A DNA stretch of 64,000 bases, taken from the IMG/VR virus record IMGVR_UViG_3300037248_000024, positions 34,051-98,050 of that record. The stretch is one strand, 5' to 3'. The notes beneath the pieces were generated by a model that did not search any database, was not told the origin of the DNA, and worked only from the letters and a program-made list of their open reading frames with translations. The stretch comes from a virus. Positions 1 to 64,000 of this stretch are shown one piece after another. Every line of letters starts with the position of its first letter. Position 1 is the stretch's first letter. The position numbers were made by a program, and so were the translations under genes.

Positions 1-12
1 TGGTCCGCCGCC

Positions 13-285
13 ATGGGCCGCGCGAGTGCCGCCGCCGTGATCGGAGGTTTGGCCACCATGAACAGTCCCCTGGTGTTCACCGACGAAGTGAAATCCTGGA
101 TGGACCACCTCGCCGTCGAGTTGAAGGCCGCGTTCCGCGCGGAGTGGTCGGCGTTGAATGACGATGATCTCGCCTTGGCCATCCAGCGGCGGTTTGGCGA
201 CCGGATCACGAAAGAGGTCTGCATTCCGCACGGGATCAAGGACCTGGAGTGCCTGCTGCTGGCGTGCGCGGTGGCGCGGGAGTGA
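13..285 (+). CDS. hypothetical protein (may start before the window)
   Basis: ORF whose stop overlaps the next GTG (GTGA). Confidence 0.5.
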   Translation: MGRASAAAVIGGLATMNSPLVFTDEVKSWMDHLAVELKAAFRAEWSALNDDDLALAIQRRFGDRITKEVCIPHGIKDLECLLLACAVARE

Positions 286-653
286 GCGCCAAATGGACCA
301 TCGCCACCCTCAAGCAGCATTTCGAGGCGCTACGAAAGGCGGATCAGCGTGCGCTGGAACTACAGGCCAGGGAACTCAAGCGGCGGCTCAAGATACTCAA
401 CGGAGAACACGCCACACTCGCACAGATGAAGGATACCTACGTCCCCCGTGAGGTCTACGATCGCGACATGGAGCGGGCCAGGGAAAACGAACAGACCTCC
501 GCGACGGCGCAGGCCGCGGCATTACGCGAGGCCGGAATAGCGGCGACGGCCAACCGAAGGACCATGGTGTACGCTCTCGTGGGAGTCGCAATCGCGCTGG
601 TCGGCTGGGCGATAACGATCCTGTTCCATTTCATACCCGAGGCGCATCCGTGA
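282..653 (+). CDS. coiled-coil protein with C-terminal TM helix
   Basis: GTG at 282 overlaps the upstream stop; heptad-like N-terminus; hydrophobic VYALVGVAIALVGWAITILFHF. Confidence 0.65.
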   Translation: MSAKWTIATLKQHFEALRKADQRALELQARELKRRLKILNGEHATLAQMKDTYVPREVYDRDMERARENEQTSATAQAAALREAGIAATANRRTMVYALVGVAIALVGWAITILFHFIPEAHP

Positions 654-811
654 TGCCTGACGCCTTCACCATCCCCGTTCCCCGCGCCCTGGCCGAGCAC
701 ATCGTCGCGGAATGCGAGCGGCGCGGGATCAGCCACCGGTTGTGGTGGACCGAGGCCGGGGAGTTGAAGGCGCGGCTGGATCGGGTGCTGGCGGGGAAGA
801 AGCCGGAATAA
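653..811 (+). CDS. 52-aa hypothetical protein (MPDAFTIPVPRALAEH...)
   Basis: TGATG overlap with the upstream gene; read by eye, below the ORF-track cutoff. Confidence 0.5.
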   Translation: MPDAFTIPVPRALAEHIVAECERRGISHRLWWTEAGELKARLDRVLAGKKPE

Positions 812-967
812 TTACCGTCCCTTCGGATCAATCGAACGCGCCGCCGCTGATCGGGGAGTGTCCGGCGCGCGGCGCTGATGCGGGAAGCGGTGGCGTTGCG
901 GAGAAGGTTCAACACGTTCGATACGCTGGACATCATTGATCGGATGCCGGTGGTGGAGGAGTGAGGG

Positions 968-996
968 TTGCGCGGGACCGAGAGAAACGATAAAGT
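968..996 (+). promoter_or_regulatory. sigma70-like promoter
   Basis: TTGCGC-17-TAAAGT upstream of the CDS at 1046. Confidence 0.5.
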
Positions 997-1045
997 CCAG
1001 TCGCCGCAACATCGCGGCTGTGTCCAGCATAAGGGGACATTTGAA

Positions 1046-1423
1046 ATGAATCTCTCCGAGTTCAAAGCGTGGTTCGAAGGCTTCACGGAGTCCATGGAAG
1101 GGGCGCCGAGCGAAAAGGCATGGGAGCGGATCAAGGGCCGCGTCAAGGAAATCAAGGACGCACCACCTGTTGAACGCCACCATTTCCATGACTATTATGT
1201 GAGGCCATGGAAGCGATATTGGGATTACGATTATCCCAGAGCCCATCTTTCCACCGAACGGACCGCGACGCAGATTTTTTCGCATAGCCGATCCAGCGGT
1301 TCCATTGCCCCTGTTAGCCGTGGGCGTGCGTCAATGCTAGTCGCCTCATCTGAGGCGCCATTCGACTCCCGCGCTGAGTTCAATCGTCTCGGTCGCGCGG
1401 AGGCTCTGTCTCTGGCGAAGTGA
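1046..1423 (+). CDS. phage hypothetical protein (MNLSEFKAWFEGF...)
   Basis: AAGGGG RBS before the ATG; N-terminus typical of small phage proteins. Confidence 0.7.
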   Translation: MNLSEFKAWFEGFTESMEGAPSEKAWERIKGRVKEIKDAPPVERHHFHDYYVRPWKRYWDYDYPRAHLSTERTATQIFSHSRSSGSIAPVSRGRASMLVASSEAPFDSRAEFNRLGRAEALSLAK

Positions 1424-1436
1424 CCGCCATCGCAAG

Positions 1437-1476
1437 AAAGCAGGGCCGCTCGGGGCAACTCGGGCGGTTTTGCTTT
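1437..1476 (+). terminator. intrinsic terminator-like hairpin
   Basis: AAAGCAGGGCCGCTCGGG-GCAA-CTCGGGCGGTTTTGCTTT; the G.U pairs work on the + strand; lies between convergent genes. Confidence 0.7.
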
Positions 1477-1511
1477 GTCCGGCGGGCGGTTCTCGGATGC
1501 GGACGTGGCGC

Positions 1512-1706
1512 TTATTCTGGGGCGGCCATCTTCGCCAATGCCACCCGAACTGGACCAGGGATAGGCGCCTCCCCACGCCGGTACCGCCGCGCCGTTCGCT
1601 CATCGATCTCCAAACGCGAAGCGGCCCACCGATCGATATCCGTGATCGGTAGGCCGTCCGGCATTCCGGCGGCGTACAACGCCACCATGTAGGCGAGGCG
1701 GCTCAC
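1512..1706 (-). CDS. small HTH (Cro-like) protein
   Basis: AASRLEIDERTARRYRRGEAPIPGPV is a HTH recognition-helix pattern. Confidence 0.65.
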   Translation of the reverse strand: MSRLAYMVALYAAGMPDGLPITDIDRWAASRLEIDERTARRYRRGEAPIPGPVRVALAKMAAPE

Positions 1707-2098
1707 AGCGTTGCGAGCAACGCCTGCAAGTCTTCGAGAGATTGGCCTTCCAGAGCGGCATCTTGCTTGCGCGCCATGATGCCGAGAATCTTCTGCTTCT
1801 GTTCGGCTCTGGCGCGCGCTTCAAGGAGCGCCTTGTTTTCGGCCTTCTTGACCTCAATGACGTGCTTCACGATGTCGAAACGGAGTTTCTGCTTCGGGTC
1901 GGGCGTTTCGATGTCATCCAGGAAGTCTGGCGTATCGTGCTTCAAATCATTGTGAAGCGCGGTAGCGAGATCGTATAGGCACGGCCCGCGCGCGGCCTTG
2001 AACGGAAGCGCCCAAAGATCGTCGGCCTTCCACACGCCGCCGATGTTCGGCAGTTCAAAGTTAAGTCCCAGGCGTGAGGCTTGCTCGAAGATGTCCAT
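1703..2098 (-). CDS. conserved phage coiled-coil protein (MDIFEQASRL...DDLWALP)
   Basis: AAAGGAG RBS; family usually found next to the large upstream gene. Confidence 0.8.
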   Translation of the reverse strand: MDIFEQASRLGLNFELPNIGGVWKADDLWALPFKAARGPCLYDLATALHNDLKHDTPDFLDDIETPDPKQKLRFDIVKHVIEVKKAENKALLEARARAEQKQKILGIMARKQDAALEGQSLEDLQALLATL

Positions 2099-2112
2099 GA
2101 TGTGTACTCCTT

Positions 2113-4212
2113 TCAGAAAGTGACTTTGAGTGTGCGAGAGAACGCCCCCTTGACGCGGGCGATGACGTGGTTTCGTTGCGTTGACGAAAAGCCGAGGCCC
2201 GAGAGTTGGTTCACGGTCTCGTCCGTCCGCATCTTCGCGCCGACCATTTCCAGAACCTTGCGGTGTTGGTCGAGATCGGCGCGGAGAAACTCATTGTAGA
2301 AACCGCGCGCCGTGCCGTCGTTCTGGCAACCATCCAGCATGAAGAAATAGTGCTTGTTTCCGACGCCATGACCGTCCCAATGGTTCGGAGAAAGCATGGC
2401 GACGGTCACGCGGTGGAAGGCTTCGGTGTCGATGGACCAGACCTTGCGCGATACCGTGGTCATCGGGAGTGGACTGATTACGGTCAGGTTTCCGTTCTTG
2501 TAGTGAAGTTCCGCCACCACGACGCGTTCGCCTTGCCGCAACGCCTTGGGATAGGCGAAGCGATGAACTGACCCCTTCCAGTCAATCTCCGCCTCGAAAC
2601 CAACATCGGCGGTTTCTATCTTGGCGTATTGGTGGACGAACAGATTGTAAGTTCCTTCCGCCATACGATGCGCGGAGCCATAGAAGATATTCTCGACTGG
2701 TTCGCGCGTGCCGCGCCCAGGCGAACCACCACCAGCATTCATGTCCACGTCAAGTTGGCCACCGAGGCGAGATGGGCCTTTGTTCGCAAAGTGGATTTCG
2801 TTTCGGTCCGGCTCGACCATGTGAAAATCCAGGTCATCGAAATTCGACCACGCCAACCGGCAACACAGATCGCCCGACACATTGCCTCCGGCCTTCTTCA
2901 CGCGCTCCCGAATGGAATCCGCGAAGTCGCCGTTATAGGACCACGAAAAGCGGTTGTCCCATTTGAACAACGCTGCGGCCGACGCGTCGGCTGGCGCGAT
3001 CAGAGACACCAGATTGCCGACGTGACGATTCTCCACCATGACTTCAATCGATTCCGCCTTCGGAACGACATCCCCCAAAAACTTCTCAATGCCGATCTCT
3101 TCGACTTTATCGAAGGTCTTGGGCTTAACCGATGCCGTCGCGGCGAGGTCATCGAACACGCCGCCGCCTGACATCGCCTTTCTGGCGTTGCGATCCGCGA
3201 ACAGGATGTTGTTCACCGTGATATCGGTCAGGCGCGCGTAGCGGCGTTCCAACGCGGAAGTCAGGCCGAGTTCCGCGACAGTCGCTTTGGCGCGCTCGAT
3301 CATCGCCTTGGTGACAAGCGCGGTGGGACGCTTGTAATTCGCGGGCGCGACCATCGCCTCGAACTTCCGAACGGCACCTTCCATATCTTCGCCAGCGGAA
3401 AAGTCGATCAGCAACTGGCCGATGGATGTGTTTCGGATTTTGGAGACCGAGGCCGGGAGTTCCCCGATTTTCAGCCACACGAAATTGTCGCGATCTTCCG
3501 CCGCCAGCCTGTCGAAGGCGATCTTTTCCTGGCGGAACGTCGTCACGGCATGGCGATGTTCCTCGCCGCGATAGAGTGAGTTCTGGCCGATCAGTTCGAG
3601 AACGGTATCGGCGGCGTCCATCGTCAGTTCGGTGAGTGAACGCAACAGGACATCATGGGCCGCTTTCGAGTCAGACAGGCGTGGACCAATATCCTTTCCC
3701 GCGCATACTCGGCTGTTCGGAAGCGTGACGAAGAAATGCTCCCACGCCTTCACGACACCATCGGTGTCCTCGAAATTCTTGTCGGTCCCGACCTTGGCTT
3801 CGGTGTGCAGGAAACGGTTCTCGATGGCGCGTGCCTTGACCAGATCGCACATCGCCGTTGCTACGGCGTCATAGGTCGGATTGCCCGTGTAGATGTCCCA
3901 GATTGAGGTTAGTTTGCCGTCAATGATGGCGACCATATCCCCAATGGCGCGCACGAACTGACGGCAGCACGAACAGTCGTGCTCGGCGCGCTGGCGCATG
4001 ATCGGGTTGGTGCCGGGCGGGAAACTGGTGAGGTAGGTTGTCCAGAGCGCGTCTTTCTCAACTCCGGTGCGGAACAATTCGTACGTGGACATGAACCCAA
4101 ACTGAGCGGCGACGGCGGTTTTGATTTGGTGGAAGCCGGGATGATCCGGAATGGTATTCGCCAGCGTTTCAGCTTTCGCGGCGACGGCGCGACGGCCAAC
4201 GTGAGAGATCAT
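2113..4212 (-). CDS. 699-aa conserved phage protein with HDCSCC motif and YfaP/DUF2135-like domain
   Basis: Long ORF; EHDCSCCRQF; DLDFH...LDVDMNAGG...PVENIF; start moved to 4212 because the longer ORF overlaps the tRNA. Confidence 0.8.
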   Translation of the reverse strand: MISHVGRRAVAAKAETLANTIPDHPGFHQIKTAVAAQFGFMSTYELFRTGVEKDALWTTYLTSFPPGTNPIMRQRAEHDCSCCRQFVRAIGDMVAIIDGKLTSIWDIYTGNPTYDAVATAMCDLVKARAIENRFLHTEAKVGTDKNFEDTDGVVKAWEHFFVTLPNSRVCAGKDIGPRLSDSKAAHDVLLRSLTELTMDAADTVLELIGQNSLYRGEEHRHAVTTFRQEKIAFDRLAAEDRDNFVWLKIGELPASVSKIRNTSIGQLLIDFSAGEDMEGAVRKFEAMVAPANYKRPTALVTKAMIERAKATVAELGLTSALERRYARLTDITVNNILFADRNARKAMSGGGVFDDLAATASVKPKTFDKVEEIGIEKFLGDVVPKAESIEVMVENRHVGNLVSLIAPADASAAALFKWDNRFSWSYNGDFADSIRERVKKAGGNVSGDLCCRLAWSNFDDLDFHMVEPDRNEIHFANKGPSRLGGQLDVDMNAGGGSPGRGTREPVENIFYGSAHRMAEGTYNLFVHQYAKIETADVGFEAEIDWKGSVHRFAYPKALRQGERVVVAELHYKNGNLTVISPLPMTTVSRKVWSIDTEAFHRVTVAMLSPNHWDGHGVGNKHYFFMLDGCQNDGTARGFYNEFLRADLDQHRKVLEMVGAKMRTDETVNQLSGLGFSSTQRNHVIARVKGAFSRTLKVTF

Positions 4213-4259
4213 GTTCGTATCCAGCCCCTGAGAACCGCCGAGGACGCGCGGAGGCAAAA

Positions 4260-4334
4260 TGGTGCCCAACCAAGGATTTGAACCTCGGACCCACGGTTTA
4301 CAAAACCGTTGCTCTACCCCTGAGCTAGTCGGGC
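4260..4334 (-). tRNA. tRNA-Thr (anticodon UGU)
   Basis: GCCCGAC TAGCTCAGGGGTAGAGC A ACGGT-TTTGTAA-ACCGT ... GTTCAAATC ... GGGCACCA; cloverleaf with encoded CCA. Confidence 0.95.
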
Positions 4335-4337
4335 GTA

Positions 4338-4414
4338 TGGCGCGCCATCCACGGCTCGAACGTGGGACCTCCGCTTCCGAAGAGCGGCGCTCTATCCAAC
4401 TGAGCTAACGGCGC
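4338..4414 (-). tRNA. tRNA-Arg (anticodon UCG)
   Basis: GCGCCGT TAGCTCAGTTGGATAGAGC G CCGCT-CTTCGGA-AGCGG ... GTTCGAGC ... GGCGCGCCA. Confidence 0.93.
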
Positions 4415-4420
4415 GGGGCC

Positions 4421-4450
4421 ATCCTTGAACGGTGTCTGGATGGTTGTCAA
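4421..4450 (-). promoter_or_regulatory. promoter of the tRNA operon
   Basis: TTGACA-18-AAGGAT, then GC-rich GGCCCC immediately before tRNA-Arg. Confidence 0.55.
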
Positions 4451-4556
4451 CTCCAAATCGGACATCCTGTCCAATTATTTTCGGGAACCATGAGTATTTC
4501 CCGACCCTACCCCCGCCCCGCCGCCGGGCGCATGGTGCATCAGGAGGGTTGTGCCA

Positions 4557-4727
4557 ATGTTGCTGATCATCGTGCTGATTCTGTTGTTCGGAGGTCTCGG
4601 CGGCGGCTGGTACGGCTATCGTGGCGGATATTACGGCGGCGGCGGATTTGGCGGCATTGGGTTGCTGGTCCTGTTGCTCGTGCTGTTTCTTCTGTTCGGT
4701 GGCGGGATTCATGGGTTGAGGCATTGA
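4557..4727 (+). CDS. small Gly-rich two-TM membrane protein (DUF3309-like)
   Basis: CAGGAGG RBS; MLLIIVLILLFGGLGGGWYGYRGGYYGGGGFGGIGLLVLLLVLFLLFGGG; not in the ORF track; alternative GTG start at 4551. Confidence 0.75.
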   Translation: MLLIIVLILLFGGLGGGWYGYRGGYYGGGGFGGIGLLVLLLVLFLLFGGGIHGLRH

Positions 4728-4730
4728 GCG

Positions 4731-4916
4731 ATGGGTGAACCCGCTACCCGCGCGATCTATTTCGGCGTCATCGCATGGTTGGCGACCTGGGACGTATCCC
4801 TTGTGATCGGACTGGCGAACGGACCCCTGACGCTCGGGATCGCGCTGGATTTCATCATCGTGACGCTGTGTCTGTTCGCCATTCTGTGGCGGGCACCGAG
4901 GCCGTGGGCGGTTTGA
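4731..4916 (+). CDS. small two-TM membrane protein
   Basis: Hydrophobic 61-aa ORF 3 bp after the previous gene. Confidence 0.6.
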   Translation: MGEPATRAIYFGVIAWLATWDVSLVIGLANGPLTLGIALDFIIVTLCLFAILWRAPRPWAV

Positions 4917-4973
4917 TCTGCGTCGGGTGACGATCGGTTTGGGTTGGGGCGGCGGCGCAGGGGGTTGGTGGGG

Positions 4974-6002
4974 CTACGGACGATAACCAAGAATGTCAGC
5001 CAAATCCGCGCGGGCGCGTGACACGCGGCTTTTCATTGTTCCCACGGGAACACCAACCTTTTCCGCCATGTCCTCATAGGACATTGACGATACACCGATC
5101 ATCAGAAGCGCCTGACGATGTTCAGGACTTAATTTAGCCATGGCGGCTTTCAGGTCCAGAAATTCCATCCGGCTTTCTTGCGCGGGAGCGACTTTAACCG
5201 CCATCGCGTGAACGTCGTCAACGTCCTCGACCTCGCGCCCGCTTTTTCGAAAGTCGCCGTAATATAGGTTACGAAGAATAGTCATCAGCCATGCGATCAT
5301 GTTCGATCCGGCCTGAAATGACTCGGCATTCGCCCAGGCTCTCGCTATCGTATCTTGCACCAGATCGTCAGCACGAGATGAATTCCGGCAGAGCGACATA
5401 GCGAAATTCCGTAGACGCGGCATAAGGGACAACATTTCATTTTGGAATTCCGCCGGAACAGTTGGCGCGATAACAATCTCTTTGGTGGGGTTAGCCAACG
5501 CGAGACGTGCAACGGTGGCCTTATTTAGCGTCCCCCTTTTACGGCCAGCGATTCCAGTCCGGCGCAACACCCCCCGGAAATCGGACGGCCTATATAAATG
5601 AAGGAAAGCGGCGCGCGACTGAACTTTTGATGCTGTTATGTCCGAGCGACTAAACGTCAGATTGATCTTATCCGCGATTAAAGCCGGTAAAATTCCAGCG
5701 ACCCACCCCTCATGTAGGGTCGCATCCATCTCGGCTGTCCATACCTTGCGCCATGTCGAGAGGAATTCCGCCACCCTCGGCATCGTTGCCTTGCGATGCT
5801 GGCAACTTCCTTTGTGTCCCGCCGGTCGTCCACAAGGGCACGGCGGTCGCGCGACTGCCATCATGTATTTGCGGCATGTCGTCCAGTTGATGCCCGTCCT
5901 GACTGATGCCCGATGGTAGGTGACGCCATCCGAGGCTAGGCCACGGAGAATGGCGCGCGCGTCTTCTGCCAGCGGTATTCGTCTGCCTCCTAGCGTGCTC
6001 AT
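4974..6002 (-). CDS. ECF sigma factor (EcfG/sigmaT-like core) with long N-terminal HTH, Zn-knuckle and GcrA-like extension
   Basis: LMPRLRNFAMSLCRNSSRADDLVQDT...AWLMTILRNLYY (region 2) and SYEDMAEKVGVPVGTMKSRVSRAR (region 4). Confidence 0.9.
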   Translation of the reverse strand: MSTLGGRRIPLAEDARAILRGLASDGVTYHRASVRTGINWTTCRKYMMAVARPPCPCGRPAGHKGSCQHRKATMPRVAEFLSTWRKVWTAEMDATLHEGWVAGILPALIADKINLTFSRSDITASKVQSRAAFLHLYRPSDFRGVLRRTGIAGRKRGTLNKATVARLALANPTKEIVIAPTVPAEFQNEMLSLMPRLRNFAMSLCRNSSRADDLVQDTIARAWANAESFQAGSNMIAWLMTILRNLYYGDFRKSGREVEDVDDVHAMAVKVAPAQESRMEFLDLKAAMAKLSPEHRQALLMIGVSSMSYEDMAEKVGVPVGTMKSRVSRARADLADILGYRP

Positions 6003-6007
6003 GGCTC

Positions 6008-6055
6008 ATTATCCCGTCGGACCCGTTGACAGTCAATCCCGTCCTACCGTATAAC
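6008..6055. promoter_or_regulatory. overlapping divergent sigma70 promoters sharing palindrome TTGACAGTCAA
   Basis: Minus strand: TTGACT-17-GATAAT-5-ATG(6002); plus strand: TTGACA-18-TATAAC-6-ATG(6062). Confidence 0.8.
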
Positions 6056-6061
6056 CCCGCC

Positions 6062-6223
6062 ATGGCCAAGCCGAAGGTCCTGGGAGACCGTATCACCGTG
6101 CGACTGCCGACCGGAACGCTCGCGGCGATCAAGGCTTCGTTGAAGCCGGAGGAAACCATGCAGGGCAAGTTGCAGGCCGTGATCGTTCGCCTCGCTACCC
6201 GCGGCCAGGCCACCGCCGCGTGA
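6062..6223 (+). CDS. ribbon-helix-helix (CopG/Arc-like) protein
   Basis: RITVRLPTGTLAAIK is a beta-ribbon plus helix pattern. Confidence 0.65.
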   Translation: MAKPKVLGDRITVRLPTGTLAAIKASLKPEETMQGKLQAVIVRLATRGQATAA

Positions 6224-6528
6224 GCCCGATTCCCGTCGAGGTTCTGGCGTCCGTTCGTGCCCGTTCTTGCCGCCGTGCTGGCGCCTGCATCGCGCACGCC
6301 ATGGCCGAGACCGATACCGGCTTTAATGAGATGGCCGCCCGTCTCGGCGTTTCGGAACCCGCGCTCCAGAGACGGCTTACCGCGATGCTAAATGGAACGA
6401 ACACCGACCTGGATATCATTTCGGATATGTTGTTCGCCTGCGGATGCGAATTGAAAACCGGCGTCCAGAAATCGAATGAGGCAGTTGGTGCCGTTGTCGC
6501 CGGTGAAGGCGAGAGGGGCGCTGCGTGA
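6220..6528 (+). CDS. HTH protein
   Basis: GFNEMAARLGVSEPALQRRL. Confidence 0.65.
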   Translation: MSPIPVEVLASVRARSCRRAGACIAHAMAETDTGFNEMAARLGVSEPALQRRLTAMLNGTNTDLDIISDMLFACGCELKTGVQKSNEAVGAVVAGEGERGAA

Positions 6529-6676
6529 GCCTCTGGACCATCATCTACGTCGGCCTCGCCTGTTTCTTCGTTGGCGTATTTGCTGGCCAGGGCATTCGCG
6601 TGAACATCAACTATCTGGAACTCGCCGCGTATCGGCTGGTCGCGAGGCGGCGGTACGACAGGGAAGGGGATGTATC

Positions 6677-6925
6677 GTGAGGGAACTCCCGAAGTGGTTA
6701 TCGCCACGGACTCGTTGGGCGATCACGCAACCCGAGATGACGGCGGAACAATTCTTTGAGGCCCGGGTTTTTCTCAAGATGACACAGCACTATCTCGCGC
6801 GATTGCTCGCCGTTTCCGAACAATCCGTGCGCCGATGGGAACATGGAAAGTCTCGTATTCCGCGACCCGCGCAAACGCTGGTCCGCGCCATGGTCTGGGA
6901 TGAATTGCCGGAGAAGCCCGCGTGA
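6677..6925 (+). CDS. XRE-type HTH protein
   Basis: MTQHYLARLLAVSEQSVRRWEHGKSRIP; GTG at 6677 overlaps the stop of a small TM ORF (6525-6680). Confidence 0.75.
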   Translation: MRELPKWLSPRTRWAITQPEMTAEQFFEARVFLKMTQHYLARLLAVSEQSVRRWEHGKSRIPRPAQTLVRAMVWDELPEKPA

Positions 6926-6973
6926 GCCCCTGGGACGAACTCATGGCCGTCTGGCTTGGCGCGCGGGGTGGGT

Positions 6974-8010
6974 GATGGCATTCGATGCAACCATATTCCC
7001 CGGCAATAAATTTCTGCCGCCCGGTGTTGATGCTATGCAATGGTCCGCTGAGACCGGCACGCTCGCGCTGATGAAAGGCCATTGGGTTCGGTGGCCGTTG
7101 CCGCCCAGGCACGAACCAGAAGTTTTGGATGCCGCCCTCGCCGCCGAACTGGCCGAGCGGGCGCGGATGTGGGGGATGTGATGGCGATTACGCCGGACAA
7201 CCTTCGGGATCAGGGTTACCGAGAATATCCGGTGCCAGCCATAGACAAGTATGACCGACTTTTCCAAAAGCGCATCGACGATCAGGCTGGCGCTATGTAT
7301 TTTGTCAATTTTCGCGAATGGCACCATTCTGATGGCACCAATACTTACGATGCCGATATGTCATGCGAAACGGCGACCCATGGCCATGTCTGGGTCACGA
7401 TCAAAGAGGACACGATTGAAGCTACCGAAAACCGTGCCGGATTGATGTGGGCCGCCGCTGGTAGTGTTTATTATGATCTTTGATCTGGCAGCTCGCACAA
7501 CCGCCGCACCAGATGGAGGGACGCCGTGACTGACTACCCGTTCGAGCCGCCGCGCACAGCCGAAGACCTGGATTCGTTGAACGACGATGAAATCTGGGAA
7601 GGATCACGGGACTATCAACATGGTGATCCCGAGCCGGGGCTCAACCGAGGCCGCGCCTACTGGTACGGCTGGCATGTCGCGGCGATGAACCACGGCGACC
7701 GCGAAACGGATGATGCGATGCGCGATCTGGTGCGAGCGATAACCGTTAGAGAGAATGGTGTGTTGCGGATCGTCACGGCGCAGGAACGCATGAAAGAAAG
7801 GCATCTGCCATGATCGGTGAGAAAGAAGCCGCTGGCATGACGTATCTGACCTATAAGCGGGTCTTTTGGGCGCGAATGTTGGCGGCATGGGAGCGCTACA
7901 GGTCTGACCATCCGGAGCGCGCCGCATTCGTTCGCGAACGGACCGCCATCGCCAAGGAACAGATTGCGATCTGGGCCAATCCTGAACTCGACCGGAGGTA
8001 CAGGACATGA
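6974..8010 (+). CDS. four small hypothetical genes (about 6974-7181, 7181-7483, 7526-7813, 7810-8010)
   Basis: Abutting or overlapping ORFs with RBS-like purine tracts. Confidence 0.6.
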
Positions 8011-8480
8011 CCCTCCAAATCACCCCCGACCGATCCGGCTTCGAAACCCTGATGCGCGCCCGCGAAGGCGAAGTCCTGAACGTCTACGCCGACACCAAGG
8101 GTATCCCGACCTGCGGCATCGGCCACAAGGTTCTCCCCGCCGATAATCTGGAACTGGGTGACATCATCACGCAGGCCCAGTGCGACGCCTTCTTCGCGGT
8201 TGATGGCGACGCGGCATGGGAAGCGGCGGTTGCTCAGGCCGATCAGGCGGGGATCACTTCGGCGGCGTTTCTGCCGTGGCTGGCGAGTGTGAATTTCCAG
8301 CTTGGGACGAACTGGATCGCTAAGTTCGCATCGACCTGGGAAATGATTTGTGCCGGGGATTATGATGCCGCGGCGGATCATATCGGAACGTTGCCATGGG
8401 CGAGCGAGACGCCGGTTCGTGTGGCGGATTTCGCTGGGGCGTTGCGGGCGTTGCCATCCAAGGAGACCATCTTATGCTGA
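8007..8480 (+). CDS. endolysin, T4-lysozyme-like (GH24)
   Basis: REGEVLNVYADTKGIPTCGIGH carries the E-x8-D-x5-T catalytic motif; FQLG; W..ETPVR. Confidence 0.92.
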   Translation: MTLQITPDRSGFETLMRAREGEVLNVYADTKGIPTCGIGHKVLPADNLELGDIITQAQCDAFFAVDGDAAWEAAVAQADQAGITSAAFLPWLASVNFQLGTNWIAKFASTWEMICAGDYDAAADHIGTLPWASETPVRVADFAGALRALPSKETILC

Positions 8481-8653
8481 TCGCCCGTGCCATCCCCATT
8501 TTGGGCCTTGTTCTTGCTTTCTGTCAGGCGCTTGGCTTCGTCGAGACCGGGAATGGCTTTGCCTTCTTTGGTGCGCTGATTTGGCCGTGGCTGTCGCTGG
8601 CGACCTGGAATATCTATCGCGCCACACCCGCCACGCGACCGGAGGAAGGATGA
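8474..8653 (+). CDS. small two-TM protein (holin candidate)
   Basis: AGGAG RBS; two hydrophobic stretches; overlaps the endolysin stop. Confidence 0.5.
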   Translation: MLIARAIPILGLVLAFCQALGFVETGNGFAFFGALIWPWLSLATWNIYRATPATRPEEG

Positions 8654-9146
8654 GCGCGCTTCCAGAAGTCAATGTTTTCGCGACGCCAGTGAAAATTGTA
8701 ACGCATCCAACCGAATGGCATGTCGAACAAGTCGATTCGGATGGCGATGGCGGTATTGATGTTGCGATCTTTGTTGGGCCAAACGCAGAAGTTCGCGCGT
8801 CGGAATACGCCGACCGCCTCAGACTTGGATTAGGAGCAACCCCATGAGCACCACCCGGATACCGACTGAGTGCTTTCATCCCTCGGTTCATATTCAGGAG
8901 GAACTTGACGCGCGCGGCTGGACGCGTGAAGAACTGGCGATTCGAATGGGCGGCGATCCCGTCGTCAATTTGTTAAGCATTGACTTATATTTTGAAGTCG
9001 GGCCGGTTGAGAGTGACCTACGGATCGGCGATTGTAACGATTTCGCTCGCGCTTTTAATTGCGAGGCGGCGTTCTTTCGCAATCTGGAAGCCGCGTGGCT
9101 GAACGGTCGCACCACACCCACCACGCGACCGGAGGAAAGATGAGCG
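8617..9146 (+). repeat. 40-bp direct repeat at gene junctions (8617-8656 and 9107-9146)
   Basis: TCGC[G/A]CCACACCC[G/A]CCACGCGACCGGAGGAA[G/A]GATGAGCG with 3 mismatches. Confidence 0.9.
8844..9143 (+). CDS. HigA-like HTH protein
   Basis: FHPSVHIQEELDARGWTREELAIRMG...AFFRNLE. Confidence 0.7.
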   Translation: MSTTRIPTECFHPSVHIQEELDARGWTREELAIRMGGDPVVNLLSIDLYFEVGPVESDLRIGDCNDFARAFNCEAAFFRNLEAAWLNGRTTPTTRPEER

Positions 9147-9669
9147 ACGAATCAACCGGATGCGCGGATGACGGTAGCGATCTATCGGCGGCGCTCGCCA
9201 CGATTGTAGTGAACGAAACGAAATTGGACCGCATCTTGTTGTCCGCCAGGATTGAGAGACGCGTCAATGAGCGAATGTTGGATGTGCTCCACAAATCGTG
9301 GATGAGGACAATGCGGGACGATATCCTGCGAATCGTAAACGAAGAACTGGACAGGTAAGGAGAAACGAACTTGACCACGACAACGACACAACCCATCGGC
9401 GCGGCGAATGGCGCGGGACCCATCATCACAATCACCCATAAGTTCAGGGATATGTCCGAAGACAGGCGCCCGCAGGACCCCGGCATGAATGGCGAGGGCT
9501 GGACATTCGAAACCATGGAGCATGGCGGCGAATATCCTGACATGATGCCGCAAGCCATCAAAGCAACTGATGCAGAGGGACGTTCCTGCATCTACACCCC
9601 GGTATCGGTTGATGGCCGTGTCGTAGACAGCATTCTGTTTAATTATCACACCGATTTCGGAACCACCCC

Positions 9670-10242
9670 ATGAAAACCCTCCTCCTCTCGACCGCCGTCT
9701 TCATTCTACCCGTCGCGTCATGGGCACAGGCCGCCACATCACCCGGTGTTGACCTCTCGCCCATCGTGCAGCCCATCCTGGCCATCATTGGCGCTGTCAT
9801 CACGGGGTTGCTCGCCATCTATGTTCCGAAAGGGTTGGCGGCCTTCCAGGCGCGTACCGGCATCCAACTCACCGACCAGCAACGCGCCGTCATTCTTGGT
9901 GCCGTGCAGACGGCGGCGGGCAACCTGGAAACGCAACTCGACCAGGGCGCGCTCAGGGTTGCTCATATCAACATCGCCAACGCCACGGTGCGCTCGGAAG
10001 CCGTTGCCGCGATCAATGCCGTGCCGGACGCGATGGCGGCGCTGAACATGACGACGGATGGCGTGGCGCGGATGATCGTGGGCAAGGTGGATACGGCGGC
10101 GCATGGGCAGGCGGTGGCGTCGCCGCAGGCCGCGCTCGGCGTGAATGCCGTCCAGGGTCCCGCCACGGCTGCCGCGTTGCCAACGGCGGTCGCGGCGCCC
10201 GTTGGTGGCCTGCCGCCCAATCCGCCCGTTGCGGGGGTGTGA
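9670..10242 (+). CDS. signal peptide plus TM membrane protein, holin/lysis-associated candidate
   Basis: Signal peptide ending ASWA; TM segment ILAIIGAVITGLLAIYV. Confidence 0.55.
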   Translation: MKTLLLSTAVFILPVASWAQAATSPGVDLSPIVQPILAIIGAVITGLLAIYVPKGLAAFQARTGIQLTDQQRAVILGAVQTAAGNLETQLDQGALRVAHINIANATVRSEAVAAINAVPDAMAALNMTTDGVARMIVGKVDTAAHGQAVASPQAALGVNAVQGPATAAALPTAVAAPVGGLPPNPPVAGV

Positions 10243-10901
10243 TGGACAAGGAACCCGCCAACGATGATGATGTCGTATCCCCGCCAATGATGACATTCTC
10301 CGATCTGGCTATCGGCCTCGGTCTGGACGAAGACACACTGTTACGGCGTTTCGCTGACATCCTCAATCGCCGTGAGCCACCCACCGCCCCGGACCCCTCG
10401 CCGTGACCCCGACCGCCGAATACGCCATCGCGAAACGCTCCATCGGGCCACTTACCGCCATGGGTCTCGGTGCTGCTCTGGCCATGGCCATGACGGCGGA
10501 CATCGCGCCTCTCGGTTCCCGTGCCGCATCCCGCTACGGTCCCTCTGAAAAGACAGCCCGTGCGATGACGAAATCGGACGCTAAAGCAAAACGCATCCGC
10601 CGCCTGCAACGCACCGCGCGCCGGGCGCGGAGGAGGGCGGGGTGAGCGAGGCGCACGATATTTATCGGATCGCGCCAGTGCACGGAGGCTACGAAGCCCA
10701 GATGCTCTACCATTGTGGCGCTCGCGAAGCGGAGGAATGGTTTCCGTTGAACCCAGATGGATTCTGGTCCGACCCTGACGCATTTTCATTTGGCTTGATC
10801 TCGAAACGTCACGTCTTTGCTACTCAGACCGAGGCTGCGGCAGCCATTCGTAACGCTCAGGCCATTAACGTGTCTGATGAGTCTGAGCGACAGACGGCGA
10901 G

Positions 10902-11360
10902 ATGAGCCAACTGTTCGTTGATATGGACGGTGTTTTGGCGGACTTCGATACCGGCCACGAACAAATGCTTGGCATCACGACAAGCAAGTTGACGGATAAC
11001 GTGGACTGGAAGGCGGTTCGCGCGGTTCCTGGCTTTTACGTCAATCTACCTCCGATGCCGGACATGCACTTGCTTTGGGCTTACATTGAGCGGCACCGCC
11101 CGATCGTTCTGACTGGCGTTCCGCATTCGGTTGAAGAAGCGCCCGAGAACAAACGCGCCTGGGTTCGTAAGCATCTGGGCTCGCACGTTGAGGTTCGGTG
11201 TTGCCAGTCCAGCGGGAAGTGCGAGCATGCCGCTCCGGGAGACATTCTGATCGACGATTGGGAGAAATATCGCCATCTATGGGTTGCCAAAGGTGGCCTC
11301 TGGATCACCCACACGAACGCCGCCGACACGATCTTGCAACTTGAAGCCCTGGGCTTCTGA
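10902..11360 (+). CDS. 5'(3')-deoxyribonucleotidase, NT5C/HAD family
   Basis: LFVDMDGVLADF (motif I), VLTG, ILIDD (motif IV). Confidence 0.9.
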   Translation: MSQLFVDMDGVLADFDTGHEQMLGITTSKLTDNVDWKAVRAVPGFYVNLPPMPDMHLLWAYIERHRPIVLTGVPHSVEEAPENKRAWVRKHLGSHVEVRCCQSSGKCEHAAPGDILIDDWEKYRHLWVAKGGLWITHTNAADTILQLEALGF

Positions 11361-11380
11361 ACCCAACAAAGGAACCACCC

Positions 11381-11854
11381 ATGAACCCCCTCCGCACCCT
11401 CCCCATCGCCGCCGCCCTTCTGCTGGCGAGTTGCGCGACCCCGGTCAACCCAACCCTCCTCGCGGACGGCCAACTCGCCGTCGCGACGCTGAGCACGATC
11501 GACACCATCGCGGGCAACATCCCAGGCGTCCCGGCGTCCGTGACGGGGCTGATCGGTGTCGCCCTCACCGGCATCCAGGCCGGGCTGACGGACCTCCAGA
11601 GCGGTGCCCAGACGCCCGCGAGCGTGGCTACGTTGATCCAGACCGAAATCAAGACCGTGGCACAACCCGTGGCGACCGACCTCAAGGCCAACGCGACGAT
11701 CCAGAACGGGTTGACGCTACTGTCCAATCTGGCGCCGGTCATCGCGGCGGATGTGGCTCCGGTGCCTACGGCCTCTGTGACGGCTGCCGTGGCGCCCCAT
11801 GCCGATCCGCGCGCGGCGCTGGCGGCGTGGAACGCGAAGCCGGGGCCGAGGTGA
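11381..11854 (+). CDS. lipoprotein
   Basis: Lipobox LLLASC after a hydrophobic signal; AAAGGA RBS. Confidence 0.75.
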   Translation: MNPLRTLPIAAALLLASCATPVNPTLLADGQLAVATLSTIDTIAGNIPGVPASVTGLIGVALTGIQAGLTDLQSGAQTPASVATLIQTEIKTVAQPVATDLKANATIQNGLTLLSNLAPVIAADVAPVPTASVTAAVAPHADPRAALAAWNAKPGPR

Positions 11855-12476
11855 TGGCCGACCGCGCCTTCCTTGAGCGCCTGACGAAACAGCTTGCCGA
11901 TGAAGGTAGGCTGATCGAGGCTGGTTGGGTCGCCCTCCGGTTGGAATGCGTGCCTCTCAATGCGCCAGCGGTCCAACTGGAGGAAATGCGGAACGCGTAC
12001 ATGGCTGGCGCGCAACATCTGTTCGCAAGTATGCTGGGAATGCTCGATCCGGGCACCGAAGAAACGCCGGATGACATGAGGCGTATGGATTTGATCGCCC
12101 GTGAGATGGAAGTTTTCGGTAAAGAACTTGAACTGCGTGTGGCGCGAGCGAAGGGGAGCGCGTGATGAGTGAAACCACAAACGGCGGTTGCTTCTATGCC
12201 GAATACAAGCCGACACTTTCGGAACGGTTCTGGCGCGCGATGGGCTTCAAACGCGCGTATGTACACGCGCCGAATTTTATGGAGGAAGTCGAGGGGTTCG
12301 TTTCCGGCAGCATTACAACCAACGTGATTTGTCACATGGGATGGCTGGATCGACTTCGGCTTCTGGTGAGCGGCAAGATGATTGTCGCCTTGGCCACCAT
12401 GACCAATGTTACCGTTGATCGTGCCGTGACAGTCAGCGAGTGCGGCGTATTGCCGCCTGGGGAGCATAAACCGTGA
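11854..12476 (+). CDS. two hypothetical genes (11854-12165, 12162-12476)
   Basis: Coupled ORFs; EMRNAYMAGAQHLF is a phage-type motif. Confidence 0.6.
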
Positions 12477-13003
12477 CCCGCGCGGCGCGGGCGATGGGGA
12501 GCGGGAAGGTGAACGATCTTCTCGTCCAATCTAACGCGGACATTTCCGTCGATGGTAAATATCGCTATCGGCTTGAACGCCGCTGGTCAGATGTGCCTTC
12601 GTTGCCATTCGTCATGCTGAACCCCTCGACTGCCGACGCCGAGGTTGACGATCCCACGATCCGCCGCTGCGTGGGATTCGCGCGTCGCGAAGGTGCTGGC
12701 GGGATCATCGTGGTTAATTTGTTTGGTCTTCGTGCGACTGATCCAAATGAATTAAGTTTTGCCGATGATCCATTTGGCCCACAGAACGAGGCCGCGATTC
12801 GACGTGTAGCACAGGAAACTGCTCACACTTCCATGCCGATCATCTGCGCATGGGGAGCCCACGTATCAAGATGCGCCGACACTCTGGCATTGCGGGACCT
12901 GCGTGCATGGGGCACCCTTAAATGTCTCGGTAAAACAAAATATGGCTATCCACGCCACCCGCTTGACGTAAAGGGCGATCAGCCATTGGAAACTTTCCCA
13001 TGA
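12473..13003 (+). CDS. DUF1643 family protein
   Basis: YRYRLERRW...MLNPSTADAEVDDPTIRRC...VNLF...CAWG...PRHPL. Confidence 0.9.
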   Translation: MTRAARAMGSGKVNDLLVQSNADISVDGKYRYRLERRWSDVPSLPFVMLNPSTADAEVDDPTIRRCVGFARREGAGGIIVVNLFGLRATDPNELSFADDPFGPQNEAAIRRVAQETAHTSMPIICAWGAHVSRCADTLALRDLRAWGTLKCLGKTKYGYPRHPLDVKGDQPLETFP

Positions 13004-13094
13004 CAACCCAGATCGCCGTGATCCGCGCCACCAACGCCCTGGCCGACGCCGACGTGATTTCCATGCTCGGTGCTATAGCCGAAGGTATTTGCGA

Positions 13095-13652
13095 ATGATC
13101 ATCCCCTACACCAAAATACCCGCCTGGTGCCACCAAGGAAATGAAGCGGATTCGTTCGGCCTGTGCGCGTTCGCCGGAATGGGCAATCTCGCCCTGGTCC
13201 AGGGACTTCAAAAATTCCCCGATGTCGAGATCGAGTCCGCCGCCCGCGAGATCGAGGGGTTCGATCCCTACATCCATGCCACGGACACCGGCATCGCGTT
13301 GGAGGTCTTGTTCGGTCGCGTTGCCGCGTTTGGTTGGCCTGGCGATCCTTCTCGGCTGATCCAATGGGCAAAGACGGACACCGACGGCATCCCCAATGTC
13401 ATCGCCACGCGCGGCGGTTGCCTGGTGGCGCTACGGCTGCCGATGAACGAAGCGGGAGACGACTACGACTGGACGGATAATGCCATGGAGCGTGAGGCCA
13501 GTGGCGTCTATGGCCATGCGGTTCTCATCGTCGATTGCACCGGAACCGAACTGACGGCGATTACCTGGGGCCGGACGCAGACGTTTCCGCGGCGGTGGTT
13601 CGAGGCTTATGGGTTTGGGCAGTATGATGTGTTGTGGACGGTTGAGACGTGA
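13095..13652 (+). CDS. papain-like cysteine peptidase candidate
   Basis: GLCAFAG ... GHAVLIV ... ITWG pattern of C1/C39-like folds. Confidence 0.6.
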   Translation: MIIPYTKIPAWCHQGNEADSFGLCAFAGMGNLALVQGLQKFPDVEIESAAREIEGFDPYIHATDTGIALEVLFGRVAAFGWPGDPSRLIQWAKTDTDGIPNVIATRGGCLVALRLPMNEAGDDYDWTDNAMEREASGVYGHAVLIVDCTGTELTAITWGRTQTFPRRWFEAYGFGQYDVLWTVET

Positions 13653-13755
13653 AATACTGGATCGCCGCCGTCGTCACCATCATCCTCCTGGTCGTCTTCC
13701 GCAACGCCATCCCGACGTTTCTGATCGGTGTCGTTGATTTGTTGGAGTATGGGCG

Positions 13756-14421
13756 GTGGTGAGGCCGCTGGCGATTGATTTGTTCTGCGGCGCTGGCGGC
13801 GCAGGCATGGGCTTACACCGTGCTGGATTCGACGTGATCGGGGTCGATATAAAGCCGCAGCCGAGATATCCGTTTCCGTTCGTGCGGGCGGATGCCTGTG
13901 ATCCGCCATTGGACCTTTCGCGAGCCGCGTTTGTCTGGGCCAGTCCGCCATGTCAGCTTTACAGCGCCGGATCATTACCACAACGCCGAGGCGGGACACT
14001 ATACCCAGACCTAATTCCGCCGGTCCGAACGATGCTCGCCCGTTTTCACGGAGGCACCGTCATAGAAAACGTGATGGGGGCTCCCTTGCGGGCCGATGTT
14101 GTTCTCGACGGCACGATGTTTCCGGACCTACGGGTTGTGCGGAAGCGGCAGTTTGAAACGAACTTTCGAGTTCCATTTCGGCTTGGCTTTCGGTCAATCG
14201 GGCTCGTCTCTAACCACGGCTGGTCGAGTGTGCATGGCGATGACGCCTCTTCGCATGTCAGGAAACGTCGTAAGACGCGTGGCCTGCGTCCATCTGATAC
14301 CAGTGAGCAGCGCCGAATTGACATGGGCATCAGCTGGATGAACCGTAAGGAACTAAGCGAGTCAATCCCGCCAGCCTACAGCGAGTTCATCGGTCGCGCG
14401 TTTCTGGAGCAGCGAGGATAA
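13756..14421 (+). CDS. C5-cytosine DNA methyltransferase (short phage type)
   Basis: DLFCGAGG, SPPCQ and IENV motifs. Confidence 0.9.
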   Translation: MVRPLAIDLFCGAGGAGMGLHRAGFDVIGVDIKPQPRYPFPFVRADACDPPLDLSRAAFVWASPPCQLYSAGSLPQRRGGTLYPDLIPPVRTMLARFHGGTVIENVMGAPLRADVVLDGTMFPDLRVVRKRQFETNFRVPFRLGFRSIGLVSNHGWSSVHGDDASSHVRKRRKTRGLRPSDTSEQRRIDMGISWMNRKELSESIPPAYSEFIGRAFLEQRG

Positions 14422-14472
14422 CCCAAGCCGCCGCCGCGGATCGGGAGCGCCCCGGCCATGGTGTGGGGATTA

Positions 14473-16656
14473 TCAACCCGCCAATGCTGTCACGAACGGC
14501 GTCACAACCTTTGGCATAGCGGCGGGATCGGCCAGATAAATCGCCTGCCAGCGCGGATCGTCGCCGTTCCGTTTCTGCCATTGGCCGCCCCAATAGTTAA
14601 GGGCGGAGTCACTTTTGAACGGCCCCACGATTTCGTAGCAATCGTCATACACACAGATAATGCAGTTCGCTTTCATCGGTCGTCTCCTGTTGACGACGGG
14701 ATCGTGAGATGATCGCTCACCTAAATCAAGAACGACTTCGCAACGTACATTTCATGGCTGGCGCCAATGTACCGGGCAGCTCTTGCATGGGGCGGAATAC
14801 TGAGATAGGTTCAATTCAACGGAACGGTGCCAACAAGTCCGCCAGGCGCCGGAAACTGATCCGCTCAAGAGCCGCTTCGGGAAACCGGGGCGGTCTTTGA
14901 TTCAGGACTCATTCTCCGCGAAGATTGCGACCCATTCCATATCAACTGACCGGTTGGCCTTCATCTTGGAAATCCATTGCCGGAACGTCTCGCCGCGACA
15001 CTCACTCATGTCTCCATTCGCGCCGCCAAACCAATATTCAACATATTCGCCGTCCGGGCCGTGTCGAATGCTCAGTATAGTGCGCGCCAGATGCGAGTCG
15101 GATTCGCGACTCGGCGTCCAGACATCACATTGCGTGAGGATGTGCATTGTTCCTCATCACGTCCCCTCCCGCGTGGCGACGGCGGCTCGTAGCGCGATTA
15201 AAATAGCGCGAGCCTGCAAAAGTGCCTTGTGATGTTCGATTCGAGCCGGACCGTTATCCGGATCGTCCCATCTGGCCAGGGGATGAGAAAAGTTCCAGCC
15301 CGCCTGTGCCACACAATTCATTTGCTCCGCGTTGTCCGGGTTGAGAAGTATGCTGGCGGCTTCTAATGTCGTGATACGAGTTTCCGACGCGGCGAGCGCG
15401 GCGCAGAGGCGATCCCTCTCCGCCTCAATCTCTCGATAATCATCCTCCACGCGTTGGCATTGCAGGATGCGTTCTTTGTGGAAACTTTTCAGTTCGGCGT
15501 ATTGGGCGCGGAGTCGGTCGAGTTCATCGCGAAGCATCGCCTCGGTCGGAACGCCTGTCACGCCAGCGACAAAACGGTCCGAACTCTCTTCCGCGAGCCT
15601 GATTACGGCGGCTTTCTGTTCTTCGTTCATGTCCGTTCCTTCAACGCGGCGATGGCCGAACGCGCCTCGTCTATCTTCGCCAGACAATCCATCGCCTCAC
15701 CAATGATGCCGCCTTCGCTATCGTCCACGGATTTAATATCGCCGCCAAGCGTATGACTATCAACACGCACCTTCAATTCTTCGGTGACGAACTCGTGCGT
15801 AAATTTAAGCGCCCGCGCCACGACATCCACACTCGCCTCGTCGAGGGTGACGGCGGCACGGCGGTTCCAGAACTCCGCAGCACTTTCAGCGGTTGGGCGA
15901 TTCGCACCGTCGGCATGGCATGACTGGCACTCAACGCGCCAATATCCGGACTGCGAAAGTCTCGGTTTGCCAGCACAAAACGGACAGTCTTTTATACCAA
16001 GCGCCTCACAGCGTTCACGATTAAGGCGAGCGAAGGGATGTTCGGGCGGCACGAGCACGGGGTCAGTCATGGGTGGGACCTTTCATGTGGTGCGTCGCGA
16101 TGCATATATCCGGCGGACTGAGTACCCATCCATAGACGACGGCGATCTTTGTTTCCCTGTGGTGGCGATCCTCAATTTGTTCGTCGGTCCAGCCAAGTGT
16201 CTTGAGTGCTTTACAAGCCGCAGCGTAATGGTTTTCATCGGCGGAGATGCTGTCGATTATCGCTTTTTGCATCTTGTAAAACTCGTCCGGCGTCACCCTG
16301 ATTTCATCGTCAATGAGATAGGCCATTGCCCGATCCCTCCGTCTCCGCGTGATTGTTGTCTGTCATGGGTGGGGTCATCTCTCCGTCCCTTTTCCACTAT
16401 ACGCGTGATCGATATGCGTGAACTCCAATCCGAGAGGGCCGTATTCGCTCGCGACCGTGACACCGACAATCATACTAATCGGCCCAAATATCGCCATAAA
16501 GAACGCTTCTCCCTGATCTGGCCCCTTCCACACAGCACACCAATCATGATCTATTCCTCCCGTGACGGTGTTGCGTGACCACATCAGGCACGAATCGTTG
16601 TTTCGTTTCGTGAACAAGCCGTAGTCGATGACCCCGCAGACAATCCAGAACAGCGC
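14473..16656 (-). CDS. run of small leftward hypothetical genes (14473-14676, 14902-15147, 15157-about 15630, 16063-16326, 16375-about 16689)
   Basis: Consecutive minus-strand ORFs with RBSs. Confidence 0.55.
15627..16070 (-). CDS. Lar family restriction-alleviation protein
   Basis: KDCPFCAG...VECQSCHA...AAEFWNRRA. Confidence 0.8.
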   Translation of the reverse strand: MTDPVLVPPEHPFARLNRERCEALGIKDCPFCAGKPRLSQSGYWRVECQSCHADGANRPTAESAAEFWNRRAAVTLDEASVDVVARALKFTHEFVTEELKVRVDSHTLGGDIKSVDDSEGGIIGEAMDCLAKIDEARSAIAALKERT

Positions 16657-16685
16657 GACCATGACAGCAACCGGGAGCCATGTTC

Positions 16686-18170
16686 TCATCCCTCCGTCTC
16701 CGGCCGTCCGGCGTGGGGGCAGTCGATGCGTGTGCAGTGACCATAGTGTTTGCACGCTAATTGATATTTGCAATCCCCCGGCGGCCACGCGGGTTCCGGT
16801 GCCGGGGCGAAGGCGGCAGCCTTACGCTTCAGTGCCTCCCAAGCAAAACGGTCGTCAATCTCTTCGACCTTTATGCAATTCCCGTCTTTTGTCATAGCAA
16901 CAAAAAGGAAGCGTACTTTGTTGATATGATAATGGTTCATTCCGACGATAGACCAGTCTTTAAGTTCCGGATAGTTCCACGGAGCCGTCCACTCCGGCGC
17001 CTTCGCCCCCGCGTCCACCACGTTGCCCAACATAACATCCAGCGCGGAATGCGCGGAGATGTGTCCCGCGTCGACGGCATCAAGATCGCGCAAATGATTC
17101 GTCGTCCACAAATCCCTCTCCTCCCGCGTGAGATCGTGTGGCGCCAAAGCGTGCATGATATCGAACCGTTCGGGTGATTTATATTTCGCGGCGGCGACTC
17201 TGAGCGCGTCGTTTGGTTCTGGTGGATTTTCCAGTGCGGCGATGAAAGCCGCGCTGTCGCGTGGGCTGAGTGTCCAGTTGGTTCCGGTGACACGGGCGGT
17301 GTCGGCGGTCGAACCGAGGTCAGCATGTGGTTGAGCAAACATAGGATCGGGGTTGCGCGGTTCATTCCCCGTCAAGGAGGTCTTGGTGTAATGACACTCT
17401 CCATCCCGCAGGCAATTCGCACGCTGATCACAACCGTCCTGAACACCGCAGCGAGACCAATCTACCGGCAGTTGTTGCTGTACGTGCGCTTTGGTCGAAC
17501 CGAGGTCGCCGGCGAGGGGGTCGTCACCGGGCGTATATCTGGAAGAAATACAACCATCGTAGCCATAGGTCCAACCTTCGCCAGGAATCGCATCTGGACC
17601 GCTCATTCTGAGCCATTGGTCGGGAGTGATTGGTTTCATGCCAGGAATTACCAACGCGTCGAATAAAGCCTGTGTAAATCGAGGGGGCTTCGTGCACTCA
17701 AGATAAGCCGCCGCCGCCTTGTGCGTACTTTGCTGTAAATCGTCATTGATCGCACTCGGCCAAAAGTCCACGCATTCTTGCAGCAGCTTTCTCAGTCGTG
17801 CAATTTCGATCAGGTATAGAGGTGGTTCATAGTTTCGTCCGCGCGCACGGTCGGCGGCGGCGAGGGCTGTTTCTACGGCCGCATGGGGAATGTCAAAATT
17901 AGAGACATGGAAACGGTTTCTTCGCAACCAGATGTAAAGTTCTGACCGCGCCGCCTCAACCGCGTCGCCCGGCACGGCGGACGTGGCGGGTTCGCGGCCG
18001 CGCATGGCGGCTTCACACCGGAGCCAACCGCAAATAAAATTACGCGCGGCGATAGAATTATCGTCCGCCCCTGGATTGAACAGTCGCCAAGCGGCCAACG
18101 CTTTCATTTCTCGCGCGTCACTTGAGCTCGGCGTCATTCGTCCGGTCATGTCCTGGGGTCCTTGTGTCAT
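16686..18170 (-). CDS. 494-aa mosaic protein containing a DUF1778/TacA-like C-terminal segment
   Basis: Patchwork of short modules; LSPRDSAAFIAALENPPEPNDALRVAAAKY. Confidence 0.7.
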   Translation of the reverse strand: MTQGPQDMTGRMTPSSSDAREMKALAAWRLFNPGADDNSIAARNFICGWLRCEAAMRGREPATSAVPGDAVEAARSELYIWLRRNRFHVSNFDIPHAAVETALAAADRARGRNYEPPLYLIEIARLRKLLQECVDFWPSAINDDLQQSTHKAAAAYLECTKPPRFTQALFDALVIPGMKPITPDQWLRMSGPDAIPGEGWTYGYDGCISSRYTPGDDPLAGDLGSTKAHVQQQLPVDWSRCGVQDGCDQRANCLRDGECHYTKTSLTGNEPRNPDPMFAQPHADLGSTADTARVTGTNWTLSPRDSAAFIAALENPPEPNDALRVAAAKYKSPERFDIMHALAPHDLTREERDLWTTNHLRDLDAVDAGHISAHSALDVMLGNVVDAGAKAPEWTAPWNYPELKDWSIVGMNHYHINKVRFLFVAMTKDGNCIKVEEIDDRFAWEALKRKAAAFAPAPEPAWPPGDCKYQLACKHYGHCTRIDCPHAGRPETEG

Positions 18171-19129
18171 GCGGGCATCGCTTTGTGTTCGCGGCCGTCA
18201 AGTAGGGAGCCGGCGAGTTTCTTGCCGAAGTTCTGCATTGGGCTATCGAGACACTTCGGAACCGCCAGTATCGCGGAATCATTGCGGCCACGATCATAGG
18301 GTGCCCAACTTCCCCACTGCTTAAAAAAGTACGGCACACCGTTCGCCGCGCACCAGTCCCGAGTTGCCCGGTGCCAATCAGGATGTGATGGCCGCGCGCC
18401 CGGGCCGCTCTCCCCGCCCGATACCATCCATTTGATGAACTCCCAGCCGGGCCAGTTGATAGAGCCAAGCGCTGGTTCATAGCTGACCCAGGTGTTCCAG
18501 CCCATGCGTGCGAGGGCTTCCAGGTGCGGACGGCGTTCGTCGGCTTCTTGCTGGCGCTCGGCGCTGGCGCCGATCCAGACGTTCGGCATCCCACCATGAA
18601 AGCGATCGATGGTCTCTTCGCGAAAAGGAATTGCTTTGAGAGGGTAAGTCGTTTTCACGCCGCCGCTCGTGCGGCTCTGAAACTCCAACATAATCGCCTG
18701 GGCCATCCCGCCGATGTTGCCCATCATCGTCTTTCGGCTCCGCAGGTAGGCAAGTAGCCGCTCGGGGCGCTTGGTTAAAATCTGATAGCGATGCCAATGG
18801 GCTAGCGTAATGGCGGCGAATATGCGATCCAGCATCTCGTCCGTCACGCCTTCGTGCCCGATGTCCCCGTGCGCGGCCACGAAAATGTCTCGTGGCTCTT
18901 TCCATCGCAGTGGCTGATCGAGCCATTGTTCATTGAACCGAACTTCGCCGGTCCAGATATGGTTGCCGTTGACCTCTCGGGTCAGCCCGGCGCGGGACGA
19001 ATGGTTGCGTAACCGTGTTCCAGCAAGACGCATCGCATAGCAGTTCGTGCAGCCGGGTGATTTGATCGAGCAACCGGTCACGATCTGCCAAGTCGCATCC
19101 GTCCATTCGATATGCGTGCCGTCACCCAT
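18167..19129 (-). CDS. DUF5131 / phage Gp37Gp68 family protein
   Basis: IEWTDATW...GCSIKSPGCTNCYA, ILTKRPER, SYEP, GGESG, FFKQWG. Confidence 0.93.
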   Translation of the reverse strand: MGDGTHIEWTDATWQIVTGCSIKSPGCTNCYAMRLAGTRLRNHSSRAGLTREVNGNHIWTGEVRFNEQWLDQPLRWKEPRDIFVAAHGDIGHEGVTDEMLDRIFAAITLAHWHRYQILTKRPERLLAYLRSRKTMMGNIGGMAQAIMLEFQSRTSGGVKTTYPLKAIPFREETIDRFHGGMPNVWIGASAERQQEADERRPHLEALARMGWNTWVSYEPALGSINWPGWEFIKWMVSGGESGPGARPSHPDWHRATRDWCAANGVPYFFKQWGSWAPYDRGRNDSAILAVPKCLDSPMQNFGKKLAGSLLDGREHKAMPA

Positions 19130-19379
19130 CGTTCTGTCCTTGTGTTGGCTTACTCATCGCGGGGGTCTGGGGTGACGCTCGGACGCTGCGTCACATGCAC
19201 GACGTGCCGGTATCCCCAGGCGTCGTAATAGGCTGACTCCCCGCGACAGATCACGACCTGTCTGCGGGCGACCGGGGCGTGCCATTCGGGGTGGTCAAGG
19301 AAATCGAGTGCGATATGCAGCGCTTCGGCTTCGGTGCCGGGTGGACATTCGAGAACGATCTTGCGGTGTTCTTTGTCCA

Positions 19380-19858
19380 TCATCCGCCCTCCAACGCACG
19401 ACGCGCGGCTTGTTCGAGGGCGGCGCGGGCTTCTGTGTCCGTTTCATATCTTCCGACAAGTTCACGTTCACCAAAAGTCAGAAAAACCGCCCATGGTTCA
19501 GTTGGATTCAGGATTGGCGCGCGACACAAATAACCAAGGCCAACCCGACCAACAAAAAGATTGTCGATAGTGCCATCTTTGTTGGCCGCGCCCCACGCCA
19601 GCCGCGTGTTGATCGTGGTCATATCCTGTCTCCATTCAACGCGATCCGCGCCTCGGCTTCCGTGATTTGCTTCGCGTCCCGCAACGTCGCGCATAATGGT
19701 AGGTCTCGCGTATCGCCATTGCCGCTAAGTACGAGATGACCGCCCCATTTTGTGCGATGATTGACCCAGCCGATATAGATGCGGCCGGCATAGAGATCGT
19801 GGGTTAACGTTCTCCGGTCCAGTTTCCAGGTGAGGGTCACGTTCGGGATCGTGGTCAT
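19380..19858 (-). CDS. two tandem paralogous small genes (19380-19622, 19619-19858)
   Basis: Both start ATGACCACGATC and align end to end (L.W ... L..GR..G ... A....E..AR.AL.G). Confidence 0.7.
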
Positions 19859-20434
19859 TGAGCGTGCCCCGACAAGAATTGTCCAGCCACCGCGCATGCC
19901 GCCGACAGGAAGATCAACGCCGTTGGAAATATCCCCAGACCATAGCGATTCAGCGCCGCAGCCGCGTTGATTCCGGCAACCAGGCTAAGGATGTATAAGC
20001 CGTTCATACCGTCACCTTTCGGATCGCGGCGAGGGCGGTGCGGGCCGCGATAATTTCTGGAAATGCGTCTTTGGCTATTAAACCATCGACAAGACGTAAC
20101 AACTTACCCAAAGCCTCCCCGGCCAGCTTCAACGCGGCGTCACGGGGGTCGGTGGCGGGCGGTTGAGCGAGAAGCGCGCGAATATCAGCGGCATACTGTT
20201 CGTGCCACTGCGCGGCCTGCTCGCGTCCGCCGAACATCGTTATGCTGGGACGTTCCCGGTTTACGTCCGGTCCGGTTCGTAGTCTCGCGGCCTGGTCTTC
20301 GTGGTATTTTATCGCCATCCCGATCGTCTCCGCGTCGTGGGCCTCGATCGCCGCGACCCATAATCTTAAATCATCAGCGGTGTCCGCGATGTAAAGAGTT
20401 TCGGCGAGGGCGCGGGCATGGGAGGGTGGGGTTG

Positions 20435-20878
20435 TCATTCCGCTTCGATCCTCAACATGTCGGTTGCCTCAATCCGTTGCAGAACCGTCTCGCCCGTCGA
20501 TAGCAATATCTGGCCTAAGAATGCACCTTCGAACGACATCATACCGACCTCAATGGCAGTCACCTGTCCCTTGATCCAGTCTCGCAAAATTGAATAGACG
20601 GAGAGTTGCGCCTGCTGTAGCGCGCGGCGTTCGTAGTCAACGCGGGTGCCGCGAGTCCGCGAAGTCATGGGATGATGTTTCAGCCATGCAGCGGCGTAAC
20701 CCTTGAAGCTGGCGCGGATCGTCACGTTGCGGGTTCGATATGTGAACTGGACGATGACCTCTCCTTTGTCGAACTCTTCCATGACGCCGAAGGATGCCGC
20801 GCCGAAGCCTCTCAAAAGTTTCTGCATGTCGGCCACGGCGTTCTTACCACTGGTCGCATTTTCGTATGGAAGCGCCAT
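20435..20878 (-). CDS. conserved phage hypothetical protein (MALPYENATSG...RDWIKGQ)
   Basis: GGAGG RBS; recognisable alphaproteobacterial phage ORF. Confidence 0.75.
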   Translation of the reverse strand: MALPYENATSGKNAVADMQKLLRGFGAASFGVMEEFDKGEVIVQFTYRTRNVTIRASFKGYAAAWLKHHPMTSRTRGTRVDYERRALQQAQLSVYSILRDWIKGQVTAIEVGMMSFEGAFLGQILLSTGETVLQRIEATDMLRIEAE

Positions 20879-22643
20879 CACCCTCCTCCCAACCCAACCA
20901 CGAACGCCCGGACGGCCGCACACAGCAATGCCGCGCACACCGCCAGTCCGATCGCCTTCTGGATCAGTCCACGGCGTCTGGCGGCGCGGCAGGTCTGGCA
21001 ATGGCAGCGCGCCGGGATTTGGAAGGGGAAGGCGCGCGGGGTCATGGCCGTTGCCTGGGACGAAGATGGATGCCGCGGCGTTCGAGGGCGTCGCAGATAG
21101 CTTCTCCAGCGGCGTGAGTCACACCCAAGAAGATGCCCCCGGCTGCTACCAGGATGGCCATCCCAAGCGTTCCAAATAGCATGCATCCGAATACGCCTCT
21201 CGCATTATCCGGCGCGTCCGTGGCAACCACGAACCAATGCCCAAGATAATAGGCGCCATAGAAAAAGGGGACCAAGAGAACCGCAACAACGCCAGCCCCC
21301 ATCACGCTTTCCGTGATCTCGCGGCGCGGTTCGCGGAGGATGTTCGACAGTGACATTGGCTGTTCCTTTGCGGTTATCAGGTGTCGGCGCGAAGGGTCAT
21401 GTCTCATCCTTCCATTCACCGAGTTCGCGGAGGGCGGCTTCGGCGCGGTCGCAGGCGGCGCGGTGGGTCGTTACCGTTTCCTGATTGAGATGACTCGCAG
21501 GCACATTCATGGTTGCCGCCACCTGCGTCTTTAGTTGCTGGAAACCAATCTCCCTTATGCGGTCAGATGCCTCTTTGCCGACCCTGATATAGGACCGGGT
21601 GCCGGGCACCTTACTACTTCCATATCGCCGATCATATTTTGTCTTGTCGCTCAAAATGATTAGATGCGTTGTCACTTGACGAACCGTCTCCTGGTGCGGC
21701 GAAAAGCCAAACAAGAACAGCGTCACAGTATCCCCCTTGGCCACCTCTGCCAACGTCTGCGGCTCTACCCGATCTGTCATCTGACTATCCCTTTCATTCA
21801 GCCAATCACCGCCCAACACACCACCATCCCGGCGCAGGCGATGGCGAGCGAAACGGTAACGGCGTGCATCAGGCGGGGGAGGAAGTCGGTCACGCGGCGC
21901 CGCCGAGATGTTTAGCGCGGTAATGATCGAAGAACGCTTCACACTTCATCGTCGCCTGGAATTTCTTTTTGCAGCCAAGGACGACGCAGGGAAAGAATGT
22001 CTCTGACCGCGAGCGTCTAGTTCTACGCGGAACTTCTGTTTGCGGCTCATCGTCAGGTTGGCAAGCCGAACAGTACATCGGATATCCCGGCCCATCCGCG
22101 CCAGGAAATCCATCTGCTGTGTCGTGTAGAAATTCACCGCAGCCTTGGCACATCGTTCCATCCAGCATCATGTCCGCGATTTCGCCCATCTCATCCTCCC
22201 CAAATCAAAGTCAGCACCACCATCAACAAATCGAACGCCAGCACCGCGATAATCAATGGCCACGCGCGACCGAAGGCGGCGCGGAGGGCGATGGGGTGGA
22301 TCACGACGCCCTCGGATCATTACATTCGCCTGACGGATTACAAGAACGGCAATGCGGGCAGATATAGCCGTGGGCTACGAGCCGATCCCCCTTGCATCGC
22401 GTGGTTTTGGGACCAAAAGCTCTGCATAACCGGAGCATGTCCTGCTCATCAGGATCGAGTGCGTCAACCGGAGGCGATACTGGCTTGTCCCGTGGCACCG
22501 GAGCGGCCCAAGGTTTCCAGAACATGGCGCCTCCCTGAGTTTCCAGAAGCGCTATCCAGGTCGTTCCATCATCGGCAAGGGCCAGCGTGTCATCGCCAGC
22601 CGCCACCAGTTGGATTATCTTGCGTGTCATTGCGTCCTCCCCA

Positions 22644-23573
22644 TCACGCCATGTGCTCCACACAAACCGCGCGCTGAAACTTCCCATCCAGCCGCATTCG
22701 AGGTGCGAAGCCGCCGCACCAATACCAGGACTGCGCGATGATCTGTTGCAACCGATCGACCGGCGCGCGGGTGACCATGGCGACGCCATCCACCAGTTCC
22801 GTTATTGCGTTCGCCGGTCTGAAGTCATCAGCGAGCATCCCGGCGCGATCTGCTTCAACTAGCGCGCCCGCGCCGCAAATATATATTCGCCGCACGAGGC
22901 GCTGACTCAGGGCCGGGTGTTGCTCAACAAACCATTCCGTGGTCGGCAGAAAACGAACGCCCAGGAAATCGTTGACCATTCCCTTGCGGAAGACCTGGTT
23001 GGCCGATGCCGCACCTTGAAACAATGCCCTAAAGTCAGGATCGGAGAACAACTGACGGGCCGAAACCGGGTCCAGGTGGCAGTTAAACGCTCCATCGATT
23101 TGCGGAACACCAGCATTCAAAAGTTCCGCGACGCCATCAAGCAGCGCTTGCATGGTCAGAAGATCGCCAGCCAACAATTCAGCCGTTTCGCTCCGGCGAT
23201 TGACACGGAACACTGAATCCGGGTCGGCTTCGAAGCCGCGGCGCAAGGCGTTCCGAGCGAGTTCGTCGAGGCTTCGCGCGGCCTGTTCGCCGTTGGTGTA
23301 TGCGTTTTGTAAGAACTGGCTGGCGATGCCAACGCGCGCGACCATCATATTGAGGTCGCTGATGGCGGCATAGTGATTGACCTGAAATTCCGCGATTTCG
23401 TTGCCGGCTGTAAAATCACCCTCCTGACCGATACCCACATCCGTATCAATACGATCAGCACAGAGCCGGTAGGATTTACGTGAGTTCAGCGCCTGCTCGA
23501 ACTCGCGCGCCAGGAACCCTTGCTGGATGAGAGGTTGAAGCATGGCGGGGAAGTTTCGGATATTGTCTTTCAT
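22644..23573 (-). CDS. internally shortened major-capsid-like protein (DUF4043 / N4-gp56-like)
   Basis: NFPAMLQPLIQQGFLAREF, GEQAARSLDELARNAL, LDPVSARQLFSDPDF, DRLQQIIAQSWYW, RAVCVEH match capsid proteins I recall from Acetobacteraceae. Confidence 0.75.
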   Translation of the reverse strand: MKDNIRNFPAMLQPLIQQGFLAREFEQALNSRKSYRLCADRIDTDVGIGQEGDFTAGNEIAEFQVNHYAAISDLNMMVARVGIASQFLQNAYTNGEQAARSLDELARNALRRGFEADPDSVFRVNRRSETAELLAGDLLTMQALLDGVAELLNAGVPQIDGAFNCHLDPVSARQLFSDPDFRALFQGAASANQVFRKGMVNDFLGVRFLPTTEWFVEQHPALSQRLVRRIYICGAGALVEADRAGMLADDFRPANAITELVDGVAMVTRAPVDRLQQIIAQSWYWCGGFAPRMRLDGKFQRAVCVEHMA

Positions 23574-23896
23574 CGTGACATTCCTTCCATTCTCAGAAAC
23601 GCCTCTTTCGCCTCATCGGGTGCCTTTGGCAGCAGCCGGACCATCACCGGGCCATTCCTCATATTGCCTGTCATCAATCCATGCAAAGCGGACATTTCGG
23701 TCGTATTCAGGTTGCGCCACTTCTGAATGTCGTAATTTCCGAACAGGATGCCGCGAGGGTCTCCGCGTTGCTTTCGGCCAACACTAAACCCACGAGCGGC
23801 GAGCCACGCCTCCGCTTCTCTGCAAGCGGCAAAATCGCCCGGCTTATCAAATCGGATGCCGTGGCGGAGAAGTTCTGTTTTAACTGAATCGTCCAT
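23570..23896 (-). CDS. conserved phage hypothetical protein
   Basis: AEAWL...GFSVG...PRGI...IQKWRNL. Confidence 0.7.
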   Translation of the reverse strand: MDDSVKTELLRHGIRFDKPGDFAACREAEAWLAARGFSVGRKQRGDPRGILFGNYDIQKWRNLNTTEMSALHGLMTGNMRNGPVMVRLLPKAPDEAKEAFLRMEGMSR

Positions 23897-24558
23897 GGTT
23901 ACTTTCCCTCCGCCTCCGCCAGTTCCCGCCCCGCCGCGCGCACCCCGAACGTCAACGCATACTCACACCCGGCATGCCTCCGCTCACGAACGACTGATGT
24001 CCCATCCGCGAAAACATACCGGATGCGCGGACCAATGGCCTCGGCTGATGCGACGGAATGCCAGTCCGGTGCGCCGTCCCCCTTCCACGAAACCGGGATG
24101 CCGCGCGCGATGGCGGCGTTGATCTCGTGCGCCTCATGGGCGGCGAGTTGTGCGCTGGTGCGCTGGACGCCTCTGACGTAGGGGTGAGGGCCGTCATCGT
24201 GCCAGACCGGGCGTGGGGCGGTCGGGCGTGGCAACGCCGCCAGCCGCTCACGGGAGGCGTCGGAGAGGGCGGCGATGCGGGGGGAGAGGGGGATCACGTC
24301 GCGTCCACCACTTCAGAGATCGGCTCAATGGCGACATCGGAAAGTGAGGCAGCGTGTAATCTGTCCCGCACTGATCGTGCGGCGATCGTGGCCATACGGA
24401 CGCAATGCGCATTATGACCAGGACACCGATTAAGCGCCGGGTCTTCTGCCATTATTTCGCTGAGTTGTCTGTCTATATCCAAAAGGTGGTTCAGCATTGA
24501 TTCCACGTCGCTTCGGGTGAGAGTGTTCATAATTACCTCGCTATTGACTGGCCCGGAA

Positions 24559-24882
24559 CTATGGGGCGATTCCTGAGTTGTAATCTTCCTCATGGTTTGG
24601 TCCCATTTCGCTCTCAAGCCACGCCTTGTATTCATCGCTCGCATCACCAAGGCATGCCCGGAATTCCATTTCGCCGTTATCCCACCGGGCAATATAAACT
24701 TTGACGGGCGTGCCTTTCAGAATACGGACAACCTGATCCAGAACCCATGCCTTGTGGTGGTCTCCGTCGATTTGTCCGTATTGCTCGATCCAATGGAGCG
24801 CCCATTGCTCTTTGGTGCAGCCCGCGAATGGGCCGTCATCATCGATCAATGTTTCACCAAGATAGCCTTCCATTACGGCCAC
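24559..24882 (-). CDS. conserved phage hypothetical protein
   Basis: YGQIDGDHHKAWVLDQ...GIAP. Confidence 0.7.
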   Translation of the reverse strand: MAVMEGYLGETLIDDDGPFAGCTKEQWALHWIEQYGQIDGDHHKAWVLDQVVRILKGTPVKVYIARWDNGEMEFRACLGDASDEYKAWLESEMGPNHEEDYNSGIAP

Positions 24883-25034
24883 TCCCCTTCCCTCTCCATC
24901 GCCCGATCCATCTCCTCATCAGGAACACACTCGGTATCCACCACGTCGCCGGGCGCCATCACCTCCGCGAGGTGCCAGCACACACCGACAGCGGGACACG
25001 CCAGCGGGCCGGTGCCGCGGACGATGGCGCGCGG

Positions 25035-25190
25035 GGTCTGGGCGAGGGCGCAGATTGACATGCTCTGCTCCTTTCGGATTCAGATTTCCGAAGCTCGACA
25101 TCAAGCCGTCCTCCGGATGCTTCCTGCTTCGTCCGGTCCTTTAGGAGGATGTCCGTCCACAGGCTTCAACGCGCTGTCCGCGCGCCGTAG
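25035..25190 (-). ncRNA. putative TnpB omega/reRNA; guide starts TCTGCGCCCTCGCCCAGACC
   Basis: Right-end-derived RNA inferred from known TnpB biology; boundaries approximate. Confidence 0.6.
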
Positions 25191-26341
25191 TATGATGATC
25201 GCCGCGTTGGTGTCGGCATTGGCTTCGTATCCGCATCCTGTGCAGACAAACCGTACCTGATCCTGTCGGCTTCGTGCATCCACCACGCCACATTCAGCGC
25301 ACGTCTGGCTTGTGTATGCGGCTGGAACTTCGATGAGCCTGCCACCACGATCCGCCAGCTTGTAGGCCAGCATGGTCCGGAAACCGCCCCATCCCTGATC
25401 CAGAATGGCACGGTTCAGCGCTGCCTTTTGCCGGACCATCCTGCCCGGTTCGGCTGCGGTGCCTTTCGCAGATGCGGTCATGTTCCGCACCTTCAATGCC
25501 TCCAAAACGACAGCGCCGTGGTTCTTGGCGATGTCAGTTGAAACCTTATGGAGGAAGTTCTTACGGGCGTTCGCCACCCGCATCTGTATCTTCGCCACGC
25601 GGCGGATGGCCTTGCGGCGATTGGACGAACCGCGCTTCTTGCGGCTCAGGTCGCGTTGCGCCTTCCGGAGCGCCCGGAGCGCCTTTTTGCCGCAGTTCAC
25701 CGGGGCGATGTTGACGCCGTTGGACAACGCGGCGAATACAGCGACGCCGCGATCAATTCCGACCGCTGGCAGAGTGGATGGCGCTGGATCAACTATCTTG
25801 TGCTGCCATTGAACGGAGACGCGCCATTGTCCCGCGTGGCGTGAGACAGTCGCGTTGCGAATGTCTCCAACAACGCGGCGCCAACCTCGAAATGAAATCC
25901 ACCCTAGTTTTGGCAGTTTAATACGTCCAGAAGAGTTGCCGGTGCGTTCAATCCTAAAGGCCTCCGGGTGCGGAAACCGAAAGCTATCATTCAACCCCTT
26001 CTTACGCGGCGTTGGGTACCCGGAACGACTCTTCCACCAGTTCTGATAGGCTTTGTTGAGGTCCATCATCACCTGATGCAACGCATCCGCCGGTACATCC
26101 CTAATCCAATCAACTTGCCTTCGAAGCATGGTGACTTCACGGCACTGACTGGCAAAATTGATCCCCCGTCCGGCGCGGCCAAAAGTCCGCCGCTGTTCCA
26201 AGGCGAGGTTGTAGACGAACCGGCACGCACCCGCGAATCGCGCCATTTTCTGCGATTGCTCGGATGTCGGGTAGAGCCGATAGGTGTTGGCCTTGCGAAT
26301 AATCATAGGCGCACCATGCCAGACTCCAATCCGCGATGCAA
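25055..26341 (-). mobile_element. IS200/IS605-family solo tnpB element (IS1341-like), no tnpA
   Basis: tnpB followed by GCCTGTGGA...GAAGCAGGAA, a terminal hairpin TCC-GAAA-GGA, and the end GCATGTCAA; left end not identified. Confidence 0.8.
25101..26306 (-). CDS. tnpB: RNA-guided endonuclease TnpB
   Basis: YRLYPT HTH; RuvC D (GIDRG), E (VLEAL), D (NADTNAA); Zn finger CAECG/CTGCG. Confidence 0.95.
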   Translation of the reverse strand: MIIRKANTYRLYPTSEQSQKMARFAGACRFVYNLALEQRRTFGRAGRGINFASQCREVTMLRRQVDWIRDVPADALHQVMMDLNKAYQNWWKSRSGYPTPRKKGLNDSFRFPHPEAFRIERTGNSSGRIKLPKLGWISFRGWRRVVGDIRNATVSRHAGQWRVSVQWQHKIVDPAPSTLPAVGIDRGVAVFAALSNGVNIAPVNCGKKALRALRKAQRDLSRKKRGSSNRRKAIRRVAKIQMRVANARKNFLHKVSTDIAKNHGAVVLEALKVRNMTASAKGTAAEPGRMVRQKAALNRAILDQGWGGFRTMLAYKLADRGGRLIEVPAAYTSQTCAECGVVDARSRQDQVRFVCTGCGYEANADTNAAIIILRRADSALKPVDGHPPKGPDEAGSIRRTA

Positions 26342-26403
26342 TAGCAAAATCGCACAATCCGCGAAATTATTGCCTTGACCCTCCCAGGAACCTCGTATAG
26401 GAT
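26313..26403. promoter_or_regulatory. divergent promoters with 10-bp direct repeat CAATCCGCGA (26327, 26355)
   Basis: Minus strand: TTGCAT-17-CATGGT-6-ATG(tnpB); plus strand: TTGACC-17-TAGGAT-7-ATG(26411). Confidence 0.7.
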
Positions 26404-26410
26404 GCGATCC

Positions 26411-26632
26411 ATGAGCCTCAAACAGATCATCAAGGCCCAGGGCCGCACACAACGGTGGATCGCCGGGGAACTCGGCATCTCCGAGGATACATTCTCTCGT
26501 ATGATACTCGAAAAGCAGCCGTTCCCCGTCGATAAGGTCGAACCACTAGCTGACCTGCTCGGTGTTCCGGTGGTGGACGTGCTGCACGCGGTCGCACCGC
26601 CCGGTGCCACCCCACCCGCGAGCGTGTCGTGA
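26411..26632 (+). CDS. Cro/XRE-like HTH regulator
   Basis: GRTQRWIAGELGISEDTFSRMI. Confidence 0.85.
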   Translation: MSLKQIIKAQGRTQRWIAGELGISEDTFSRMILEKQPFPVDKVEPLADLLGVPVVDVLHAVAPPGATPPASVS

Positions 26633-27700
26633 CCGCCATCCTCAACGTCGCCACGCCGGAAGGCCGTGCTCTCGGTCGAGAGATTGCCCGGCTCTGCGAC
26701 GGCGAATTGAAAAACAAACCCGATAACCGTTGCGGGACCTGCGCGGGTCGTGGTGGCGATCATCTCGCGAACGGTTCGCCAGCAACACTGATGTCGTTCG
26801 TCAAAAGCATCGCGGAACGAACGCCGTTCTGGTGCCATGAGCATGATCGTCCCTGCGCTGCATGGCTGGCGCTGCGGTTTTCGAAACCCGTGGAAGTGCC
26901 ATGGGATCACTGTCAGGTCGCTGACGATGCGCCTTGGCTGGTGACCGGCGATGGCGTCGTGGTGACGCCGGATGCGCGTTCGTATTCATCTTTATTGGAG
27001 TCATGACCATGCCGTTCGATCCTGAAATCCCTCTCCGCGACACGCCAACGGTTCATCCGAGGTGGCGGGAGATTGCCACGCTTCACAATATGAAGGCTCG
27101 CCTTTCCAACCCCGACCAATGGTGTCGAGGAAGGCTGTTCGATGGCGCGGCGTCTTGTCTCGTCGGTTCGCTGTGGCTTTCAAATGGTATTGCCGATCCG
27201 ACGGAATGGTCACAAATGCCGATCAGCGGCCAGCAAATATATGACCGGCTGAGAAAACTCACGGCGCGGAGAGATGTCGCGAGTTTCAATGATGATCCCG
27301 CCGTCTCTCATGACGATGTCATGGGTCTTTTGGAGATGGCGTTGCAATCGTTTGAGATGGAGTCCTGATCATGCCCCGCGATGTCCCGTTGAACTTCCCC
27401 GAAACCGAAGCCGCGCCGGACCTGAGCGTGCCGACGCTGCGGGGGTTGGCGTGGTTGTTACGGCACAAAGAGATGTGGCCAAAAAACCATAGATGGGACT
27501 TTAAGGAGTGCGATACGTGCGCGATCGGACTCTCTCAAAGAATGTGGCCCGGAACCAATGCGATAAAACTCACGGGCGATTACGATATGGCACGGTATTT
27601 TTTCAATCGGAGATCGTATCTTCCGGTGGTGGTCGCGCACGTTACCCCAGAAATGGTAGCGGATCGGATCGACCAATGCCTTACCCGGAGCGCCACCTGA
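26629..27700 (+). CDS. three hypothetical genes (26629-27006 Cys-rich, 27003-27368, 27371-27700)
   Basis: Coupled ORFs; CGTCA...FWCHE...CAAW; CLVGSL...FNDDP. Confidence 0.65.
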
Positions 27701-27915
27701 TGCCCACCGGCACCGTCAAATGGTACAGTTCCGAGAAGGGTTACGGCTTCATTTCCCCGGACAACAACACCGGCGGACGGGACCATTTTGTTCATCGCAC
27801 CGCCCTGGCCCGCGCCAACATCGCCACGCTCCATGAAGGCCAGCGCGTCGAATACGAACTGGAACGCGACGACAGGACGGGGAAGGTGGCGGCGGTGGGG
27901 TTGAGGGTGGTGTGA
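27700..27915 (+). CDS. cspA: cold-shock protein
   Basis: MPTGTVKWYSSEKGYGFI...DHFVH (RNP1/RNP2). Confidence 0.93.
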   Translation: MPTGTVKWYSSEKGYGFISPDNNTGGRDHFVHRTALARANIATLHEGQRVEYELERDDRTGKVAAVGLRVV

Positions 27916-28133
27916 TGGGCGCTTCCGAATATCTTCGCGGCAATACCAATCGTTACCGGCCGAATCATAAGCCGGAGACTATTGGTTATGCCCGGCATCT
28001 TTGGGATCATGATTGGTCGGCGTCGGAAATAGCGGCGCAGATCGAACTCAGCCGGAACGCGATTTGCGCCATCGCGAGACGGAATGATTTCGCGGAGCGC
28101 GGGTCTCCGATAAAGAGACGAACCAATGGGTAA
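27912..28133 (+). CDS. GcrA-like N-terminal HTH protein
   Basis: ARHLWDHDWSASEIAAQIELSRNAICAIARR resembles GcrA LW..G.SASQIA..L..TRNAVIG. Confidence 0.65.
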   Translation: MMGASEYLRGNTNRYRPNHKPETIGYARHLWDHDWSASEIAAQIELSRNAICAIARRNDFAERGSPIKRRTNG

Positions 28134-28953
28134 GGCCATGGGCTCAAACGCACGGGCCTATCCAATGGGCGGCATGGCACGCTACCGCAACGTCCCGATG
28201 ACGGAGCCGGTGCCGCGTCATCGTGTGGGGTTGGTCGCCGATAGCGTGGCCCTCCTGGAAAATCGTTCCATCCACCAGAGTTATGTTTTTGACGCGGAAG
28301 ACCGCGAACGAGTGCTGATTGATGGCATCAACAACGCCAAGATCGGAAATCGCGTCACCAAAGGCCCGTGGAGGGGGATGCGAATTTTTACCCTGGCACT
28401 TGAAGAACGCGCAACCTGTCCGGCGTCATGTTCTCTGCTTCGGGAATGCTACGGAAACGGAATGCCTGTCGCGGTTCGGTTCCGGCATACACCTTCTCTC
28501 ATGGCGCGGCTGGACGAAGAATTAGCTGTGCTTGACGATAAGTATCAGAACGGCTTTGTCGTTCGTCTCCATGTGTTGGGTGATTTCCCCACCGCGCTTT
28601 ATGTTCGGCATTGGGAAGTCTGGTCTGATGAATTTCCGGCGCTTCATGTCTGGGGCTATACGGCACATCCGCGCGATAGCGAAATAGGCCGCTTGATCGC
28701 TGGCATGAATGACCACAGGCCAGACCGCTGGTCGATTCGTTTCAGTGTGCCTACAGATGTCAGGTGGTCGCCCATGCAAGCCGCCACGATCTGGACGCCG
28801 GAAGAAATGCACACGCCGCTTGACGCATTGGTGTGCCCACAAGAGTTAGGAAAGACGCAGACCTGCGGGACATGCGCGCTTTGCTGGTCTCCGGCAATGA
28901 AAGATACACGGATTCTGTTTCTTGGACACGGCGGCAGGGGGCACAAGAAATGA
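28126..28953 (+). CDS. GP88-like Cys-rich (radical-SAM-like) protein
   Basis: TCPASC...CYG, RLHVLGDF, WGYT, CP...CGTCALCW. Confidence 0.7.
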   Translation: MGKAMGSNARAYPMGGMARYRNVPMTEPVPRHRVGLVADSVALLENRSIHQSYVFDAEDRERVLIDGINNAKIGNRVTKGPWRGMRIFTLALEERATCPASCSLLRECYGNGMPVAVRFRHTPSLMARLDEELAVLDDKYQNGFVVRLHVLGDFPTALYVRHWEVWSDEFPALHVWGYTAHPRDSEIGRLIAGMNDHRPDRWSIRFSVPTDVRWSPMQAATIWTPEEMHTPLDALVCPQELGKTQTCGTCALCWSPAMKDTRILFLGHGGRGHKK

Positions 28954-29249
28954 TAACCATCCCAGACATTCAGTTCGCCGTGGCGAGTGAGTTCAGCGTC
29001 TCCATGGCAGACATGGTGGAACGCCAACGTTCGGCGCGTATCGCGAGGCCGCGTCAGGTCGCGATGTATTTGTCTCGTCTTCTGACGGGACAAAAGTTCG
29101 TGGCGATAGCCTCGCATTTCGGTGACCGGCATCACACAACGATCATCCACGCGATCAACCGTGTTGGCTGGTTTATTGAAGAAGACATGACATTCGCGAG
29201 CATCGTCGCCGGTCTTGAATACCGGCTTCGCGGTATGCGTGACGCCTGA
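28950..29249 (+). CDS. stand-alone DnaA C-terminal DNA-binding domain
   Basis: RSARIARPRQVAMYLSRLLT...FGDRHHTTIIHA matches DnaA domain IV. Confidence 0.9.
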   Translation: MITIPDIQFAVASEFSVSMADMVERQRSARIARPRQVAMYLSRLLTGQKFVAIASHFGDRHHTTIIHAINRVGWFIEEDMTFASIVAGLEYRLRGMRDA

Positions 29250-29618
29250 CCAAAACCGAAGCCGCCCGGTCGCGCGGCACATGAGAAGGAATGAGATGAT
29301 GACCAAACCATTGACCGTGACTTTCAATATCGACCAGCCAGACAACATTCTGGAACGTGGCGCCGTGCTGACCGATACCGCTAAGGCCGTCGAAGCCTTC
29401 AAGACCTCGATGGAAGGGGCCAAGCATAAGCTGACGGTGACGACGACCGAGGGCGAGCCGGAGGTGAAAACGCGCAAGCCGCGCACCGTTCATCCGGTGG
29501 CCGACGCTCCGGCGCAACCGCCCGTCGTGAAGCCGCGTTCGTTGCATGGCGATGCTGATACGAAAGTCGCCTGAACACACCGCCCGCGCCTCTCGCGCGG
29601 GTCATGGAGGGAAAGAGA

Positions 29619-30515
29619 ATGGCCAGCCCCGGTTCACTCACCGCGCGGATCGTCGCGGAAGGCGGCACGGTAACGCAAGGTTTCCTTGTGCCGATCGATC
29701 ATATCCACGTCGAACCGGGGTTCAACCTTCGAATCCCCGGTCCTGACCTGGATGCCCATATCCGCTGGCTCGCGGATCAGATCAAGCGCGTTGGGTTCGA
29801 CAGCACGCAACCCCTGGCCGTGATCCGGCATCCCGAACTGGATGGTCATGTCATCATCCGCAAGGGGCATTGCCGATACCAGGGCGCCGTTCTGGCCAGG
29901 AAAGAGGGGCGCGAAATCGTCGCGCTACCCTGTCTGCCGGAACCGCGCGGCAGCAACGAGGTCATCCAGACCTACCAACTCGGGACCTCGAACAGTGGAC
30001 TTGGGTTGAACTATCTGGAATACGCTGCCGCCGTGATGCGGTTGCGATCTTATGGCGAGAAAGACGATCAAATCGTCGCGGGTTTCGGCAAGAACAAGGA
30101 ATGGTTGGCTCGGGTTCTCGATCTGAACGAAGCGCCCGTCGCCGTTCGTGAACTGGTGCAACAGGGCAAGGTCACGCAAACCGATGCCTTGATCGTCCAC
30201 AAACGAGAGAAAGCCAACGCGCCGACCGTGTTGCGCGCCGCGGTTGAACGCGCCAACGCCAGGAACAAGAAGCGGGCCACCGGCCAGGACATCAAAGCCG
30301 TCACCGAACGCCCCGCACCGCCCCGCACCGATCCGCCATCCCAGAAACCGGACCTCGCGGCTGATGCGGACTCTGTTATTCGCGCATACAGAAACGCCGG
30401 TCCTCTCAGCCTTGATATCCCGCACGCGCTCGCCGCCGCCCTGGCCAAGCTGGCCGATCATTTTCCGCCGCCAACAGAACCTCAACTTCAACTCACAGAG
30501 GAAGTCGCCGCATGA
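29619..30515 (+). CDS. ParB-like protein
   Basis: IHVEPGFNLR...GHCRY followed by a HTH; alternative start at 29604. Confidence 0.8.
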   Translation: MASPGSLTARIVAEGGTVTQGFLVPIDHIHVEPGFNLRIPGPDLDAHIRWLADQIKRVGFDSTQPLAVIRHPELDGHVIIRKGHCRYQGAVLARKEGREIVALPCLPEPRGSNEVIQTYQLGTSNSGLGLNYLEYAAAVMRLRSYGEKDDQIVAGFGKNKEWLARVLDLNEAPVAVRELVQQGKVTQTDALIVHKREKANAPTVLRAAVERANARNKKRATGQDIKAVTERPAPPRTDPPSQKPDLAADADSVIRAYRNAGPLSLDIPHALAAALAKLADHFPPPTEPQLQLTEEVAA

Positions 30516-31204
30516 TCTCGACATTCTGCCGCGCCGATAGGCTCGCACTCGCTACCTTGTTCCAGAGCAAGGAGGAAACCAGATACTATCTGAATGGGGT
30601 GTTTATCCAGGCCGCAGGCAATGATGGCGTCAATCTGGTGACAACGGACGGCCATCGCATGGCTGTGTTTCATGATGGCGCGGGCCTGACAGGAGCGCCG
30701 TGCATCGTGCCGCTTCCAAAGATTGCCATTGACATCGTTCGGAAGCGCAAAACTCGGGAGTTCTGCTGGTTCGGCATCGTTGGCGAACACACCGGGACGG
30801 GACGCCATGAATGCCGCATTTTCGATACGACCGATCAGGCATCCGAACTCGATGAGGTCCGGGAACGGATGCTGGACCCAAAAGACCGAGGTATCATCTG
30901 GAATGGCGCGATTGATCTGATTGACGGCACCTATCCAGAATGGGCCAGGGTTGTGCCGAAACAGATTCCGAAAAATGGGGCGTCGTGCCATTTCAATGGT
31001 AAACTGTTCGCGGACTTCACGGCGGTTGCCAAGGATCGAAATGACGTTCCGAGCGTCATGGTTTACACCAATGGTAACGAGCCGTCTCTCGTTACCTGCG
31101 GGCGAGACGATTTCGTCGGCGTTCTAATGCCGATGCAAGGCGATGAACGAGCGCTTCGCGAGGATATGCGAGGGTGTTTTACGCCATCGTGGTTGCATCC
31201 GTGA
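30512..31204 (+). CDS. truncated DNA polymerase III beta-clamp-like protein
   Basis: ETRYYLNGV, TTDGHRM, IDGTYPEWARVVP, VLMPM. Confidence 0.85.
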   Translation: MISTFCRADRLALATLFQSKEETRYYLNGVFIQAAGNDGVNLVTTDGHRMAVFHDGAGLTGAPCIVPLPKIAIDIVRKRKTREFCWFGIVGEHTGTGRHECRIFDTTDQASELDEVRERMLDPKDRGIIWNGAIDLIDGTYPEWARVVPKQIPKNGASCHFNGKLFADFTAVAKDRNDVPSVMVYTNGNEPSLVTCGRDDFVGVLMPMQGDERALREDMRGCFTPSWLHP

Positions 31205-31907
31205 TTAGCATCCGACGCTTGAGGCGGCGCGGCAGAAACGAGAAAGTCGCATGACCACCACCCTCATCTCCAAATACGACACCCGCCCGCCGGACCGCAC
31301 CACGCGATGGTGGCGCGTGCTGCACCGCCTTGATGACATGCGGCACAGGCGCAAACAACTGGCCCGCGACCTAGCCAGGCTGGATCGGGCCATCGCGGAG
31401 AAAGAGGCGGAACTGAGCGCGCTGGTTTTGAAGGAGTAAATGGGATGGCGGACAACAAACAGGCCCAGGTCGCGGATCAATGCCGATGCGTCGCGGGCCT
31501 TTGCCGCGCCATCGCGGCAGTTCATCAGGATTACGCCACTCTGTTCAATGAGGGCCGCATGGAAGACGTCGCTGACCAGATAGGCAATCGAACCGCCGCG
31601 CTCATGGAGGAACTGGGCAACATCCTGAACGGCATGGACGCGGTTGACGGCGCCGACGAATGGATGGACCCGATTTTCGCCGAGGCGCACAGAATGTTTC
31701 CGCAATCATCATGACCTTGCACCTGACAACCTGCCACAACGCCCATCCCTTCCCATGCGATTCGGAGATCAAGGAACTGGCGCGGCGTCTGGCCCATGGC
31801 AGGAGGATCGACTCCGCCGATGGTCCGTTTTTCGTTCCGTTCATCGTTCAGAGTGGTTCCCGTGACGCCGGGGTCGTGGTGGCGGTGTTGGGGAGGGCGG
31901 TGGGGCG

Positions 31908-32483
31908 GTGACGGGCACCAAAAAAGACAGCGGCTACGACCGCGATCCCGACGACTGGTATGTTGAAAATGAAGCCTGCGTTCGCTCGTTATTCGACGCC
32001 ATGCCGTGGTTCCGCGCGAATGGCGCCCATGATCCTTGCTGTGGTGGCGGCAACATTCCGCACGTCGCCGCGAAAATGGGTATAGCGGTCAGCGGTGCCG
32101 ATAAGGTTGATCGCTGCAACGGCGGCTTCCCTGTCCGGGAGTTCCTGTCCGACAACACGCGGCGCAAAGCAATCGTAACCAATCCACCATTCGGTATCGC
32201 CATCGAGATCGTCAAACACGCGTTGGATGTTGTTGATGACGGCGGCTATGTCGCGATCATCGGTCAGGCGAAGTTTCTGTTCTCTCAGGCACGGCATCCA
32301 TTGTTCATGCGGCGTGAGATGGATCGTGTACTGGTGTTGTCGAAGCGGCCTTCCATGCCGCCAGGGAAATTGCTGGCGGAGAAGGGAGAGGAGGTGCGTG
32401 GAAATGGCTTCCACGACTTTTGCTGGTTCGTTTGGCGGGTTGGTAAAACATCGCCGGGCGCTGCGATTTCGTGGCTCCCATGA
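31908..32483 (+). CDS. DNA adenine methyltransferase (small phage type)
   Basis: DPCCGGG followed by IVTNPPF. Confidence 0.85.
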   Translation: MTGTKKDSGYDRDPDDWYVENEACVRSLFDAMPWFRANGAHDPCCGGGNIPHVAAKMGIAVSGADKVDRCNGGFPVREFLSDNTRRKAIVTNPPFGIAIEIVKHALDVVDDGGYVAIIGQAKFLFSQARHPLFMRREMDRVLVLSKRPSMPPGKLLAEKGEEVRGNGFHDFCWFVWRVGKTSPGAAISWLP

Positions 32484-32496
32484 CGGGACGCGGCGG

Positions 32497-33288
32497 ATGA
32501 GCGTGCGGGTCGAACGGATCGGGGATGCGACGCTGTATCTGGGGGATGCTGCCGAGGTTATTCCCATCTTGCCGATGATCGAACTCGTCATCACCGATCC
32601 CCCATTCAGTAGCGGCGCTCGCACCGACAGCGAGCGGCAGGTGCGCGGTGCCATGCTGCGATCCATGGAAGATGCCGATTGGTTCAGCCACGACGCGATG
32701 ACCACCTGGGGATTTACGTGGTTCCTGCGTTCGGCGTTTTCAGCGCTGCGTCAGCGTATGATTCCAGGCGCGCACGCCTATGTGTTCATTGACTGGCGAC
32801 AAACGCCAACCGTGTATGGGCTGATGGAAGCGACGGGCTTTCGGGTGAACCATTGTCTTGTCTGGGCTAAGCCGCATTTTGGCATGGGTTCCTATTGGCG
32901 CAATCAGCACGAAAACATCGTGTTCGCCAGCAACGGAATGCCGAACGACATGCTTGATCGAGGTATGGGTAGCGTACTGCGTCACCCAGCGGTTTCGCCT
33001 GATGCTCGCGTTCACCCAACCGAAAAGCCCGTTGGATTGCTTGAAGCAATCATCACCGCCGTTCCTGGTGCGGTCGTTTTTGATCCGTTCATGGGAAGCG
33101 GCAGTGCGGCCGCGGCTGCGTTACTCTGTGGCCGATCATTCATCGGGTGCGAGATCAATCCACATCATTTCGATGTCGCTTGTCAACGCGCTGAAGCAGC
33201 TCGGCGTGCCGGGCCACGTATGCAATGGATGGCGCAGCCACCCGAAGACCAACGCATCGCTGATCTTTTCGCGGAACCGGAAACCTAG
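32497..33288 (+). CDS. beta-class N4C/N6A DNA methyltransferase
   Basis: ITDPPF ... HPTEKP ... DPFMGSG. Confidence 0.92.
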   Translation: MSVRVERIGDATLYLGDAAEVIPILPMIELVITDPPFSSGARTDSERQVRGAMLRSMEDADWFSHDAMTTWGFTWFLRSAFSALRQRMIPGAHAYVFIDWRQTPTVYGLMEATGFRVNHCLVWAKPHFGMGSYWRNQHENIVFASNGMPNDMLDRGMGSVLRHPAVSPDARVHPTEKPVGLLEAIITAVPGAVVFDPFMGSGSAAAAALLCGRSFIGCEINPHHFDVACQRAEAARRAGPRMQWMAQPPEDQRIADLFAEPET

Positions 33289-33326
33289 CGGCCTCTTCGC
33301 CCACCTCACCTGACCCGCCGCCGGGG

Positions 33327-33355
33327 TTGACAGGCCCAAGCCACCATGATACCAC
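33327..33355 (+). promoter_or_regulatory. sigma70-like promoter (leaderless)
   Basis: TTGACA-17-TACCAC-7-ATG. Confidence 0.55.
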
Positions 33356-33362
33356 CAGCGTC

Positions 33363-33548
33363 ATGAACGCCATGACGATCCGTTTCGATGACGCCGACAT
33401 GAAGGAACTCGACTGGCTCGCCCGGCAGTTGAACGGCGATAAGCCGCGCGGGCTGTCTTACAACGAGGTGTTGCGGATCGCGTTGCGGAATGAGGTCAAG
33501 CGAGTGATGGCGGGTGGGGTGAAGAAAGCGAGGAAGGTGAAGCAATGA
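33363..33548 (+). CDS. ribbon-helix-helix protein
   Basis: AMTIRFDDADMKELDWLAR...SYNEVLRIAL. Confidence 0.75.
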   Translation: MNAMTIRFDDADMKELDWLARQLNGDKPRGLSYNEVLRIALRNEVKRVMAGGVKKARKVKQ

Positions 33549-33931
33549 CACAAACATTCCCTACCGAAGTGGCATGGGCATTCTTCATGACACACCACGC
33601 GGACATTCGCGCCTGTTGCGAACGATTCCTTCCGGTGCCGGAGTTCCAAATCCCGAACACCCGCGTTGTGTTGGTCGCTCCAGACGGATCAGAAATGGTC
33701 ACCGAGCGAAGGGCGGCGATGTCACTGCCTGTCACAAATCTGATTTCTGATTTCGACGCGGCGGTGCGGGCTAAGGACGCCGCGCGATTGACCCGTATCA
33801 TGAACGACGCCTGGATAAGGGCGCCGGAAAGCCGAAGGGTCTACGACATACCAGGGTTCTCCGCGATGTGCGATTTGTTGGATGGCACCGTGGATGGATT
33901 CTTTGATCCTGGCGGTGAGTGCGATGAATGA
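33545..33931 (+). CDS. hypothetical protein
   Basis: ATGA-coupled ORF. Confidence 0.6.
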   Translation: MTQTFPTEVAWAFFMTHHADIRACCERFLPVPEFQIPNTRVVLVAPDGSEMVTERRAAMSLPVTNLISDFDAAVRAKDAARLTRIMNDAWIRAPESRRVYDIPGFSAMCDLLDGTVDGFFDPGGECDE

Positions 33932-33970
33932 TGGCGGCGATGTGGGTTCGCGGGGGAAGGGGAGGCGGGG

Positions 33971-34771
33971 GTGAGTGACGACAGCGGTTCACTATCTATA
34001 ATTACCAGGGTGAGCGCTATTTCTCATGGATTATCAAGATTCTTTACCGGAAAACCATGCAAACGGCATCATGTTGCTGAACGATTTGTCATAGGCGGTG
34101 ACTGTGTATTATGCAGACCTATCCGAGCTGCCGAATGGGAAGAACAAAACCCAGGTGCGCGACGTGCAAACCTAAAAAACTGGCAAAAAGCGTTCCCCGA
34201 ACGTCAACTGCAAGCTACTCTGAGATGGCGTGAAGCCAACAGAGACAAAGTCTTGGCCACAAGCGCCGCATACAAGGTAGCAAATGCTGAAAGTATTGCG
34301 GCTAAAAAATATACCCGTTGCCGGACGAATGAATACCGCATCATGAACCGAGACGCACAAAGAGTCAGGCGCGCGAACACAGAAAAAAGAGAAAATGATA
34401 AGTTGGTCTTACGCAACTGGCGAAGCAGACCTGAGGTGGCGGAGCATCTAAGAAAAGCCGCCTCCGTATGGCAGAAAAATAACCCCGATAAAGTAAGGAC
34501 CATCAATCGCAATAGTAAAGCCCGGCGCAAAAAGGCGGAAGGACGCCATACAGCACAAGATATTGCGAACATTTATCAGTTGCAGAGGGGTAAATGCGCG
34601 ATATGTAAAAGTGCATTAAATGGAAAATACCACGTCGATCATATTGTGGCGCTAAAAAACGGAGGCTCGAATTGGCCTCGCAATCTTCAATGCCTTTGTC
34701 CACCGTGCAATCTGAGAAAGTCTGACAAACATCCTGTAGTTTTTGCTCAAGAAAGAGGATTGCTCCTGTGA
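33971..34771 (+). CDS. HNH endonuclease
   Basis: CAIC...HVDHIVALKNGGSNWPRNLQCLCPPCNLRK; lower GC than flanks. Confidence 0.93.
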   Translation: MSDDSGSLSIITRVSAISHGLSRFFTGKPCKRHHVAERFVIGGDCVLCRPIRAAEWEEQNPGARRANLKNWQKAFPERQLQATLRWREANRDKVLATSAAYKVANAESIAAKKYTRCRTNEYRIMNRDAQRVRRANTEKRENDKLVLRNWRSRPEVAEHLRKAASVWQKNNPDKVRTINRNSKARRKKAEGRHTAQDIANIYQLQRGKCAICKSALNGKYHVDHIVALKNGGSNWPRNLQCLCPPCNLRKSDKHPVVFAQERGLLL

Positions 34772-35481
34772 GTTTCTGGTTCCTCGCAACACCATATTCC
34801 CGTTTTCCCGACGGCATTGAGGCGGCTTTCAATTTAGCGGTCGAAGCGCGCGGCCTTTTGCTCAAGGCCGGAGTCCCGGTGTTCAGTCCCATTATTCATT
34901 CTCATCCGGTCGCGGTTCGATGCGGCATTGATCCTCTCGATCATTCAATTTGGCTTCCAAGCGAGGCGCCGATTCTTCGAAGTGCGATTGGATTGATAAT
35001 GCTGCGTGCGGAATCCTGGGGAATCAGTTACGGGATGAACCATGAGAAAAAGACATTTGAAGCGGCTGGAAAACCCGTAATCTGGATGGATGTAGGAGTC
35101 GTACCGGAGTATTTCACGGCTAAGAGGATAGCCGCACCGTTAGACCCCCAATCCCCTCTCATCGAATTTCTGGACAAATGCGCCGCTCTTGGTAATGCGC
35201 CACGAGAAGATCGCATCCGATCCGCCGTGAATGATTTGCGGGAGTTATATCCGCTTCTCACGGCATGGTTAGGTTATGGGAAGACGGAGGGGGTTCTCCA
35301 TCCATGTGATGATGGGATTCCATGGGGTCATCATCCCGGCGGTGGGGAGTGGGTCCCTATCAACAAGACGCCACTTCTCGCCGCTGGACTGGGACCGGCA
35401 CCTTTTTATGCCATGATCGGCGGGGTGTTTACGTATGTCGTGCATGAAGCGCCAGCGACTCCCTCTATTTCTGATGCCTGA
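34768..35481 (+). CDS. DUF1937-like protein with C-terminal extension
   Basis: FLATPYS...VFSPIIHSHP...SYGMNHE. Confidence 0.8.
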   Translation: MSFWFLATPYSRFPDGIEAAFNLAVEARGLLLKAGVPVFSPIIHSHPVAVRCGIDPLDHSIWLPSEAPILRSAIGLIMLRAESWGISYGMNHEKKTFEAAGKPVIWMDVGVVPEYFTAKRIAAPLDPQSPLIEFLDKCAALGNAPREDRIRSAVNDLRELYPLLTAWLGYGKTEGVLHPCDDGIPWGHHPGGGEWVPINKTPLLAAGLGPAPFYAMIGGVFTYVVHEAPATPSISDA

Positions 35482-36052
35482 TTTGGACGCCACTAAACCG
35501 TGGATACAAAACAGTCCTGAGCAGCGCCTGTCTGTAGCAACCTATCGTTTATTGAAACGAACGCTTCTCTCACCAAAATACATAACCGCGATCCATGACA
35601 GCGACGGCGGAGGCCGTAGCGATCTCCAAAGAATCAGGGATGCGAACAGAGGTATCACAACGGGTCAGTTGGATTTTGATGTGGTGCAAGGGGTAACGGT
35701 GGAATTGAGAGATGGCACCTCCGTTGTTCGCGCCCTCTGCCGGAAGCTGGAACTGAAACGCGGTAAAAACACATTATCCCCACGCCAGAAAATAACTGTA
35801 AGTGTGCTAACGGCATGTGGTGCTCCTCCAATCATCGCATGGACATTGGCCGAAGTGCATGATGGATTGAAAGCCGCCGGATTCAGATTTGGGAATAATG
35901 TGGGATACGTGCTGCCACATTTAGAAGAGGAACTGGGAGAATGGGATCGAAAAGCAGAGGCTATTTTAAGTGGGGAAATCATTCAGAAAAGACAGTATGC
36001 TGGCGGTCGGCCCAAGGAACGAACAAAACCTGGGCTGACGTGGAAATTGTGA
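35474..36052 (+). CDS. VRR-NUC-like PD-(D/E)XK nuclease
   Basis: GITTGQLD...LELKRGKNTLSPRQ. Confidence 0.7.
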   Translation: MPDLDATKPWIQNSPEQRLSVATYRLLKRTLLSPKYITAIHDSDGGGRSDLQRIRDANRGITTGQLDFDVVQGVTVELRDGTSVVRALCRKLELKRGKNTLSPRQKITVSVLTACGAPPIIAWTLAEVHDGLKAAGFRFGNNVGYVLPHLEEELGEWDRKAEAILSGEIIQKRQYAGGRPKERTKPGLTWKL

Positions 36053-36062
36053 TGGGCGGGGG

Positions 36063-36090
36063 TTGACATGGTGCGAGAGTGGTGTATATC
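36063..36090 (+). promoter_or_regulatory. sigma70-like promoter (leaderless)
   Basis: TTGACA-16-TATATC-6-ATG(36097). Confidence 0.6.
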
Positions 36091-36096
36091 TGCCTC

Positions 36097-36255
36097 ATGG
36101 TTGGTCAAGTGAGTAGTACCGCACGAGAGAGTGAACGTCAGTCTGTGACGTTCACCAGTCCACAAATGGCCTTTCTGAAAAAGGAAGCCAAGAAATTGGG
36201 CGTTTCCGTGGGGGAGCTTATTCGACGCATCGTGGATCAGTTCAGAGGGGCATGA
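36097..36255 (+). CDS. CopG-like ribbon-helix-helix protein (52 aa)
   Basis: ERQSVTFTSPQMAFLKKEAKKLGVSVGELIRRIVD; read by eye, not in the ORF track. Confidence 0.8.
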   Translation: MVGQVSSTARESERQSVTFTSPQMAFLKKEAKKLGVSVGELIRRIVDQFRGA

Positions 36256-36256
36256 A

Positions 36257-37225
36257 GTGGCCTACCGCCGAGAAGGAGGTATATACTGCATTCGACATAC
36301 GGACGGTCGTTCTTATGTTGGGTCGGCAGTTTCCTTTACCCGTAGATGGTACTCTCATCGCCGTGAACTTAATCGCGGCACTCATCATTCTAAAAAACTA
36401 CAACACGCCTGGACAAAATATGGTTCTGAAGCGTTTTCATTCATTATTTTAGAGGCGGTGGAAGATCGTGCTAACCTTCTGGTCCGTGAACAATTTTGGA
36501 TTGACCATCTGAAATCTGCCAGCCGCAGCGGCCTGAATATGTGTCCAAATTCTCGTAGCCAACTTGGTATGCGACATTCGGAAGACGCCAAGCGACGGAT
36601 AGGGGAAAAAGGTCTCGGTCGAAAAATGAGCGCGGAAAGCAGGCGAAAATTAAGTGATAGCAAAAAAGGTATAAGACCAAGCGCCGCGACAATTGAAAAA
36701 ATGAGAATCCGAATGTTAGGTCACATTCGGTCTCCTGAATCCCGCGCAAAGGGGGCGGCCTCTAACCGGGGCCGCATCACGCCGCCAGAGGTGCGCGCTA
36801 AACAGAGCGCGGCCAAGATCGGGAAGAAAGCAACTCCAGAGCATCGTGAAAATGTCAGACGTGCCCGATTGGGTGTCGGTCTTTCCGAGGCGGCAAAAAA
36901 GAAACTTAGCTTGGCTAACAAAGGCCGAGTTCATACAGCGGAAGCGCGTGCGAAAATTAGCGCCGGAAAGATCGGAAAGCCACGTAGCGCAGAAGCCAGG
37001 GCTAAACAAAGTGCCTCGCGAATGGGTATAAAATTGAGTATAGAAACACGTTCTAAGATGAGTGTCGCTCAGACTGGTCGTAAACATACGCCAGAGACGC
37101 GTGCAAAAATTGGCGCCGCTCATAAAGGTCGTAAACACAGCCCCGAGATGATCGCAAAATATATCGTCACTCGCGTTCGAAACAATCGTATCCGAGCGAT
37201 GCAACAGGAGAACATCCATGCCTGA
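36257..37225 (+). CDS. GIY-YIG homing endonuclease with NUMOD3 repeats
   Basis: GIYCI...SYVGS...RW..H...REQFWI followed by about 12 tandem 17-aa repeats. Confidence 0.93.
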   Translation: MAYRREGGIYCIRHTDGRSYVGSAVSFTRRWYSHRRELNRGTHHSKKLQHAWTKYGSEAFSFIILEAVEDRANLLVREQFWIDHLKSASRSGLNMCPNSRSQLGMRHSEDAKRRIGEKGLGRKMSAESRRKLSDSKKGIRPSAATIEKMRIRMLGHIRSPESRAKGAASNRGRITPPEVRAKQSAAKIGKKATPEHRENVRRARLGVGLSEAAKKKLSLANKGRVHTAEARAKISAGKIGKPRSAEARAKQSASRMGIKLSIETRSKMSVAQTGRKHTPETRAKIGAAHKGRKHSPEMIAKYIVTRVRNNRIRAMQQENIHA

Positions 37226-38177
37226 CGGAACAACGAATGCGCCCCGCGCACGCCGCAGCAAACTTCTCGCGGTCCCCCCTGAATCGATCCAACCAAAGCG
37301 TCCGAAGTTTCTGATTTATGGACCGCCAGGAGTGGGGAAAAGCTGGGTCGCCGCAGACTATCCATCGTGCTACTACATAGATACGGAGGGCGGCGCTGAT
37401 ATGGATCAGTACCAAGCAAAGTTACGCGCATCTGGCGGCGTCTACCTTGGACCAGGTGAAGGATCACTTGATTTTGATGTGGTTATTGACCAAATGAAAG
37501 CCTTGGCCGAAGAAAATCATCCATACCGCACCGTCGTGATTGATTCCATTTCCAAATTGTGGAATGTGGCTCTCACAGATGAACAAGAGGCTCTCGGCGA
37601 CAAGGATGCTTTTGGGGCTTATAAAAAGCTGCCGACTCGTAAATTTGCCTCTTTGCTGAAATGGGTAAATCGCCTCGACCTCAATGTTATTTTCATCGCG
37701 CATCAGAAAGAAATCTGGGGCCTGAACGACAAAAAGCAACGCGAGGTCATTGGGTATGGTGCGGACGCGCAAGATAAATTGGAATACGATCTCCATCTCG
37801 TGTTGCGCATTGCCAAGATAGGACCATCGCGTTACGCCTATATTGGTAAGTCTCGGCTTCCCAGTTTCCCAGAGGGCGAACGGTTCAACTGGTCGTACGC
37901 AGACTTCGCCGATCGTTATGGAAAAGATGTCATTGAAAAAGAAGCGGTTCCGCTCGATCTGGCGACACCGGAGCAACTCACAGAACTTAACCGCTTATTG
38001 AGCTTCGTTAAGATGCCCGACGATTGGGAGGCTAAAGTGTTCAAAGTCGCTGGTATCGAAGCATGGGAAGAAATCGACGCCACGAAAATCGCTGCCATCA
38101 TCGACATGCTGAAAAAGCGAATCAATGGAGGTGGTGGAAACGAAGAAGACGGTGCGGCGACCGCCAAAGCGACGTGA
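37218..38177 (+). CDS. AAA_24 / Sak4-like ATPase recombinase
   Basis: IYGPPGVGKS, IDTEGG, VVIDSIS, IFIAH. Confidence 0.88.
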   Translation: MPDGTTNAPRARRSKLLAVPPESIQPKRPKFLIYGPPGVGKSWVAADYPSCYYIDTEGGADMDQYQAKLRASGGVYLGPGEGSLDFDVVIDQMKALAEENHPYRTVVIDSISKLWNVALTDEQEALGDKDAFGAYKKLPTRKFASLLKWVNRLDLNVIFIAHQKEIWGLNDKKQREVIGYGADAQDKLEYDLHLVLRIAKIGPSRYAYIGKSRLPSFPEGERFNWSYADFADRYGKDVIEKEAVPLDLATPEQLTELNRLLSFVKMPDDWEAKVFKVAGIEAWEEIDATKIAAIIDMLKKRINGGGGNEEDGAATAKAT

Positions 38178-38403
38178 AATTCATCCCACTACCATCGTCA
38201 TCTCCGCGCTCGTTACGCCGGGACAGGATTGACGGCGACCCTCCCGTTACGTTGGAACTGGTCTATGACCCCAGAGACGGCAAGAAATATCTATCTCTTG
38301 GGGTTGGAGATAGGGCGGTACGGCGATCGTGGCTGTCCGTAAATGCAGTAACCGGACTATCCAAAAGTGTGTTGTCAATGTTGAAAGAAATGGAGAAAAC
38401 CAC

Positions 38404-38937
38404 ATGAGACTCGAAAAAACCATCACCAAGGAAGAAGCCGACGCTGGCGGCGGATTTAAGCCGTGGCCCGACGGGACATACGACTTTGAAATCAAGGAGG
38501 CCGCCGATGATGTCAGTAAGGCTGGAAATTCCCAGATCAAGCTGACATTGTGGGTCTATGACGATGAAGGTCATCGGCGCATGATTTTCGACTATCTCGG
38601 AGCCAGTGAGGCCGGGCAATTCAAGGTTCGTCATTTCTGCGAATCCATCGGAATGATTCGGCAGTATGAAGAAGGAAATCTGGAACCCGACGAGATGGAA
38701 GGGAAGACCGGACGCGTACGGCTGGGATATAAAAAAGCCCAGGGGGACTACCCAGAAGGCAATCAGGTGCGCGACTATGTTTCAGGTGGAGACGAAGCGC
38801 CGCGCGCCGCTCGCCCGGCGTCAGCATCGCGCGCAGCCGCTCCAGCCACTTCGCGTCCGGCATCGGCGCCGCGTGCTTCGCAAAGCACCGGGGCCATGAT
38901 CGACGATGACATTCCCTTTGCTCCTGAGTGGCGATGA
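38404..38937 (+). CDS. DUF669-like single-stranded DNA-binding protein
   Basis: PDGTYDFEI...SKAGN...; acidic tail DDDIPF. Confidence 0.85.
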   Translation: MRLEKTITKEEADAGGGFKPWPDGTYDFEIKEAADDVSKAGNSQIKLTLWVYDDEGHRRMIFDYLGASEAGQFKVRHFCESIGMIRQYEEGNLEPDEMEGKTGRVRLGYKKAQGDYPEGNQVRDYVSGGDEAPRAARPASASRAAAPATSRPASAPRASQSTGAMIDDDIPFAPEWR

Positions 38938-39639
38938 GTCTCCACACCCAACCCAACGTGGTCGAACTGAAACATGGTCGCGGATCAAATCGATCCGTGA
39001 TCCTGGTTCAGAAAGAACCGCCTCGGAAATGGCTGGCTCGTGTGAGGTGGTCGTCAGCAAAGAAGCTATGGTTGGTTACCAAAGGGGAGCCTCTCGCGTT
39101 GGGTAAGGTCGTCGCCTCCGCGCATGGTTTTGAAAGTGCGCGAGAGTTGGCGCATAAGATGGCGCTGTTGTGATGCCCGCACCCTCTCCAAAACCAATCT
39201 TTACCCCACCGCAAACTCCACCTTCTCACACCGGCTCTCTATGGCTCAACCCAGACAAAACCATCGGAGGCATCATTTCCGATGTGTTCAATGAGCCGAT
39301 TCATTTCGTCGGAACCAAGGTTCCTGGAGAGGCGGAATATCGTGTGAGGGGTTGGCGTGGGGTAGGTCCGGAGTTTCGCCGTCTTCCCATTGAGGGGGCG
39401 CCGCGAGAAGATGGGTTGCCTGATGGCGCGCCATCCGCTCCCTGTAAAATTTGCGAAGGAAGATTATTTTGGCGAGCGTCCATAATTTCTGGGGGCGGCT
39501 CCGGACCATGGCGCTGTGCCACATGCGAACCCGCCGATTCCTCGCTTTGGCTCGACGGTTTGGCTGTTCCGCCATCGTCTAAAGCCACCACTTTGCAGCC
39601 CTCATCCAAACCAACGCCACCTAAAGAAGGCAGCCTCCT

Positions 39640-40944
39640 TTGATCTCTCTTTCAGAAATCGAGCTAAACGCCGCACAACAAAAGGCAGAAAAAGAAATCG
39701 GCGCATCCATCGAAATGTCACGGCAGCATTTACTTACAGGTGATGCTGGAACGGGAAAGACGGTCCTCGTTCAAAAGATCGCCGTGAAGCAACAGGAACG
39801 TCGCAAAAAAATAGTCCTTACCGCGCCAACTCATAAAGCCGTCGCCGTCCTCGAACGCAAACTAAAAGCGGCTGGAATTGATATCCGGTGCCAAACCATC
39901 CATTCATTGCTTTCGCTTTGCCCCAAGGCGCAAGGTGATAAGCAGATATTCGTTCGTGCACCAAAAGCCAAACCGGTGCTGGAAGACATTATCGTTATAG
40001 ACGAATGCTCCATGCTCGACGCCTCCATGATGCAGCACATTGAACGGCATCTGTCTGGCCGAGCAGTTATTCTGTGTGGCGACGTTGGGCAGTTACCTCC
40101 AGTTGGTGAAAGGGAGTCGCGTTCGTTTTCTGTGATGCCGCGTAGCCACCTCCAAGAGGTCGTTCGACAGGCACAGGGGAATCCAATCATCGCCGCGTCC
40201 CAGATCATCAGGAAAAATCAAACCGATGGCAGCGGTGTCGTCGATTGGTCGTGGTGTAGGGAAGCAAGGGGAGAAGCAAATACACCCCTGGAAAATACCG
40301 GAGTCTTTACACCCCACAGAAGTGATGTAGACGCCTGGATCAGAAAGGGATTTACCTCAGAAGCGTTTCGTGCCGATCCTGATAATTTTCGCTATCTGGC
40401 CTGGACCAATGCGCGTGTGGCTGAAATCAACGCGAAGATCAGACGATGGATATATCCAGGAGAAGACCTGTCCACCCCGTTCATATCAGGGGAAACGGCA
40501 CTGCTTCGCTCACCATTGGTAATCGATAACCAAATCCTGATCGCGACCAATGAAGAAGTGAAGGTGCTTTCCATCCAAACCGGGGAGCAACTTGGTATCG
40601 CGACCTGGGAAATGAAGGTTGTGACAGAAAGTGGGATGGACCACAATATTCACTTGCCACGTGATTGGGATGGATATCGGATCGCTCTGGCTGAACTGGC
40701 GGATGCTGCCAAAGCTGATTCTTATTTGTGGGAGAACTATCACGATTTCAAAGCTGCTTTTATCAACGCGCAGCAATGTATGGCGCTGACCGTTCATTCG
40801 AGCCAGGGAAGCACCTTCACCTGGACCTACCTCGATATTCCCGATATCAGAAAACGGATTAAGGACAATCTACTTGAGGCCCAGCAGCTATTGCTGACGG
40901 GGGCAACTCGGCCAAGCGATGGGCTGGTGTTGGTGGGGGTTTGA
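39640..40944 (+). CDS. SF1B (Dda/RecD-like) helicase
   Basis: GDAGTGKT, APTHKA, IDECSM, GDVGQLPPV, VRQ, TVHSSQGST. Confidence 0.93.
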   Translation: MISLSEIELNAAQQKAEKEIGASIEMSRQHLLTGDAGTGKTVLVQKIAVKQQERRKKIVLTAPTHKAVAVLERKLKAAGIDIRCQTIHSLLSLCPKAQGDKQIFVRAPKAKPVLEDIIVIDECSMLDASMMQHIERHLSGRAVILCGDVGQLPPVGERESRSFSVMPRSHLQEVVRQAQGNPIIAASQIIRKNQTDGSGVVDWSWCREARGEANTPLENTGVFTPHRSDVDAWIRKGFTSEAFRADPDNFRYLAWTNARVAEINAKIRRWIYPGEDLSTPFISGETALLRSPLVIDNQILIATNEEVKVLSIQTGEQLGIATWEMKVVTESGMDHNIHLPRDWDGYRIALAELADAAKADSYLWENYHDFKAAFINAQQCMALTVHSSQGSTFTWTYLDIPDIRKRIKDNLLEAQQLLLTGATRPSDGLVLVGV

Positions 40945-40969
40945 CGCGGCCTTACCAACTTGGTATATG
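40941..40969 (+). promoter_or_regulatory. sigma70-like promoter
   Basis: TTGACG-17-TATATG. Confidence 0.6.
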
Positions 40970-40998
40970 TTGGTCATCAAGGGGAGAGGCGGCGACCC

Positions 40999-41169
40999 AT
41001 GGATGACGATAAGCGGCTTGAACAGGTCCATCTGCGCTTCCGCAAGGCGGTTCTGGACGCCGCCAAAGCTGATGCTGCCCGTAAGGGCCAACCGCTCACC
41101 ACCTGGTTCGAACGCCTTGTAGAGGCTTCAATGCCTCAGGAAACGCAAGATGCGGAGAGCGCACGATGA
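40999..41169 (+). CDS. ribbon-helix-helix protein
   Basis: QVHLRFRKAVLDAAKADAARKGQPLTTWFERLV. Confidence 0.7.
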   Translation: MDDDKRLEQVHLRFRKAVLDAAKADAARKGQPLTTWFERLVEASMPQETQDAESAR

Positions 41170-41933
41170 AAATCTCTGGACCAACTGACCCATCCGGCTC
41201 TCCTTTGCTACCTGAACCATCCGCCATCATCATCCCCTTTGGCAAACATAAGGGAAAGACTGTCGCGGAACTGCTGGCGACCGATCAGCCCTATGCGGAC
41301 TGGATCACGGCGCAGGGATGGGTGGCCGAGAGGTTCGCGGAACTCCACGCCGCTATTGTTACACGGAGCGCGGGGGCAGATGATACGCCGGAGCACAATG
41401 CGCTCCAGGCGCGATTTTTGGATGAAGGGTTTCGACGTGGATTTCTTTTGTTGTGCGCTAAGGATTTGAGAGAGAGAATTACTGAAGCGAAGCGTTTGCT
41501 TATGGACAGCGCAAATTATGTAATAAATCTGTTTGATCACCCGAAATATGGATGGGAGACTATTTCTCAGGCGCGCTACGATAATGCGAAGTCCATCCTG
41601 GAGAAAATCACATCAGGGGCTGTCCGTATAAAAAGCACTGTTCAATTTGAGGTTTCTGGAATTGATGTTTTTATTACATATGGAGGCGCATTGAGCAGTG
41701 AAATTGTTTCTCCAAAACGGATTTCCGTTGAGTTAAAACCGGCCCTCGGTGACGACTACCCATCTGTTATGCGTCAGATGCAGCGATTGCATTGCAGTCT
41801 CATAGTGGTCGGTCAATATACCGGGCGCGGCGTGTCTGAGCCTCAATTACGTCAGATGTTCGAGGCGAATGATTGTCAGTTGGTATTTGTCCAGGAAATC
41901 GAGGAGCGCATTCGCAACACGGCGACTCCGTAA
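41166..41933 (+). CDS. DUF3820-like N-domain fused to a possible PD-(D/E)XK domain
   Basis: IPFGKHKGKTVAEL...YADW; IDVF...VELKP. Confidence 0.6.
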   Translation: MKISGPTDPSGSPLLPEPSAIIIPFGKHKGKTVAELLATDQPYADWITAQGWVAERFAELHAAIVTRSAGADDTPEHNALQARFLDEGFRRGFLLLCAKDLRERITEAKRLLMDSANYVINLFDHPKYGWETISQARYDNAKSILEKITSGAVRIKSTVQFEVSGIDVFITYGGALSSEIVSPKRISVELKPALGDDYPSVMRQMQRLHCSLIVVGQYTGRGVSEPQLRQMFEANDCQLVFVQEIEERIRNTATP

Positions 41934-42190
41934 TTTTATGTCCTTGCAGCCCTCCGTTTTCGCGGATGCGTTCCGGCGCCATGCCGTGCCAAAGATACGG
42001 CAGGTTATGATGGTGCGTGCTCATTTCGTGGGAATCGGTCTCTATGATTTTTCAGATGCCTACGCCGATGTGATGATTTATGCGGGCCAGCTTGGCGCAT
42101 TTTATCTTCCTGATGAGCATCTGGATGCACTCTATGATTGGGTAGCCGGATTGCTGACTGATATGGCCGCCGCTGTTGGTGAGGCGGCTG

Positions 42191-43600
42191 ATGGCTGAGA
42201 ACTATTTTGACAATCCAGATGCGTCTCCAAAACGTCGCGCTCCCAGAAAAACCACACCTAAACCAGTTGCACCCAAAGCCAATGGCCACGCATCTCCGGG
42301 ACGTGTGGATTGGGTTCCCAACCAACATTGGCGGGAAGACCTCGCGCGTACGGAAGGAGGAAAGATTCTTCGCACCCTTAATAATGTATTGGTGGCGTTA
42401 CGGCAGGCGCCGCAGTGGAAAGATATGTTCGCGTGGAATCAGTTTTCCAGTCGTCTCATGGTCATGCGGCATTTACCCGGTACTAATAAAATTGAAGCCT
42501 CCGTTCCCCGAGAAATAACGGGTCCAGATGTATCCAATGTTACCGACTGGATGCAACATAATGGGATCATCGTCGCATCCCAGACCACGGAAGAGGGTAT
42601 TCGCGCGGTCGCGGATGAATTTTCATATCATCCCGTACGCGATTATCTGAATGGTCTCACCTGGGACAAGACGCCGAGGCTGGAAACGTGGTTGATCAAA
42701 CACCTCGGGGTAACTGATACCGCCCTTCATCGGGCGTTTGGTTCCCGTTGGATGATTGGCCTGGTCGCACGGATATTCGAGCCGGGTTGTCAACTTGATA
42801 CGGCGCTGATCCTGGAATCACGTCAAGGTCTTCGCAAGTCCACGGCGCTGCGGGTACTCGCCCAACCATGGTTTACCGATCATGTACCAGACCTATCATC
42901 AAAGGATGCGCTCGAACAACTCCAGGGAGTGTGGATCATTGAACTAGCCGAACTGAGTAGTTTTGGTCGCGTCGAAACGGCACGGATCAAATCATTCCTG
43001 AGTTCGAGGGACGACCGTTTTCGTCCCTCATTTGGTCGTTTCCCCGCCAATCATCCCCGTCAATGCGGTTTCGCCGGCACTGTCAATCCTGGCAGCAATG
43101 GGTATCTCCGTGATGAAACCGGCGCGCGCCGATTCTGGATCGTGGAGTGCGCCACCAACTGGAAACCGAACCAACAGGTTGACGTGGAAAAATTGACCGC
43201 CGCTCGTGATCATCTCTGGGCTGAGGCGGTCTATCGTTATCGCGAAGGAAAACCATGGTGGCTGGACACCGCCGATTTGGAGGCGGGGCAGGAGGCCGCC
43301 GCAGAGGCGCGGCAAACCGATGACCCGCGTGAGCCAAAAATTCGGGATTATGTCGAAGGTCTGGCCTGGGTGAGAATGGATGGCATTCTGGGAGCGGAGT
43401 GTCTGAATATCCCACCGGAACGTTGGTCGATCGCGCTCAGGACAGAAATTGGCCATGTGATGAGCGCGCTCAAATGGAAACGGAAACGGAAACGAACAGA
43501 CGCGAAAAAGGCAGATAGCCCAATGGAGTGGCGGTACTACCCGCCTGGGGAAGAACGCGAAAGAGAGGCGCCCGTTTATCCCGATGAAATTTCTTTTTGA
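42191..43600 (+). CDS. VirE/VapE-family replication ATPase
   Basis: YHPVRDYL, PGCQLD..LILESRQGLRKST, IIELAEL, GTVN...LRDETGARRF. Confidence 0.92.
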   Translation: MAENYFDNPDASPKRRAPRKTTPKPVAPKANGHASPGRVDWVPNQHWREDLARTEGGKILRTLNNVLVALRQAPQWKDMFAWNQFSSRLMVMRHLPGTNKIEASVPREITGPDVSNVTDWMQHNGIIVASQTTEEGIRAVADEFSYHPVRDYLNGLTWDKTPRLETWLIKHLGVTDTALHRAFGSRWMIGLVARIFEPGCQLDTALILESRQGLRKSTALRVLAQPWFTDHVPDLSSKDALEQLQGVWIIELAELSSFGRVETARIKSFLSSRDDRFRPSFGRFPANHPRQCGFAGTVNPGSNGYLRDETGARRFWIVECATNWKPNQQVDVEKLTAARDHLWAEAVYRYREGKPWWLDTADLEAGQEAAAEARQTDDPREPKIRDYVEGLAWVRMDGILGAECLNIPPERWSIALRTEIGHVMSALKWKRKRKRTDAKKADSPMEWRYYPPGEEREREAPVYPDEISF

Positions 43601-43650
43601 TATTTCATCTAAAAAATAAACCAAATAATTTCAATATGTTAGTTTTTTTC

Positions 43651-43917
43651 TGTTCCTACTGTTCCTACCTGGAGTTAAATGGTAGGAACAAAAAGTTGTA
43701 GTGCCTACCTTGATGTTCCTACTGTACCCACTGTTCCTACCATTTTGTATATATACAAAGAAAGATGGAACGGTATGTAGAAAAAACACAGCCCTCTAAG
43801 GAAGTGGTAGGCACAGTAGGAACAGTAGGCACAATGTTGATTTCATTAGATGTTGTGGTAGGAACATTTAGTGCTGATGTTCCTACCTGGGTGGGAACAT
43901 GCTATCCTTTATCCGCA
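43651..43917. repeat. iteron array / probable replication origin
   Basis: About 13 copies of TGTTCCTAC or its variants in both orientations; palindrome TTTGTATATATACAAA at 43744-43759; AT-rich; directly after VirE. Confidence 0.85.
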
Positions 43918-43944
43918 CCGCTTGCCTTCTGAGTGTCAGGATTG

Positions 43945-44945
43945 TCAGGTTTTCCCGTTAGTCAGCCCCACCGCCTCCCGCAACGCCTCCACCACCCGAG
44001 CCCCCTGCGTCACCGCCCGTGCATGAAGCACACGCCGGGCGGCTATCTCGACGGCCAGGAGACGGGCGATCTCGGGCAGTGCCAGCACGGCATCGGCCTG
44101 TGCCAGCGTCCGGTCGCGATCGGCGGCACATCCCGGGACACCGGCGTCGGCCAGCCGCAGTAGTTCGGCCCATGGGGTCGTGTCGGCGTGGGACGCGTTC
44201 CACAGAGCGGCGGCGAGGGGGGGGCGGAGGGTCATTGCGATAACGCCCGACGCAAAGCTTCACGCTCCTCATAGGTCGTGATCTCGGCCACGCATGGTCG
44301 CGCCGCCGCTTCGACGGCGAACAACCGCTTGATGGATGGCAGCGCCAGAACGGTATCGGCCTGACGGAGGGCGCGGTCGCGATGTTGGCACCAGGCCGCG
44401 TGGTCTTCCGCGATTTCCAGGAGTTTCGGCCAGGTGATTCGCCCTGGGGCATCGGTATCGGCGTAACCGGACTCCCAGATCACGGCGGCGAGTTGGTCGC
44501 GGATGTCCGGTGTATCGGGACTGGCGCTGAGAATTCGCAGGGTCGCGGTGGTGATCCGCCGCAACCGCTCGATTTCGATCGCTCCAGCCCGGAGATACGC
44601 GGCCTGGAGGTGGTTGCCCGTGGCATCGTCCTCATCGGCGGCGTGGCGCATGTCATCGGGGAGGGTGGGTGTGATGAGGCCCAGAGCGCGCGAGATGGCC
44701 GCCAGTCTTGTCTCGATCCCATCACACGTCGCGCTCAACCGCTCGCACGCCTCGTCAACCGCCGCCATATCGCCGTCCAGGGCGGTCCGGGGCGGTTCGT
44801 GGGTGGAAGGGGCGGCGGGAGGGGTGGGGGGCTGTACGGGCGGGGGAGACGCGGTAACGGGGTCCATCGGACAAACCAGCGCATAACACCCGTAGTGGTC
44901 ATACCGCTCTCGCGTATCCCCGCAGGTTGAGCATATCTCTGTCAT
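43945..44945 (-). CDS. two adjacent genes sharing a paralogous domain (43945-44235, 44232-44945)
   Basis: LAA..W....ADT...W..LL..A...C..RDR.L.QAD.VLALP.I.RL.AVE occurs in both. Confidence 0.75.
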
Positions 44946-45263
44946 CGGTTACTCCATTCGTTGTTGACATCCGCCGTCCATCGTCCGTAAATCCAACTTC
45001 CTGGTTTTCCAGGTCGTTTCCTTCTCAACGATCGCCCAACTCAGCGGCGTCTCGCCTCACGGTGGGGCGCCGCTTTTTGGTGGTCGCTCACCCCGCCCAC
45101 CACACGCACAGCCGGATCGTCCCGAGCAGCACCGCGTCACGGCAGGCATCGCGGATGATATCGCGAGGGGCCAGGGCGAACGGCTTCGTCGGGCCGAAAC
45201 CGAACCGCAGTCCGTCCAACGCGCGCCAGAGGACCCAGATGAAAATCATGATCACGGTGAGGG

Positions 45264-48200
45264 TCATGGTGTTGGCTCCCGCGCTTCCGCCATGCACCGC
45301 CGCAATGCGTCGGCCAGCGCTTTCAGTCCATCCGCCGTGTGGACGTGATACAGGCCGGTCGCGAATCCCTTGTTCTGATCGAGCGGAGACGGGCAGGTGC
45401 AATTCCCATCTACCCGGACATCATTGCCGTGGGTCTCGTGCAGGGCGTTCGCGTAACGCGGCGGCAGGCCAGGGCCAGACGCGATCCAGTAATACCAGGC
45501 GCGTCGAAAGGTCCAGGGTCCGAGTTGACCAACAATCACGGTTCGCATCTGAGGGTGACTGGTTCTGAACCATTCGCCGACGTTGACGGACTCGATGCCG
45601 GCGGTGGTCAGTTCGGCGCTGATTTCATCATCGGCATCGGCGCGGCGGGCGTAGTTTTTCATGGTGTTGAGTCCTTTCGTGGGGTCAGTGCGTCTCGGCC
45701 TTCTGTCGTGATGCGCCACAAGCCACGCCTTCCAAGCCGGGCGACGAAGCCCTTGCGATGCAGGCGCCCAAGAATGGCGGCGCCGCGGTAAATCGCACCA
45801 CAGGCATCTGGCAGGATCGCCAGACCGATCCGGTACGAGGACGTACCCATGGAGGTATCAAGCAACGACAAAGCGGTTCTCTCGGCGGGGCTCACTCCGG
45901 CAATCCTCTCAACTTCTCCAGACTCACCCGCCCGGCACCGCCGATCGCGGTCCAGGCGCGTTGGGCGTAATAGGATAAGCCGGGCGACCAACCTCCTCCG
46001 GCGTCGATGCTTCGTTCGGCATGACGGAGGATCGGCTTAGAGGTCGCCGCGCGATATCCGGCCTGTTCCAGTTCCGCCCGATACGCGGCGAGGAATTGCG
46101 TCCTCGTGGGTGGTTCAGCCGAGGTCATGGTGCCGCTTTCAGATAATCTGGGTGGTAGGACGAGGAAGACTTATTTTCGCCCCACCGAACCCACACACAC
46201 CCGTTGGATTTTGTTCCAGTTACAACGCCGATCTGGCCATGGGTCCGCCGAATGCTAAAAGATCGCCCGGCTTCGTTAAGTTGAACCCGGTCATTTTTAT
46301 GGAAAGTTTTGCCTGTCATTGGTTAACCCCCGCCGCGATCAGAATTGCGCCGGAGATCATGAACCCCGCGGCGGCGATGGCACGCTGCACGTCCTGACCA
46401 CGAATGCCGATAACACAACTTCCGAGGGACAGCATCGCGGTTCCCACGATCAGACAGGCGGTGTGCATCACGCGTCTCCTTCTGATTGATACCAACTCCA
46501 GAACGAAGTATGCCTGGCTCTTTCAGAAGCGGTGAAATTGAAAACATCAGGAACGGCCCGGTACGATGCGATCGCCTTAACGAGGGAGGTGGGCGGCGAT
46601 CTATCGATGACGACGCTGATACCGCAATGGCCATCACCGCCGTTCCAGGTCGAGATGATCGATGACTTTAGCCTGGCGGCAACAGCCTTTGCACGGCGCC
46701 GGTGTGTTTTCGCTGATGCCGTGTAAGAATGCTTGTTTCCATAAATCAGTATTAAAGTGCCTCCGCCGCTCGGCACTACCGTTACCAGGATATCTCCTGT
46801 TTTTTCGGACACGCCGTGGTGTTGCGCTATAGCGCCGTCCGGCATTCCTGGCCGTTCCAGCCGCGCGATTATTCTTGCCGCTGTCGTGGCGATCTTTTGA
46901 CTCACGAGGCGTCTCCCTCGATTTCGCGGAGCAACTTCCGTGCCGCCGTGATGGCCTCGCGGTATTTCTCGCCGGTATCAAGCCGAGCCCATGGTTCCAG
47001 CCAGGCGATCAGATCGGTTACCATATCCTGTAGCTTTGGGGCGGCGTGCATCAGGCGGGCGATGGATTCCAACTCTTTTATTGGAATCACCCGATGACCC
47101 GGAATAACGGTGGCACTCCATCCCTGCCAGTTCTCGGAATCAACGGCGTAGACCGTGCGCCCCTCTCGTTTCCATTCCATCACGTCCCGATCTCCCTCAG
47201 CAACCGCCGCGCCTCGACAACATCCGGGTCCGCCACGCCATCCGGCGTCCTGTTCCGCTTGAGGATGGCGGTGAGGAGTCGGGCGGTGTCCTCGGCTTCA
47301 CTGGACTGATCGTGGCGAGGGACGGAGGCGACATACCTGCCATCAACAGTTAATATCCTGACCCAACCATCCAGTTTGTTCGGTGGCGCTGTTTTGTATG
47401 GCCCCGGTGTCGCGGTCATGAATCCCTCCCAAGGATCGCGAAACCGATCCCGGCGCCGGCGAACGTAAGCGCGACGCAACAGACATCCCTGATGCCGTCG
47501 TGGGTCGCGTGCGGCACGGTCATCACGATGCAGGCCATGAGCGCGGCGAGAGACAGCACGGCAGAGGCAATGATCTGGGCGAGCAATCGCATCACAATTC
47601 CCCCGCCATTTCCACGATCGCCGCGAGGTCATCGTGCAGCAACTGCTGACCACCAATCGCCGTGATGAGTTGGTTTGATTTTGGAAACGACCGCGCCGCC
47701 AGATACGCGCGCACCCTCTCCAACGCTTCGGCGCGGGCGTGGCGGAGGTGCTCGGCGGCTTCACGGGCCAGTCGCTCGGCCTCTCGTCTCTCCGCCCCCA
47801 GCGCTTCTTCAGCGGTCTTCTGGACGGCCTGGAGACGCGCACACTCGAACGCCACTTCGTCCAGCCTGATTCGCGTTAAGGTCCAGCGCTCATGGCGCCT
47901 CCCATCGGATTTGCGGTAACGGTGACCGTCATCCAGGTCCACCATCGCTGGGGTTACCCTGACGACGCAGCGGATTTTATAGTCGTGGCCGACGCTGTAA
48001 TAATCGGTCACAACCTCATCCCCAACCCGGAGATCGGCCAGGGTGCGGGGGTTTGTTTCGGTGTCAGGCATTACACCCTCCTCTCATAAGTCTCACACTC
48101 CGCCACGGGCCATAACGTCTTTCGTTCGATAGACCCCCACTCGGGAATCGGTTGGCGGCGCGTGGTTCCAAAACCGTGTCCCCAGTTCCACGCCGCCGGT

Positions 48201-49006
48201 GTCGGGATATGCGGCGGGGTCCACACGCACTTGCCCTGGCCATCGGGATGTAAGCGGCCGGCGGCGGTCTTGTGCCAGTCGGCGCGGGTGCAGGTGAGGC
48301 AGAGGTGGGCGGGGATGGCGTTCGCGCTCACGATCCGGTCGCCCTGGCGATGGCGGCGCGGGCCACCACGAGTTGCGGCGGGATGACCCACTCGTTTTTT
48401 AATGTCAGGTCGGTTTCGACGTAATCGACGAGCGCCGCGAGGGCTTCGGTCAGACCGGGCGCGGTTTCCTTTCCCGCCACGGAATCCTCTGGCGTTTCAA
48501 ACCCAAGCCGCCGCAGTGACGCGCGAAGGTCGTAAAGCGCCATGCGAGCCGGGTGGTTGTATTCGGCGGTGGCCAGATGACCACTCAGGGAAGCGGCGAC
48601 TTTGGCCAAGTGCTCCAGTTCGCGGATACGGTCGCCTCGGATGGCTTTTATGACTGGGAAACGCATCGTTTCTCTCCTTTCGTCCGATCCACCGCGCACG
48701 CCTTCCATATCATCCTGGCGAGCGCTGGCAGCTTCTCCCAACCCGGACGCGGCGATCCGTCGTGGTAGGTCGGGTAGCGTTCGAGATCGGCTTCGTAGGC
48801 TTGTTGGCCGGTGGGGTATTTCATGACTTACGCTCCGGCAAAACGCCAACGCAGCCCGGTCCGTAAAGCGCTTCCAGTTCCGTCCGCAACTGGAGTGCGA
48901 TAACCCATGTCACGAACGGGAGGGTAACGTTCTGTTCGGTGAGTTCGCGGATCAGATTACAGGCTGTTTCGCAGATATTGTCTTTGAGTTGGTTGGGGGA
49001 TGCCAT
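45264..49006 (-). CDS. array of small leftward hypothetical genes
   Basis: Consecutive coupled minus-strand ORFs (e.g. 45892-46128, 46125-46319, 46468-46905, 46902-47183, 47592-48071, 48821-49006). Confidence 0.6.
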
Positions 49007-49041
49007 CGTCTCTCTCCTGGCCGTCGTGGGGTGGTGGTGGG

Positions 49042-50508
49042 TCAGGCGGCTTTCTTGTCAGCATCCTTGCCGATCTCGGCTCTACCTGCGGCGGCGGTCT
49101 TGTTGAACGCCTCTCGCAACAGGTCGTCGCGCCAGACCAGGTGAACCGTGCCTTTCTTGAAGAAACGAATATCGAAGAATTCGCTTTGGCATTGGTTGTG
49201 GAATGGGCCGGCCTTCACATGGTAACCCAAGGATTGAAAGGTTGAACTAAGGGCGTGGCCGATCGTGTAGCAACTCTCAAACTTTCTGCCACTCAGGACG
49301 CACAGCACCCGGTCAAGATCGGCATAAAAATCGATCATCCCACCATAATACCCGGTGCTGAAACGCCCCCCATATTTGGCGTCATAGCTGCACCCGTAGG
49401 GAAAGATCGCCTTTTTGTTGACCTTGTAACTCGAATTCGTTTTCCACCCCTCGGTGTGGTGGACGTTATCGGCATGGTAACGCCGCAACGCATCAAACAC
49501 GTTGGAGACTGATTTCTCGAACAGACCTTGCCGTTGTGAGAAGATGTTTTCGAGCGTGCCGTAGACGTTGGTCGCGGTAAACGGGATATGCGCGTTGCGA
49601 TCGATGTCACGCTCCAGTTCTTCGCGCTGTAGCTTGTCGAGCCACTTGTGAAACTCGGCACGGGACAACGCGGCCTTCCAACATGCCTTGCGGTGCTTCT
49701 GTAGGAATTCAGCGCGGGCGTGGCCGAAGTCCCGGCAGGCTTCCTTCACGATATCCTGAAAGGCATCGATCCGCAGATCGTTCCCGCCCATATACACGGC
49801 GGCCTTACGGATATGGCGGAATGCTTCGATCATGTGAGTGTTGGCCTGCTCGTAATAGTGTTGCAGGTTGCCGAGTGTGTCACGCACGGCTGGCAGGTTG
49901 TCGGGGCTGGCTTCTCCGGCATGATCGCGTTCTCTGCCCTTGGTCTCCCACAACTCGGCGGCGTCTTCGGTTGTCACCTTGCGGAGGTGGACCAAAACGA
50001 CTTCAACGTCGGTGGGTCGCGCGGCCCGCTGAAATGGTCGGCCCAGGTCTTCGATTGAACCGTGCTCCGCGATGATCCCGGCGAGTCTCTGCCGTGCGGC
50101 GGAATGAGGATTGCGGATCGTTTCGGTGTTCAACAGACAGACGATCTCGCCGTTGTAGAGGAAATCCCACGCCTTCAACAGGTGGGCGTCGCCATTCGAA
50201 AACGGCGGGTTCATTATGATGGCATCATAATAACAAACACCGTCATAGCTTAACCAGTCGCCGCCGACGATCGGAAAACCTTTCTCGGTCAGGATCGCGC
50301 ACAGTTCGCCGGACGGTTCGATGCAATCGACCTGCGTACGCGACCGGCCGTAGCGATCGTCGCCACGTATCGCTTCCGCTATGTCCCCGCGGCCCGCGCT
50401 CGGATCGAGATAATATCTCGCGTCCTTGCTGATCTTGGCCAGCATTTTGTGAACGAGCGCCGCTGGTGTGGGGAAGAACTCATCTCCGAACATATTGCCT
50501 TGTTTCAT
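49042..50508 (-). CDS. N6-adenine methyltransferase with DUF4942-like C-terminal domain
   Basis: FFPTP, LDPSAGRG, IMNPPF, WKTN..YKVNKK, RFFKKGTVHL. Confidence 0.88.
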   Translation of the reverse strand: MKQGNMFGDEFFPTPAALVHKMLAKISKDARYYLDPSAGRGDIAEAIRGDDRYGRSRTQVDCIEPSGELCAILTEKGFPIVGGDWLSYDGVCYYDAIIMNPPFSNGDAHLLKAWDFLYNGEIVCLLNTETIRNPHSAARQRLAGIIAEHGSIEDLGRPFQRAARPTDVEVVLVHLRKVTTEDAAELWETKGRERDHAGEASPDNLPAVRDTLGNLQHYYEQANTHMIEAFRHIRKAAVYMGGNDLRIDAFQDIVKEACRDFGHARAEFLQKHRKACWKAALSRAEFHKWLDKLQREELERDIDRNAHIPFTATNVYGTLENIFSQRQGLFEKSVSNVFDALRRYHADNVHHTEGWKTNSSYKVNKKAIFPYGCSYDAKYGGRFSTGYYGGMIDFYADLDRVLCVLSGRKFESCYTIGHALSSTFQSLGYHVKAGPFHNQCQSEFFDIRFFKKGTVHLVWRDDLLREAFNKTAAAGRAEIGKDADKKAA

Positions 50509-51621
50509 CTCTCATTCCTTCATCATCATGCGCCGCCGGAGCGGCGCGACTTCGTTACGCCGCGCGCCATGCTGTTTCACGACCCCAGCACGTCATGCAG
50601 CATCGCGACTTCTCGCCGTAATGAATCTGATCCGAGGCGTGATGAAGTTCGCTAACCTCAATCGGGCCATCACATTCGCAGCACCAATATGGCTTACGGG
50701 CGCGACATTGTTTCCAGGTAGTTTGCATCCTCATCTCTCCTTCATCGCGTGGTCAGGCGTCATCCGCGCCCCGTTATCTCGTCAAACCGGCTCGATATGC
50801 AGGCGAGACTGGCCTAGGTCGGGCACACACCACGGCCGAGGGGCCGTGATGGCTTCCGCCGTGTTCATCGCCTCGAGGGCCGCTTTCGGGTTGTCGAACA
50901 CGATCGCTTTTTCCCGCGACGATGACCACACAGGACCCCAGATGATGTCCCACTCGCAGAGGTAATCGCGGGAACCCCATATGTTCCACGCGCGAGTGAC
51001 GCGGTGGGGATCGGTTTTCCGTGTGGGCATTCTTTGATCTCCTTTCATCGCGCCGATCAGGCGTTAATCGTCAGAATACATCGCGAAGGTCAGTCCGGAC
51101 TCGTCACCGCCATTAACGCGGTCGCACACAGCCTGAGCCTCTTCCCGCGTGGGCCATGTCTCGTTGCTTTCGATGACCGACGCGGTGCCCGAACCGGGAT
51201 AAGCGTATAGCTTGTAATTCCAGATTGGCTTCATCGCGCTGTCGTAAGCCGGTGTGGCTTTTACATTGTAGGTCATTCTCATCTCCCTCGATCGTGGCGG
51301 GTTCAGGTCCGCGCCTCGACAATCACCGCGCCGCCCGTCGTCGCCTTGGCCCGATGCTTCGCCGCCTTTGGCGTGTAGGCCACGATCAGCAACGCCTTAC
51401 CGCGCCCGTCCCGGATCAGCCGACCCGTCGCGGGATCGCGGAACTGGAAGGTTTCGAGGGAGCCGTTCTTTGGTTTGCGTGGCATTGGTTGTCCTCCATC
51501 GGCCCTCTGGCCGTGGGGAGGTTGTGACATAGTTTGTGCTATTGGTGTTATCGTCGTTTGTGCATGTCTGATATGCTAATAGCCCATATCACGCCAATGG
51601 CGTATGGTGTATTATGTGCCA

Positions 51622-51798
51622 ATGGAGCAACCAAAACTCAGCGAGCGCCGCGTCGCGCTCACCATGCCATCCGAGGAGCTAGAGGCTCTGGATGCCTATT
51701 GCGCGGATATGCGGCGCCATACGGGCGATCCCTATCCAAGAGTTGAGATTGTCCGGCAGGCAATCCGGGAGTTTATTTCCGCGAGGACGCCGACGTGA
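51622..51798 (+). CDS. ribbon-helix-helix protein
   Basis: RRVALTMPSEELEALDAY...RVEIVRQAIREF; TATTAT lies 6 nt upstream of the ATG. Confidence 0.8.
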   Translation: MEQPKLSERRVALTMPSEELEALDAYCADMRRHTGDPYPRVEIVRQAIREFISARTPT

Positions 51799-52259
51799 TC
51801 TACTTCATGCAAGCAGACGAATCCGGCCCGGTAAAAATCGGTTGGAGCAAAAATCCCGTCGCCCGGTCTCATCAGGTTCGCCCTACGCCGGAAACGGTTC
51901 TGACCATCATCCGCCTGATAGACGGTCCAGACTGGGGAGAACGCTGGCTTCATCAATATTTCGCTGAGAGGCGACTTTCGGGCGAATGGTTTACCTTCGA
52001 TCCCGAAATGTTGGAGGTTGAACTACCAGCGGTAAAACCATGGCCGGACGCGCCGGAAGACACTGTAAACGTGCGGTTTGACCGCGAACTCTGGGAAGTC
52101 ATCTGGGCGCGGTCTCGCCACACAAAGCGGAGCGCGAGCGCGGAATTATCTTTCGTGGTACGGGAGGCGCTCCTTGGTCGATTGCCGCCGGAGGTGCCTG
52201 GGGCATCCTTGATGGCCGCTATTGAGCGTGGGTTTGCCAGACCCGATCCATCGCCGTGA
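51795..52259 (+). CDS. T5orf172/GIY-YIG-like protein with C-terminal Arc-like RHH
   Basis: IYFMQ...VKIGWS...E..LH..F...R..GEWF; TVNVRFDRELW...RSASAEL. Confidence 0.85.
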   Translation: MIYFMQADESGPVKIGWSKNPVARSHQVRPTPETVLTIIRLIDGPDWGERWLHQYFAERRLSGEWFTFDPEMLEVELPAVKPWPDAPEDTVNVRFDRELWEVIWARSRHTKRSASAELSFVVREALLGRLPPEVPGASLMAAIERGFARPDPSP

Positions 52260-52471
52260 TCTACTTCATAGGCATTGTCAACCGCGCCATCCAACGCGCA
52301 CGCTACGCGGCGCGGAGGGAACACACCGAATCCGCCTGATCCGGGAATGGTTCGCCGCTCGCTGGCGCGACAGGTGGCGCGGGTTGGTGGTGGGGTTGAG
52401 GGGCGTTGGTTAGCTGTGTCGTTTGGTGTGTGCGGGGCGCCGGTTGATCCGCCGAGGCGGAGGGATGGGGG

Positions 52472-52501
52472 TTGAAATCAGCTTTGGCATTCGGGTAGGC
52501 T
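52472..52501 (+). promoter_or_regulatory. sigma70-like promoter (leaderless)
   Basis: TTGAAA-18-TAGGCT-6-ATG(52508). Confidence 0.6.
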
Positions 52502-52507
52502 GATGGC

Positions 52508-53020
52508 ATGGCGCGGAAACCAACACCTCAAGTGGTTGAGATTTACGGACTGCTTGATCCGCGAGACGGTAAGCTGCGATATATCGGGAAAGCGAATGAC
52601 GCAGGGAAACGGTTGAAGACTCACGTTTCGGATAGTCGGCGCCGCAATACGGCCGTCTGCAAGTGGATCGCTAAATTGGTCGCGGATAACCTAATTCCCA
52701 AGGTTCTTGTCCTGGAGGCGTGTGATGCCTCTTTGTGGGAATGTCGTGAGCGCGCCTGGATCAGCGAAGCTTACCGAATGGGCGGCGTTCTGCTTAACGT
52801 GGCTCCCGGCGGGGCTGAACCAGTGGAGTTCCCGTACTGGGAGTTTCCATGCGGGCGTCTGATCGACAAAAAGTCTCCCGCTGGGGCGCGAATCAAACGA
52901 GACAAGATTACCGCCAACCGGCGTCTCCGTGACGGGTTGATGTCGCCTATTGACAGATGGATGCTCCGAGAATGCGCCAGAATGGTTCCTGGCATGTTCG
53001 GTGAATGGGCAAATATCTGA
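52508..53020 (+). CDS. GIY-YIG endonuclease
   Basis: IYGLLDPRD...RYIGK...RLKTH...ERAWI...LLNVAPGG. Confidence 0.88.
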   Translation: MARKPTPQVVEIYGLLDPRDGKLRYIGKANDAGKRLKTHVSDSRRRNTAVCKWIAKLVADNLIPKVLVLEACDASLWECRERAWISEAYRMGGVLLNVAPGGAEPVEFPYWEFPCGRLIDKKSPAGARIKRDKITANRRLRDGLMSPIDRWMLRECARMVPGMFGEWANI

Positions 53021-53490
53021 TGGCCGCACCTCCTGCTGCCCAACGAAAGCTGGATCGACTTGGGGCCGATGCGGTGTGTGAGATGATCCTGAACGGCAAG
53101 GCGTATAAGGATATTGCTGAAGCGGCCGGGGTGGCCGTTGGGTCAGTGTTGGCATGGCTGGATGCGGTTCCTGAGCGTTCCGCCCGCGCGCGCGAAGCCC
53201 GTAGAATCATGGCGGCTTACTGGGACCAGTTGGCCGAACAGGAACTCAGGGACGCACCAGCGACGGCTGAGGGCATCGCGAAAGCGCGGGAACTGGCGCA
53301 GCATTTCCGGTGGCGTTCCGCAAAGGTCGATCCGCAGGGGTATGGTGAAAAGGTTGATCTGAATCATCGAGGGGGCATCATGTTTGCAAAAATCCCCTAC
53401 GACCCATCCGCCCTCACGGAAGAGCAGCGCGAAGTGATGCGCGATGTCTTGCTGACGGCGCCGAAGACGATTGAGGGAAAGGCTGAATAA
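53020..53490 (+). CDS. terS: terminase small subunit (Sf6 gp1-like)
   Basis: N-terminal HTH; AREARR; RWRSAKVDPQGYGEK. Confidence 0.85.
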   Translation: MAAPPAAQRKLDRLGADAVCEMILNGKAYKDIAEAAGVAVGSVLAWLDAVPERSARAREARRIMAAYWDQLAEQELRDAPATAEGIAKARELAQHFRWRSAKVDPQGYGEKVDLNHRGGIMFAKIPYDPSALTEEQREVMRDVLLTAPKTIEGKAE

Positions 53491-53826
53491 ATGCACGTGT
53501 TGCGGCTGTTCTTAAAATCCGGCGTTCAGGTCGAGTTATTGTATCGCGGTAAGGATGATGTCCGATCGGCGGTCCATATATTAGAGAGTGATCCGACGCG
53601 CGTGAAACTGAATGACGACTTCGGAAAGTCCCTCGATGTGCTGGTGGCCTCGATCGACGGCTGGCAGCCCTCCGACTATGCCGCCGAACTTGAGGGTGCC
53701 TTAATGGTGGCGCGCGCCAAGCAAGAAGCATCGGACAAGTTCCAACGTGAGATGCAGAAGCGCGGATCGTTGCTTGTGCCTGGGCCGGTGATGCAGCCGC
53801 CCAACGGCGGAATCAGGATCGGCTAA
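53491..53826 (+). CDS. hypothetical protein
   Basis: ORF abutting terS. Confidence 0.65.
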   Translation: MHVLRLFLKSGVQVELLYRGKDDVRSAVHILESDPTRVKLNDDFGKSLDVLVASIDGWQPSDYAAELEGALMVARAKQEASDKFQREMQKRGSLLVPGPVMQPPNGGIRIG

Positions 53827-54040
53827 CATTCTCTCTTCTCTTGTCAAAATCACGGTGAATCCGCGCGTCTAACGCGGTTTGTGGGCTTGTTAGATGGCGG
53901 CGCGCGTCCCTGAGCAGGGTCAGGTCCGCGAGAATCGCTGGATGTTAGCGGTATCTTGTTAGTGTAGGTGAGTGTTACGCGCGCCCGCGCGCCGATTGGC
54001 GCCTTGCTCCCCTGAGATCATTATTATATAAGGCATCGCC

Positions 54041-54256
54041 ATGACGCCAGCGATCCACCTCCGGCTTGATCCTGATCTTCGTGCCGCCGTCGAAGCCGTC
54101 GCCGTGATGGAAGACAGGCCGTTGGTGAATGTGGTGCGGTTGCTGGTCCGGCAGGCGGTCGAGGCGAGACGGGTTGGTGACGGTGTGGCCGCACGCGATC
54201 TGGCGGCGCGATATACGGAAATGCTGGCCATGGAGGATAAGCGGGATGGACGATGA
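54041..54256 (+). CDS. ribbon-helix-helix protein
   Basis: AIHLRLDPDLRAAVE...RPLVNVVRLLV; promoter TTGCTC-17-TATAAG at 54004-54032. Confidence 0.8.
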   Translation: MTPAIHLRLDPDLRAAVEAVAVMEDRPLVNVVRLLVRQAVEARRVGDGVAARDLAARYTEMLAMEDKRDGR

Positions 54257-55397
54257 TCCCTTGAACAACGATGTCTCTACCGAAACCGCGCGGCAGGCGT
54301 TCTGGGATCGTGTGAGGCGCGATGTTGAAGACAAGCGTGGTGCGGTTGGTGATCAGGTAGACGATGGCGTCGCCCTGAACGAGGCGTCGCTCATGGCTGC
54401 GATCCAGGCAATCAGGAACCATCCTGTTTCGGGTGGTGTGCTGCATCCCAACGGCATCGCCCTGACAAGCGCGGCGCATCCCGCCCGGAAAGTCACGCTC
54501 CACGAGCGAGCACAAGCGGAGGCGGCGAAGCGCGGCCTGATCGCTGGTTTGTGGCCGCCACCTGAGTATTTAGCAAAGCCGTACCATTTCCTGGTGGCCG
54601 ATGGTTGCGAACCTGATGTGGTAGAGTGGTGCGGTTCTGCATGGTTACTGACCGGGCACGATGAGTCTGTTGCCCCAGAGACGATGAGCGGCGACGGCTA
54701 CCGCTACCTCGGCCCGGCGGAGTGGAAAGAACCGCGCGCCTCAACTGCCGCGGGTGAGTGGCGCGAGCGTATTGTTGCCGACCTCCGGCGGTCAAATGAC
54801 CCACTTGTCATCGCCGCGGCTGATCGGATTGAGGAGTTGGAGGCCGAAGTCCTCACCGTCCCGCTCACTGGCGTCGCCGCCGAAACCATCCGTAAACTGC
54901 GTCACCTCCTTGCCCAGTCGGATGACGAACTGCAGGGGCTGGCGGCGCAAAACGCGCGGGCACAGCAGCGAACCAAACTCCTTGATGACTGCCGCCAACT
55001 TTGCTGGCCGTGGCCCCTCCCGCCCGATATGAAAGAACGCGGCATTATCTTGCCCGCGACAGACTACGCGCACGCACTCCGGCAGGTGACGGAACTGGCG
55101 GAGGAGGTCACGAAACTGACCAACGCCAATCACACGCTGATGGCCGTGATATCAGCGAAGACGACCGCCGAACCCGGCAATCACGACTACATCGGCCCGC
55201 TCGACGCCGACCGTAAGCCGGTAGCCGATCCTGTCCATGAACGGTTCCACGGTTCAGTTGGCGATGTCATCGCGGGTCGCGTGCTGCCAGAAGCGCGCCG
55301 CCAGATGCAGGAAGCGTTGAAGGTCGCGCCGAAAGAGAAACCATCATTTCCGGTGGATGCGAAGCCAGGCGATCCGAGACGGATGGGGTTGGGGTGA
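54246..55397 (+). CDS. hypothetical coiled-coil mosaic protein
   Basis: Long ORF; AAADRIEELEAE motif. Confidence 0.65.
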   Translation: MDDDPLNNDVSTETARQAFWDRVRRDVEDKRGAVGDQVDDGVALNEASLMAAIQAIRNHPVSGGVLHPNGIALTSAAHPARKVTLHERAQAEAAKRGLIAGLWPPPEYLAKPYHFLVADGCEPDVVEWCGSAWLLTGHDESVAPETMSGDGYRYLGPAEWKEPRASTAAGEWRERIVADLRRSNDPLVIAAADRIEELEAEVLTVPLTGVAAETIRKLRHLLAQSDDELQGLAAQNARAQQRTKLLDDCRQLCWPWPLPPDMKERGIILPATDYAHALRQVTELAEEVTKLTNANHTLMAVISAKTTAEPGNHDYIGPLDADRKPVADPVHERFHGSVGDVIAGRVLPEARRQMQEALKVAPKEKPSFPVDAKPGDPRRMGLG

Positions 55398-56167
55398 GCG
55401 ATCTCCTGGTGGAGTGTCACGAAGTCAGCCACGAATATCTGACTGACATCCTCGCGGTTCGCCTTTCCCGCGAAACCACCGTCTCTGCCAGGGCGTGGCT
55501 TCTGATGTCCGCCGCGTTTCAGATCACGCGCCCGGTCGCCGCTGTTCCGTTGCCCATTGTCAGGATTTCAACATGAGCGAAACCCAACTCACCGCCCCAC
55601 CCCCTCCCGCCGAACCCTACACTGGCCGCCCCATTGGCGCCGACACCTGCAACGCGCTGATCACCGAGGCGCCACTGACGGTGGCGGAATTACACAAGCT
55701 GCGGGAGCATTTCGCCGCGCTGGCCGAGATGTGTGTCATTTCCGGCCCTCGGTTTGGCGCCTCGCGGCAGGCCGCTGTCGATTTTCATAACCGGTGTGTG
55801 CGCCGGTTGCGCGGGATCAGGGATGAGGTGAAGCGGCGGGCGATGGAAGAAGAAGATGGGTTGATGGAGATAAAGTGATGTCCTGGTCTGATGGAGTGCG
55901 ACAACGTGATGCCGATATGGGTTATGACCCGTGGGTTGCCGCCAGCAATACGGAAACCGCCGTCATTTGCCAGCCGCACCAGGACAGCGCCGTCAGAGAG
56001 TGCTGGCCGGGTTGCCGTATTTTTCATCCAGGGCAGGCGAAGGTAGGCCATCGGTTCGAGCGGCTGATCGTGTTGTGGGCGCCGCGCGTTCCACATGAAG
56101 GCGAGTGGCTTGAAGACTTCCGGACAGGGTTGAAGCCGGGCGGCAAAGTAATTTACCTCGTCTGACC

Positions 56168-57820
56168 ATGCCTGACTGGACCCCCGAACAACTCGAAGCC
56201 GCCCGGATATTCGAGGCTGAGGCGTCGCTGCATTTTTTTGTCAGGTTGATGTGGAGCGCCGTCGAACCAAAACGAAAATTCGTGGACGGTTGGCTGCTCC
56301 GGGCGATGTGCGAGCATCTGGAAGCGACGGCGGATGGGAGGATCAAGAGACTCATTATCAACGTGCCCCCAGGCAGCATGAAGAGTCTCCTAACGAATGT
56401 TTTTTTTCCTGCCTGGCTGTGGGGGCCAAAGAACCGCCCGGAAAGCCGTTTCTTTACAGCGTCTTACTCCGCGTCGCTGACCGAGCGCGACAACGAGCGG
56501 ATGCGAATGCTGGTGGCCTCGCCGCAGTATCAAAGCCGCTGGGGACATCGGTTCATCGCCGGTGACAGCAAGATCAAATTCACTAACAATAAGACGGGAT
56601 GGAAGCTGGCGTCATCGGTGGAAGGGGTGGGCACTGGCGAGCGCGGCGATTTCGTTTTGATCGACGATCCCAATGACATCCAGAAGACGGAAAGCCCGGT
56701 GACGCGGGAACGGGTGCGGCGCTGGCTCAATGAGGTTTTGCCGACACGACTGAACGACCCCGAGAAATCTGCCATCATTCTGATTCAGCAGCGCACCCAC
56801 CGCGAAGATGCCACTGGCACGATGCTGGAACAGGCCCGAGGGGGCGACGACTGGGTCTATTTCATGGTGCCGATGGAGTACGACCCGGAGTGGTGTTGCG
56901 GTGAGACGGCGATCGGGTGGGTTGACCCCCGCATTGAGCGCGCGCGGGAAGATGCCTATGAGGCGATGGTCCTGGCCCGGCGCCAGGGATTGCGCGAGGC
57001 TGATGTCGCGGAGATCGCCGGACGGGCGGGGCGGGGGCAACTCTGCTGGCCCGCGCGATTCCCGCGCGATGTCGTGGATAGTTTGAAGTTGCGCCTGGGA
57101 AGTTATGCGTGGGCCGGACAGATGATGCAGAATCCGGTCCCACGCGGCGGTGCGATCTTCAAAGAAGATTGGTGGAAACTCTACGGGCGATTAGACGAGG
57201 ACCCGGTCGCGGCGAAGCTGCGGTTTCCCGCGTTTCACCACGTCGCCGCGTTCATGGACTGCGCTCTGACCGATAAGACGGAGAACGATCCATCCGCTCT
57301 GGTGGTTCTGGGAACCTGGACTGTTCCGCAAACAGGTCAGCAGGCCGTCATGCTGATCAATGCCTGGTCTGACAGGCTGCGGATCAACCCCTTGGTGCGG
57401 TTGGTGGCGGATAAGTGCGACAAGTACCGCGTGGACACGCTGGTCATCGAAAACAAGGCCAATGGGCACTCGGTCGAGCAGGAGATACGCCGCCTCTACG
57501 CCAACTCGGAATGGTCGGTGCAGTTCAGCGATCCAACGGGACTGGGTGAGAAGGTTGCTCGCGCGCATTCCGTGACCCATCTGTTCGAGGAAGGGCTGAT
57601 CTGGCATCCCAACACGGATTGGGCGCAGATGGTCATCGAACAGATGTGCTCGTTTCCCAAGGCCGCGCATGACGATCTGGTGGACTGTATGACGGCCGGC
57701 CTGCGATATTTCCGCGAACGGGGAATGCTGCTAAGGAGACCTGAGGCGCGCGCCGCCGAACAATCCCTGGCATCCCTCGCCCGCGGCCAGGTCATCGCGA
57801 GGCCGTTGTATGATTCGTGA
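56168..57820 (+). CDS. terL: terminase large subunit
   Basis: INVPPGSMKS, LIDDP, IQQR, MQNPVP, DCA, IENKANG, FPKAAHDDLVD. Confidence 0.96.
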   Translation: MPDWTPEQLEAARIFEAEASLHFFVRLMWSAVEPKRKFVDGWLLRAMCEHLEATADGRIKRLIINVPPGSMKSLLTNVFFPAWLWGPKNRPESRFFTASYSASLTERDNERMRMLVASPQYQSRWGHRFIAGDSKIKFTNNKTGWKLASSVEGVGTGERGDFVLIDDPNDIQKTESPVTRERVRRWLNEVLPTRLNDPEKSAIILIQQRTHREDATGTMLEQARGGDDWVYFMVPMEYDPEWCCGETAIGWVDPRIERAREDAYEAMVLARRQGLREADVAEIAGRAGRGQLCWPARFPRDVVDSLKLRLGSYAWAGQMMQNPVPRGGAIFKEDWWKLYGRLDEDPVAAKLRFPAFHHVAAFMDCALTDKTENDPSALVVLGTWTVPQTGQQAVMLINAWSDRLRINPLVRLVADKCDKYRVDTLVIENKANGHSVEQEIRRLYANSEWSVQFSDPTGLGEKVARAHSVTHLFEEGLIWHPNTDWAQMVIEQMCSFPKAAHDDLVDCMTAGLRYFRERGMLLRRPEARAAEQSLASLARGQVIARPLYDS

Positions 57821-57949
57821 CCTGTTTTCCCAGAGATACCGTCCCGGCATGTACGGTGTGGAAGCGACGATGGGGTGTATCGGCGTGCGCTGGTGGGTGC
57901 CATTTTCCGTGCGCCGCGCCGCGCGCCGCCGGGAGGAGATGGGTGTCTC

Positions 57950-58420
57950 ATGACAGACTTCGCGGACATGACCGAGACCGAACTTGACGAAAATATAGCC
58001 TCTCTGAAAATACAGATAAGCGCTTACAAGATACAGTTTTCGGACGGCATTCTTCCCGGCGATGACGATAAGAACTGGTATCGCCGGGCTTGCACCGCGC
58101 TCGCTCATGCGGTGAATATCCGGTACGGCGGCAGGGATGGGTCGCGCCGTCAAATCGAAATCGGAAGGATGGACAGAGCCCTACGAGATATACGGCAGAA
58201 ATTCGAAGCGGCGACAAATCGGCTTGGTCAGGTTCGGCAGGCAGCGGGAAATGCCGAGAAGAACGCGGCCTTCGTCGCCGCCGCGCGTCGTGAACTACCT
58301 CACCCGCGTTGCCACGCCATCATGGACGCCGCAATGAAGATACTGATGGAAAAGGATAAGGCGGTGACGCTGAGCCAGGAGACCGTCGAGACCTTGGCGC
58401 TATTGGCCGAAGACTGTTGA
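57950..58420 (+). CDS. hypothetical protein
   Basis: GGAGGAG upstream; helical ORF. Confidence 0.55.
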   Translation: MTDFADMTETELDENIASLKIQISAYKIQFSDGILPGDDDKNWYRRACTALAHAVNIRYGGRDGSRRQIEIGRMDRALRDIRQKFEAATNRLGQVRQAAGNAEKNAAFVAAARRELPHPRCHAIMDAAMKILMEKDKAVTLSQETVETLALLAEDC

Positions 58421-58625
58421 CTTTCCGCTATAACCCTCCGTAAATCCTGCTAAGGTTGCCATTCGCGCCGTCTGGCAGTCCCCACCCAGCATCCGACCAG
58501 ACGCACGCCGCGCGAGGGGAGAGGCCAGAACCGGATACGCGGTTGAGCGATCGGACGTTCAAAATCGGCGCGGCATTTCTGTTGGTCCTGGCGGTTCTGA
58601 TCTGCCTGTCCGGTTATGTCGCGCG

Positions 58626-60923
58626 ATGAGCGCCGCCGTCAACATCATAAGAACAGACGACGGCCACACCGGACAACTCGACGAAAAAGGCCGTCTCGTT
58701 ATAGATTTGCCAGATGGCGGCAAGATGTACCGCATCAACTGGCGGGAGAAGACCACCGACACGAAGCACGGCGCCAACCTCGCCGTCGGGATGAACCCCA
58801 CGCTTCTTTATGGACTGGCCGATGATCTGATCCGAGAAATTCAGGCCGATGATATCAGCCGCCGCGAATATCTGGAAAGCCTCGCCAAGGCGATCGAGAT
58901 GCTGGGCATTCGGATCGAGGATCAACGGGCATCCGACAACGATAGCAGCGCGCCTCTTGAAGGGATGGCCACCTTCCGGCATCCTCTGCTGTTTCAGTCA
59001 GCGATCCGGTTTCAGGCCGACTTCGTGGCGGAACTGTTGCCCACGGACGGTCCTGTTAAGGTCCGGGACGACAGCGCGGAACCACCCACCGGCACGCCGG
59101 GACTGGACAACCTACCGCCCGATCTGCCGGGAATGGATACCAACGATCTGGCGTCGGCGCTGGAGAAAGACCTCAACCACTACCTGACCCGGACGGCCAG
59201 CGAATACTATCCCGACACCACCCGCATGGCATTCTGGGTGGGCCTGATGGGCGGCGGTTTCAAGAAGGTCTACAACTGCCCGATTCGCCGCCGTCCCGTC
59301 TCCGAATCGATCGATGTCAACGACCTCATCGTGGACCACAGCGCGACCGATCTCCGTAACGCCGCGCGCGTCACCCATCGGATCAAAATCCGGCATTCGA
59401 TGTTCCGCCGCATGGTCAAGGCCGGGGTCTACCGGGATGTTCCCCTGGGGCAGCCCATGCAGAAGCAGGACCCCGTCGAACAGGCGCAGTCCAGGGCCAC
59501 GGGGATCGCGTTCACCAATACGCTGCCATCGGATCACATGCACACCTTCTATGAGTGCGCGACCGACCGCGCCATCGAAGGGGACGATTACCTTCCCTAC
59601 AAGATCACGGTGGACCTGGACTCCCGTGAGGTCGTCGCGATCTACCGGAACTGGGATAAGGACGACGATCTCAAGGCCGCCCGCCAGGAAATCGTTAAGT
59701 ACTCCTACATTGACGCGTTGGGCTTCTATCCGCTTGGCCTGGTGCATGTCCTCGGCAATACCGTTCGGGCGCTCACCGCCGCGTTCCGCGAGTTTCTCGA
59801 CGCCGGGATGTTCGGCAACTTCCCCGGTTTCCTGTATGCCGACGAAGCCGGGAAGCAGAACACCAACCTGTTCCGGGTTGCGCCGGGTTCGGGGATGCCT
59901 ATCAAGACCGGCGGCAAGCCCATTGGCGAGGTGACTGCGCCGCTGCCATATAAATCTCCAGACGCCTCTTTCATGGCGTTCATCCAGCACCTGGAGGAAA
60001 GCGGTAAGGCGCTGGGCGGAGAGGCATCGGTGCCATTGAATGAAGGCACCGCCAACATGCCGGTTGGCACCATGCTGGCGCAGATCGAGCAGACCTTGAA
60101 ACCGGTCAAGGGCGTCTTCAAAGGGCTGCACCGCTCCCAGGCCGAAGAGTTTCAGCTTCTCAAACAACGGTTCCGCGAAGACCCCGGCGCGCTGTGGCGG
60201 TTCAACAAGAAACCGGCCCGGAAGTGGGAAGAAGATGAGTTCCTCGCCGCGTTGGAAGATTGCGATCTGGTCCCGATGGCGGACCCCAACACGATGTCGC
60301 AGGTCCAGCGCATCGCCATCGCGTGGGCCATGGTCGAACTCGCCGAGAAGGCGCCGTATCTGTTCCATGAACGCGACACCGCGCTGCGGTTCATGCGGAT
60401 GATCGGGATACCGGACCCCGAGGACATCCTGGCGAGCGCCGCTGAAATTCAGCAGGCCAAACAGGCGATGGCACCACAGCCCCTGGGTAAACCGCCGAAT
60501 CCAGCGCTGGATGCCGCGAAGGCGGATCAGGCCGAAGCGGATGCCTCCTACAAGAGAGCGCAGGCCGAGGCCACGTTGGCCGGGATCGCGGCGCAGGGGG
60601 CGGAAAGTTCCGCGTCTCAGGCGCAGGCCGAGGGAGAGCGCGAGTTCAAGGCGACCGAGATATTGACCGATGCGCAGGAACGAGACGCCGATCGTCAGGC
60701 CGATCTACAGAAGGCGGCTCTGGATCACCATGCCGTGGCGTTGAAGACCGGGGCCGAACTGGTCAAGGCGGCGGCGAAGGGGCAGGCGGATGAAACCGCC
60801 GGACACCTGGACCGGGCGCATGAAGTCGGACTTGGTGCCGCCGAATCCGCGCATGAGCATTCTTTGGCGCATCAACAGGCGGTGGCGGGGTTTGGGGCGA
60901 TGCAACCGGAGGGAGACGAATGA
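58626..60923 (+). CDS. portal protein
   Basis: 765 aa after terL; HPLL...FQA...ELLP..GPVK, GFYPLGL.H, PLPYK.P, PVGT.LA..EQ. Confidence 0.9.
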   Translation: MSAAVNIIRTDDGHTGQLDEKGRLVIDLPDGGKMYRINWREKTTDTKHGANLAVGMNPTLLYGLADDLIREIQADDISRREYLESLAKAIEMLGIRIEDQRASDNDSSAPLEGMATFRHPLLFQSAIRFQADFVAELLPTDGPVKVRDDSAEPPTGTPGLDNLPPDLPGMDTNDLASALEKDLNHYLTRTASEYYPDTTRMAFWVGLMGGGFKKVYNCPIRRRPVSESIDVNDLIVDHSATDLRNAARVTHRIKIRHSMFRRMVKAGVYRDVPLGQPMQKQDPVEQAQSRATGIAFTNTLPSDHMHTFYECATDRAIEGDDYLPYKITVDLDSREVVAIYRNWDKDDDLKAARQEIVKYSYIDALGFYPLGLVHVLGNTVRALTAAFREFLDAGMFGNFPGFLYADEAGKQNTNLFRVAPGSGMPIKTGGKPIGEVTAPLPYKSPDASFMAFIQHLEESGKALGGEASVPLNEGTANMPVGTMLAQIEQTLKPVKGVFKGLHRSQAEEFQLLKQRFREDPGALWRFNKKPARKWEEDEFLAALEDCDLVPMADPNTMSQVQRIAIAWAMVELAEKAPYLFHERDTALRFMRMIGIPDPEDILASAAEIQQAKQAMAPQPLGKPPNPALDAAKADQAEADASYKRAQAEATLAGIAAQGAESSASQAQAEGEREFKATEILTDAQERDADRQADLQKAALDHHAVALKTGAELVKAAAKGQADETAGHLDRAHEVGLGAAESAHEHSLAHQQAVAGFGAMQPEGDE

Positions 60924-61639
60924 ACGCCGCTCGCATCCGAATTGGTCGCGTCAGGATGAAGAACGGGGGTGCCGACGTGCGGGTTCTGCATAAGGAGCGT
61001 GACTATTTATCCACCCATATGATGGAGTGGGCGAATTACGTCCTTAGCAGAAAACGCAAACCGGATGCCTATGCCGCTATCGCGCTATGGCTGGACCCTA
61101 AAACGCCGGGGCGTCCTTCGCATGATGTCACCTTTCTTACGACGGTAGACGCCCTGCCCGCGCCAGTTCTGGTTCGCATGGCCGGAGATTATCTCGTGAG
61201 TGAACAGTCGGCCTGGGTTGGTAGGTGTTATGCTGTTGAGGCCATGGGACACGAACCCGAGGATTGGAGCCCCGACAATGCCGGATAGTTTTCGAGAGTG
61301 CCTGGTAGCGGACTTCGCCGCGATGCGAAATAACTCTCACATCATGGCATCCCGTGAGGCCGGCGTGCCACCGCCGCCAGCGGATTGCGAGACGGATGGA
61401 TTCTCTTTGTTCGACTGGCGTCGTCCGAAGGAAGACGAGACGCCAACCGCCGATACGCCGGTTTCATTTCGTTGGTGGTTCCAGGACGGAAAGCTGGTCT
61501 GTTTCGCGGCCTACGGCTGGCACAGACGCGAGATCGGTTATGGCCGAACCGTCGAGGACCCGGAGTGGGGATATGGTTTGCTACCGACGCCAATGCGCGA
61601 CGAAGCGGCGCGACGTGAACTTTCAAGGGAGACAGTCTG

Positions 61640-62293
61640 ATGACCTACGCTCAAACCCGTGCCGCCGCGATGGACTCCCACGACCGCCGCCAGCATATGT
61701 ACAAGCGTGGTGGTGAAGTCCACCCCGACGAAGCGCAGGACAAAGAACTGATCCGCGACATGGTGAAGCCAGCCGATCTCAAGAAAGGCGCCAAGGTCGA
61801 GGGCCGGGCGCGCGGCGGAAAAGCCGACCGTCCCGGTAAGGCGAAGACCGTGGTCAATGTGATGGTTCCGCCAGCCACCTCGCCCGCGCCCGTGATACCG
61901 CCGCGACCGCCAGTCATGGCGGCACCCCCTCCACAGATGCCGCCTCCGCGTCCCCCGATGATGCCACCGCCAGGACAGCCCGGCATGGGACCAATGGCGG
62001 GACCGCCTCCTGGGGGGATGATGCCGCGCGCCAAAGGTGGCCGCGCTCATCGCGATCTCGGCGGGGCGACCCCGAACTTCTCCGGCAACATGACGCCGCA
62101 AGTGGCGCAGAACAGTCAGGCGATGGGCCAGACCGGACCAATGTTGCCCGGTGCGCGTCCGCCGATGAAGAAGGGCGGTCGCGCCGAACGGGCGAAGGGT
62201 GGACGCCTGGATGCCGGGGCGGCATCGGGTGTGGGCCGCATTGAGAAGGCCGAGGATGGCCGGAAGGGCGCGATGATTGAGTATGGGGATTGA
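61640..62293 (+). CDS. Pro/Gly-rich head-region protein with repeated (K/R)GGR motifs
   Basis: HPDEAQDKELIR; RARGG, RAKGGR and KKGGR repeats. Confidence 0.7.
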   Translation: MTYAQTRAAAMDSHDRRQHMYKRGGEVHPDEAQDKELIRDMVKPADLKKGAKVEGRARGGKADRPGKAKTVVNVMVPPATSPAPVIPPRPPVMAAPPPQMPPPRPPMMPPPGQPGMGPMAGPPPGGMMPRAKGGRAHRDLGGATPNFSGNMTPQVAQNSQAMGQTGPMLPGARPPMKKGGRAERAKGGRLDAGAASGVGRIEKAEDGRKGAMIEYGD

Positions 62294-62920
62294 GATGCCA
62301 AAGTTACTGAAACCGTCCGAATGGCCAGGGTTTCCGAAACTGGAAGGGCCTCATGATCCGTGGTGGCCGATCCAGGAGGCGGGATGGCCGGTTCCACGCG
62401 AAACGAGTCTGGCCTTCATGCCGCGCGCTGTCGTCGCGGACTTTCCAGGCGTGCGTGACATGATCGTGGCGCATCCCGCGTGGGAACTCGATCCAATTAC
62501 GGATAATGCGTACCGCAGATCGTCTGAGTTTTTGGCGATGCGGGAAAAAAGTGAAGCCCAGCTTTATATCGAGCGCGAAGAAGCAGTGTCGGCCCTTCGT
62601 GCCGCGTGGGATGAGCTTGAATCAAAACTGATCCAGCAGGGCGACGGCATCTCTTGTCCGGTTGGTCCTTTTGGCGCTCACCTTACAAAAGCGTCGATTA
62701 GTGGACGTCGGAGCCAGGATTACGTCCCGTATTCAGACCTGATCGAGATTTGGCGCAACGTCATGCTCCAATCCGCCGGGAAGCATCTCGGTCTTCCGCC
62801 AGAGACGATCCTTTTATGGCGAGAGCCGCCGGAAATCAGCGGGCAGATAGATTTCGGCGAAACAAAAATCACATGGACGGTTTATTGCCGTTATGCGGTG
62901 ACGTTGAGCCCGTTTGTGTG

Positions 62921-63103
62921 ATGCCCCTGATCCACACCGAAGACCTGACCGACAAAGTCACCGCCGCGATTGAAGAAAAATCCGGCCAGATCGTGCTGGG
63001 AATGGCGACCGACTGGGCGGACTATAAAGAACGCACCGGGCATATCGCCGGGTTGCGCGAAGTCGAACGTTTCATCAACGAGATAACGGAGCAGAAGAAA
63101 TGA
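62921..63103 (+). CDS. small conserved protein preceding groES
   Basis: G.ATDWADYK..TG.IAGL motif. Confidence 0.7.
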   Translation: MPLIHTEDLTDKVTAAIEEKSGQIVLGMATDWADYKERTGHIAGLREVERFINEITEQKK

Positions 63104-63549
63104 GTCCCCAAACCGCCAAGGCGCAAGCCGCGCCGAGGCTTGTCCCGGTCGCGCGACCGGACCCCGCGAAGCAACTCATCCTCGACGAACTTGGCGATAT
63201 CTCCGCCGTCAAGGTGCCGCTCAATCGAATCCTGCTCGCGATATACAAGGCGCCGGAGAAGACACCGGGCGGCATCATTCGTCCCGGCATGGTGCAGAAA
63301 GAAGACATCTGGCAGGGCAACTCCGGTCTTGTCGTGAAGATGGGGCCGCACGCCTACGAGCAGACCGACAACATGGATTACGAATGGGCGGATGACGACC
63401 GCTGCCATGTCGGCGACTGGGTGATGTTCCGCCGCGCCGATGGGTTACGGGTCAATGTCAACAACCGGGAATGCCTGCTGCTGGAAAGTGAGAAGGGCAT
63501 CAAGATGGTCATTCCGCATCCGGACATCATTTGGGAGCGGGGGACGTGA
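63100..63549 (+). CDS. groES: GroES-like co-chaperonin
   Basis: NRILL...EKTPGGII...GLVVKMGPHAY...CHVGDWVMF. Confidence 0.85.
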   Translation: MSPQTAKAQAAPRLVPVARPDPAKQLILDELGDISAVKVPLNRILLAIYKAPEKTPGGIIRPGMVQKEDIWQGNSGLVVKMGPHAYEQTDNMDYEWADDDRCHVGDWVMFRRADGLRVNVNNRECLLLESEKGIKMVIPHPDIIWERGT

Positions 63550-63691
63550 GCTCCCCCTCAACCGAACAAGAGCGCGCGTTCAAACTTCGCGAGGGGATCA
63601 TCCACCTTCTCGCGACGACACGCCCTCACCATACCGCCGATGACATCGTGAAAGCCGCCAAAAAACTCGCGGCATACGTGGAGACCGGAAA

Positions 63692-64000
63692 ATGAGCGAA
63701 GCCCAAACCGTCACCCACGTCCGGGGCACCGATGGCGCGCTGAACCCGATCACGGGTGAACCGCCCGGCATCAAGGAAATCCTCGAACGCCGCGCCGCTG
63801 GAGAGCCGCCGGATCGGGAACCACCCGAGGCAACGCCGCCGCCCACACCAGATGCCGCGGCTGTCCAACGTCCCGATGACGATGCCGCCGCCGCTCGTGC
63901 CGCCGCTGAGATCGCGGGGCTTCGCCGCCAGACCGGAGAGGCCGAACGCCGCGCCGCCGAGGCGGAAACCGCGCGACACAATGCCGATGCCGCCAGACTG
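63692..64000 (+). CDS. probable scaffolding protein (5' part, runs off the window)
   Basis: GGAG RBS; acidic/Pro-rich then coiled-coil; position after groES. Confidence 0.5.
   Translation, partial: MSEAQTVTHVRGTDGALNPITGEPPGIKEILERRAAGEPPDREPPEATPPPTPDAAAVQRPDDDAAAARAAAEIAGLRRQTGEAERRAAEAETARHNADAARL

Follow-up and report, generated by a model that had tools for sequence, protein, structure and literature searches.

What would a phage gain from an ECF sigma factor that carries, in front of its sigma core, a 184-residue module that appears to be assembled from DNA-binding folds? On the usual view, promoters are read by regions 2 and 4 of the sigma factor alone, and further specificity is normally supplied by separate activators. 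The gene in question lies on the minus strand of the window, i.e. the whole 64,000-nucleotide stretch that was analysed, which comprises bases 34051-98050 of a 98,050-bp IMG/VR virus record with a 127-bp terminal repeat, rated complete (Table 1). The phage comes from soil, and the evidence on the architecture derives from this one metagenomic genome. Drawing on sequence comparisons and structure models, we favour, at about even chances, a working sigma factor to which a DNA reader in the style of GcrA is covalently tethered. Below, we take the two halves of the protein and its gene in turn, together with the readings that compete for the same evidence.

Table 1. Features of the gene for the putative sigma fusion and of its upstream region (window coordinates; residues counted from the ATG at 6002).
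Feature	Position	Strand	Residues and remarks
Whole ORF, N-terminal (predicted) DNA-binding module fused to ECF sigma factor	4974..6002	-	342 aa + stop
Three-helix HTH, Hin/Tc3/resolvase type	5862..5969	-	residues 12-47; AF2 helices 13-24, 29-36, 40-47
C-x-C-x5-H-x3-C knuckle, putative zinc site	5802..5840	-	residues 55-67
GcrA-type DNA-binding domain (predicted)	5586..5747	-	residues 86-139; 7-residue insertion before recognition helix
Basic hook GRKRGTLNK	5520..5546	-	residues 153-161
Linker	5451..5519	-	residues 162-184; one short helix, then low-confidence stretch
Sigma region 2	5235..5426	-	residues 193-256; PF04542 52.3 bits; PF22029 PhyR_sigma2 39.7 bits
Sigma region 4	5001..5156	-	residues 283-334; PF08281 56.3 bits; recognition helix GTMKSRVSRAR as in EcfG
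Predicted sigma70-type promoter TTGACT-17-GATAAT	6008..6036	-	-10 ends 5 nt before ATG 6002
Predicted divergent promoter TTGACA-18-TATAAC	6026..6064	+	6 nt before ATG 6062 of 53-aa ORF

The sigma core and the search for its promoters

An earlier, sequence-only reading of this locus had seen a complete ECF sigma factor with regions 2 and 4 in the C-terminal part, and this is borne out. The Pfam domains Sigma70_r2 and Sigma70_r4_2 (52 and 56 bits) both exceed their cut-offs, and NCBIfam ECF models span residues 184-339, with TIGR02937 reaching 71 bits where 42.9 are required. Having regions 2 and 4 and neither region 3 nor region 1.1, the phage protein belongs to the ECF sigma factors (group 4). 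By far the top PDB match of the core is chain A of 5UXX (E 7.9e-43), i.e. RpoE of Bartonella quintana in a crystal structure together with the anti-sigma factor NepR. In five alphaproteobacterial genomes, the top core matches score 118-161 bits and each of them has a nepR gene (PF18557) at a distance of 0.05-1.5 kb, whereas the next ECF sigma factors of the same five genomes reach 30-44 bits against the phage core. Since the 5UXX match and these nepR-adjacent cellular matches stand far above other ECFs, the core is, by sequence, EcfG/ECF15-like, as had been proposed. A scan of one genome per prokaryote species returned 80 cellular loci, mostly from Acetobacteraceae, the three top ones being Beijerinckiaceae loci with 41-51% identity; 28 of these 80 loci also have a strict NepR motif on their own strand.

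The suggestion that the phage had captured a host sigma factor found no support, at least as far as a recent event is concerned. The highest identity of the core to any homologue is 57% (cellular members, 50-57%), and in a tree of 207 rows the phage sigma factor sits on a branch of 0.53 and in no supported clade. On these sequence comparisons, the core is a recent copy of no sampled host gene. Like EcfG/SigT/RpoE2 (ECF15), the alphaproteobacterial general stress sigma factor, the phage protein has a sigma2-sigma4 core with the characteristic region 4 recognition helix. Unlike it, the phage protein is encoded without nepR or phyR, is placed on a long branch outside the supported clades, carries the 184-residue N-terminal module, which is absent from the cellular homologues seen here, and stands under a sigma70-type promoter instead of an autoregulated one. 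The complete phage record contains no NepR (PF18557), no receiver domain (PF00072) and no second sigma factor, i.e. the nepR/phyR partner-switch locus of EcfG/ECF15 was not found in the phage.

Does the core look as if it could still function? Among the 31 nearest homologues, 80 positions are conserved to at least 90%, and the phage core keeps 62 of these; it deviates at the other 18, and only a few homologues deviate more. Both the recognition helix of region 4 and the region 2 motifs are retained, and true sigma models score 52-56 bits, as against 39.7 and 14.3 bits for PhyR sigma-like models. Judged by its sequence, the core thus appears to be a working sigma factor rather than a decoy.

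If the core works, which promoters would it serve? The promoter consensus of EcfG (ECF15) is GGAAC-N16/17-CGTT. The phage has three such sites where 3.4 are expected, none of them heading an operon, and a scan allowing one mismatch gave 8 non-coding sites against 5.9 expected. A relaxed EcfG consensus, the enrichment of 5-mer/4-mer dyads and repeated 11-13-mers yielded nothing beyond chance in the phage. The idea that the protein redirects RNA polymerase to phage promoters therefore finds no backing in sites of this kind. A site at genome position 133 was considered as the head of the late operon and was ruled out, as it lies inside an ORF that spans the circular junction. In a control scan, the strict EcfG pattern was present in only three of the 80 cellular ecfG loci, i.e. 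the consensus was not recovered, and the missing phage sites are therefore weak evidence either way.

The scarcity of EcfG-type phage promoters would also fit a different role, in which the sigma half soaks up host NepR in the manner of PhyR, or is held by NepR, and in doing so frees host EcfG and induces the general stress regulon, with the DNA-binding half acting separately. The nearest solved relative was, after all, crystallised bound to NepR, and region 2 matches the Pfam model PhyR_sigma2. A predicted complex of the phage sigma factor with NepR from a Beijerinckia MAG, which may not be the NepR of the host, scored 0.51 against 0.00 for the best control, which is weak support: of the 80 solved complexes, 58 pass this mark, as do 2 of the 110 mismatched pairs, and scores of 0.60 or less comprise 7 of the 80 solved complexes plus both passing mismatches. 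In these runs at least 81% of the contacts agree and the partner pLDDT is at least 68; because a like complex has already been solved, the pass may reflect prior knowledge of such a structure in the predictor. Like PhyR, the phage protein joins an EcfG-derived domain to a second domain. Unlike PhyR, it has the reversed domain order, no receiver, and DNA- and core-binding motifs that are kept, those of PhyR being described as degenerate (PMC8103513). In addition, a 180-residue DNA-binding module would be needless for titrating NepR. We consider such a role improbable.

The N-terminal module and its family

All N-terminal motifs named in the sequence-only reading can be seen in the protein, and they are conserved features of a family with 53 representatives. 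The AF2 model of residues 1-180, computed with the family alignment, has a mean pLDDT of 87.7; for linker residues 171-181, the models give values of 43-60. Residues 6-51 match the HTHs of Hin, Tc3 and resolvase with VIA Z scores of 5.7-6.0 (2r0q_C, Z 6.0; 1tc3_C, Z 5.7), and HTH_23, HTH_7 and HTH_38 match this segment in homologues. Alignments of 23 and 31 members (A1, A3) show no variation at the four knuckle residues C55, C57, H63 and C67, and hardly any at G58, G65, W88 and R138.

For residues 81-136, the best VIA match among 48,161 chains is the DNA-binding domain of GcrA (5yiu_A, Z 7.1, 49 of 49 residues aligned), and Foldseek places the same segment on 5yiv_A with a TM of 0.89 and an rmsd of 1.0 A. 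A VIA Z of 7 is by itself middling for a small helical domain, and the GcrA match is backed by sequence evidence: in five members of the family, the corresponding segment is matched by positions 2-56 of Pfam GcrA with 25-31.5 bits (cut-off 26.9). On the phage protein itself there is no direct match to Pfam GcrA (PF07750), and sequence searches of the PDB with this unit, with a separate 73-aa GcrA-like ORF of the phage and with the family member P0130 gave no match. Between the GcrA-like unit of the fusion and that of the 73-aa ORF, there is no likeness in sequence.

Of the GcrA/Myb-like unit described earlier, the GcrA fold is thus confirmed at the level of the model, whereas the residues of the methyl pocket are absent. 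The recognition helix reads ITASKVQSR, as compared with ITRNAVIGK in canonical GcrA from four genomes. R33, N34, I37 and G38, which build the methyl-group pockets of GcrA (PMC5887438), correspond to A, S, Q and S here, in a weak alignment (E 0.32) whose register is approximate. With these residues replaced, reading of methylated GANTC cannot therefore be assumed.

A similar split applies to the basic hook. It is present, with G153, R154 and G157 invariant in alignment A6 and the pattern GRxxGxxN conserved, but it is a degenerate, AT-hook-like motif: the GRP core, which in an AT-hook has basic residues on its flanks and which is seen in 8 of 13 aligned relatives, has been lost in the phage copy, which reads GRKRG. 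Most relatives carry an AT-hook-like GRPxGSKN at this position, which we take to resemble the AT-hook of HMGA. Taken together, the alignments and models indicate that the N-terminal part is real, conserved and modular; we infer that it binds DNA and zinc.

With residues 1-180 as query, phmmer found 53 hits among 1.84 billion representative proteins. Members of this family are 82-734 aa long, the module being usually N-terminal and the C-terminal parts variable; about 50 of the proteins lack any sigma domain, and many end in a conserved tail, roughly GPDP...RLxQ...SRGR. Repeated GcrA-like units are found in P0134, P0140 and P0153, in the first two behind a T5orf172 (MUG113) domain. At its C-terminus, P0130 has a segment that resembles canonical GcrA in the linker and in the Cys-rich domain that interacts with sigma70; this segment matches a custom 3-sequence GcrA HMM with E 3.7e-6 among 53 sequences, and its Cys spacing is C-x15-C-x10-C-x2-C. 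P0161, the only other member with sigma domains, has sigma regions 2 and 4 followed by a C-terminal HTH-knuckle unit, i.e. the opposite order. An EcfG core was not matched in other members of the family. The architectures of P0130 and P0161 therefore suggest that the module recurs with parts that dock on RNA polymerase or sigma factors.

Relatives of the module were found neither in INPHARED phages, nor in IMG/VR by protein or alignment search, nor in JGI metagenome contigs, and 401 Acetobacteraceae genomes gave partial HTH or GcrA-like matches only. Word-index searches with the module returned the query itself, P0004 and P0156 only; the DNA pattern of the knuckle was met in one IMG/VR contig, which encodes a 114-aa HTH-knuckle protein, and matches in the ESM Atlas, with scores of at most 0.79, serve as leads only. 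On the side of the sigma factor, 51 cultured-phage records match the core alone with 28-36% identity, and 25 IMG/VR contigs carry ECF sigma factors with 27-51% identity. With phage-borne ECF sigma factors of up to 51% identity at hand, phage EcfG-like sigma factors are not new. The protein shares its status as a phage-encoded ECF sigma factor with rpoE of Sinorhizobium phage phiM9 and the sigma factors of Rhizobium phages RL38J1 and RHph; unlike the fusion, these and the 25 from IMG/VR (152-241 aa) lack the long module, which is present in none of the 25. The fusion of sigma factor and module is unique within the databases searched, in line with the earlier remark that no such architecture had been described. 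The fusion is known from one sequence, which gives no handle on whether the fused state is under selection.

Could the module serve to control the sigma factor, by autoinhibition, sensing or proteolytic maturation, or make it a bifunctional repressor and sigma factor, without joint targeting of DNA? Known N- and C-terminal extensions of ECF sigma factors are regulatory (PMC7826278, PMC8999054, PMC8103513), those at the N-terminus being rare and mostly short (PMC7826278). There is no anti-sigma gene beside the phage sigma gene, and the switch-like divergent promoter region described below adjoins small HTH genes. Like ECF41, ECF42, BldN/ECF121, SigC/ECF36s4 and the SigR' isoform, the phage protein combines a core with an extra domain and has no adjacent anti-sigma factor; unlike in all of these, the extension is a 180-residue module of predicted DNA-binding folds. 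Reviews of ECF sigma factors mention no DNA-binding N-terminal extension (PMC7826278, PMC8999054, PMC8103513), and neither of the terms "DNA-binding domain" and "helix-turn-helix" appears in a review of non-canonical ECFs from 2022 (PMC8999054). On the other hand, the module occurs in some 50 sigma-free proteins, it has no membrane segment, and the knuckle, with its C-x-C-x5-H-x3-C spacing, is not the H-x3-C-x2-C of a ZAS motif. Full-length AF2 left the two halves without a defined arrangement (pTM 0.35) and did not dock the module on the core, although the alignment of the core was poor. We give a purely regulatory extension little credence.

Start codon, promoters and integrity of the gene

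Whether the N-terminal half is made at all depends on the start codon. The public gene call, P0002, takes the GTG at residue 77 as the start, which gives a protein of 266 aa. There is an in-frame TGA two codons 5' of ATG 6002, and since no ATG, GTG or TTG occurs between residue 1 and M47, M1 is the sole start that covers the conserved HTH. Over residues 18-167, the phage protein shares 63% identity with P0004, a metagenomic protein of 420 aa, and about 50 more distant proteins align with the phage protein from residue ~10. By these alignments, which reach further N-terminal, the start of P0002 is too far downstream and its product too short. The earlier assumption of a translated, modular N-terminus is accordingly sustained, with residues ~10-170 conserved in homologues.

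The two predicted promoters upstream of the gene are back to back, their -35 hexamers overlapping by 1 nt within the palindrome TTGACAGTCAA. Sites with at least 10 of 12 matches to the sigma70 consensus number four in the genome against 4.1 expected by chance, so that the one before the sigma gene is notable for its position in front of the ATG. As its -10 element ends so close to this ATG, the mRNA is probably leaderless, and by the same sequence features it is probably early and dependent on host sigma70. The 53-aa ORF behind the divergent promoter has no Pfam match, and small HTH genes follow downstream on the plus strand, beyond the promoter pair. The sigma gene thus probably sits in a switch-like divergent promoter region. 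Elsewhere, genes for the large terminase subunit and the portal protein are located at 56168 and 58626, and the late genes run rightwards across the circular junction; a tyrosine integrase was not found in the phage. The phage also has methyltransferase genes at 32227-33285 and 49045-50508.

This arrangement bears on the question if the gene yields two products, with an internal start, e.g. M190, giving a plain sigma factor as well and the long form being minor or specialised. M190 coincides exactly with the start of the first conserved helix in cellular EcfG, and SigR and SigH are known to have isoforms that begin at alternative start codons (PMC7826278). However, no convincing Shine-Dalgarno sequence precedes M190, and the geometry of the promoter argues for leaderless translation from M1, so that we hold a second product to be highly doubtful.

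Logan contigs from two soil-metagenome runs (depths 14.3 and 11.6), either of which may be the source of the virus record, contain the stretch 4900-6100 without a single difference or gap, and a third run carries 5185-5431 identically; no RNA data set is listed as carrying the stretch. Two identical, indel-free assemblies make a frameshift artefact at the junction unlikely. An accidental, non-functional fusion or an assembly artefact merging two genes, to which the single known instance and the GC3 values of the two halves (0.60 vs 0.55, an uninformative difference) might point, is extremely improbable given the agreement of both assemblies at 11-14x depth, the intactness and conservation of both halves, and a junction without a stop codon and without an RBS-preceded start.

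A proposed tethered DNA reader on a sigma factor

The precedent for a working sigma factor with a tethered reader is GcrA, which contacts domain 2 of sigma70 before promoter binding and supplies the holoenzyme with a monomeric DNA reader, whose linker of ~60 residues enables it to reach boxes located in the spacer or between +5 and +30 (PMC5887438, PMC9976885). The N-terminal extension of ECF sigma factors emerges on the same front side as the GcrA reader (PMC8103513). Like GcrA of Caulobacter (PF07750; 5YIU, 5YIV), the phage protein is predicted to have the fold of the DNA-binding domain at residues 81-136, and it would follow the same logic of a monomeric reader on a long tether to the sigma2 side of the holoenzyme. 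Unlike in GcrA, an ECF sigma factor (residues 185-342) takes the place of the C-terminal CCCH zinc-finger domain that interacts with sigma70, the methyl-pocket residues are changed, a 7-residue insertion is present, and an additional HTH and knuckle precede the DNA-binding domain.

In our proposal, the gene would be transcribed early by the host sigma70 holoenzyme, as a leaderless mRNA from the switch-like promoter pair. The EcfG-type half would bind the core RNA polymerase of the host and recognise -35 and -10 elements of the ECF type, while the flexibly tethered module, i.e. the HTH, the knuckle, the GcrA-type domain and the basic, presumably minor-groove-binding hook, would add a DNA contact near the promoter. 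GcrA serves sigma70 in this way in trans, through its sigma-interacting domain; in the phage protein the tether would be covalent, with ~48 residues from the GcrA-type reader to sigma region 2, including the basic hook. The phage appears to encode no anti-sigma factor of its own. Binding to RNA polymerase, binding to DNA and cooperation between the halves are what we infer from this architecture.

More tentatively, and with a probability that we place well below that of the general reading, the protein may unite sigma factor and activator in one polypeptide, such that the holoenzyme reads a composite promoter made of core elements and a box in the spacer or downstream. Such a promoter need not fit the EcfG consensus, which would explain the lack of canonical sites. 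Fusion might then have replaced docking, because an ECF sigma factor lacks the non-conserved region on which the sigma-interacting domain of GcrA docks. If composite promoters are indeed read, the fusion could represent an evolutionary shortcut, which we regard as conceivable but rather unlikely.

Both ECF sigma factors with extensions and phage EcfG-like sigma factors are known; what is new here is that the extension is a GcrA-type DNA-binding module, as judged from architectural evidence in one instance. GcrA is the precedent for a DNA reader that is carried by sigma70 before the promoter is bound. If our proposal is true, a fusion of reader and sigma factor would be a compact natural test case for this idea of pre-recruitment and the first case of a DNA-binding module as an ECF extension, and it might become a part for the design of orthogonal promoters. 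For the phage, it would mean that the niche of the alphaproteobacterial stress sigma factor might be occupied without the NepR/PhyR circuit.

Relatives of the N-terminal module and cellular ecfG loci

In many members of the N-terminal-module family (proteins P0122-P0159) we found a conserved C-terminal tail, approximately PTARADPxTKGVPY...GPDPxRExRLxQxxEGSRGR, which matches no known family and could represent a further docking motif. A 114-aa protein on an IMG/VR contig consists of the helix-turn-helix (HTH) and knuckle only (see Table), with a large portal-like gene located immediately downstream. Among the EcfG-like database proteins, P0003 (297 aa) carries an internal duplication of its region 2 segment, which probably arose as an artefact of assembly or annotation. 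Tandem EcfG-like genes, at least two per locus, were present in 71 of the 80 cellular ecfG loci from the one-genome-per-species scan, mostly in Acetobacteraceae. In the four mapped genomes of the Acetobacteraceae group, nepR lies downstream, not upstream, of the EcfG-like pair.

Other phage genes and base composition

The 718-aa protein encoded next after the two tRNAs gave no match in the Pfam search. For the separate 73-aa ORF with a weak GcrA-like match, comparison with the sigma protein's GcrA-like unit (residues 86-139) revealed no sequence similarity; the 73-aa ORF is adjoined by genes for a cold-shock-domain protein, a KorB-domain protein and a beta-clamp fragment. GANTC is strongly depleted in the whole phage genome, with 474 sites observed where second-order Markov simulations predict 837 +/- 40. 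The phage encodes an N6_N4 methyltransferase, and a further ORF matches methyltransferase PHROGs. Additionally, positions 34000-44000 form an island of low GC content (0.50-0.54 vs ~0.59 elsewhere).

Features of the phage window and of the IMG/VR contig L100
Feature	Location	Strand	Remarks
718-aa protein	window 2113-4269		PHROG 1735 (unknown function)
tRNA-Thr(TGT), tRNA-Arg(TCG)	window 4260-4414	-	sigma gene upstream, same strand
Two back-to-back sigma70-type promoters	window 6008-6064	divergent	-35 hexamers overlap inside palindrome TTGACAGTCAA
TnpB-like gene	window 25104-26357	-	within phage; OrfB_IS605, Cas12f1-like TNB, HTH_OrfB_IS605
73-aa ORF	window 27912-28130	+	Pfam GcrA DBD, E 3.4e-4, under cut-off
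N6_N4 methyltransferase	window 32227-33285		
Dda-like helicase, primase/helicase	within window 34000-44000		low-GC island
GIY-YIG homing-endonuclease-like gene	window 36257-37222		low-GC island
ORF matching methyltransferase PHROGs	window 49045-50508		
114-aa HTH-knuckle protein	L100 7412-7756	+	CxC...H...C knuckle

Divergent promoters next to the sigma gene

The two promoters precede the sigma gene and a divergently oriented 53-aa ORF. In both promoters the ATG follows the -10 element by 5-6 nt, and both genes are probably leaderless. This region looks like a genetic switch.

Follow-up and report, generated by a model that had tools for sequence, protein, structure and literature searches.

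A large, apparently virulent soil phage carries, far from its head module, an intact gene for a 309-aa homolog of a major capsid protein (hereafter mini-MCP), which descends from the 440-aa coat of a myovirus-like element resident in Acetobacteraceae chromosomes. Relative to these coats the mini-MCP lacks three segments, each absent in frame, while the core of the predicted HK97 fold is complete, and related short proteins form a clade of their own. We propose that the mini-MCP may interfere with capsid assembly of the resident element, a reading that we regard as a serious possibility short of an even chance.

An orphan capsid gene in a leftward accessory operon

The window, the whole stretch of DNA analyzed, comprises 64,000 nucleotides and covers bases 34051-98050 of a viral genome that is complete at 98,050 bp and has terminal repeats of 127 bp. 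The mini-MCP gene is part of a densely packed leftward operon of small genes, whose start lies near a TnpB gene lacking TnpA (25101-26357) and a divergent gene for a Cro-like HTH protein. The ATG of the mini-MCP overlaps the TGA of a 108-aa ORF (ATGA), with GGAAGGA as a Shine-Dalgarno-like run ahead of it. The ORF list and this overlap confirm what an earlier, sequence-only reading had described, namely an intact 309-aa ORF coupled to its upstream gene. Its description as an orphan antisense to the phage head module is likewise borne out, the distances amounting to about 29 kb to TerS, about 35 kb to the portal gene and about 43 kb to the gene for the phage's own MCP. The features referred to below are as follows (window positions unless stated otherwise).

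22644-23573, minus strand: mini-MCP gene, intact ORF of 309 aa, identified by PHROG 1357 ('major head protein', matching aa 62-290, E=7.7e-21), an AF2 model and Foldseek
23570-23896, minus strand: upstream 108-aa ORF, ATGA-coupled to the mini-MCP gene, no family match
22301-22630, minus strand: small ORF that follows downstream in the leftward operon, its start 13 nt past the mini-MCP stop, with GGAGG ahead
23439-23573, minus strand: codons of the N-arm (aa 1-45) with the motif NFPxxLQPxIxQGFxxREF, present even in the most divergent short forms
23403-23408, minus strand: junction 1, codons A56/G57, where the distal 28 aa of the E-loop are absent and a short hairpin (aa 51-64) stays
23226-23327, minus strand: spine helix (aa 83-116), among the best-conserved parts
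23226-23243, minus strand: linker RRGFEA (aa 111-116), the last six codons of the spine helix, standing for a beta-rich insertion domain of about 96 aa
22695-22700, minus strand: junction 3, codons R292/M293, where 11 aa of a C-terminal surface loop are absent
53005-60923, plus strand: packaging/head module, with TerS (53005-53490), TerL (56168-57820) and portal (58626-60923)
genome positions 2698-3609, beyond the window end: the phage's own MCP, 303 aa, PHROG 371 ('major head protein')

A different MCP had been expected beyond the 64 kb, and the 303-aa protein of the head module is such a protein, showing no detectable sequence similarity to the mini-MCP (BLASTP E=12). It aligns end to end with the annotated MCP of a Manatee Spring Caudoviricetes genome (64%) and with the MCPs of Pelagibacter phage HTVC023P and Roseobacter phages CRP-901/902 (about 37%), and no relative of solved structure was detectable by sequence. 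An HNH/endonuclease VII gene directly follows it outside the window (genome 3697-4761; L002:3697-4758). The 98-kb genome holds no second copy of the mini-MCP type. A related 97-kb phage, with a portal 40% identical, retains the structural MCP near the portal at 59% identity and has no mini-MCP homolog; since a relative with the same type of MCP lacks it, the mini-MCP is an accessory gene. Neither a tyrosine nor a serine recombinase was found in the phage genome, and the phage is therefore probably virulent. A role as an exclusion gene expressed in lysogens was considered and dropped, given that the phage has no integrase or resolvase.

The same contig was present in two soil metagenome runs, and the mini-MCP gene showed no differences, although the assembly may derive from either run. 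A record found in both runs touches window positions 17865 and 22758 with 29 other letters between them; it is most likely a contig of another organism sharing the conserved coat motif and not evidence of a deletion variant.

Several other genes on the minus strand of the window were characterized. The TnpB/IS605 OrfB gene (25101-26357), present without tnpA, encodes Cas12f1-like TNB, OrfB_IS605 and HTH domains, and diverged TnpB copies from other genomes occur in the same soil metagenomes. It was tried as a link to a host and yielded none, its Acetobacteraceae homologs being at most 65% identical. On the leftward arm that also holds the mini-MCP, a 494-aa ORF with a TacA-antitoxin-like segment (16686-18170; PF08681, E=8.6e-6) is followed by a gene for a DUF5131 protein (18167-19129). 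Finally, a 342-aa protein (4974-6002) consists of a long N-terminal extension and a C-terminal half representing a complete ECF-type sigma factor (regions 2 and 4).

Predicted fold and the three missing segments

The AF2 model of the mini-MCP, computed from an 82-sequence alignment, has a mean pLDDT of 92.9 and a pTM of 0.89. Foldseek matched it with probability 1.0 to the solved capsids of Pan3, LME-1, N4 and Ralstonia GP4, and also to the Mmp1 encapsulin, while the top BFVD match was an N4-gp56 family major capsid protein (E=2.3e-16). On the strength of the model the HK97 fold, for which the sequence-only reading had asked for a prediction, is not in doubt. That reading had also named a match to the DUF4043/N4-gp56-type coats of Acetobacteraceae, and this holds in part: 440-aa coats of Acetobacteraceae are indeed the nearest relatives, but Pfam-A gave no family, DUF4043 included, for the 309-aa form at E<=1 or for a 441-aa long form at E<=0.01. 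The N4-gp56 affiliation is thus suggested by the predicted fold together with the NCBI naming of homologs.

A protein search returned more than 2600 homologs of the mini-MCP at E<=1e-3, comprising a few short proteins of 292-310 aa and then hundreds of exactly 440-442 aa. The latter are about 60% identical to the mini-MCP across about 62% of the query, and some of them, named DUF4043 by NCBI, are encoded on Acetobacteraceae contigs of up to 1.1 Mb. Alignment of the short with the 440-aa forms confirmed three in-frame gaps at the places named beforehand: 28 aa are absent between A56 and G57, after VGIG; about 96 aa after ARNAL are replaced in frame by the linker RRGFEA; and 11 aa are absent between R292 and M293, before FQRAV.

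These gaps, as well as the interfaces, were placed on the models from secondary-structure strings only. In the model of a 440-aa member (pLDDT 87.8), gap 1 falls on residues 56-83, which form the distal E-loop tip between strands 49-55 and 84-90, gap 2 on a beta-rich insertion domain (about 141-240) that directly follows the spine helix (109-140), and gap 3 lies in a C-terminal coil (411-432). In the model of the mini-MCP the spine helix (83-116) runs directly into the following strand. Replacement of the E-loop, as proposed earlier, therefore needs qualification, since the 28-aa tip is gone but a tight 14-residue hairpin (strands 51-56/59-64) is retained in the model.

The insertion domain of the long coats (profile positions about 140-240) weakly matches a domain in two very large ORFs of 1325 and 641 aa (G008:C1:3247616-3247894, E=2.8e-9; G007:C1154:19461-19862, E=2.9e-5). 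These ORFs share a contig with the coat gene, at a distance of 14-21 kb, and probably encode tail fibers.

A derived clade of short forms

With a threshold of E<=1e-3, an exhaustive profile-free search recovered 350 clusters (50% identity level). The alignment of almost every long form to the query is broken into two or three separate stretches, which fits the presence of extra segments in these proteins, and further short forms, 258-314 aa in length and 33-58% identical, align as a single stretch. In total, 15 short forms, each a cluster at the 50% level, cover 33-86% identity with open frames and common core motifs. They are rare metagenomic singletons on contigs of up to 95 kb, those closest to the mini-MCP (P0002 and P0004) being encoded on contigs of 88 and 95 kb, and none was found in any cultured phage of the collection searched. 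One metagenomic short form (P0123, 425 aa) has a 109-aa N-terminal extension, either a fusion with an upstream gene or the result of a mis-called start.

In a tree of 84 sequences the 15 short forms, together with two intermediates, form one clade (SH-aLRT 95), which is nested among the slowly evolving 440-aa proteins and in which the short forms sit on much longer branches. Both intermediates (P0124, 400 aa; P0150, 415 aa) have a shortened E-loop, lacking the tip only, and retain the insertion domain. As the more distant long forms in the tree are all of 412-506 aa (59 of 59) and the short clade is nested among the 440-aa proteins, the long form is, by this phylogeny, ancestral and the short forms are derived. 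The edges of the deletions differ between lineages, with 19-46 aa missing from the E-loop, about 96 to well over 100 aa from the insertion domain and 4-17 aa from the C-terminal loop, which indicates that trimming was stepwise and possibly repeated. The foreign origin suggested in the sequence-only reading is supported by this placement, the clade being nested among coats of Acetobacteraceae elements and unrelated to the MCP of the phage that carries the gene.

Mean conservation within the short clade is 0.60 in the N-arm, 0.67 in the spine helix, 0.64 in the A-domain and 0.63 in aa 261-291, compared with 0.33-0.38 in the three junction remnants. In the spine helix the mini-MCP (P0001) is 79% identical to the 440-aa forms, and over aa 261-291 the value is 84%. 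That reading frames stay open and cores conserved across such a wide divergence argues for purifying selection. The earlier preference for selection over decay is supported by the diversity of the clade, whose short forms are intact and share conserved core motifs, with variable remnants at the junctions. GC3 of the mini-MCP gene (0.65) is like that of the phage's other genes, while that of a chromosomal coat gene is 0.89, an amelioration that points to long residence in phages.

A second genomic context was provided by a 13-kb IMG/VR phage contig (L094) encoding a 277-aa short form with 47% amino-acid identity to the mini-MCP. This gene is also ATGA-coupled, overlapping the end of an unrelated 355-aa ORF by 4 nt, and its neighbors encode a helicase, a primase/helicase, a replication protein, a methyltransferase, RuvC and a RecE-like exonuclease. 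Only the capsid homolog matches between this contig and the phage described here, the coupled upstream genes being unrelated. Locus searches of viral and metagenome collections with P0001, P0002, P0135 and P0150 returned nothing, and searches with P0121 or an alignment of short forms were dominated by long forms, leaving L094 as the only new context. Short homologs serving as the normal MCP would have spoken against the sequence-only reading; in both contexts (two of two) the short form is instead an orphan outside any head module.

The long form in Acetobacteraceae genomes

The 440-aa coat belongs to a myovirus-like head-tail-lysis cluster with the order TerL-portal-scaffold-coat-sheath-baseplate. 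In Rhodopila globiformis DSM 161 the genes are arranged as TerL, portal, a small protein, the 440-aa coat, head-completion genes, sheath, a tube-like protein and baseplate V and J, and Komagataeibacter phage phiKX1 shows the same order plus TerS. The long form is annotated as 'phage coat protein' in Komagataeibacter phages phiKX1/2, and Ralstonia phages Raharianne, Albius and Hyacinthe have a coat of the same type. Mitomycin C-inducible myovirus-like phages of acetic acid bacteria are described, with mention of phiKX1, in the available text of one report (PMC8566455).

A scan of a genome collection located relatives of the long form in 475 stretches of species-representative genomes. Of 151 Acetobacteraceae species genomes sampled, 80 have the coat gene, in most cases as a single intact copy of 440 aa with 70-90% identity. 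The resident cluster measures about 26-32 kb from TerL to lysozyme, and no TerS was found between the host genes and TerL. In one complete chromosome (L019/L227/L228) it spans TerL to a GH108 lysozyme and is flanked by genes for shikimate dehydrogenase and a TPR protein, with no integrase among the scanned ORFs. One type of upstream flank is common to 27 of 50 species loci and a second type to 12 of 50, the 50 loci being those among L004-L083 with 10 kb on both sides (L030 was also taken in for the description of the cluster). These shared flanks suggest that a domesticated GTA-like cluster has been passed on vertically, although there are also true prophages of the type, and the resident cluster may thus be a candidate GTA-like element of myovirus type. 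Contigs of a Sphagnum 'core virome' align to Acetobacteraceae genomes and have been discussed in terms of cryptic prophages and GTAs (PMC12142844); they may represent the same element. Apart from a distant TerL match and a sigma-factor match involving a flanking ORF, the mini-MCP is the only gene common to the phage and the element loci.

Possible interference with capsid assembly

In HK97-type shells the N-arm, the spine helix/P-domain and the A-domain contact capsomer neighbors and assembly partners. These are the parts that the mini-MCP has kept, while the protruding tip of the E-loop, the insertion domain and the C-terminal loop, assumed here to lock capsomers together and to stabilize the shell, have been lost. 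Such a pattern is the design that we would expect of a subunit able to join its parent's assembly yet unable to finish the shell. According to the mechanism that we propose, an ancestor of the phage took the coat gene from a myovirus-like element in an Acetobacteraceae chromosome, and the captured coat was afterwards stripped of its surface parts. Expressed from the leftward accessory operon during infection (a timing suggested by operon position alone), the mini-MCP would either join the coat subunits of the resident element or soak up their scaffold or portal. Dead-end or unstable shells would result, and an induced prophage or GTA-like element could then neither package DNA nor compete. Binding, the dominant-negative effect and the time of expression are what we infer, and the one indication that the host would carry the target element is the phylogenetic affinity of the mini-MCP. 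The idea of a poison subunit draws on the parts kept and lost, a weak co-folding signal and the precedent of Ccm (see below).

Co-folding of the 440-aa form with the mini-MCP scored 0.36 against 0.00 for the best control, a pass that may reflect memory, as HK97 capsomers have been solved, and that at this level is more often wrong than right unless the guess is already likely. Of 80 solved complexes, 58 attained the mark used, as did 2 of 110 mismatched pairs, and the range at 0.60 or under contained only seven of the 80 solved complexes and both passing mismatches. In the co-folding runs at least 35% of contacts agree, with a partner pLDDT of at least 75.

Some considerations weigh against interference. 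The lysis genes of the element would be unaffected by a block in head assembly, and the benefit to the phage is thus not obvious. The more divergent short forms are only 30-40% identical to the presumed target, which could indicate drift to another function. Moreover, many genuine MCPs are of 270-330 aa, and self-assembly might still be within reach of an HK97 protein of 309 aa that has a short E-loop hairpin. Interference with the resident element nevertheless remains our preferred reading. Its extension, that lytic Acetobacteraceae phages carry an undescribed family of mini-capsid proteins, taken from the coat gene of a vertically inherited GTA-like cluster of their hosts, trimmed by degrees and acting as dominant negatives on head assembly of the element, is put forward tentatively, and we lean somewhat against it.

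Alternative functions of the mini-MCP

The mini-MCP could have been exapted for a purpose apart from the element's capsid, for example as the subunit of a small encapsulin-like shell or compartment that assembles by itself, as a minor or vertex protein of the phage's own capsid in the manner of T4 gp24, or as a scaffold for another process. We consider this unlikely. A complete and confidently predicted fold would suit such a role, as would a size in the range of minimal MCPs and encapsulins, and to the Foldseek match with the Mmp1 encapsulin can be added the divergence of short forms that are only 33-40% identical to the query; however, the mini-MCP has no Pfam encapsulin match, and indeed no Pfam match at all. 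Translational coupling to a small upstream gene recalls cargo-shell pairs, yet the coupled genes are unrelated in this phage and in L094. A virion component would also sit oddly with the distance from the head module and with the related phage, which has the same structural MCP and no mini-MCP, and retention of the N-arm motif of the 440-aa coats likewise speaks against a function detached from them.

It is rather improbable that the mini-MCP acts as a decoy or sponge, binding a host or prophage factor that recognizes this type of capsid, such as a sensor of the CapRel or Lit kind or one of the element's regulators or chaperones, and so dampening an immune or abortive reaction. That bacterial immunity can be triggered by capsid proteins is established (PMC9712102). 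The fast-evolving, long-branched clade would fit an arms race, and the accessory operon also includes the TacA-antitoxin-like segment. Known sensors, however, detect the MCP of the invader itself, whereas the mini-MCP mimics the resident element, and a decoy is less attractive for the very reason that the mini-MCP is unlike the phage's own MCP in sequence. The deletions, moreover, have removed precisely the parts that a capsid exposes most at its surface, and we know of no sensor gene in this setting. A decoy for capsid sensors is thus less likely than interference with assembly.

That the gene is a functionless passenger, a captured capsid gene in decay, is very improbable: short forms are rare metagenomic singletons with long branches and lost segments, but every deletion is in frame, at least 15 clusters (50% level) stay open across 33-86% identity with the same core motifs, composition has been ameliorated to that of the phage, the predicted fold is intact, and two soil metagenome runs have the contig in identical form here, though the assembly may itself come from either of them.

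Implications of the proposed capsid interference

Known conflicts over capsid assembly, involving P4 Sid, CpmAB and Ccm of SaPIs and TcaP of PLE, have a parasite manipulating its helper. If interference by the mini-MCP is real, the arrow would be reversed, with an infecting phage disarming a resident prophage or GTA-like element by means of a trimmed copy of the element's own coat, and this would be the first infecting phage to use a capsid mimic against a host-resident element. The use of a capsid homolog as a weapon is already known from Ccm; should the function hold, the carrier, the target and the architecture would be new. Our literature search revealed no described family of trimmed orphan capsid homologs in phages.

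The family moreover constitutes a natural deletion series, in which the tip of the E-loop, then the insertion domain and then the C-terminal loop are removed. It shows which parts of an HK97 coat are removable with the core retained and would be useful for research on capsid assembly and for the design of assembly inhibitors. The analysis also draws attention to a very widespread and positionally conserved head-tail-lysis cluster of Acetobacteraceae, which may be an unrecognized GTA-like system.

Comparison with known systems

The closest parallel to the proposed interference by the mini-MCP is Ccm of the cos-type satellite SaPIbov5, a horizontally acquired capsid homolog that co-assembles with the coat of the helper and forms no shells alone (Hawkins et al. 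2021, PMC8569155). In both cases a capsid homolog is encoded on an element other than the source of the coat, the mini-MCP resembling the coat of the Acetobacteraceae element. Mutations of phi12 that escape Ccm map to a patch of the spine helix/P-domain sheet touching the N-arm of the neighboring subunit (PMC8569155), and the same regions, spine helix/P-domain and N-arm, are the best conserved in the mini-MCP family. Ccm, however, is borne by a satellite, which uses it to redirect the size of the helper capsid to its own ends; it shares 24% identity with its target and has kept the E-loop (PMC8569155). The mini-MCP, by contrast, is carried by a large phage that appears to be virulent and would be aimed at a prophage or GTA-like element resident in the host; it is about 60% identical to the presumed target family, has lost three surface elements, and its function as proposed here is one that we infer.

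Conceptually similar are Tab and Tai, where a phage-derived element blocks assembly of a competitor's virions; these are prophage or host defenses and not weapons of an infecting phage, and no capsid mimic is described in the available text of the two reports (PMC10884400, PMC11364771).

With phiKX1, phiKX2 and the other 440-aa coats the mini-MCP has lineage, HK97 fold and N-arm motif in common, and it is about 41% identical to the coat of phiKX1. The coats of phiKX1/2 and of the chromosomal clusters are full-length and encoded between scaffold and head-completion genes, whereas the mini-MCP is a trimmed orphan in an accessory operon. In T4 the vertex protein gp24, a virion component, is a paralog of the phage's own MCP, and the two genes are adjacent. 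Like gp24, the mini-MCP is a second HK97-fold protein in a phage besides its MCP, but it differs in its foreign ancestry and in its location 43 kb from the gene for the phage's own MCP.

Follow-up and report, generated by a model that had tools for sequence, protein, structure and literature searches.

Gene content and genomic setting

The window, by which we mean the whole 64,000-nucleotide stretch of DNA analysed, comes from a complete soil phage of 98 kb (whole record 98,050 bp, bounded by direct terminal repeats and rated 100% complete), whose host is probably an alphaproteobacterium. A sequence-only reading had reported a cold-shock protein (Csp), a GcrA head, a DnaA domain IV (DnaA-IV), a ParB-like protein, a clamp fragment and two amino-methyltransferases at 27700-33288, and we detected all of these domains there on the + strand, reading the last two as adenine methylases. 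The tight gene coupling that it described is also real: stop and start codons overlap at six junctions (27912/27915, 28126/28133, 28950/28953, 30512/30515, 31711/31714 and 31908/31911), which indicates co-translation, and elsewhere no gap exceeds 46 nt. The raw open reading frames of Csp, DnaA-IV and MT2 are too long at the 5' end. The block contains five further genes that had been passed over, namely a GP88/DUF7227-like gene (28126-28953), orf92 (29296-29574, +, 92 aa; no Pfam, PHROG or NCBIfam match) and three small ORFs from the ORF list and its translations (31251-31439, 31445-31714 and 31711-31911, all +), the second of which has no family match in Pfam, PHROG or NCBIfam.

The block is best explained as the promoter-proximal half of the phage's rightward early operon. 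This operon opens, at 26375-26632 (+), with a promoter-like site (TTGACC-17-TAGGAT, 26375-26403) and a Cro-like HTH gene (PF13560 match), divergent from tnpB (25101-26357, -; TnpB domains). Downstream of the block, the same strand encodes HNH, GIY-YIG, Sak4-like, SSB-like, SF1 helicase, ExoX-like and VapE helicase-primase proteins. At the end of this arm, beside an AT-rich stretch, lies an iteron cluster (43651-43899, no strand assigned), in which TGTTCCTAC occurs in eight exact copies and three with one mismatch, in both orientations. The exact 9-mer is found nowhere else in the 98-kb genome and is unlike a DnaA box; from its sequence, the cluster looks like a candidate origin or binding site of the ParB-like protein. 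An ECF-type sigma factor is encoded at 4974-6002. We found neither ParA nor an integrase in the phage genome, and no DNA polymerase of family A, B or C; the phage is therefore dependent on the host replisome.

Csp, the GcrA head, DnaA domain IV and the methylases

Csp (27700-27915, +, 71 aa; PF00313, 60.5 bits; phrog_729) shows RNP1 (KGYGFI) and RNP2 (HFVH) in its translation and scores 67.8 bits with the NCBIfam CspE-type model, under the equivalog cut-off; its start codon shares 1 nt with the stop codon of the preceding ORF. The adjacent gene (27915-28133, +, 72 aa) encodes the N-terminal DNA-binding head of GcrA only, without the sigma70-interaction domain. It matches profile positions 6-55 of 155 in PF07750 with 21.5 bits, under the cut-off of 26.9, and 49 of the 55 scanned among its 63 HMMER relatives match PF07750 (best E 5e-44); a word-index search returned only the self-match. 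An EcfG fusion had been proposed to supply a second GcrA-like domain, which we did not reproduce: across the genome our own GcrA-head HMM matched the 72-aa gene only, and on EcfG fusion residues 87-116 the hhalign probability was 1.8%.

The GP88/DUF7227-family protein (28126-28953, +, 275 aa; PF17338, 27.1 bits; phrog_2554, E 2.8e-28) has conserved cysteines (C-x3-C-x5-C and C-x9-C-x2-C-x2-C) and a fold model of low confidence (pLDDT 56.6). Atlas clusters of GP88 are mostly viral. Four other viral contigs also have a GP88 homologue upstream of DnaA-IV, and in L037, L052 and L063 the two genes abut.

The next gene (28950-29249, +, 99 aa) encodes a stand-alone DnaA domain IV, the HTH that binds DnaA boxes (PF08299, 82.3 bits), and the AAA+ domain is missing. 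The protein matches E. coli DnaA-IV (PDB 1J1V) with 57.8 bits over query residues 2-79 and TIGR00362 with 87 bits at profile positions 346-434 of 437, compared with about 24 bits for the small DnaA-like PRK06030 families. It keeps the contacts R399, S400, P406, R407, Q408, H434, T435 and H439 and carries D433H and R442N, substitutions found in 3 and 2 of 58 family members, respectively. These 58 distinct viral proteins, mostly encoded in short ORFs (median maximal ORF 186 aa), conserve R399 in 49, P406 in 57, R407 and Q408 in all 58, D433 in 53, H434 in 57, T435 in 52 and H439 in 49. The phage itself has no TTATCCACA site, and its 59 one-mismatch sites, against 61 expected, form no meaningful cluster. 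Retention of the contacts across the viral family together with the lack of a DnaA-box excess in the phage makes a host target plausible. Because the two substitutions may alter specificity, the absence of canonical boxes from phage DNA does not settle the matter. A phage transcription factor of the GafY type is, by analogy, an equally live reading of this protein.

Two methylase genes end the block. MT1 (31908-32483, +, 191 aa; phrog_799, E 1.4e-39) is a small amino-methyltransferase with motif I (DPCCGGG) followed by motif IV (NPPF), and has no Pfam, NCBIfam or PDB sequence match. MT2 (32497-33288, +, 263 aa; PF01555, 86.7 bits; phrog_67, E 1e-55) is a beta-class N6/N4 DNA methyltransferase with the motifs in beta-class order (DPPF, then FDPFMGSGS) and 5178 homologues at E <= 1e-10, with identity up to 85%. 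It is not CcrM, reaching 61 bits on the CcrM equivalog model against a cut-off of 830.

The tails of the MT2 family resemble clamp-binding motifs. Among the best 120 MT2 homologues, 82 have Qxx[LM][FLI] within the final 45 residues (mean of shuffled tails, 3.3 of 120), and its density is 1.81 per 100 aa in tails versus 0.008 in bodies. The C-terminal tail of MT2 in the window ends in QRIADLFAEPET and is without the canonical Q (IADLF).

We compared 57 viral loci bearing DnaA-IV, each of at least 6 kb. A GcrA-head ORF is present in 10, and in 8 of these it overlaps the DnaA-IV gene or lies no more than 500 nt away; an MT2 homologue is present in 17. Each was found in 0 of 33 control loci, which are mostly Pseudomonas prophages and not taxon-matched. 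The DnaA-IV and GcrA-head genes abut in about seven distinct viral contigs. Viral DnaA-IV genes have very varied neighbours (Mu Gam, RusA, MuB and MTases among them), with no family in more than 3 of 107, and the five large phages whose DnaA-IV is closest have no clamp-like or ParB-like gene at all.

The ParB-like protein and mini-beta

An orphan ParB/KorB-like DNA-binding protein (29619-30515, +, 298 aa, alternative start 29604; phrog_1033, E 7e-35) scores 26.1 bits on Pfam KorB, over the cut-off of 22.3, and 15.7 bits on the chromosomal ParB model TIGR00180, where the cut-off is 58.45. Its sequence includes the EPGFNLR and GHxRY motifs common to its phage homologues.

Its stop overlaps the start of mini-beta (30512-31204, +, 230 aa), a clamp fragment comprising beta-clamp domain II and about half of domain III; it has no domain I, and domain III is short of about 70 residues. 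The sequence alignment covers E. coli beta residues 136-203 and 235-290. In the AF2 model (pLDDT 94.4), residues 1-210 are predicted to match beta 123-366 (VIA Z scores 12-14.3, about 173 residues aligned). The family's most conserved columns are the pocket positions R152-G157, T172-L177, P242, R246, V247, V360 and M362-M364, all of which mini-beta keeps. I272/L273, which we take to be the dimer-interface pair of the beta clamp, is A/K in the mini-beta alignment. As judged from its sequence, mini-beta is a clamp derivative that keeps the peptide-binding pocket yet cannot form a ring. It is not a broken gene but a member of a family of phage proteins of 170-290 aa (of 1290 hits, the best 120 mostly measure 186-290 aa). 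The nearest relatives, whose mini-beta has 69-74% identity, lie outside the locus comparison. The label 'RusA-like' that it bears in phage records is a mis-label.

In all 26 phage records common to both hit lists, which are cultured Salmonella, E. coli, Shigella and Pseudomonas phages, the ParB-like gene lies 0.4-1.6 kb upstream of mini-beta on the same strand, and the same arrangement occurs in a Pantoea genome contig. This gene order is therefore not a feature of the alphaproteobacterial cell cycle, and together with the lack of ParA it speaks against the two genes as an alphaproteobacterial segregation mimic, as had been supposed. Each gene also occurs alone: 22 of 23 bacterial-genome loci with the ParB-like gene lack mini-beta, and mini-beta is found without the ParB-like gene in BcepC6B and in loci L003-L009.

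A mosaic early operon

Our preferred reading is that the block is a mosaic early operon, built from two recurrent sub-modules (A and B) together with Csp, rather than one fixed 'hijack' unit. As a whole we give it a probability of roughly 45%. Sub-module A would consist of the GcrA head, the GP88-like protein, DnaA domain IV and the beta-class methylase; sub-module B would be the KorB-type ParB-like protein translationally coupled to mini-beta. The sequence-only reading is thus partly supported: DnaA-IV, the GcrA head and an MT2 homologue do travel together in other viral loci, whereas the 5.6-kb block is not kept as a unit, no other locus having more than three of its members.

The domain identities and truncations, the residue conservation, the gene order and the co-occurrence counts are observations, while all the binding targets and any effect on the host are our inference. 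The DnaA-IV protein would most likely bind DnaA-box DNA and, without AAA+, cannot oligomerise or open an origin. Since DnaA boxes are not in excess in the phage, which possesses a helicase and iterons of its own, the target is more likely host DNA, where the protein may be a competitor at oriC or at DnaA-regulated promoters. The GcrA head may likewise bind GcrA-type promoter DNA without the sigma70-contacting half. Mini-beta would most likely capture or relocate proteins with clamp-binding motifs; such motifs are used by phage, plasmid and transposon proteins, and clamp sequestration disturbs the Hda-dependent control of DnaA (bioRxiv 10.1101/2025.01.04.631326). MT1 and MT2 presumably modify phage DNA, and the C-terminal motif of the MT2 family is probably a docking site for the sliding clamp, which, if true, couples methylation to replication.

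A strong rival is drawn by analogy with the stand-alone DnaA-like heads of GafA/GafY, which are proven activators of transcription in gene transfer agents: the DNA-binding proteins of the block would be the phage's own regulators on phage DNA. DnaA-IV and the GcrA head would form a split GafY/GafZ-like activator or anti-terminator of middle or late promoters, the ParB-like protein would bind the iterons to silence in the manner of KorB or to organise the origin, mini-beta would bring host Pol III to the phage origin, and the methylases would serve anti-restriction. The N-terminal DnaA-like head of GafA is essential for activating gene-transfer-agent promoters, and a small DnaA-like gene precedes a shortened gafA homologue in Hyphomicrobiales (PMC9638019); GafY has 20 binding sites and makes contact with sigma70 domains 3-4 (PMC11150451). 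The abutting DnaA-IV and GcrA-head genes, a transcription programme of the phage's own with the ECF-type sigma, and the unique iteron cluster at the end of the arm fit this arrangement. However, DnaA-IV is far nearer to true DnaA than to PRK06030, its DnaA-box contacts are kept although phage DNA has no excess of boxes, the iterons are unlike a DnaA box, and a crude k-mer scan revealed no motif common to the intergenic regions. Taken as a whole, we consider this scheme possible, at perhaps one half of the weight of the mosaic reading.

It is unlikely that the truncated GcrA head, DnaA-IV, ParB-like protein and clamp fragment are concerted dominant negatives that block host initiation and segregation, with the methylases in the role of CcrM, as had originally been proposed; action of the proteins together in this manner is pure conjecture. 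In its favour, none of these proteins has the effector half of its cellular counterpart; DnaA-IV, the GcrA head and the beta-class methylase are found together in other viral contigs, and isolated phage GcrA homologues and CcrM-like methylases have been published (PMC3556154, PMC9437464). The retained DnaA-box contacts of the viral family and the lack of a box excess in the phage are as expected under this proposal too. Against it, the block is not conserved as a unit, MT2 is not CcrM, the ParB-like protein is of the KorB/phrog_1033 type, and its pairing with mini-beta is characteristic of Salmonella, E. coli, Shigella and Pseudomonas phages, where the GcrA/CcrM circuit is missing. Moreover, the phage needs the host replisome, so a general clamp block would be to its own detriment.

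A mere accretion of accessory genes that were acquired separately and are linked solely by a shared early transcript is similarly improbable: conservation is very uneven (the GcrA head is nearly an orphan, MT2 is not) and the neighbours of viral DnaA-IV are diverse, but DnaA-IV and the GcrA head do not lie together at random (in loci that span up to 16 kb, 8 of the 10 pairs are within 500 nt), the order of ParB-like gene and mini-beta holds in distant lineages, and the codon overlaps point to co-translation.

Comparison with known systems

Within the mosaic reading, the parts of the block can be set beside several described systems. The GcrA homologues of phiCbK-type Caulobacter phages (gp222; Gill et al. 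2012, PMC3556154) are likewise phage-encoded GcrA-family members in alphaproteobacterial phages, and have been proposed to alter the host replicative state. They are recognised pfam07750 members, whereas the window encodes only a 50-residue head in 72 aa, under the Pfam cut-off. GafA of Rhodobacter capsulatus and the split GafY/GafZ of Caulobacter appear analogous in pairing a small DnaA-IV-like head without AAA+ with a second HTH protein, and theirs controls phage-derived genes (PMC9638019, PMC11150451). The similarity of GafA to DnaA is remote (HHpred level) and its contacts are poorly kept, in contrast to the clear DnaA-IV of the window, and the partner here is a GcrA head rather than the sigma-like GafZ.

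CcrM (PDB 6PBD) and the methylase of Sinorhizobium phage PhiLM21, for which CcrM specificity is described (Dziewit et al. 2014, as cited in PMC12429752), are beta-class amino-methyltransferases with motif IV before motif I in an alphaproteobacterial setting, as is the phage-borne MT2. MT2 matches CcrM only over MT2 residues 169-241 and lacks the CcrM C-terminal domain. Mini-beta matches DnaN (E. coli 2POL, Caulobacter 6IZO) in fold and in sequence over domain II and the first half of domain III, and also in the pocket residues; DnaN has domain I and a full domain III in addition. The ParB-like protein belongs to the same KorB/phage family (phrog_1033) as those of Salmonella phage SeSz-2 and Pseudomonas phage vB_PaeS-D14E (phmmer E 1e-17 to 1e-22), which also have EPGFNLR and GHxRY and are also encoded upstream of a mini-beta gene. 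In the window the two genes overlap directly, whereas two to three small genes lie between them in the phage homologues. Finally, Mu MuC, RK2 TrfA and Tn7 TnsE are likewise mobile-element proteins that exploit the beta-clamp pocket (bioRxiv 10.1101/2025.01.04.631326). These carry the motif and use the host clamp, whereas the phage described here has its own copy of the pocket, and the motif-like tail belongs to a methylase.

Genome setting and gene content

The virus record (98,050 bp) carries direct terminal repeats and has a completeness rating of 100%. The segment studied here (27700-33288) sits within a long rightward (+ strand) gene string that starts near 26375 with a promoter-like site and a Cro-like helix-turn-helix (HTH) gene, divergent from a minus-strand tnpB. 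Downstream of the segment, the same string contains an RHH gene and encodes endonucleases of the HNH and GIY-YIG types, a Sak4-like ATPase, SSB-like and ExoX-like proteins and an SF1 helicase, and it ends at 43600 with a VapE-type helicase-primase. DNA polymerases of families A, B and C are missing from the complete genome, and the phage thus depends on the host replisome. A tyrosine integrase is likewise absent from the complete genome, and the phage looks non-integrating. The replication module (34000-44000) has a GC content of ~50-54%, versus ~59% elsewhere, and contains homing-type endonucleases (HNH, 33971-34771; GIY-YIG/NUMOD3, 36257-37225), which together suggest a foreign origin of this module. 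Genome-wide, GANTC is depleted about two-fold and evenly (237 sites versus 487 +/- 21 expected) and GATC is not depleted (692 sites versus 641 expected); the GANTC depletion fits an alphaproteobacterial host and is uninformative on methyltransferase specificity.

Directly after the VapE helicase-primase gene and adjoining an AT-rich stretch, we detected an iteron cluster (43651-43899) made of eight exact and three one-mismatch copies of TGTTCCTAC in both orientations. Exact copies of this 9-mer occur nowhere else in the 98-kb genome. The cluster is a good candidate for the replication origin, and it is also a candidate parS-type binding site for the ParB-like protein described below.

All seven domains named in the sequence-only reading were recovered with refined gene boundaries, and the genes were rightly described as tightly coupled, since they overlap or are separated by gaps of at most 46 nt. 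Five further genes are present: a GP88/DUF7227-family gene, a 92-aa ORF (29296-29574) and three small ORFs. The first gene (27700-27915, + strand) encodes a cold-shock domain (PF00313, 60.5 bits) with both RNP motifs (RNP1 KGYGFI, RNP2 HFVH). A second GcrA-type domain, proposed to lie in an EcfG fusion, was not detected there by the GcrA-head HMM (hhalign probability 1.8%).

A clamp fragment that keeps the peptide pocket

The beta-clamp-like gene (30512-31204, + strand) encodes a 230-aa protein, hereafter mini-beta, whose sequence aligns with residues 136-203 and 235-290 of E. coli beta. Its AlphaFold model (pLDDT 94.4) superimposes over residues 1-210 on beta 123-366 (Z 12-14.3, ~173 of 243 positions), and in this model mini-beta comprises domain II and about half of domain III. 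Domain I is absent, and with it the three-domain, head-to-tail dimeric ring that characterizes DnaN. The protein retains RYYLNG, TDGHRM, P142/R146/V147 and VLMPM, corresponding to R152-G157, T172-L177, P242/R246/V247 and V360-M364 of E. coli beta. In established clamp structures, these elements form the pocket between domains II and III that receives peptides carrying the clamp-binding motif, and the most conserved columns of the mini-beta family are the same pocket elements (RYYLNG, TDGHR, IDGxxPxxxxVxP and MPMR). Mini-beta is not a broken gene, as it matches 1290 proteins, the best 120 of which are mostly 186-290 aa long. Members are carried by cultured phages infecting Salmonella, E. coli, Shigella, Klebsiella, Pseudomonas, Burkholderia and Ralstonia. 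Matches in Aurantimonas AmM-1 and Paracoccus Pthi1 were rejected as members because they are full-length phage clamps of ~370 aa.

The family is mislabeled as "RusA-like Holliday junction resolvase" in PHROG 3007 and in many RefSeq phage records; members under this label include the window gene (30512-31204) and those at 4983-5657 in Pseudomonas phage D14E, 5061-5576 in BcepC6B and 4974-5510 in a further phage locus (L105). Near mini-beta in D14E (8474-8824) and BcepC6B (1348-1707), small proteins end in QGELL and QMELL, respectively; these ends resemble the clamp-binding motif, a likeness that could be due to chance.

Mini-beta is preceded in the window by a ParB/KorB-like gene (29619-30515, + strand; phrog_1033, E 7e-35; KorB, 26.1 bits, cut-off 22.3) with a GHCRY motif. 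The protein has the ParB-like N-terminal domain and HTH, scores 15.7 bits against TIGR00180 (cut-off 58.45), and has no ParA partner of the ParABS type in the complete genome (PF13614, PF01656). In all 26 phage records present in both the mini-beta and the ParB-like hit lists (D14E and L105 included), a phrog_1033 gene lies 0.4-1.6 kb upstream of mini-beta on the same strand. These records comprise Skatevirus-type enterobacterial phages and the Pseudomonas phages D14E, zjk6, TC7 and Riah, and the three ParB-like proteins that we compared are homologous (E 1e-17 to 1e-22). The link is not obligate, with 22 of 23 ParB-like loci in bacterial genomes lacking mini-beta and, in BcepC6B, mini-beta neighboring a DNA polymerase gene, with no ParB-like gene. 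The window ParB-like protein carries QLQLTE at its C-terminus, but we do not regard this as a clamp-binding motif, since homologues lack it. Occurrence across enterobacterial and Pseudomonas phages shows that the pair is a pan-proteobacterial phage feature and not a mimic of alphaproteobacterial segregation. Mini-beta represents a widespread family that retains the clamp pocket but not the ring and often follows a ParB-like gene.

Methyltransferases with clamp-binding-like tails

The two amino-methyltransferases differ in motif order. In MT1 (31908-32483, + strand; phrog_799, E 1.4e-39), motif I precedes NPPF. In MT2 (263 aa, 32497-33288, + strand; PF01555, 86.7 bits), DPPF precedes FDPFMGSGS, that is, motif IV comes before motif I, which places it in the beta class. 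MT2 is not the cell-cycle methylase CcrM: it scores 61 bits against NF050803 (cut-off 830), its match to 6PBD is confined to about residues 170-231 in the motif I region, and the CcrM C-terminal domain is missing, the protein ending at residue 263.

MT2 has thousands of homologues, with identities of up to 85%, and members also occur among the viral loci L013-L065. The C-terminal tails of the family carry motifs such as QGSLF, QGDLF, QPDMF and QLSLI, often two per tail, that agree with the bacterial clamp-binding motif consensus. Among the best 120 homologues (P0185-P0304), 82 have Qxx[LM][FLI] within the last 45 residues, whereas shuffling the tails left an average of 3.3 of 120; its density is 1.81 per 100 aa in tails versus 0.008 in protein bodies. 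The window MT2 has a degenerate form (IADLF), and the peptide AcQADLF is a crystallized clamp ligand (4K3O). These tails suggest that MT2-family methylases dock on the sliding clamp. Mobile elements are known to exploit the clamp pocket through phage Mu MuC, RK2 TrfA and Tn7 TnsE, and over-production of MuC disturbs Hda-dependent DnaA control (bioRxiv 10.1101/2025.01.04.631326).

Stand-alone DnaA domain IV and its neighbors

The 99-aa DnaA-like ORF (28950-29249, + strand; PF08299, 82.3 bits; 1J1V, 57.8 bits) covers positions 346-434 of the 437 in TIGR00362 and lacks the AAA+ domain III and domain I. Of the DnaA-box contact residues of E. coli DnaA (PMC9638019), it keeps R399, S400, P406-Q408, H434, T435 and H439 and departs at D433 (to H) and R442 (to N). 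Across the viral family (n=58), conservation is high at R399 (49), P406 (57), R407 (58), Q408 (58), D433 (53), H434 (57), T435 (52) and H439 (49). This stand-alone domain IV is found at 57 distinct viral loci. The maximal ORFs, which over-extend in this GC-rich DNA, have a median length of 186 aa. Three "viral" contigs matching DnaA domain IV (L032, L034 and L039) have a clamp-like ORF just downstream; two of them, L032 and L034, encode a 350-aa DnaA-like ORF followed by a full-length clamp and probably represent bacterial dnaA-dnaN fragments within the viral collection.

Upstream lies the GcrA-like gene (72 aa, 27915-28133, + strand), which scores 21.5 and 19.3 bits against PF07750, below the cut-off of 26.9, and appeared as an orphan in a word-index search. 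An exhaustive HMMER scan detected 63 relatives, of which 55 were scanned for PF07750 and 49 matched it (best E 5e-44), so that the protein is a genuine GcrA DNA-binding head. It covers profile positions 6-55 of 155, and the C-terminal sigma70-interacting domain is missing. Between the two lies the GP88/DUF7227-family gene (275 aa, 28126-28953, + strand), whose product has conserved cysteines in two clusters and a core predicted to alternate beta and alpha elements (low-confidence fold model, pLDDT 56.6); its sequence has no match in PDB.

Among the 57 DnaA-IV loci (at least 6 kb), a GcrA-head ORF is present in 10, in eight of these within 500 nt of DnaA-IV or overlapping it; MT2 homologues are present in 17, MT1 homologues in seven and GP88-like genes in three. 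The GcrA head and MT2 were each found in 0 of 33 control loci, which were not taxon-matched. A GP88-like gene lies upstream of DnaA-IV in four of 60 loci (L012, L037, L052 and L063), hence in five genomes including the window; the two genes abut in all of these except L012, where they are ~1.1 kb apart. The large viral DnaA-IV family keeps the DnaA-box contacts and tends to adjoin GcrA heads and beta-class methylases.

Neither DnaA boxes nor Caulobacter G-boxes are enriched in the phage genome, and two clusters of three one-mismatch DnaA-box sites are within the chance range. Since the contacts are conserved, DnaA boxes are not in excess and the phage iteron is quite different, a host DnaA-box target is plausible for DnaA-IV. 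For this protein alone, the proposal that truncated regulators act on the host as dominant negatives gains partial support.

A strong rival comes from analogy with gene transfer agents, in which GafA cannot activate promoters without its N-terminal DnaA-like head; Hyphomicrobiales have a small DnaA-like gene ahead of a shortened gafA homologue (PMC9638019). In the split form in Caulobacter, GafY occupies 20 sites and interacts with sigma70 domains 3-4, and GafZ is an anti-terminator (PMC11150451). Given this precedent, adjacent DnaA and GcrA heads could together form a phage transcription factor in two parts. However, the window DnaA-IV is far nearer to true DnaA (TIGR00362, 87 bits) than to the small DnaA-like PRK06030 families (~24 bits), and a crude k-mer scan of the phage intergenic DNA returned no common motif.

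A mosaic block and its possible use of the host replisome

The block had been read as a single module hijacking the alphaproteobacterial cell cycle, and conservation of the cluster was checked using tblastn and HMMs on 60 viral DnaA-IV loci and ~40 clamp-like loci. No locus has more than three block members. The loci compared come from metagenome and viral-contig scans in which no relative exceeded 34% identity; closer mini-beta homologues exist at 63-74% identity (P0002-P0007; 69-74% in the nearest relatives of this phage), one of them encoded on an 87-kb contig. The five large phages whose DnaA-IV is closest carry neither clamp-like nor ParB-like genes, and the genes directly flanking viral DnaA-IV vary widely. 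On this comparison the block is a mosaic, and its cold-shock, ParB-like and clamp-like genes do not belong to a cell-cycle circuit. What survives of the cell-cycle interpretation is the recurrent association of DnaA-IV, GcrA head and methylase, together with the plausible host target of DnaA-IV; the mosaic nature of the block, the three genes outside the circuit and an MT2 distinct from CcrM speak against a single cell-cycle module, and concerted dominant-negative action is a hypothesis. The general theme is not new, as phage GcrA homologues and CcrM-like methylases have been published (PMC3556154, PMC9437464). Within an incomplete coverage of the literature, we found no paper on clamp-binding methylases, stand-alone phage DnaA-IV or mini-beta.

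A more speculative reading, to which we give a probability of roughly one in five, is that the phage taps the host beta-clamp/DnaA/GcrA network with isolated "plug and socket" parts, namely a DnaA head, mini-beta and a clamp-riding methylase. The free DnaA-box-binding head would occupy host DnaA boxes. The ring-less pocket of mini-beta, delivered with the ParB-like DNA clamp, would capture proteins bearing the clamp-binding motif, which might include HdaA, Pol III subunits or the phage's own methylase. All three parts may show how polymerase-less phages redirect the host replisome; of the new leads, the mini-beta pocket protein and the methylase tails lend themselves best to testing. The tails could show whether DNA methylation is tied to the replication fork in bacteria or their phages: the methylase family would ride the sliding clamp via its C-terminal clamp-binding motif, and bacterial DNA methylation coupled to replication in this way would be analogous to the eukaryotic DNMT1-PCNA system.
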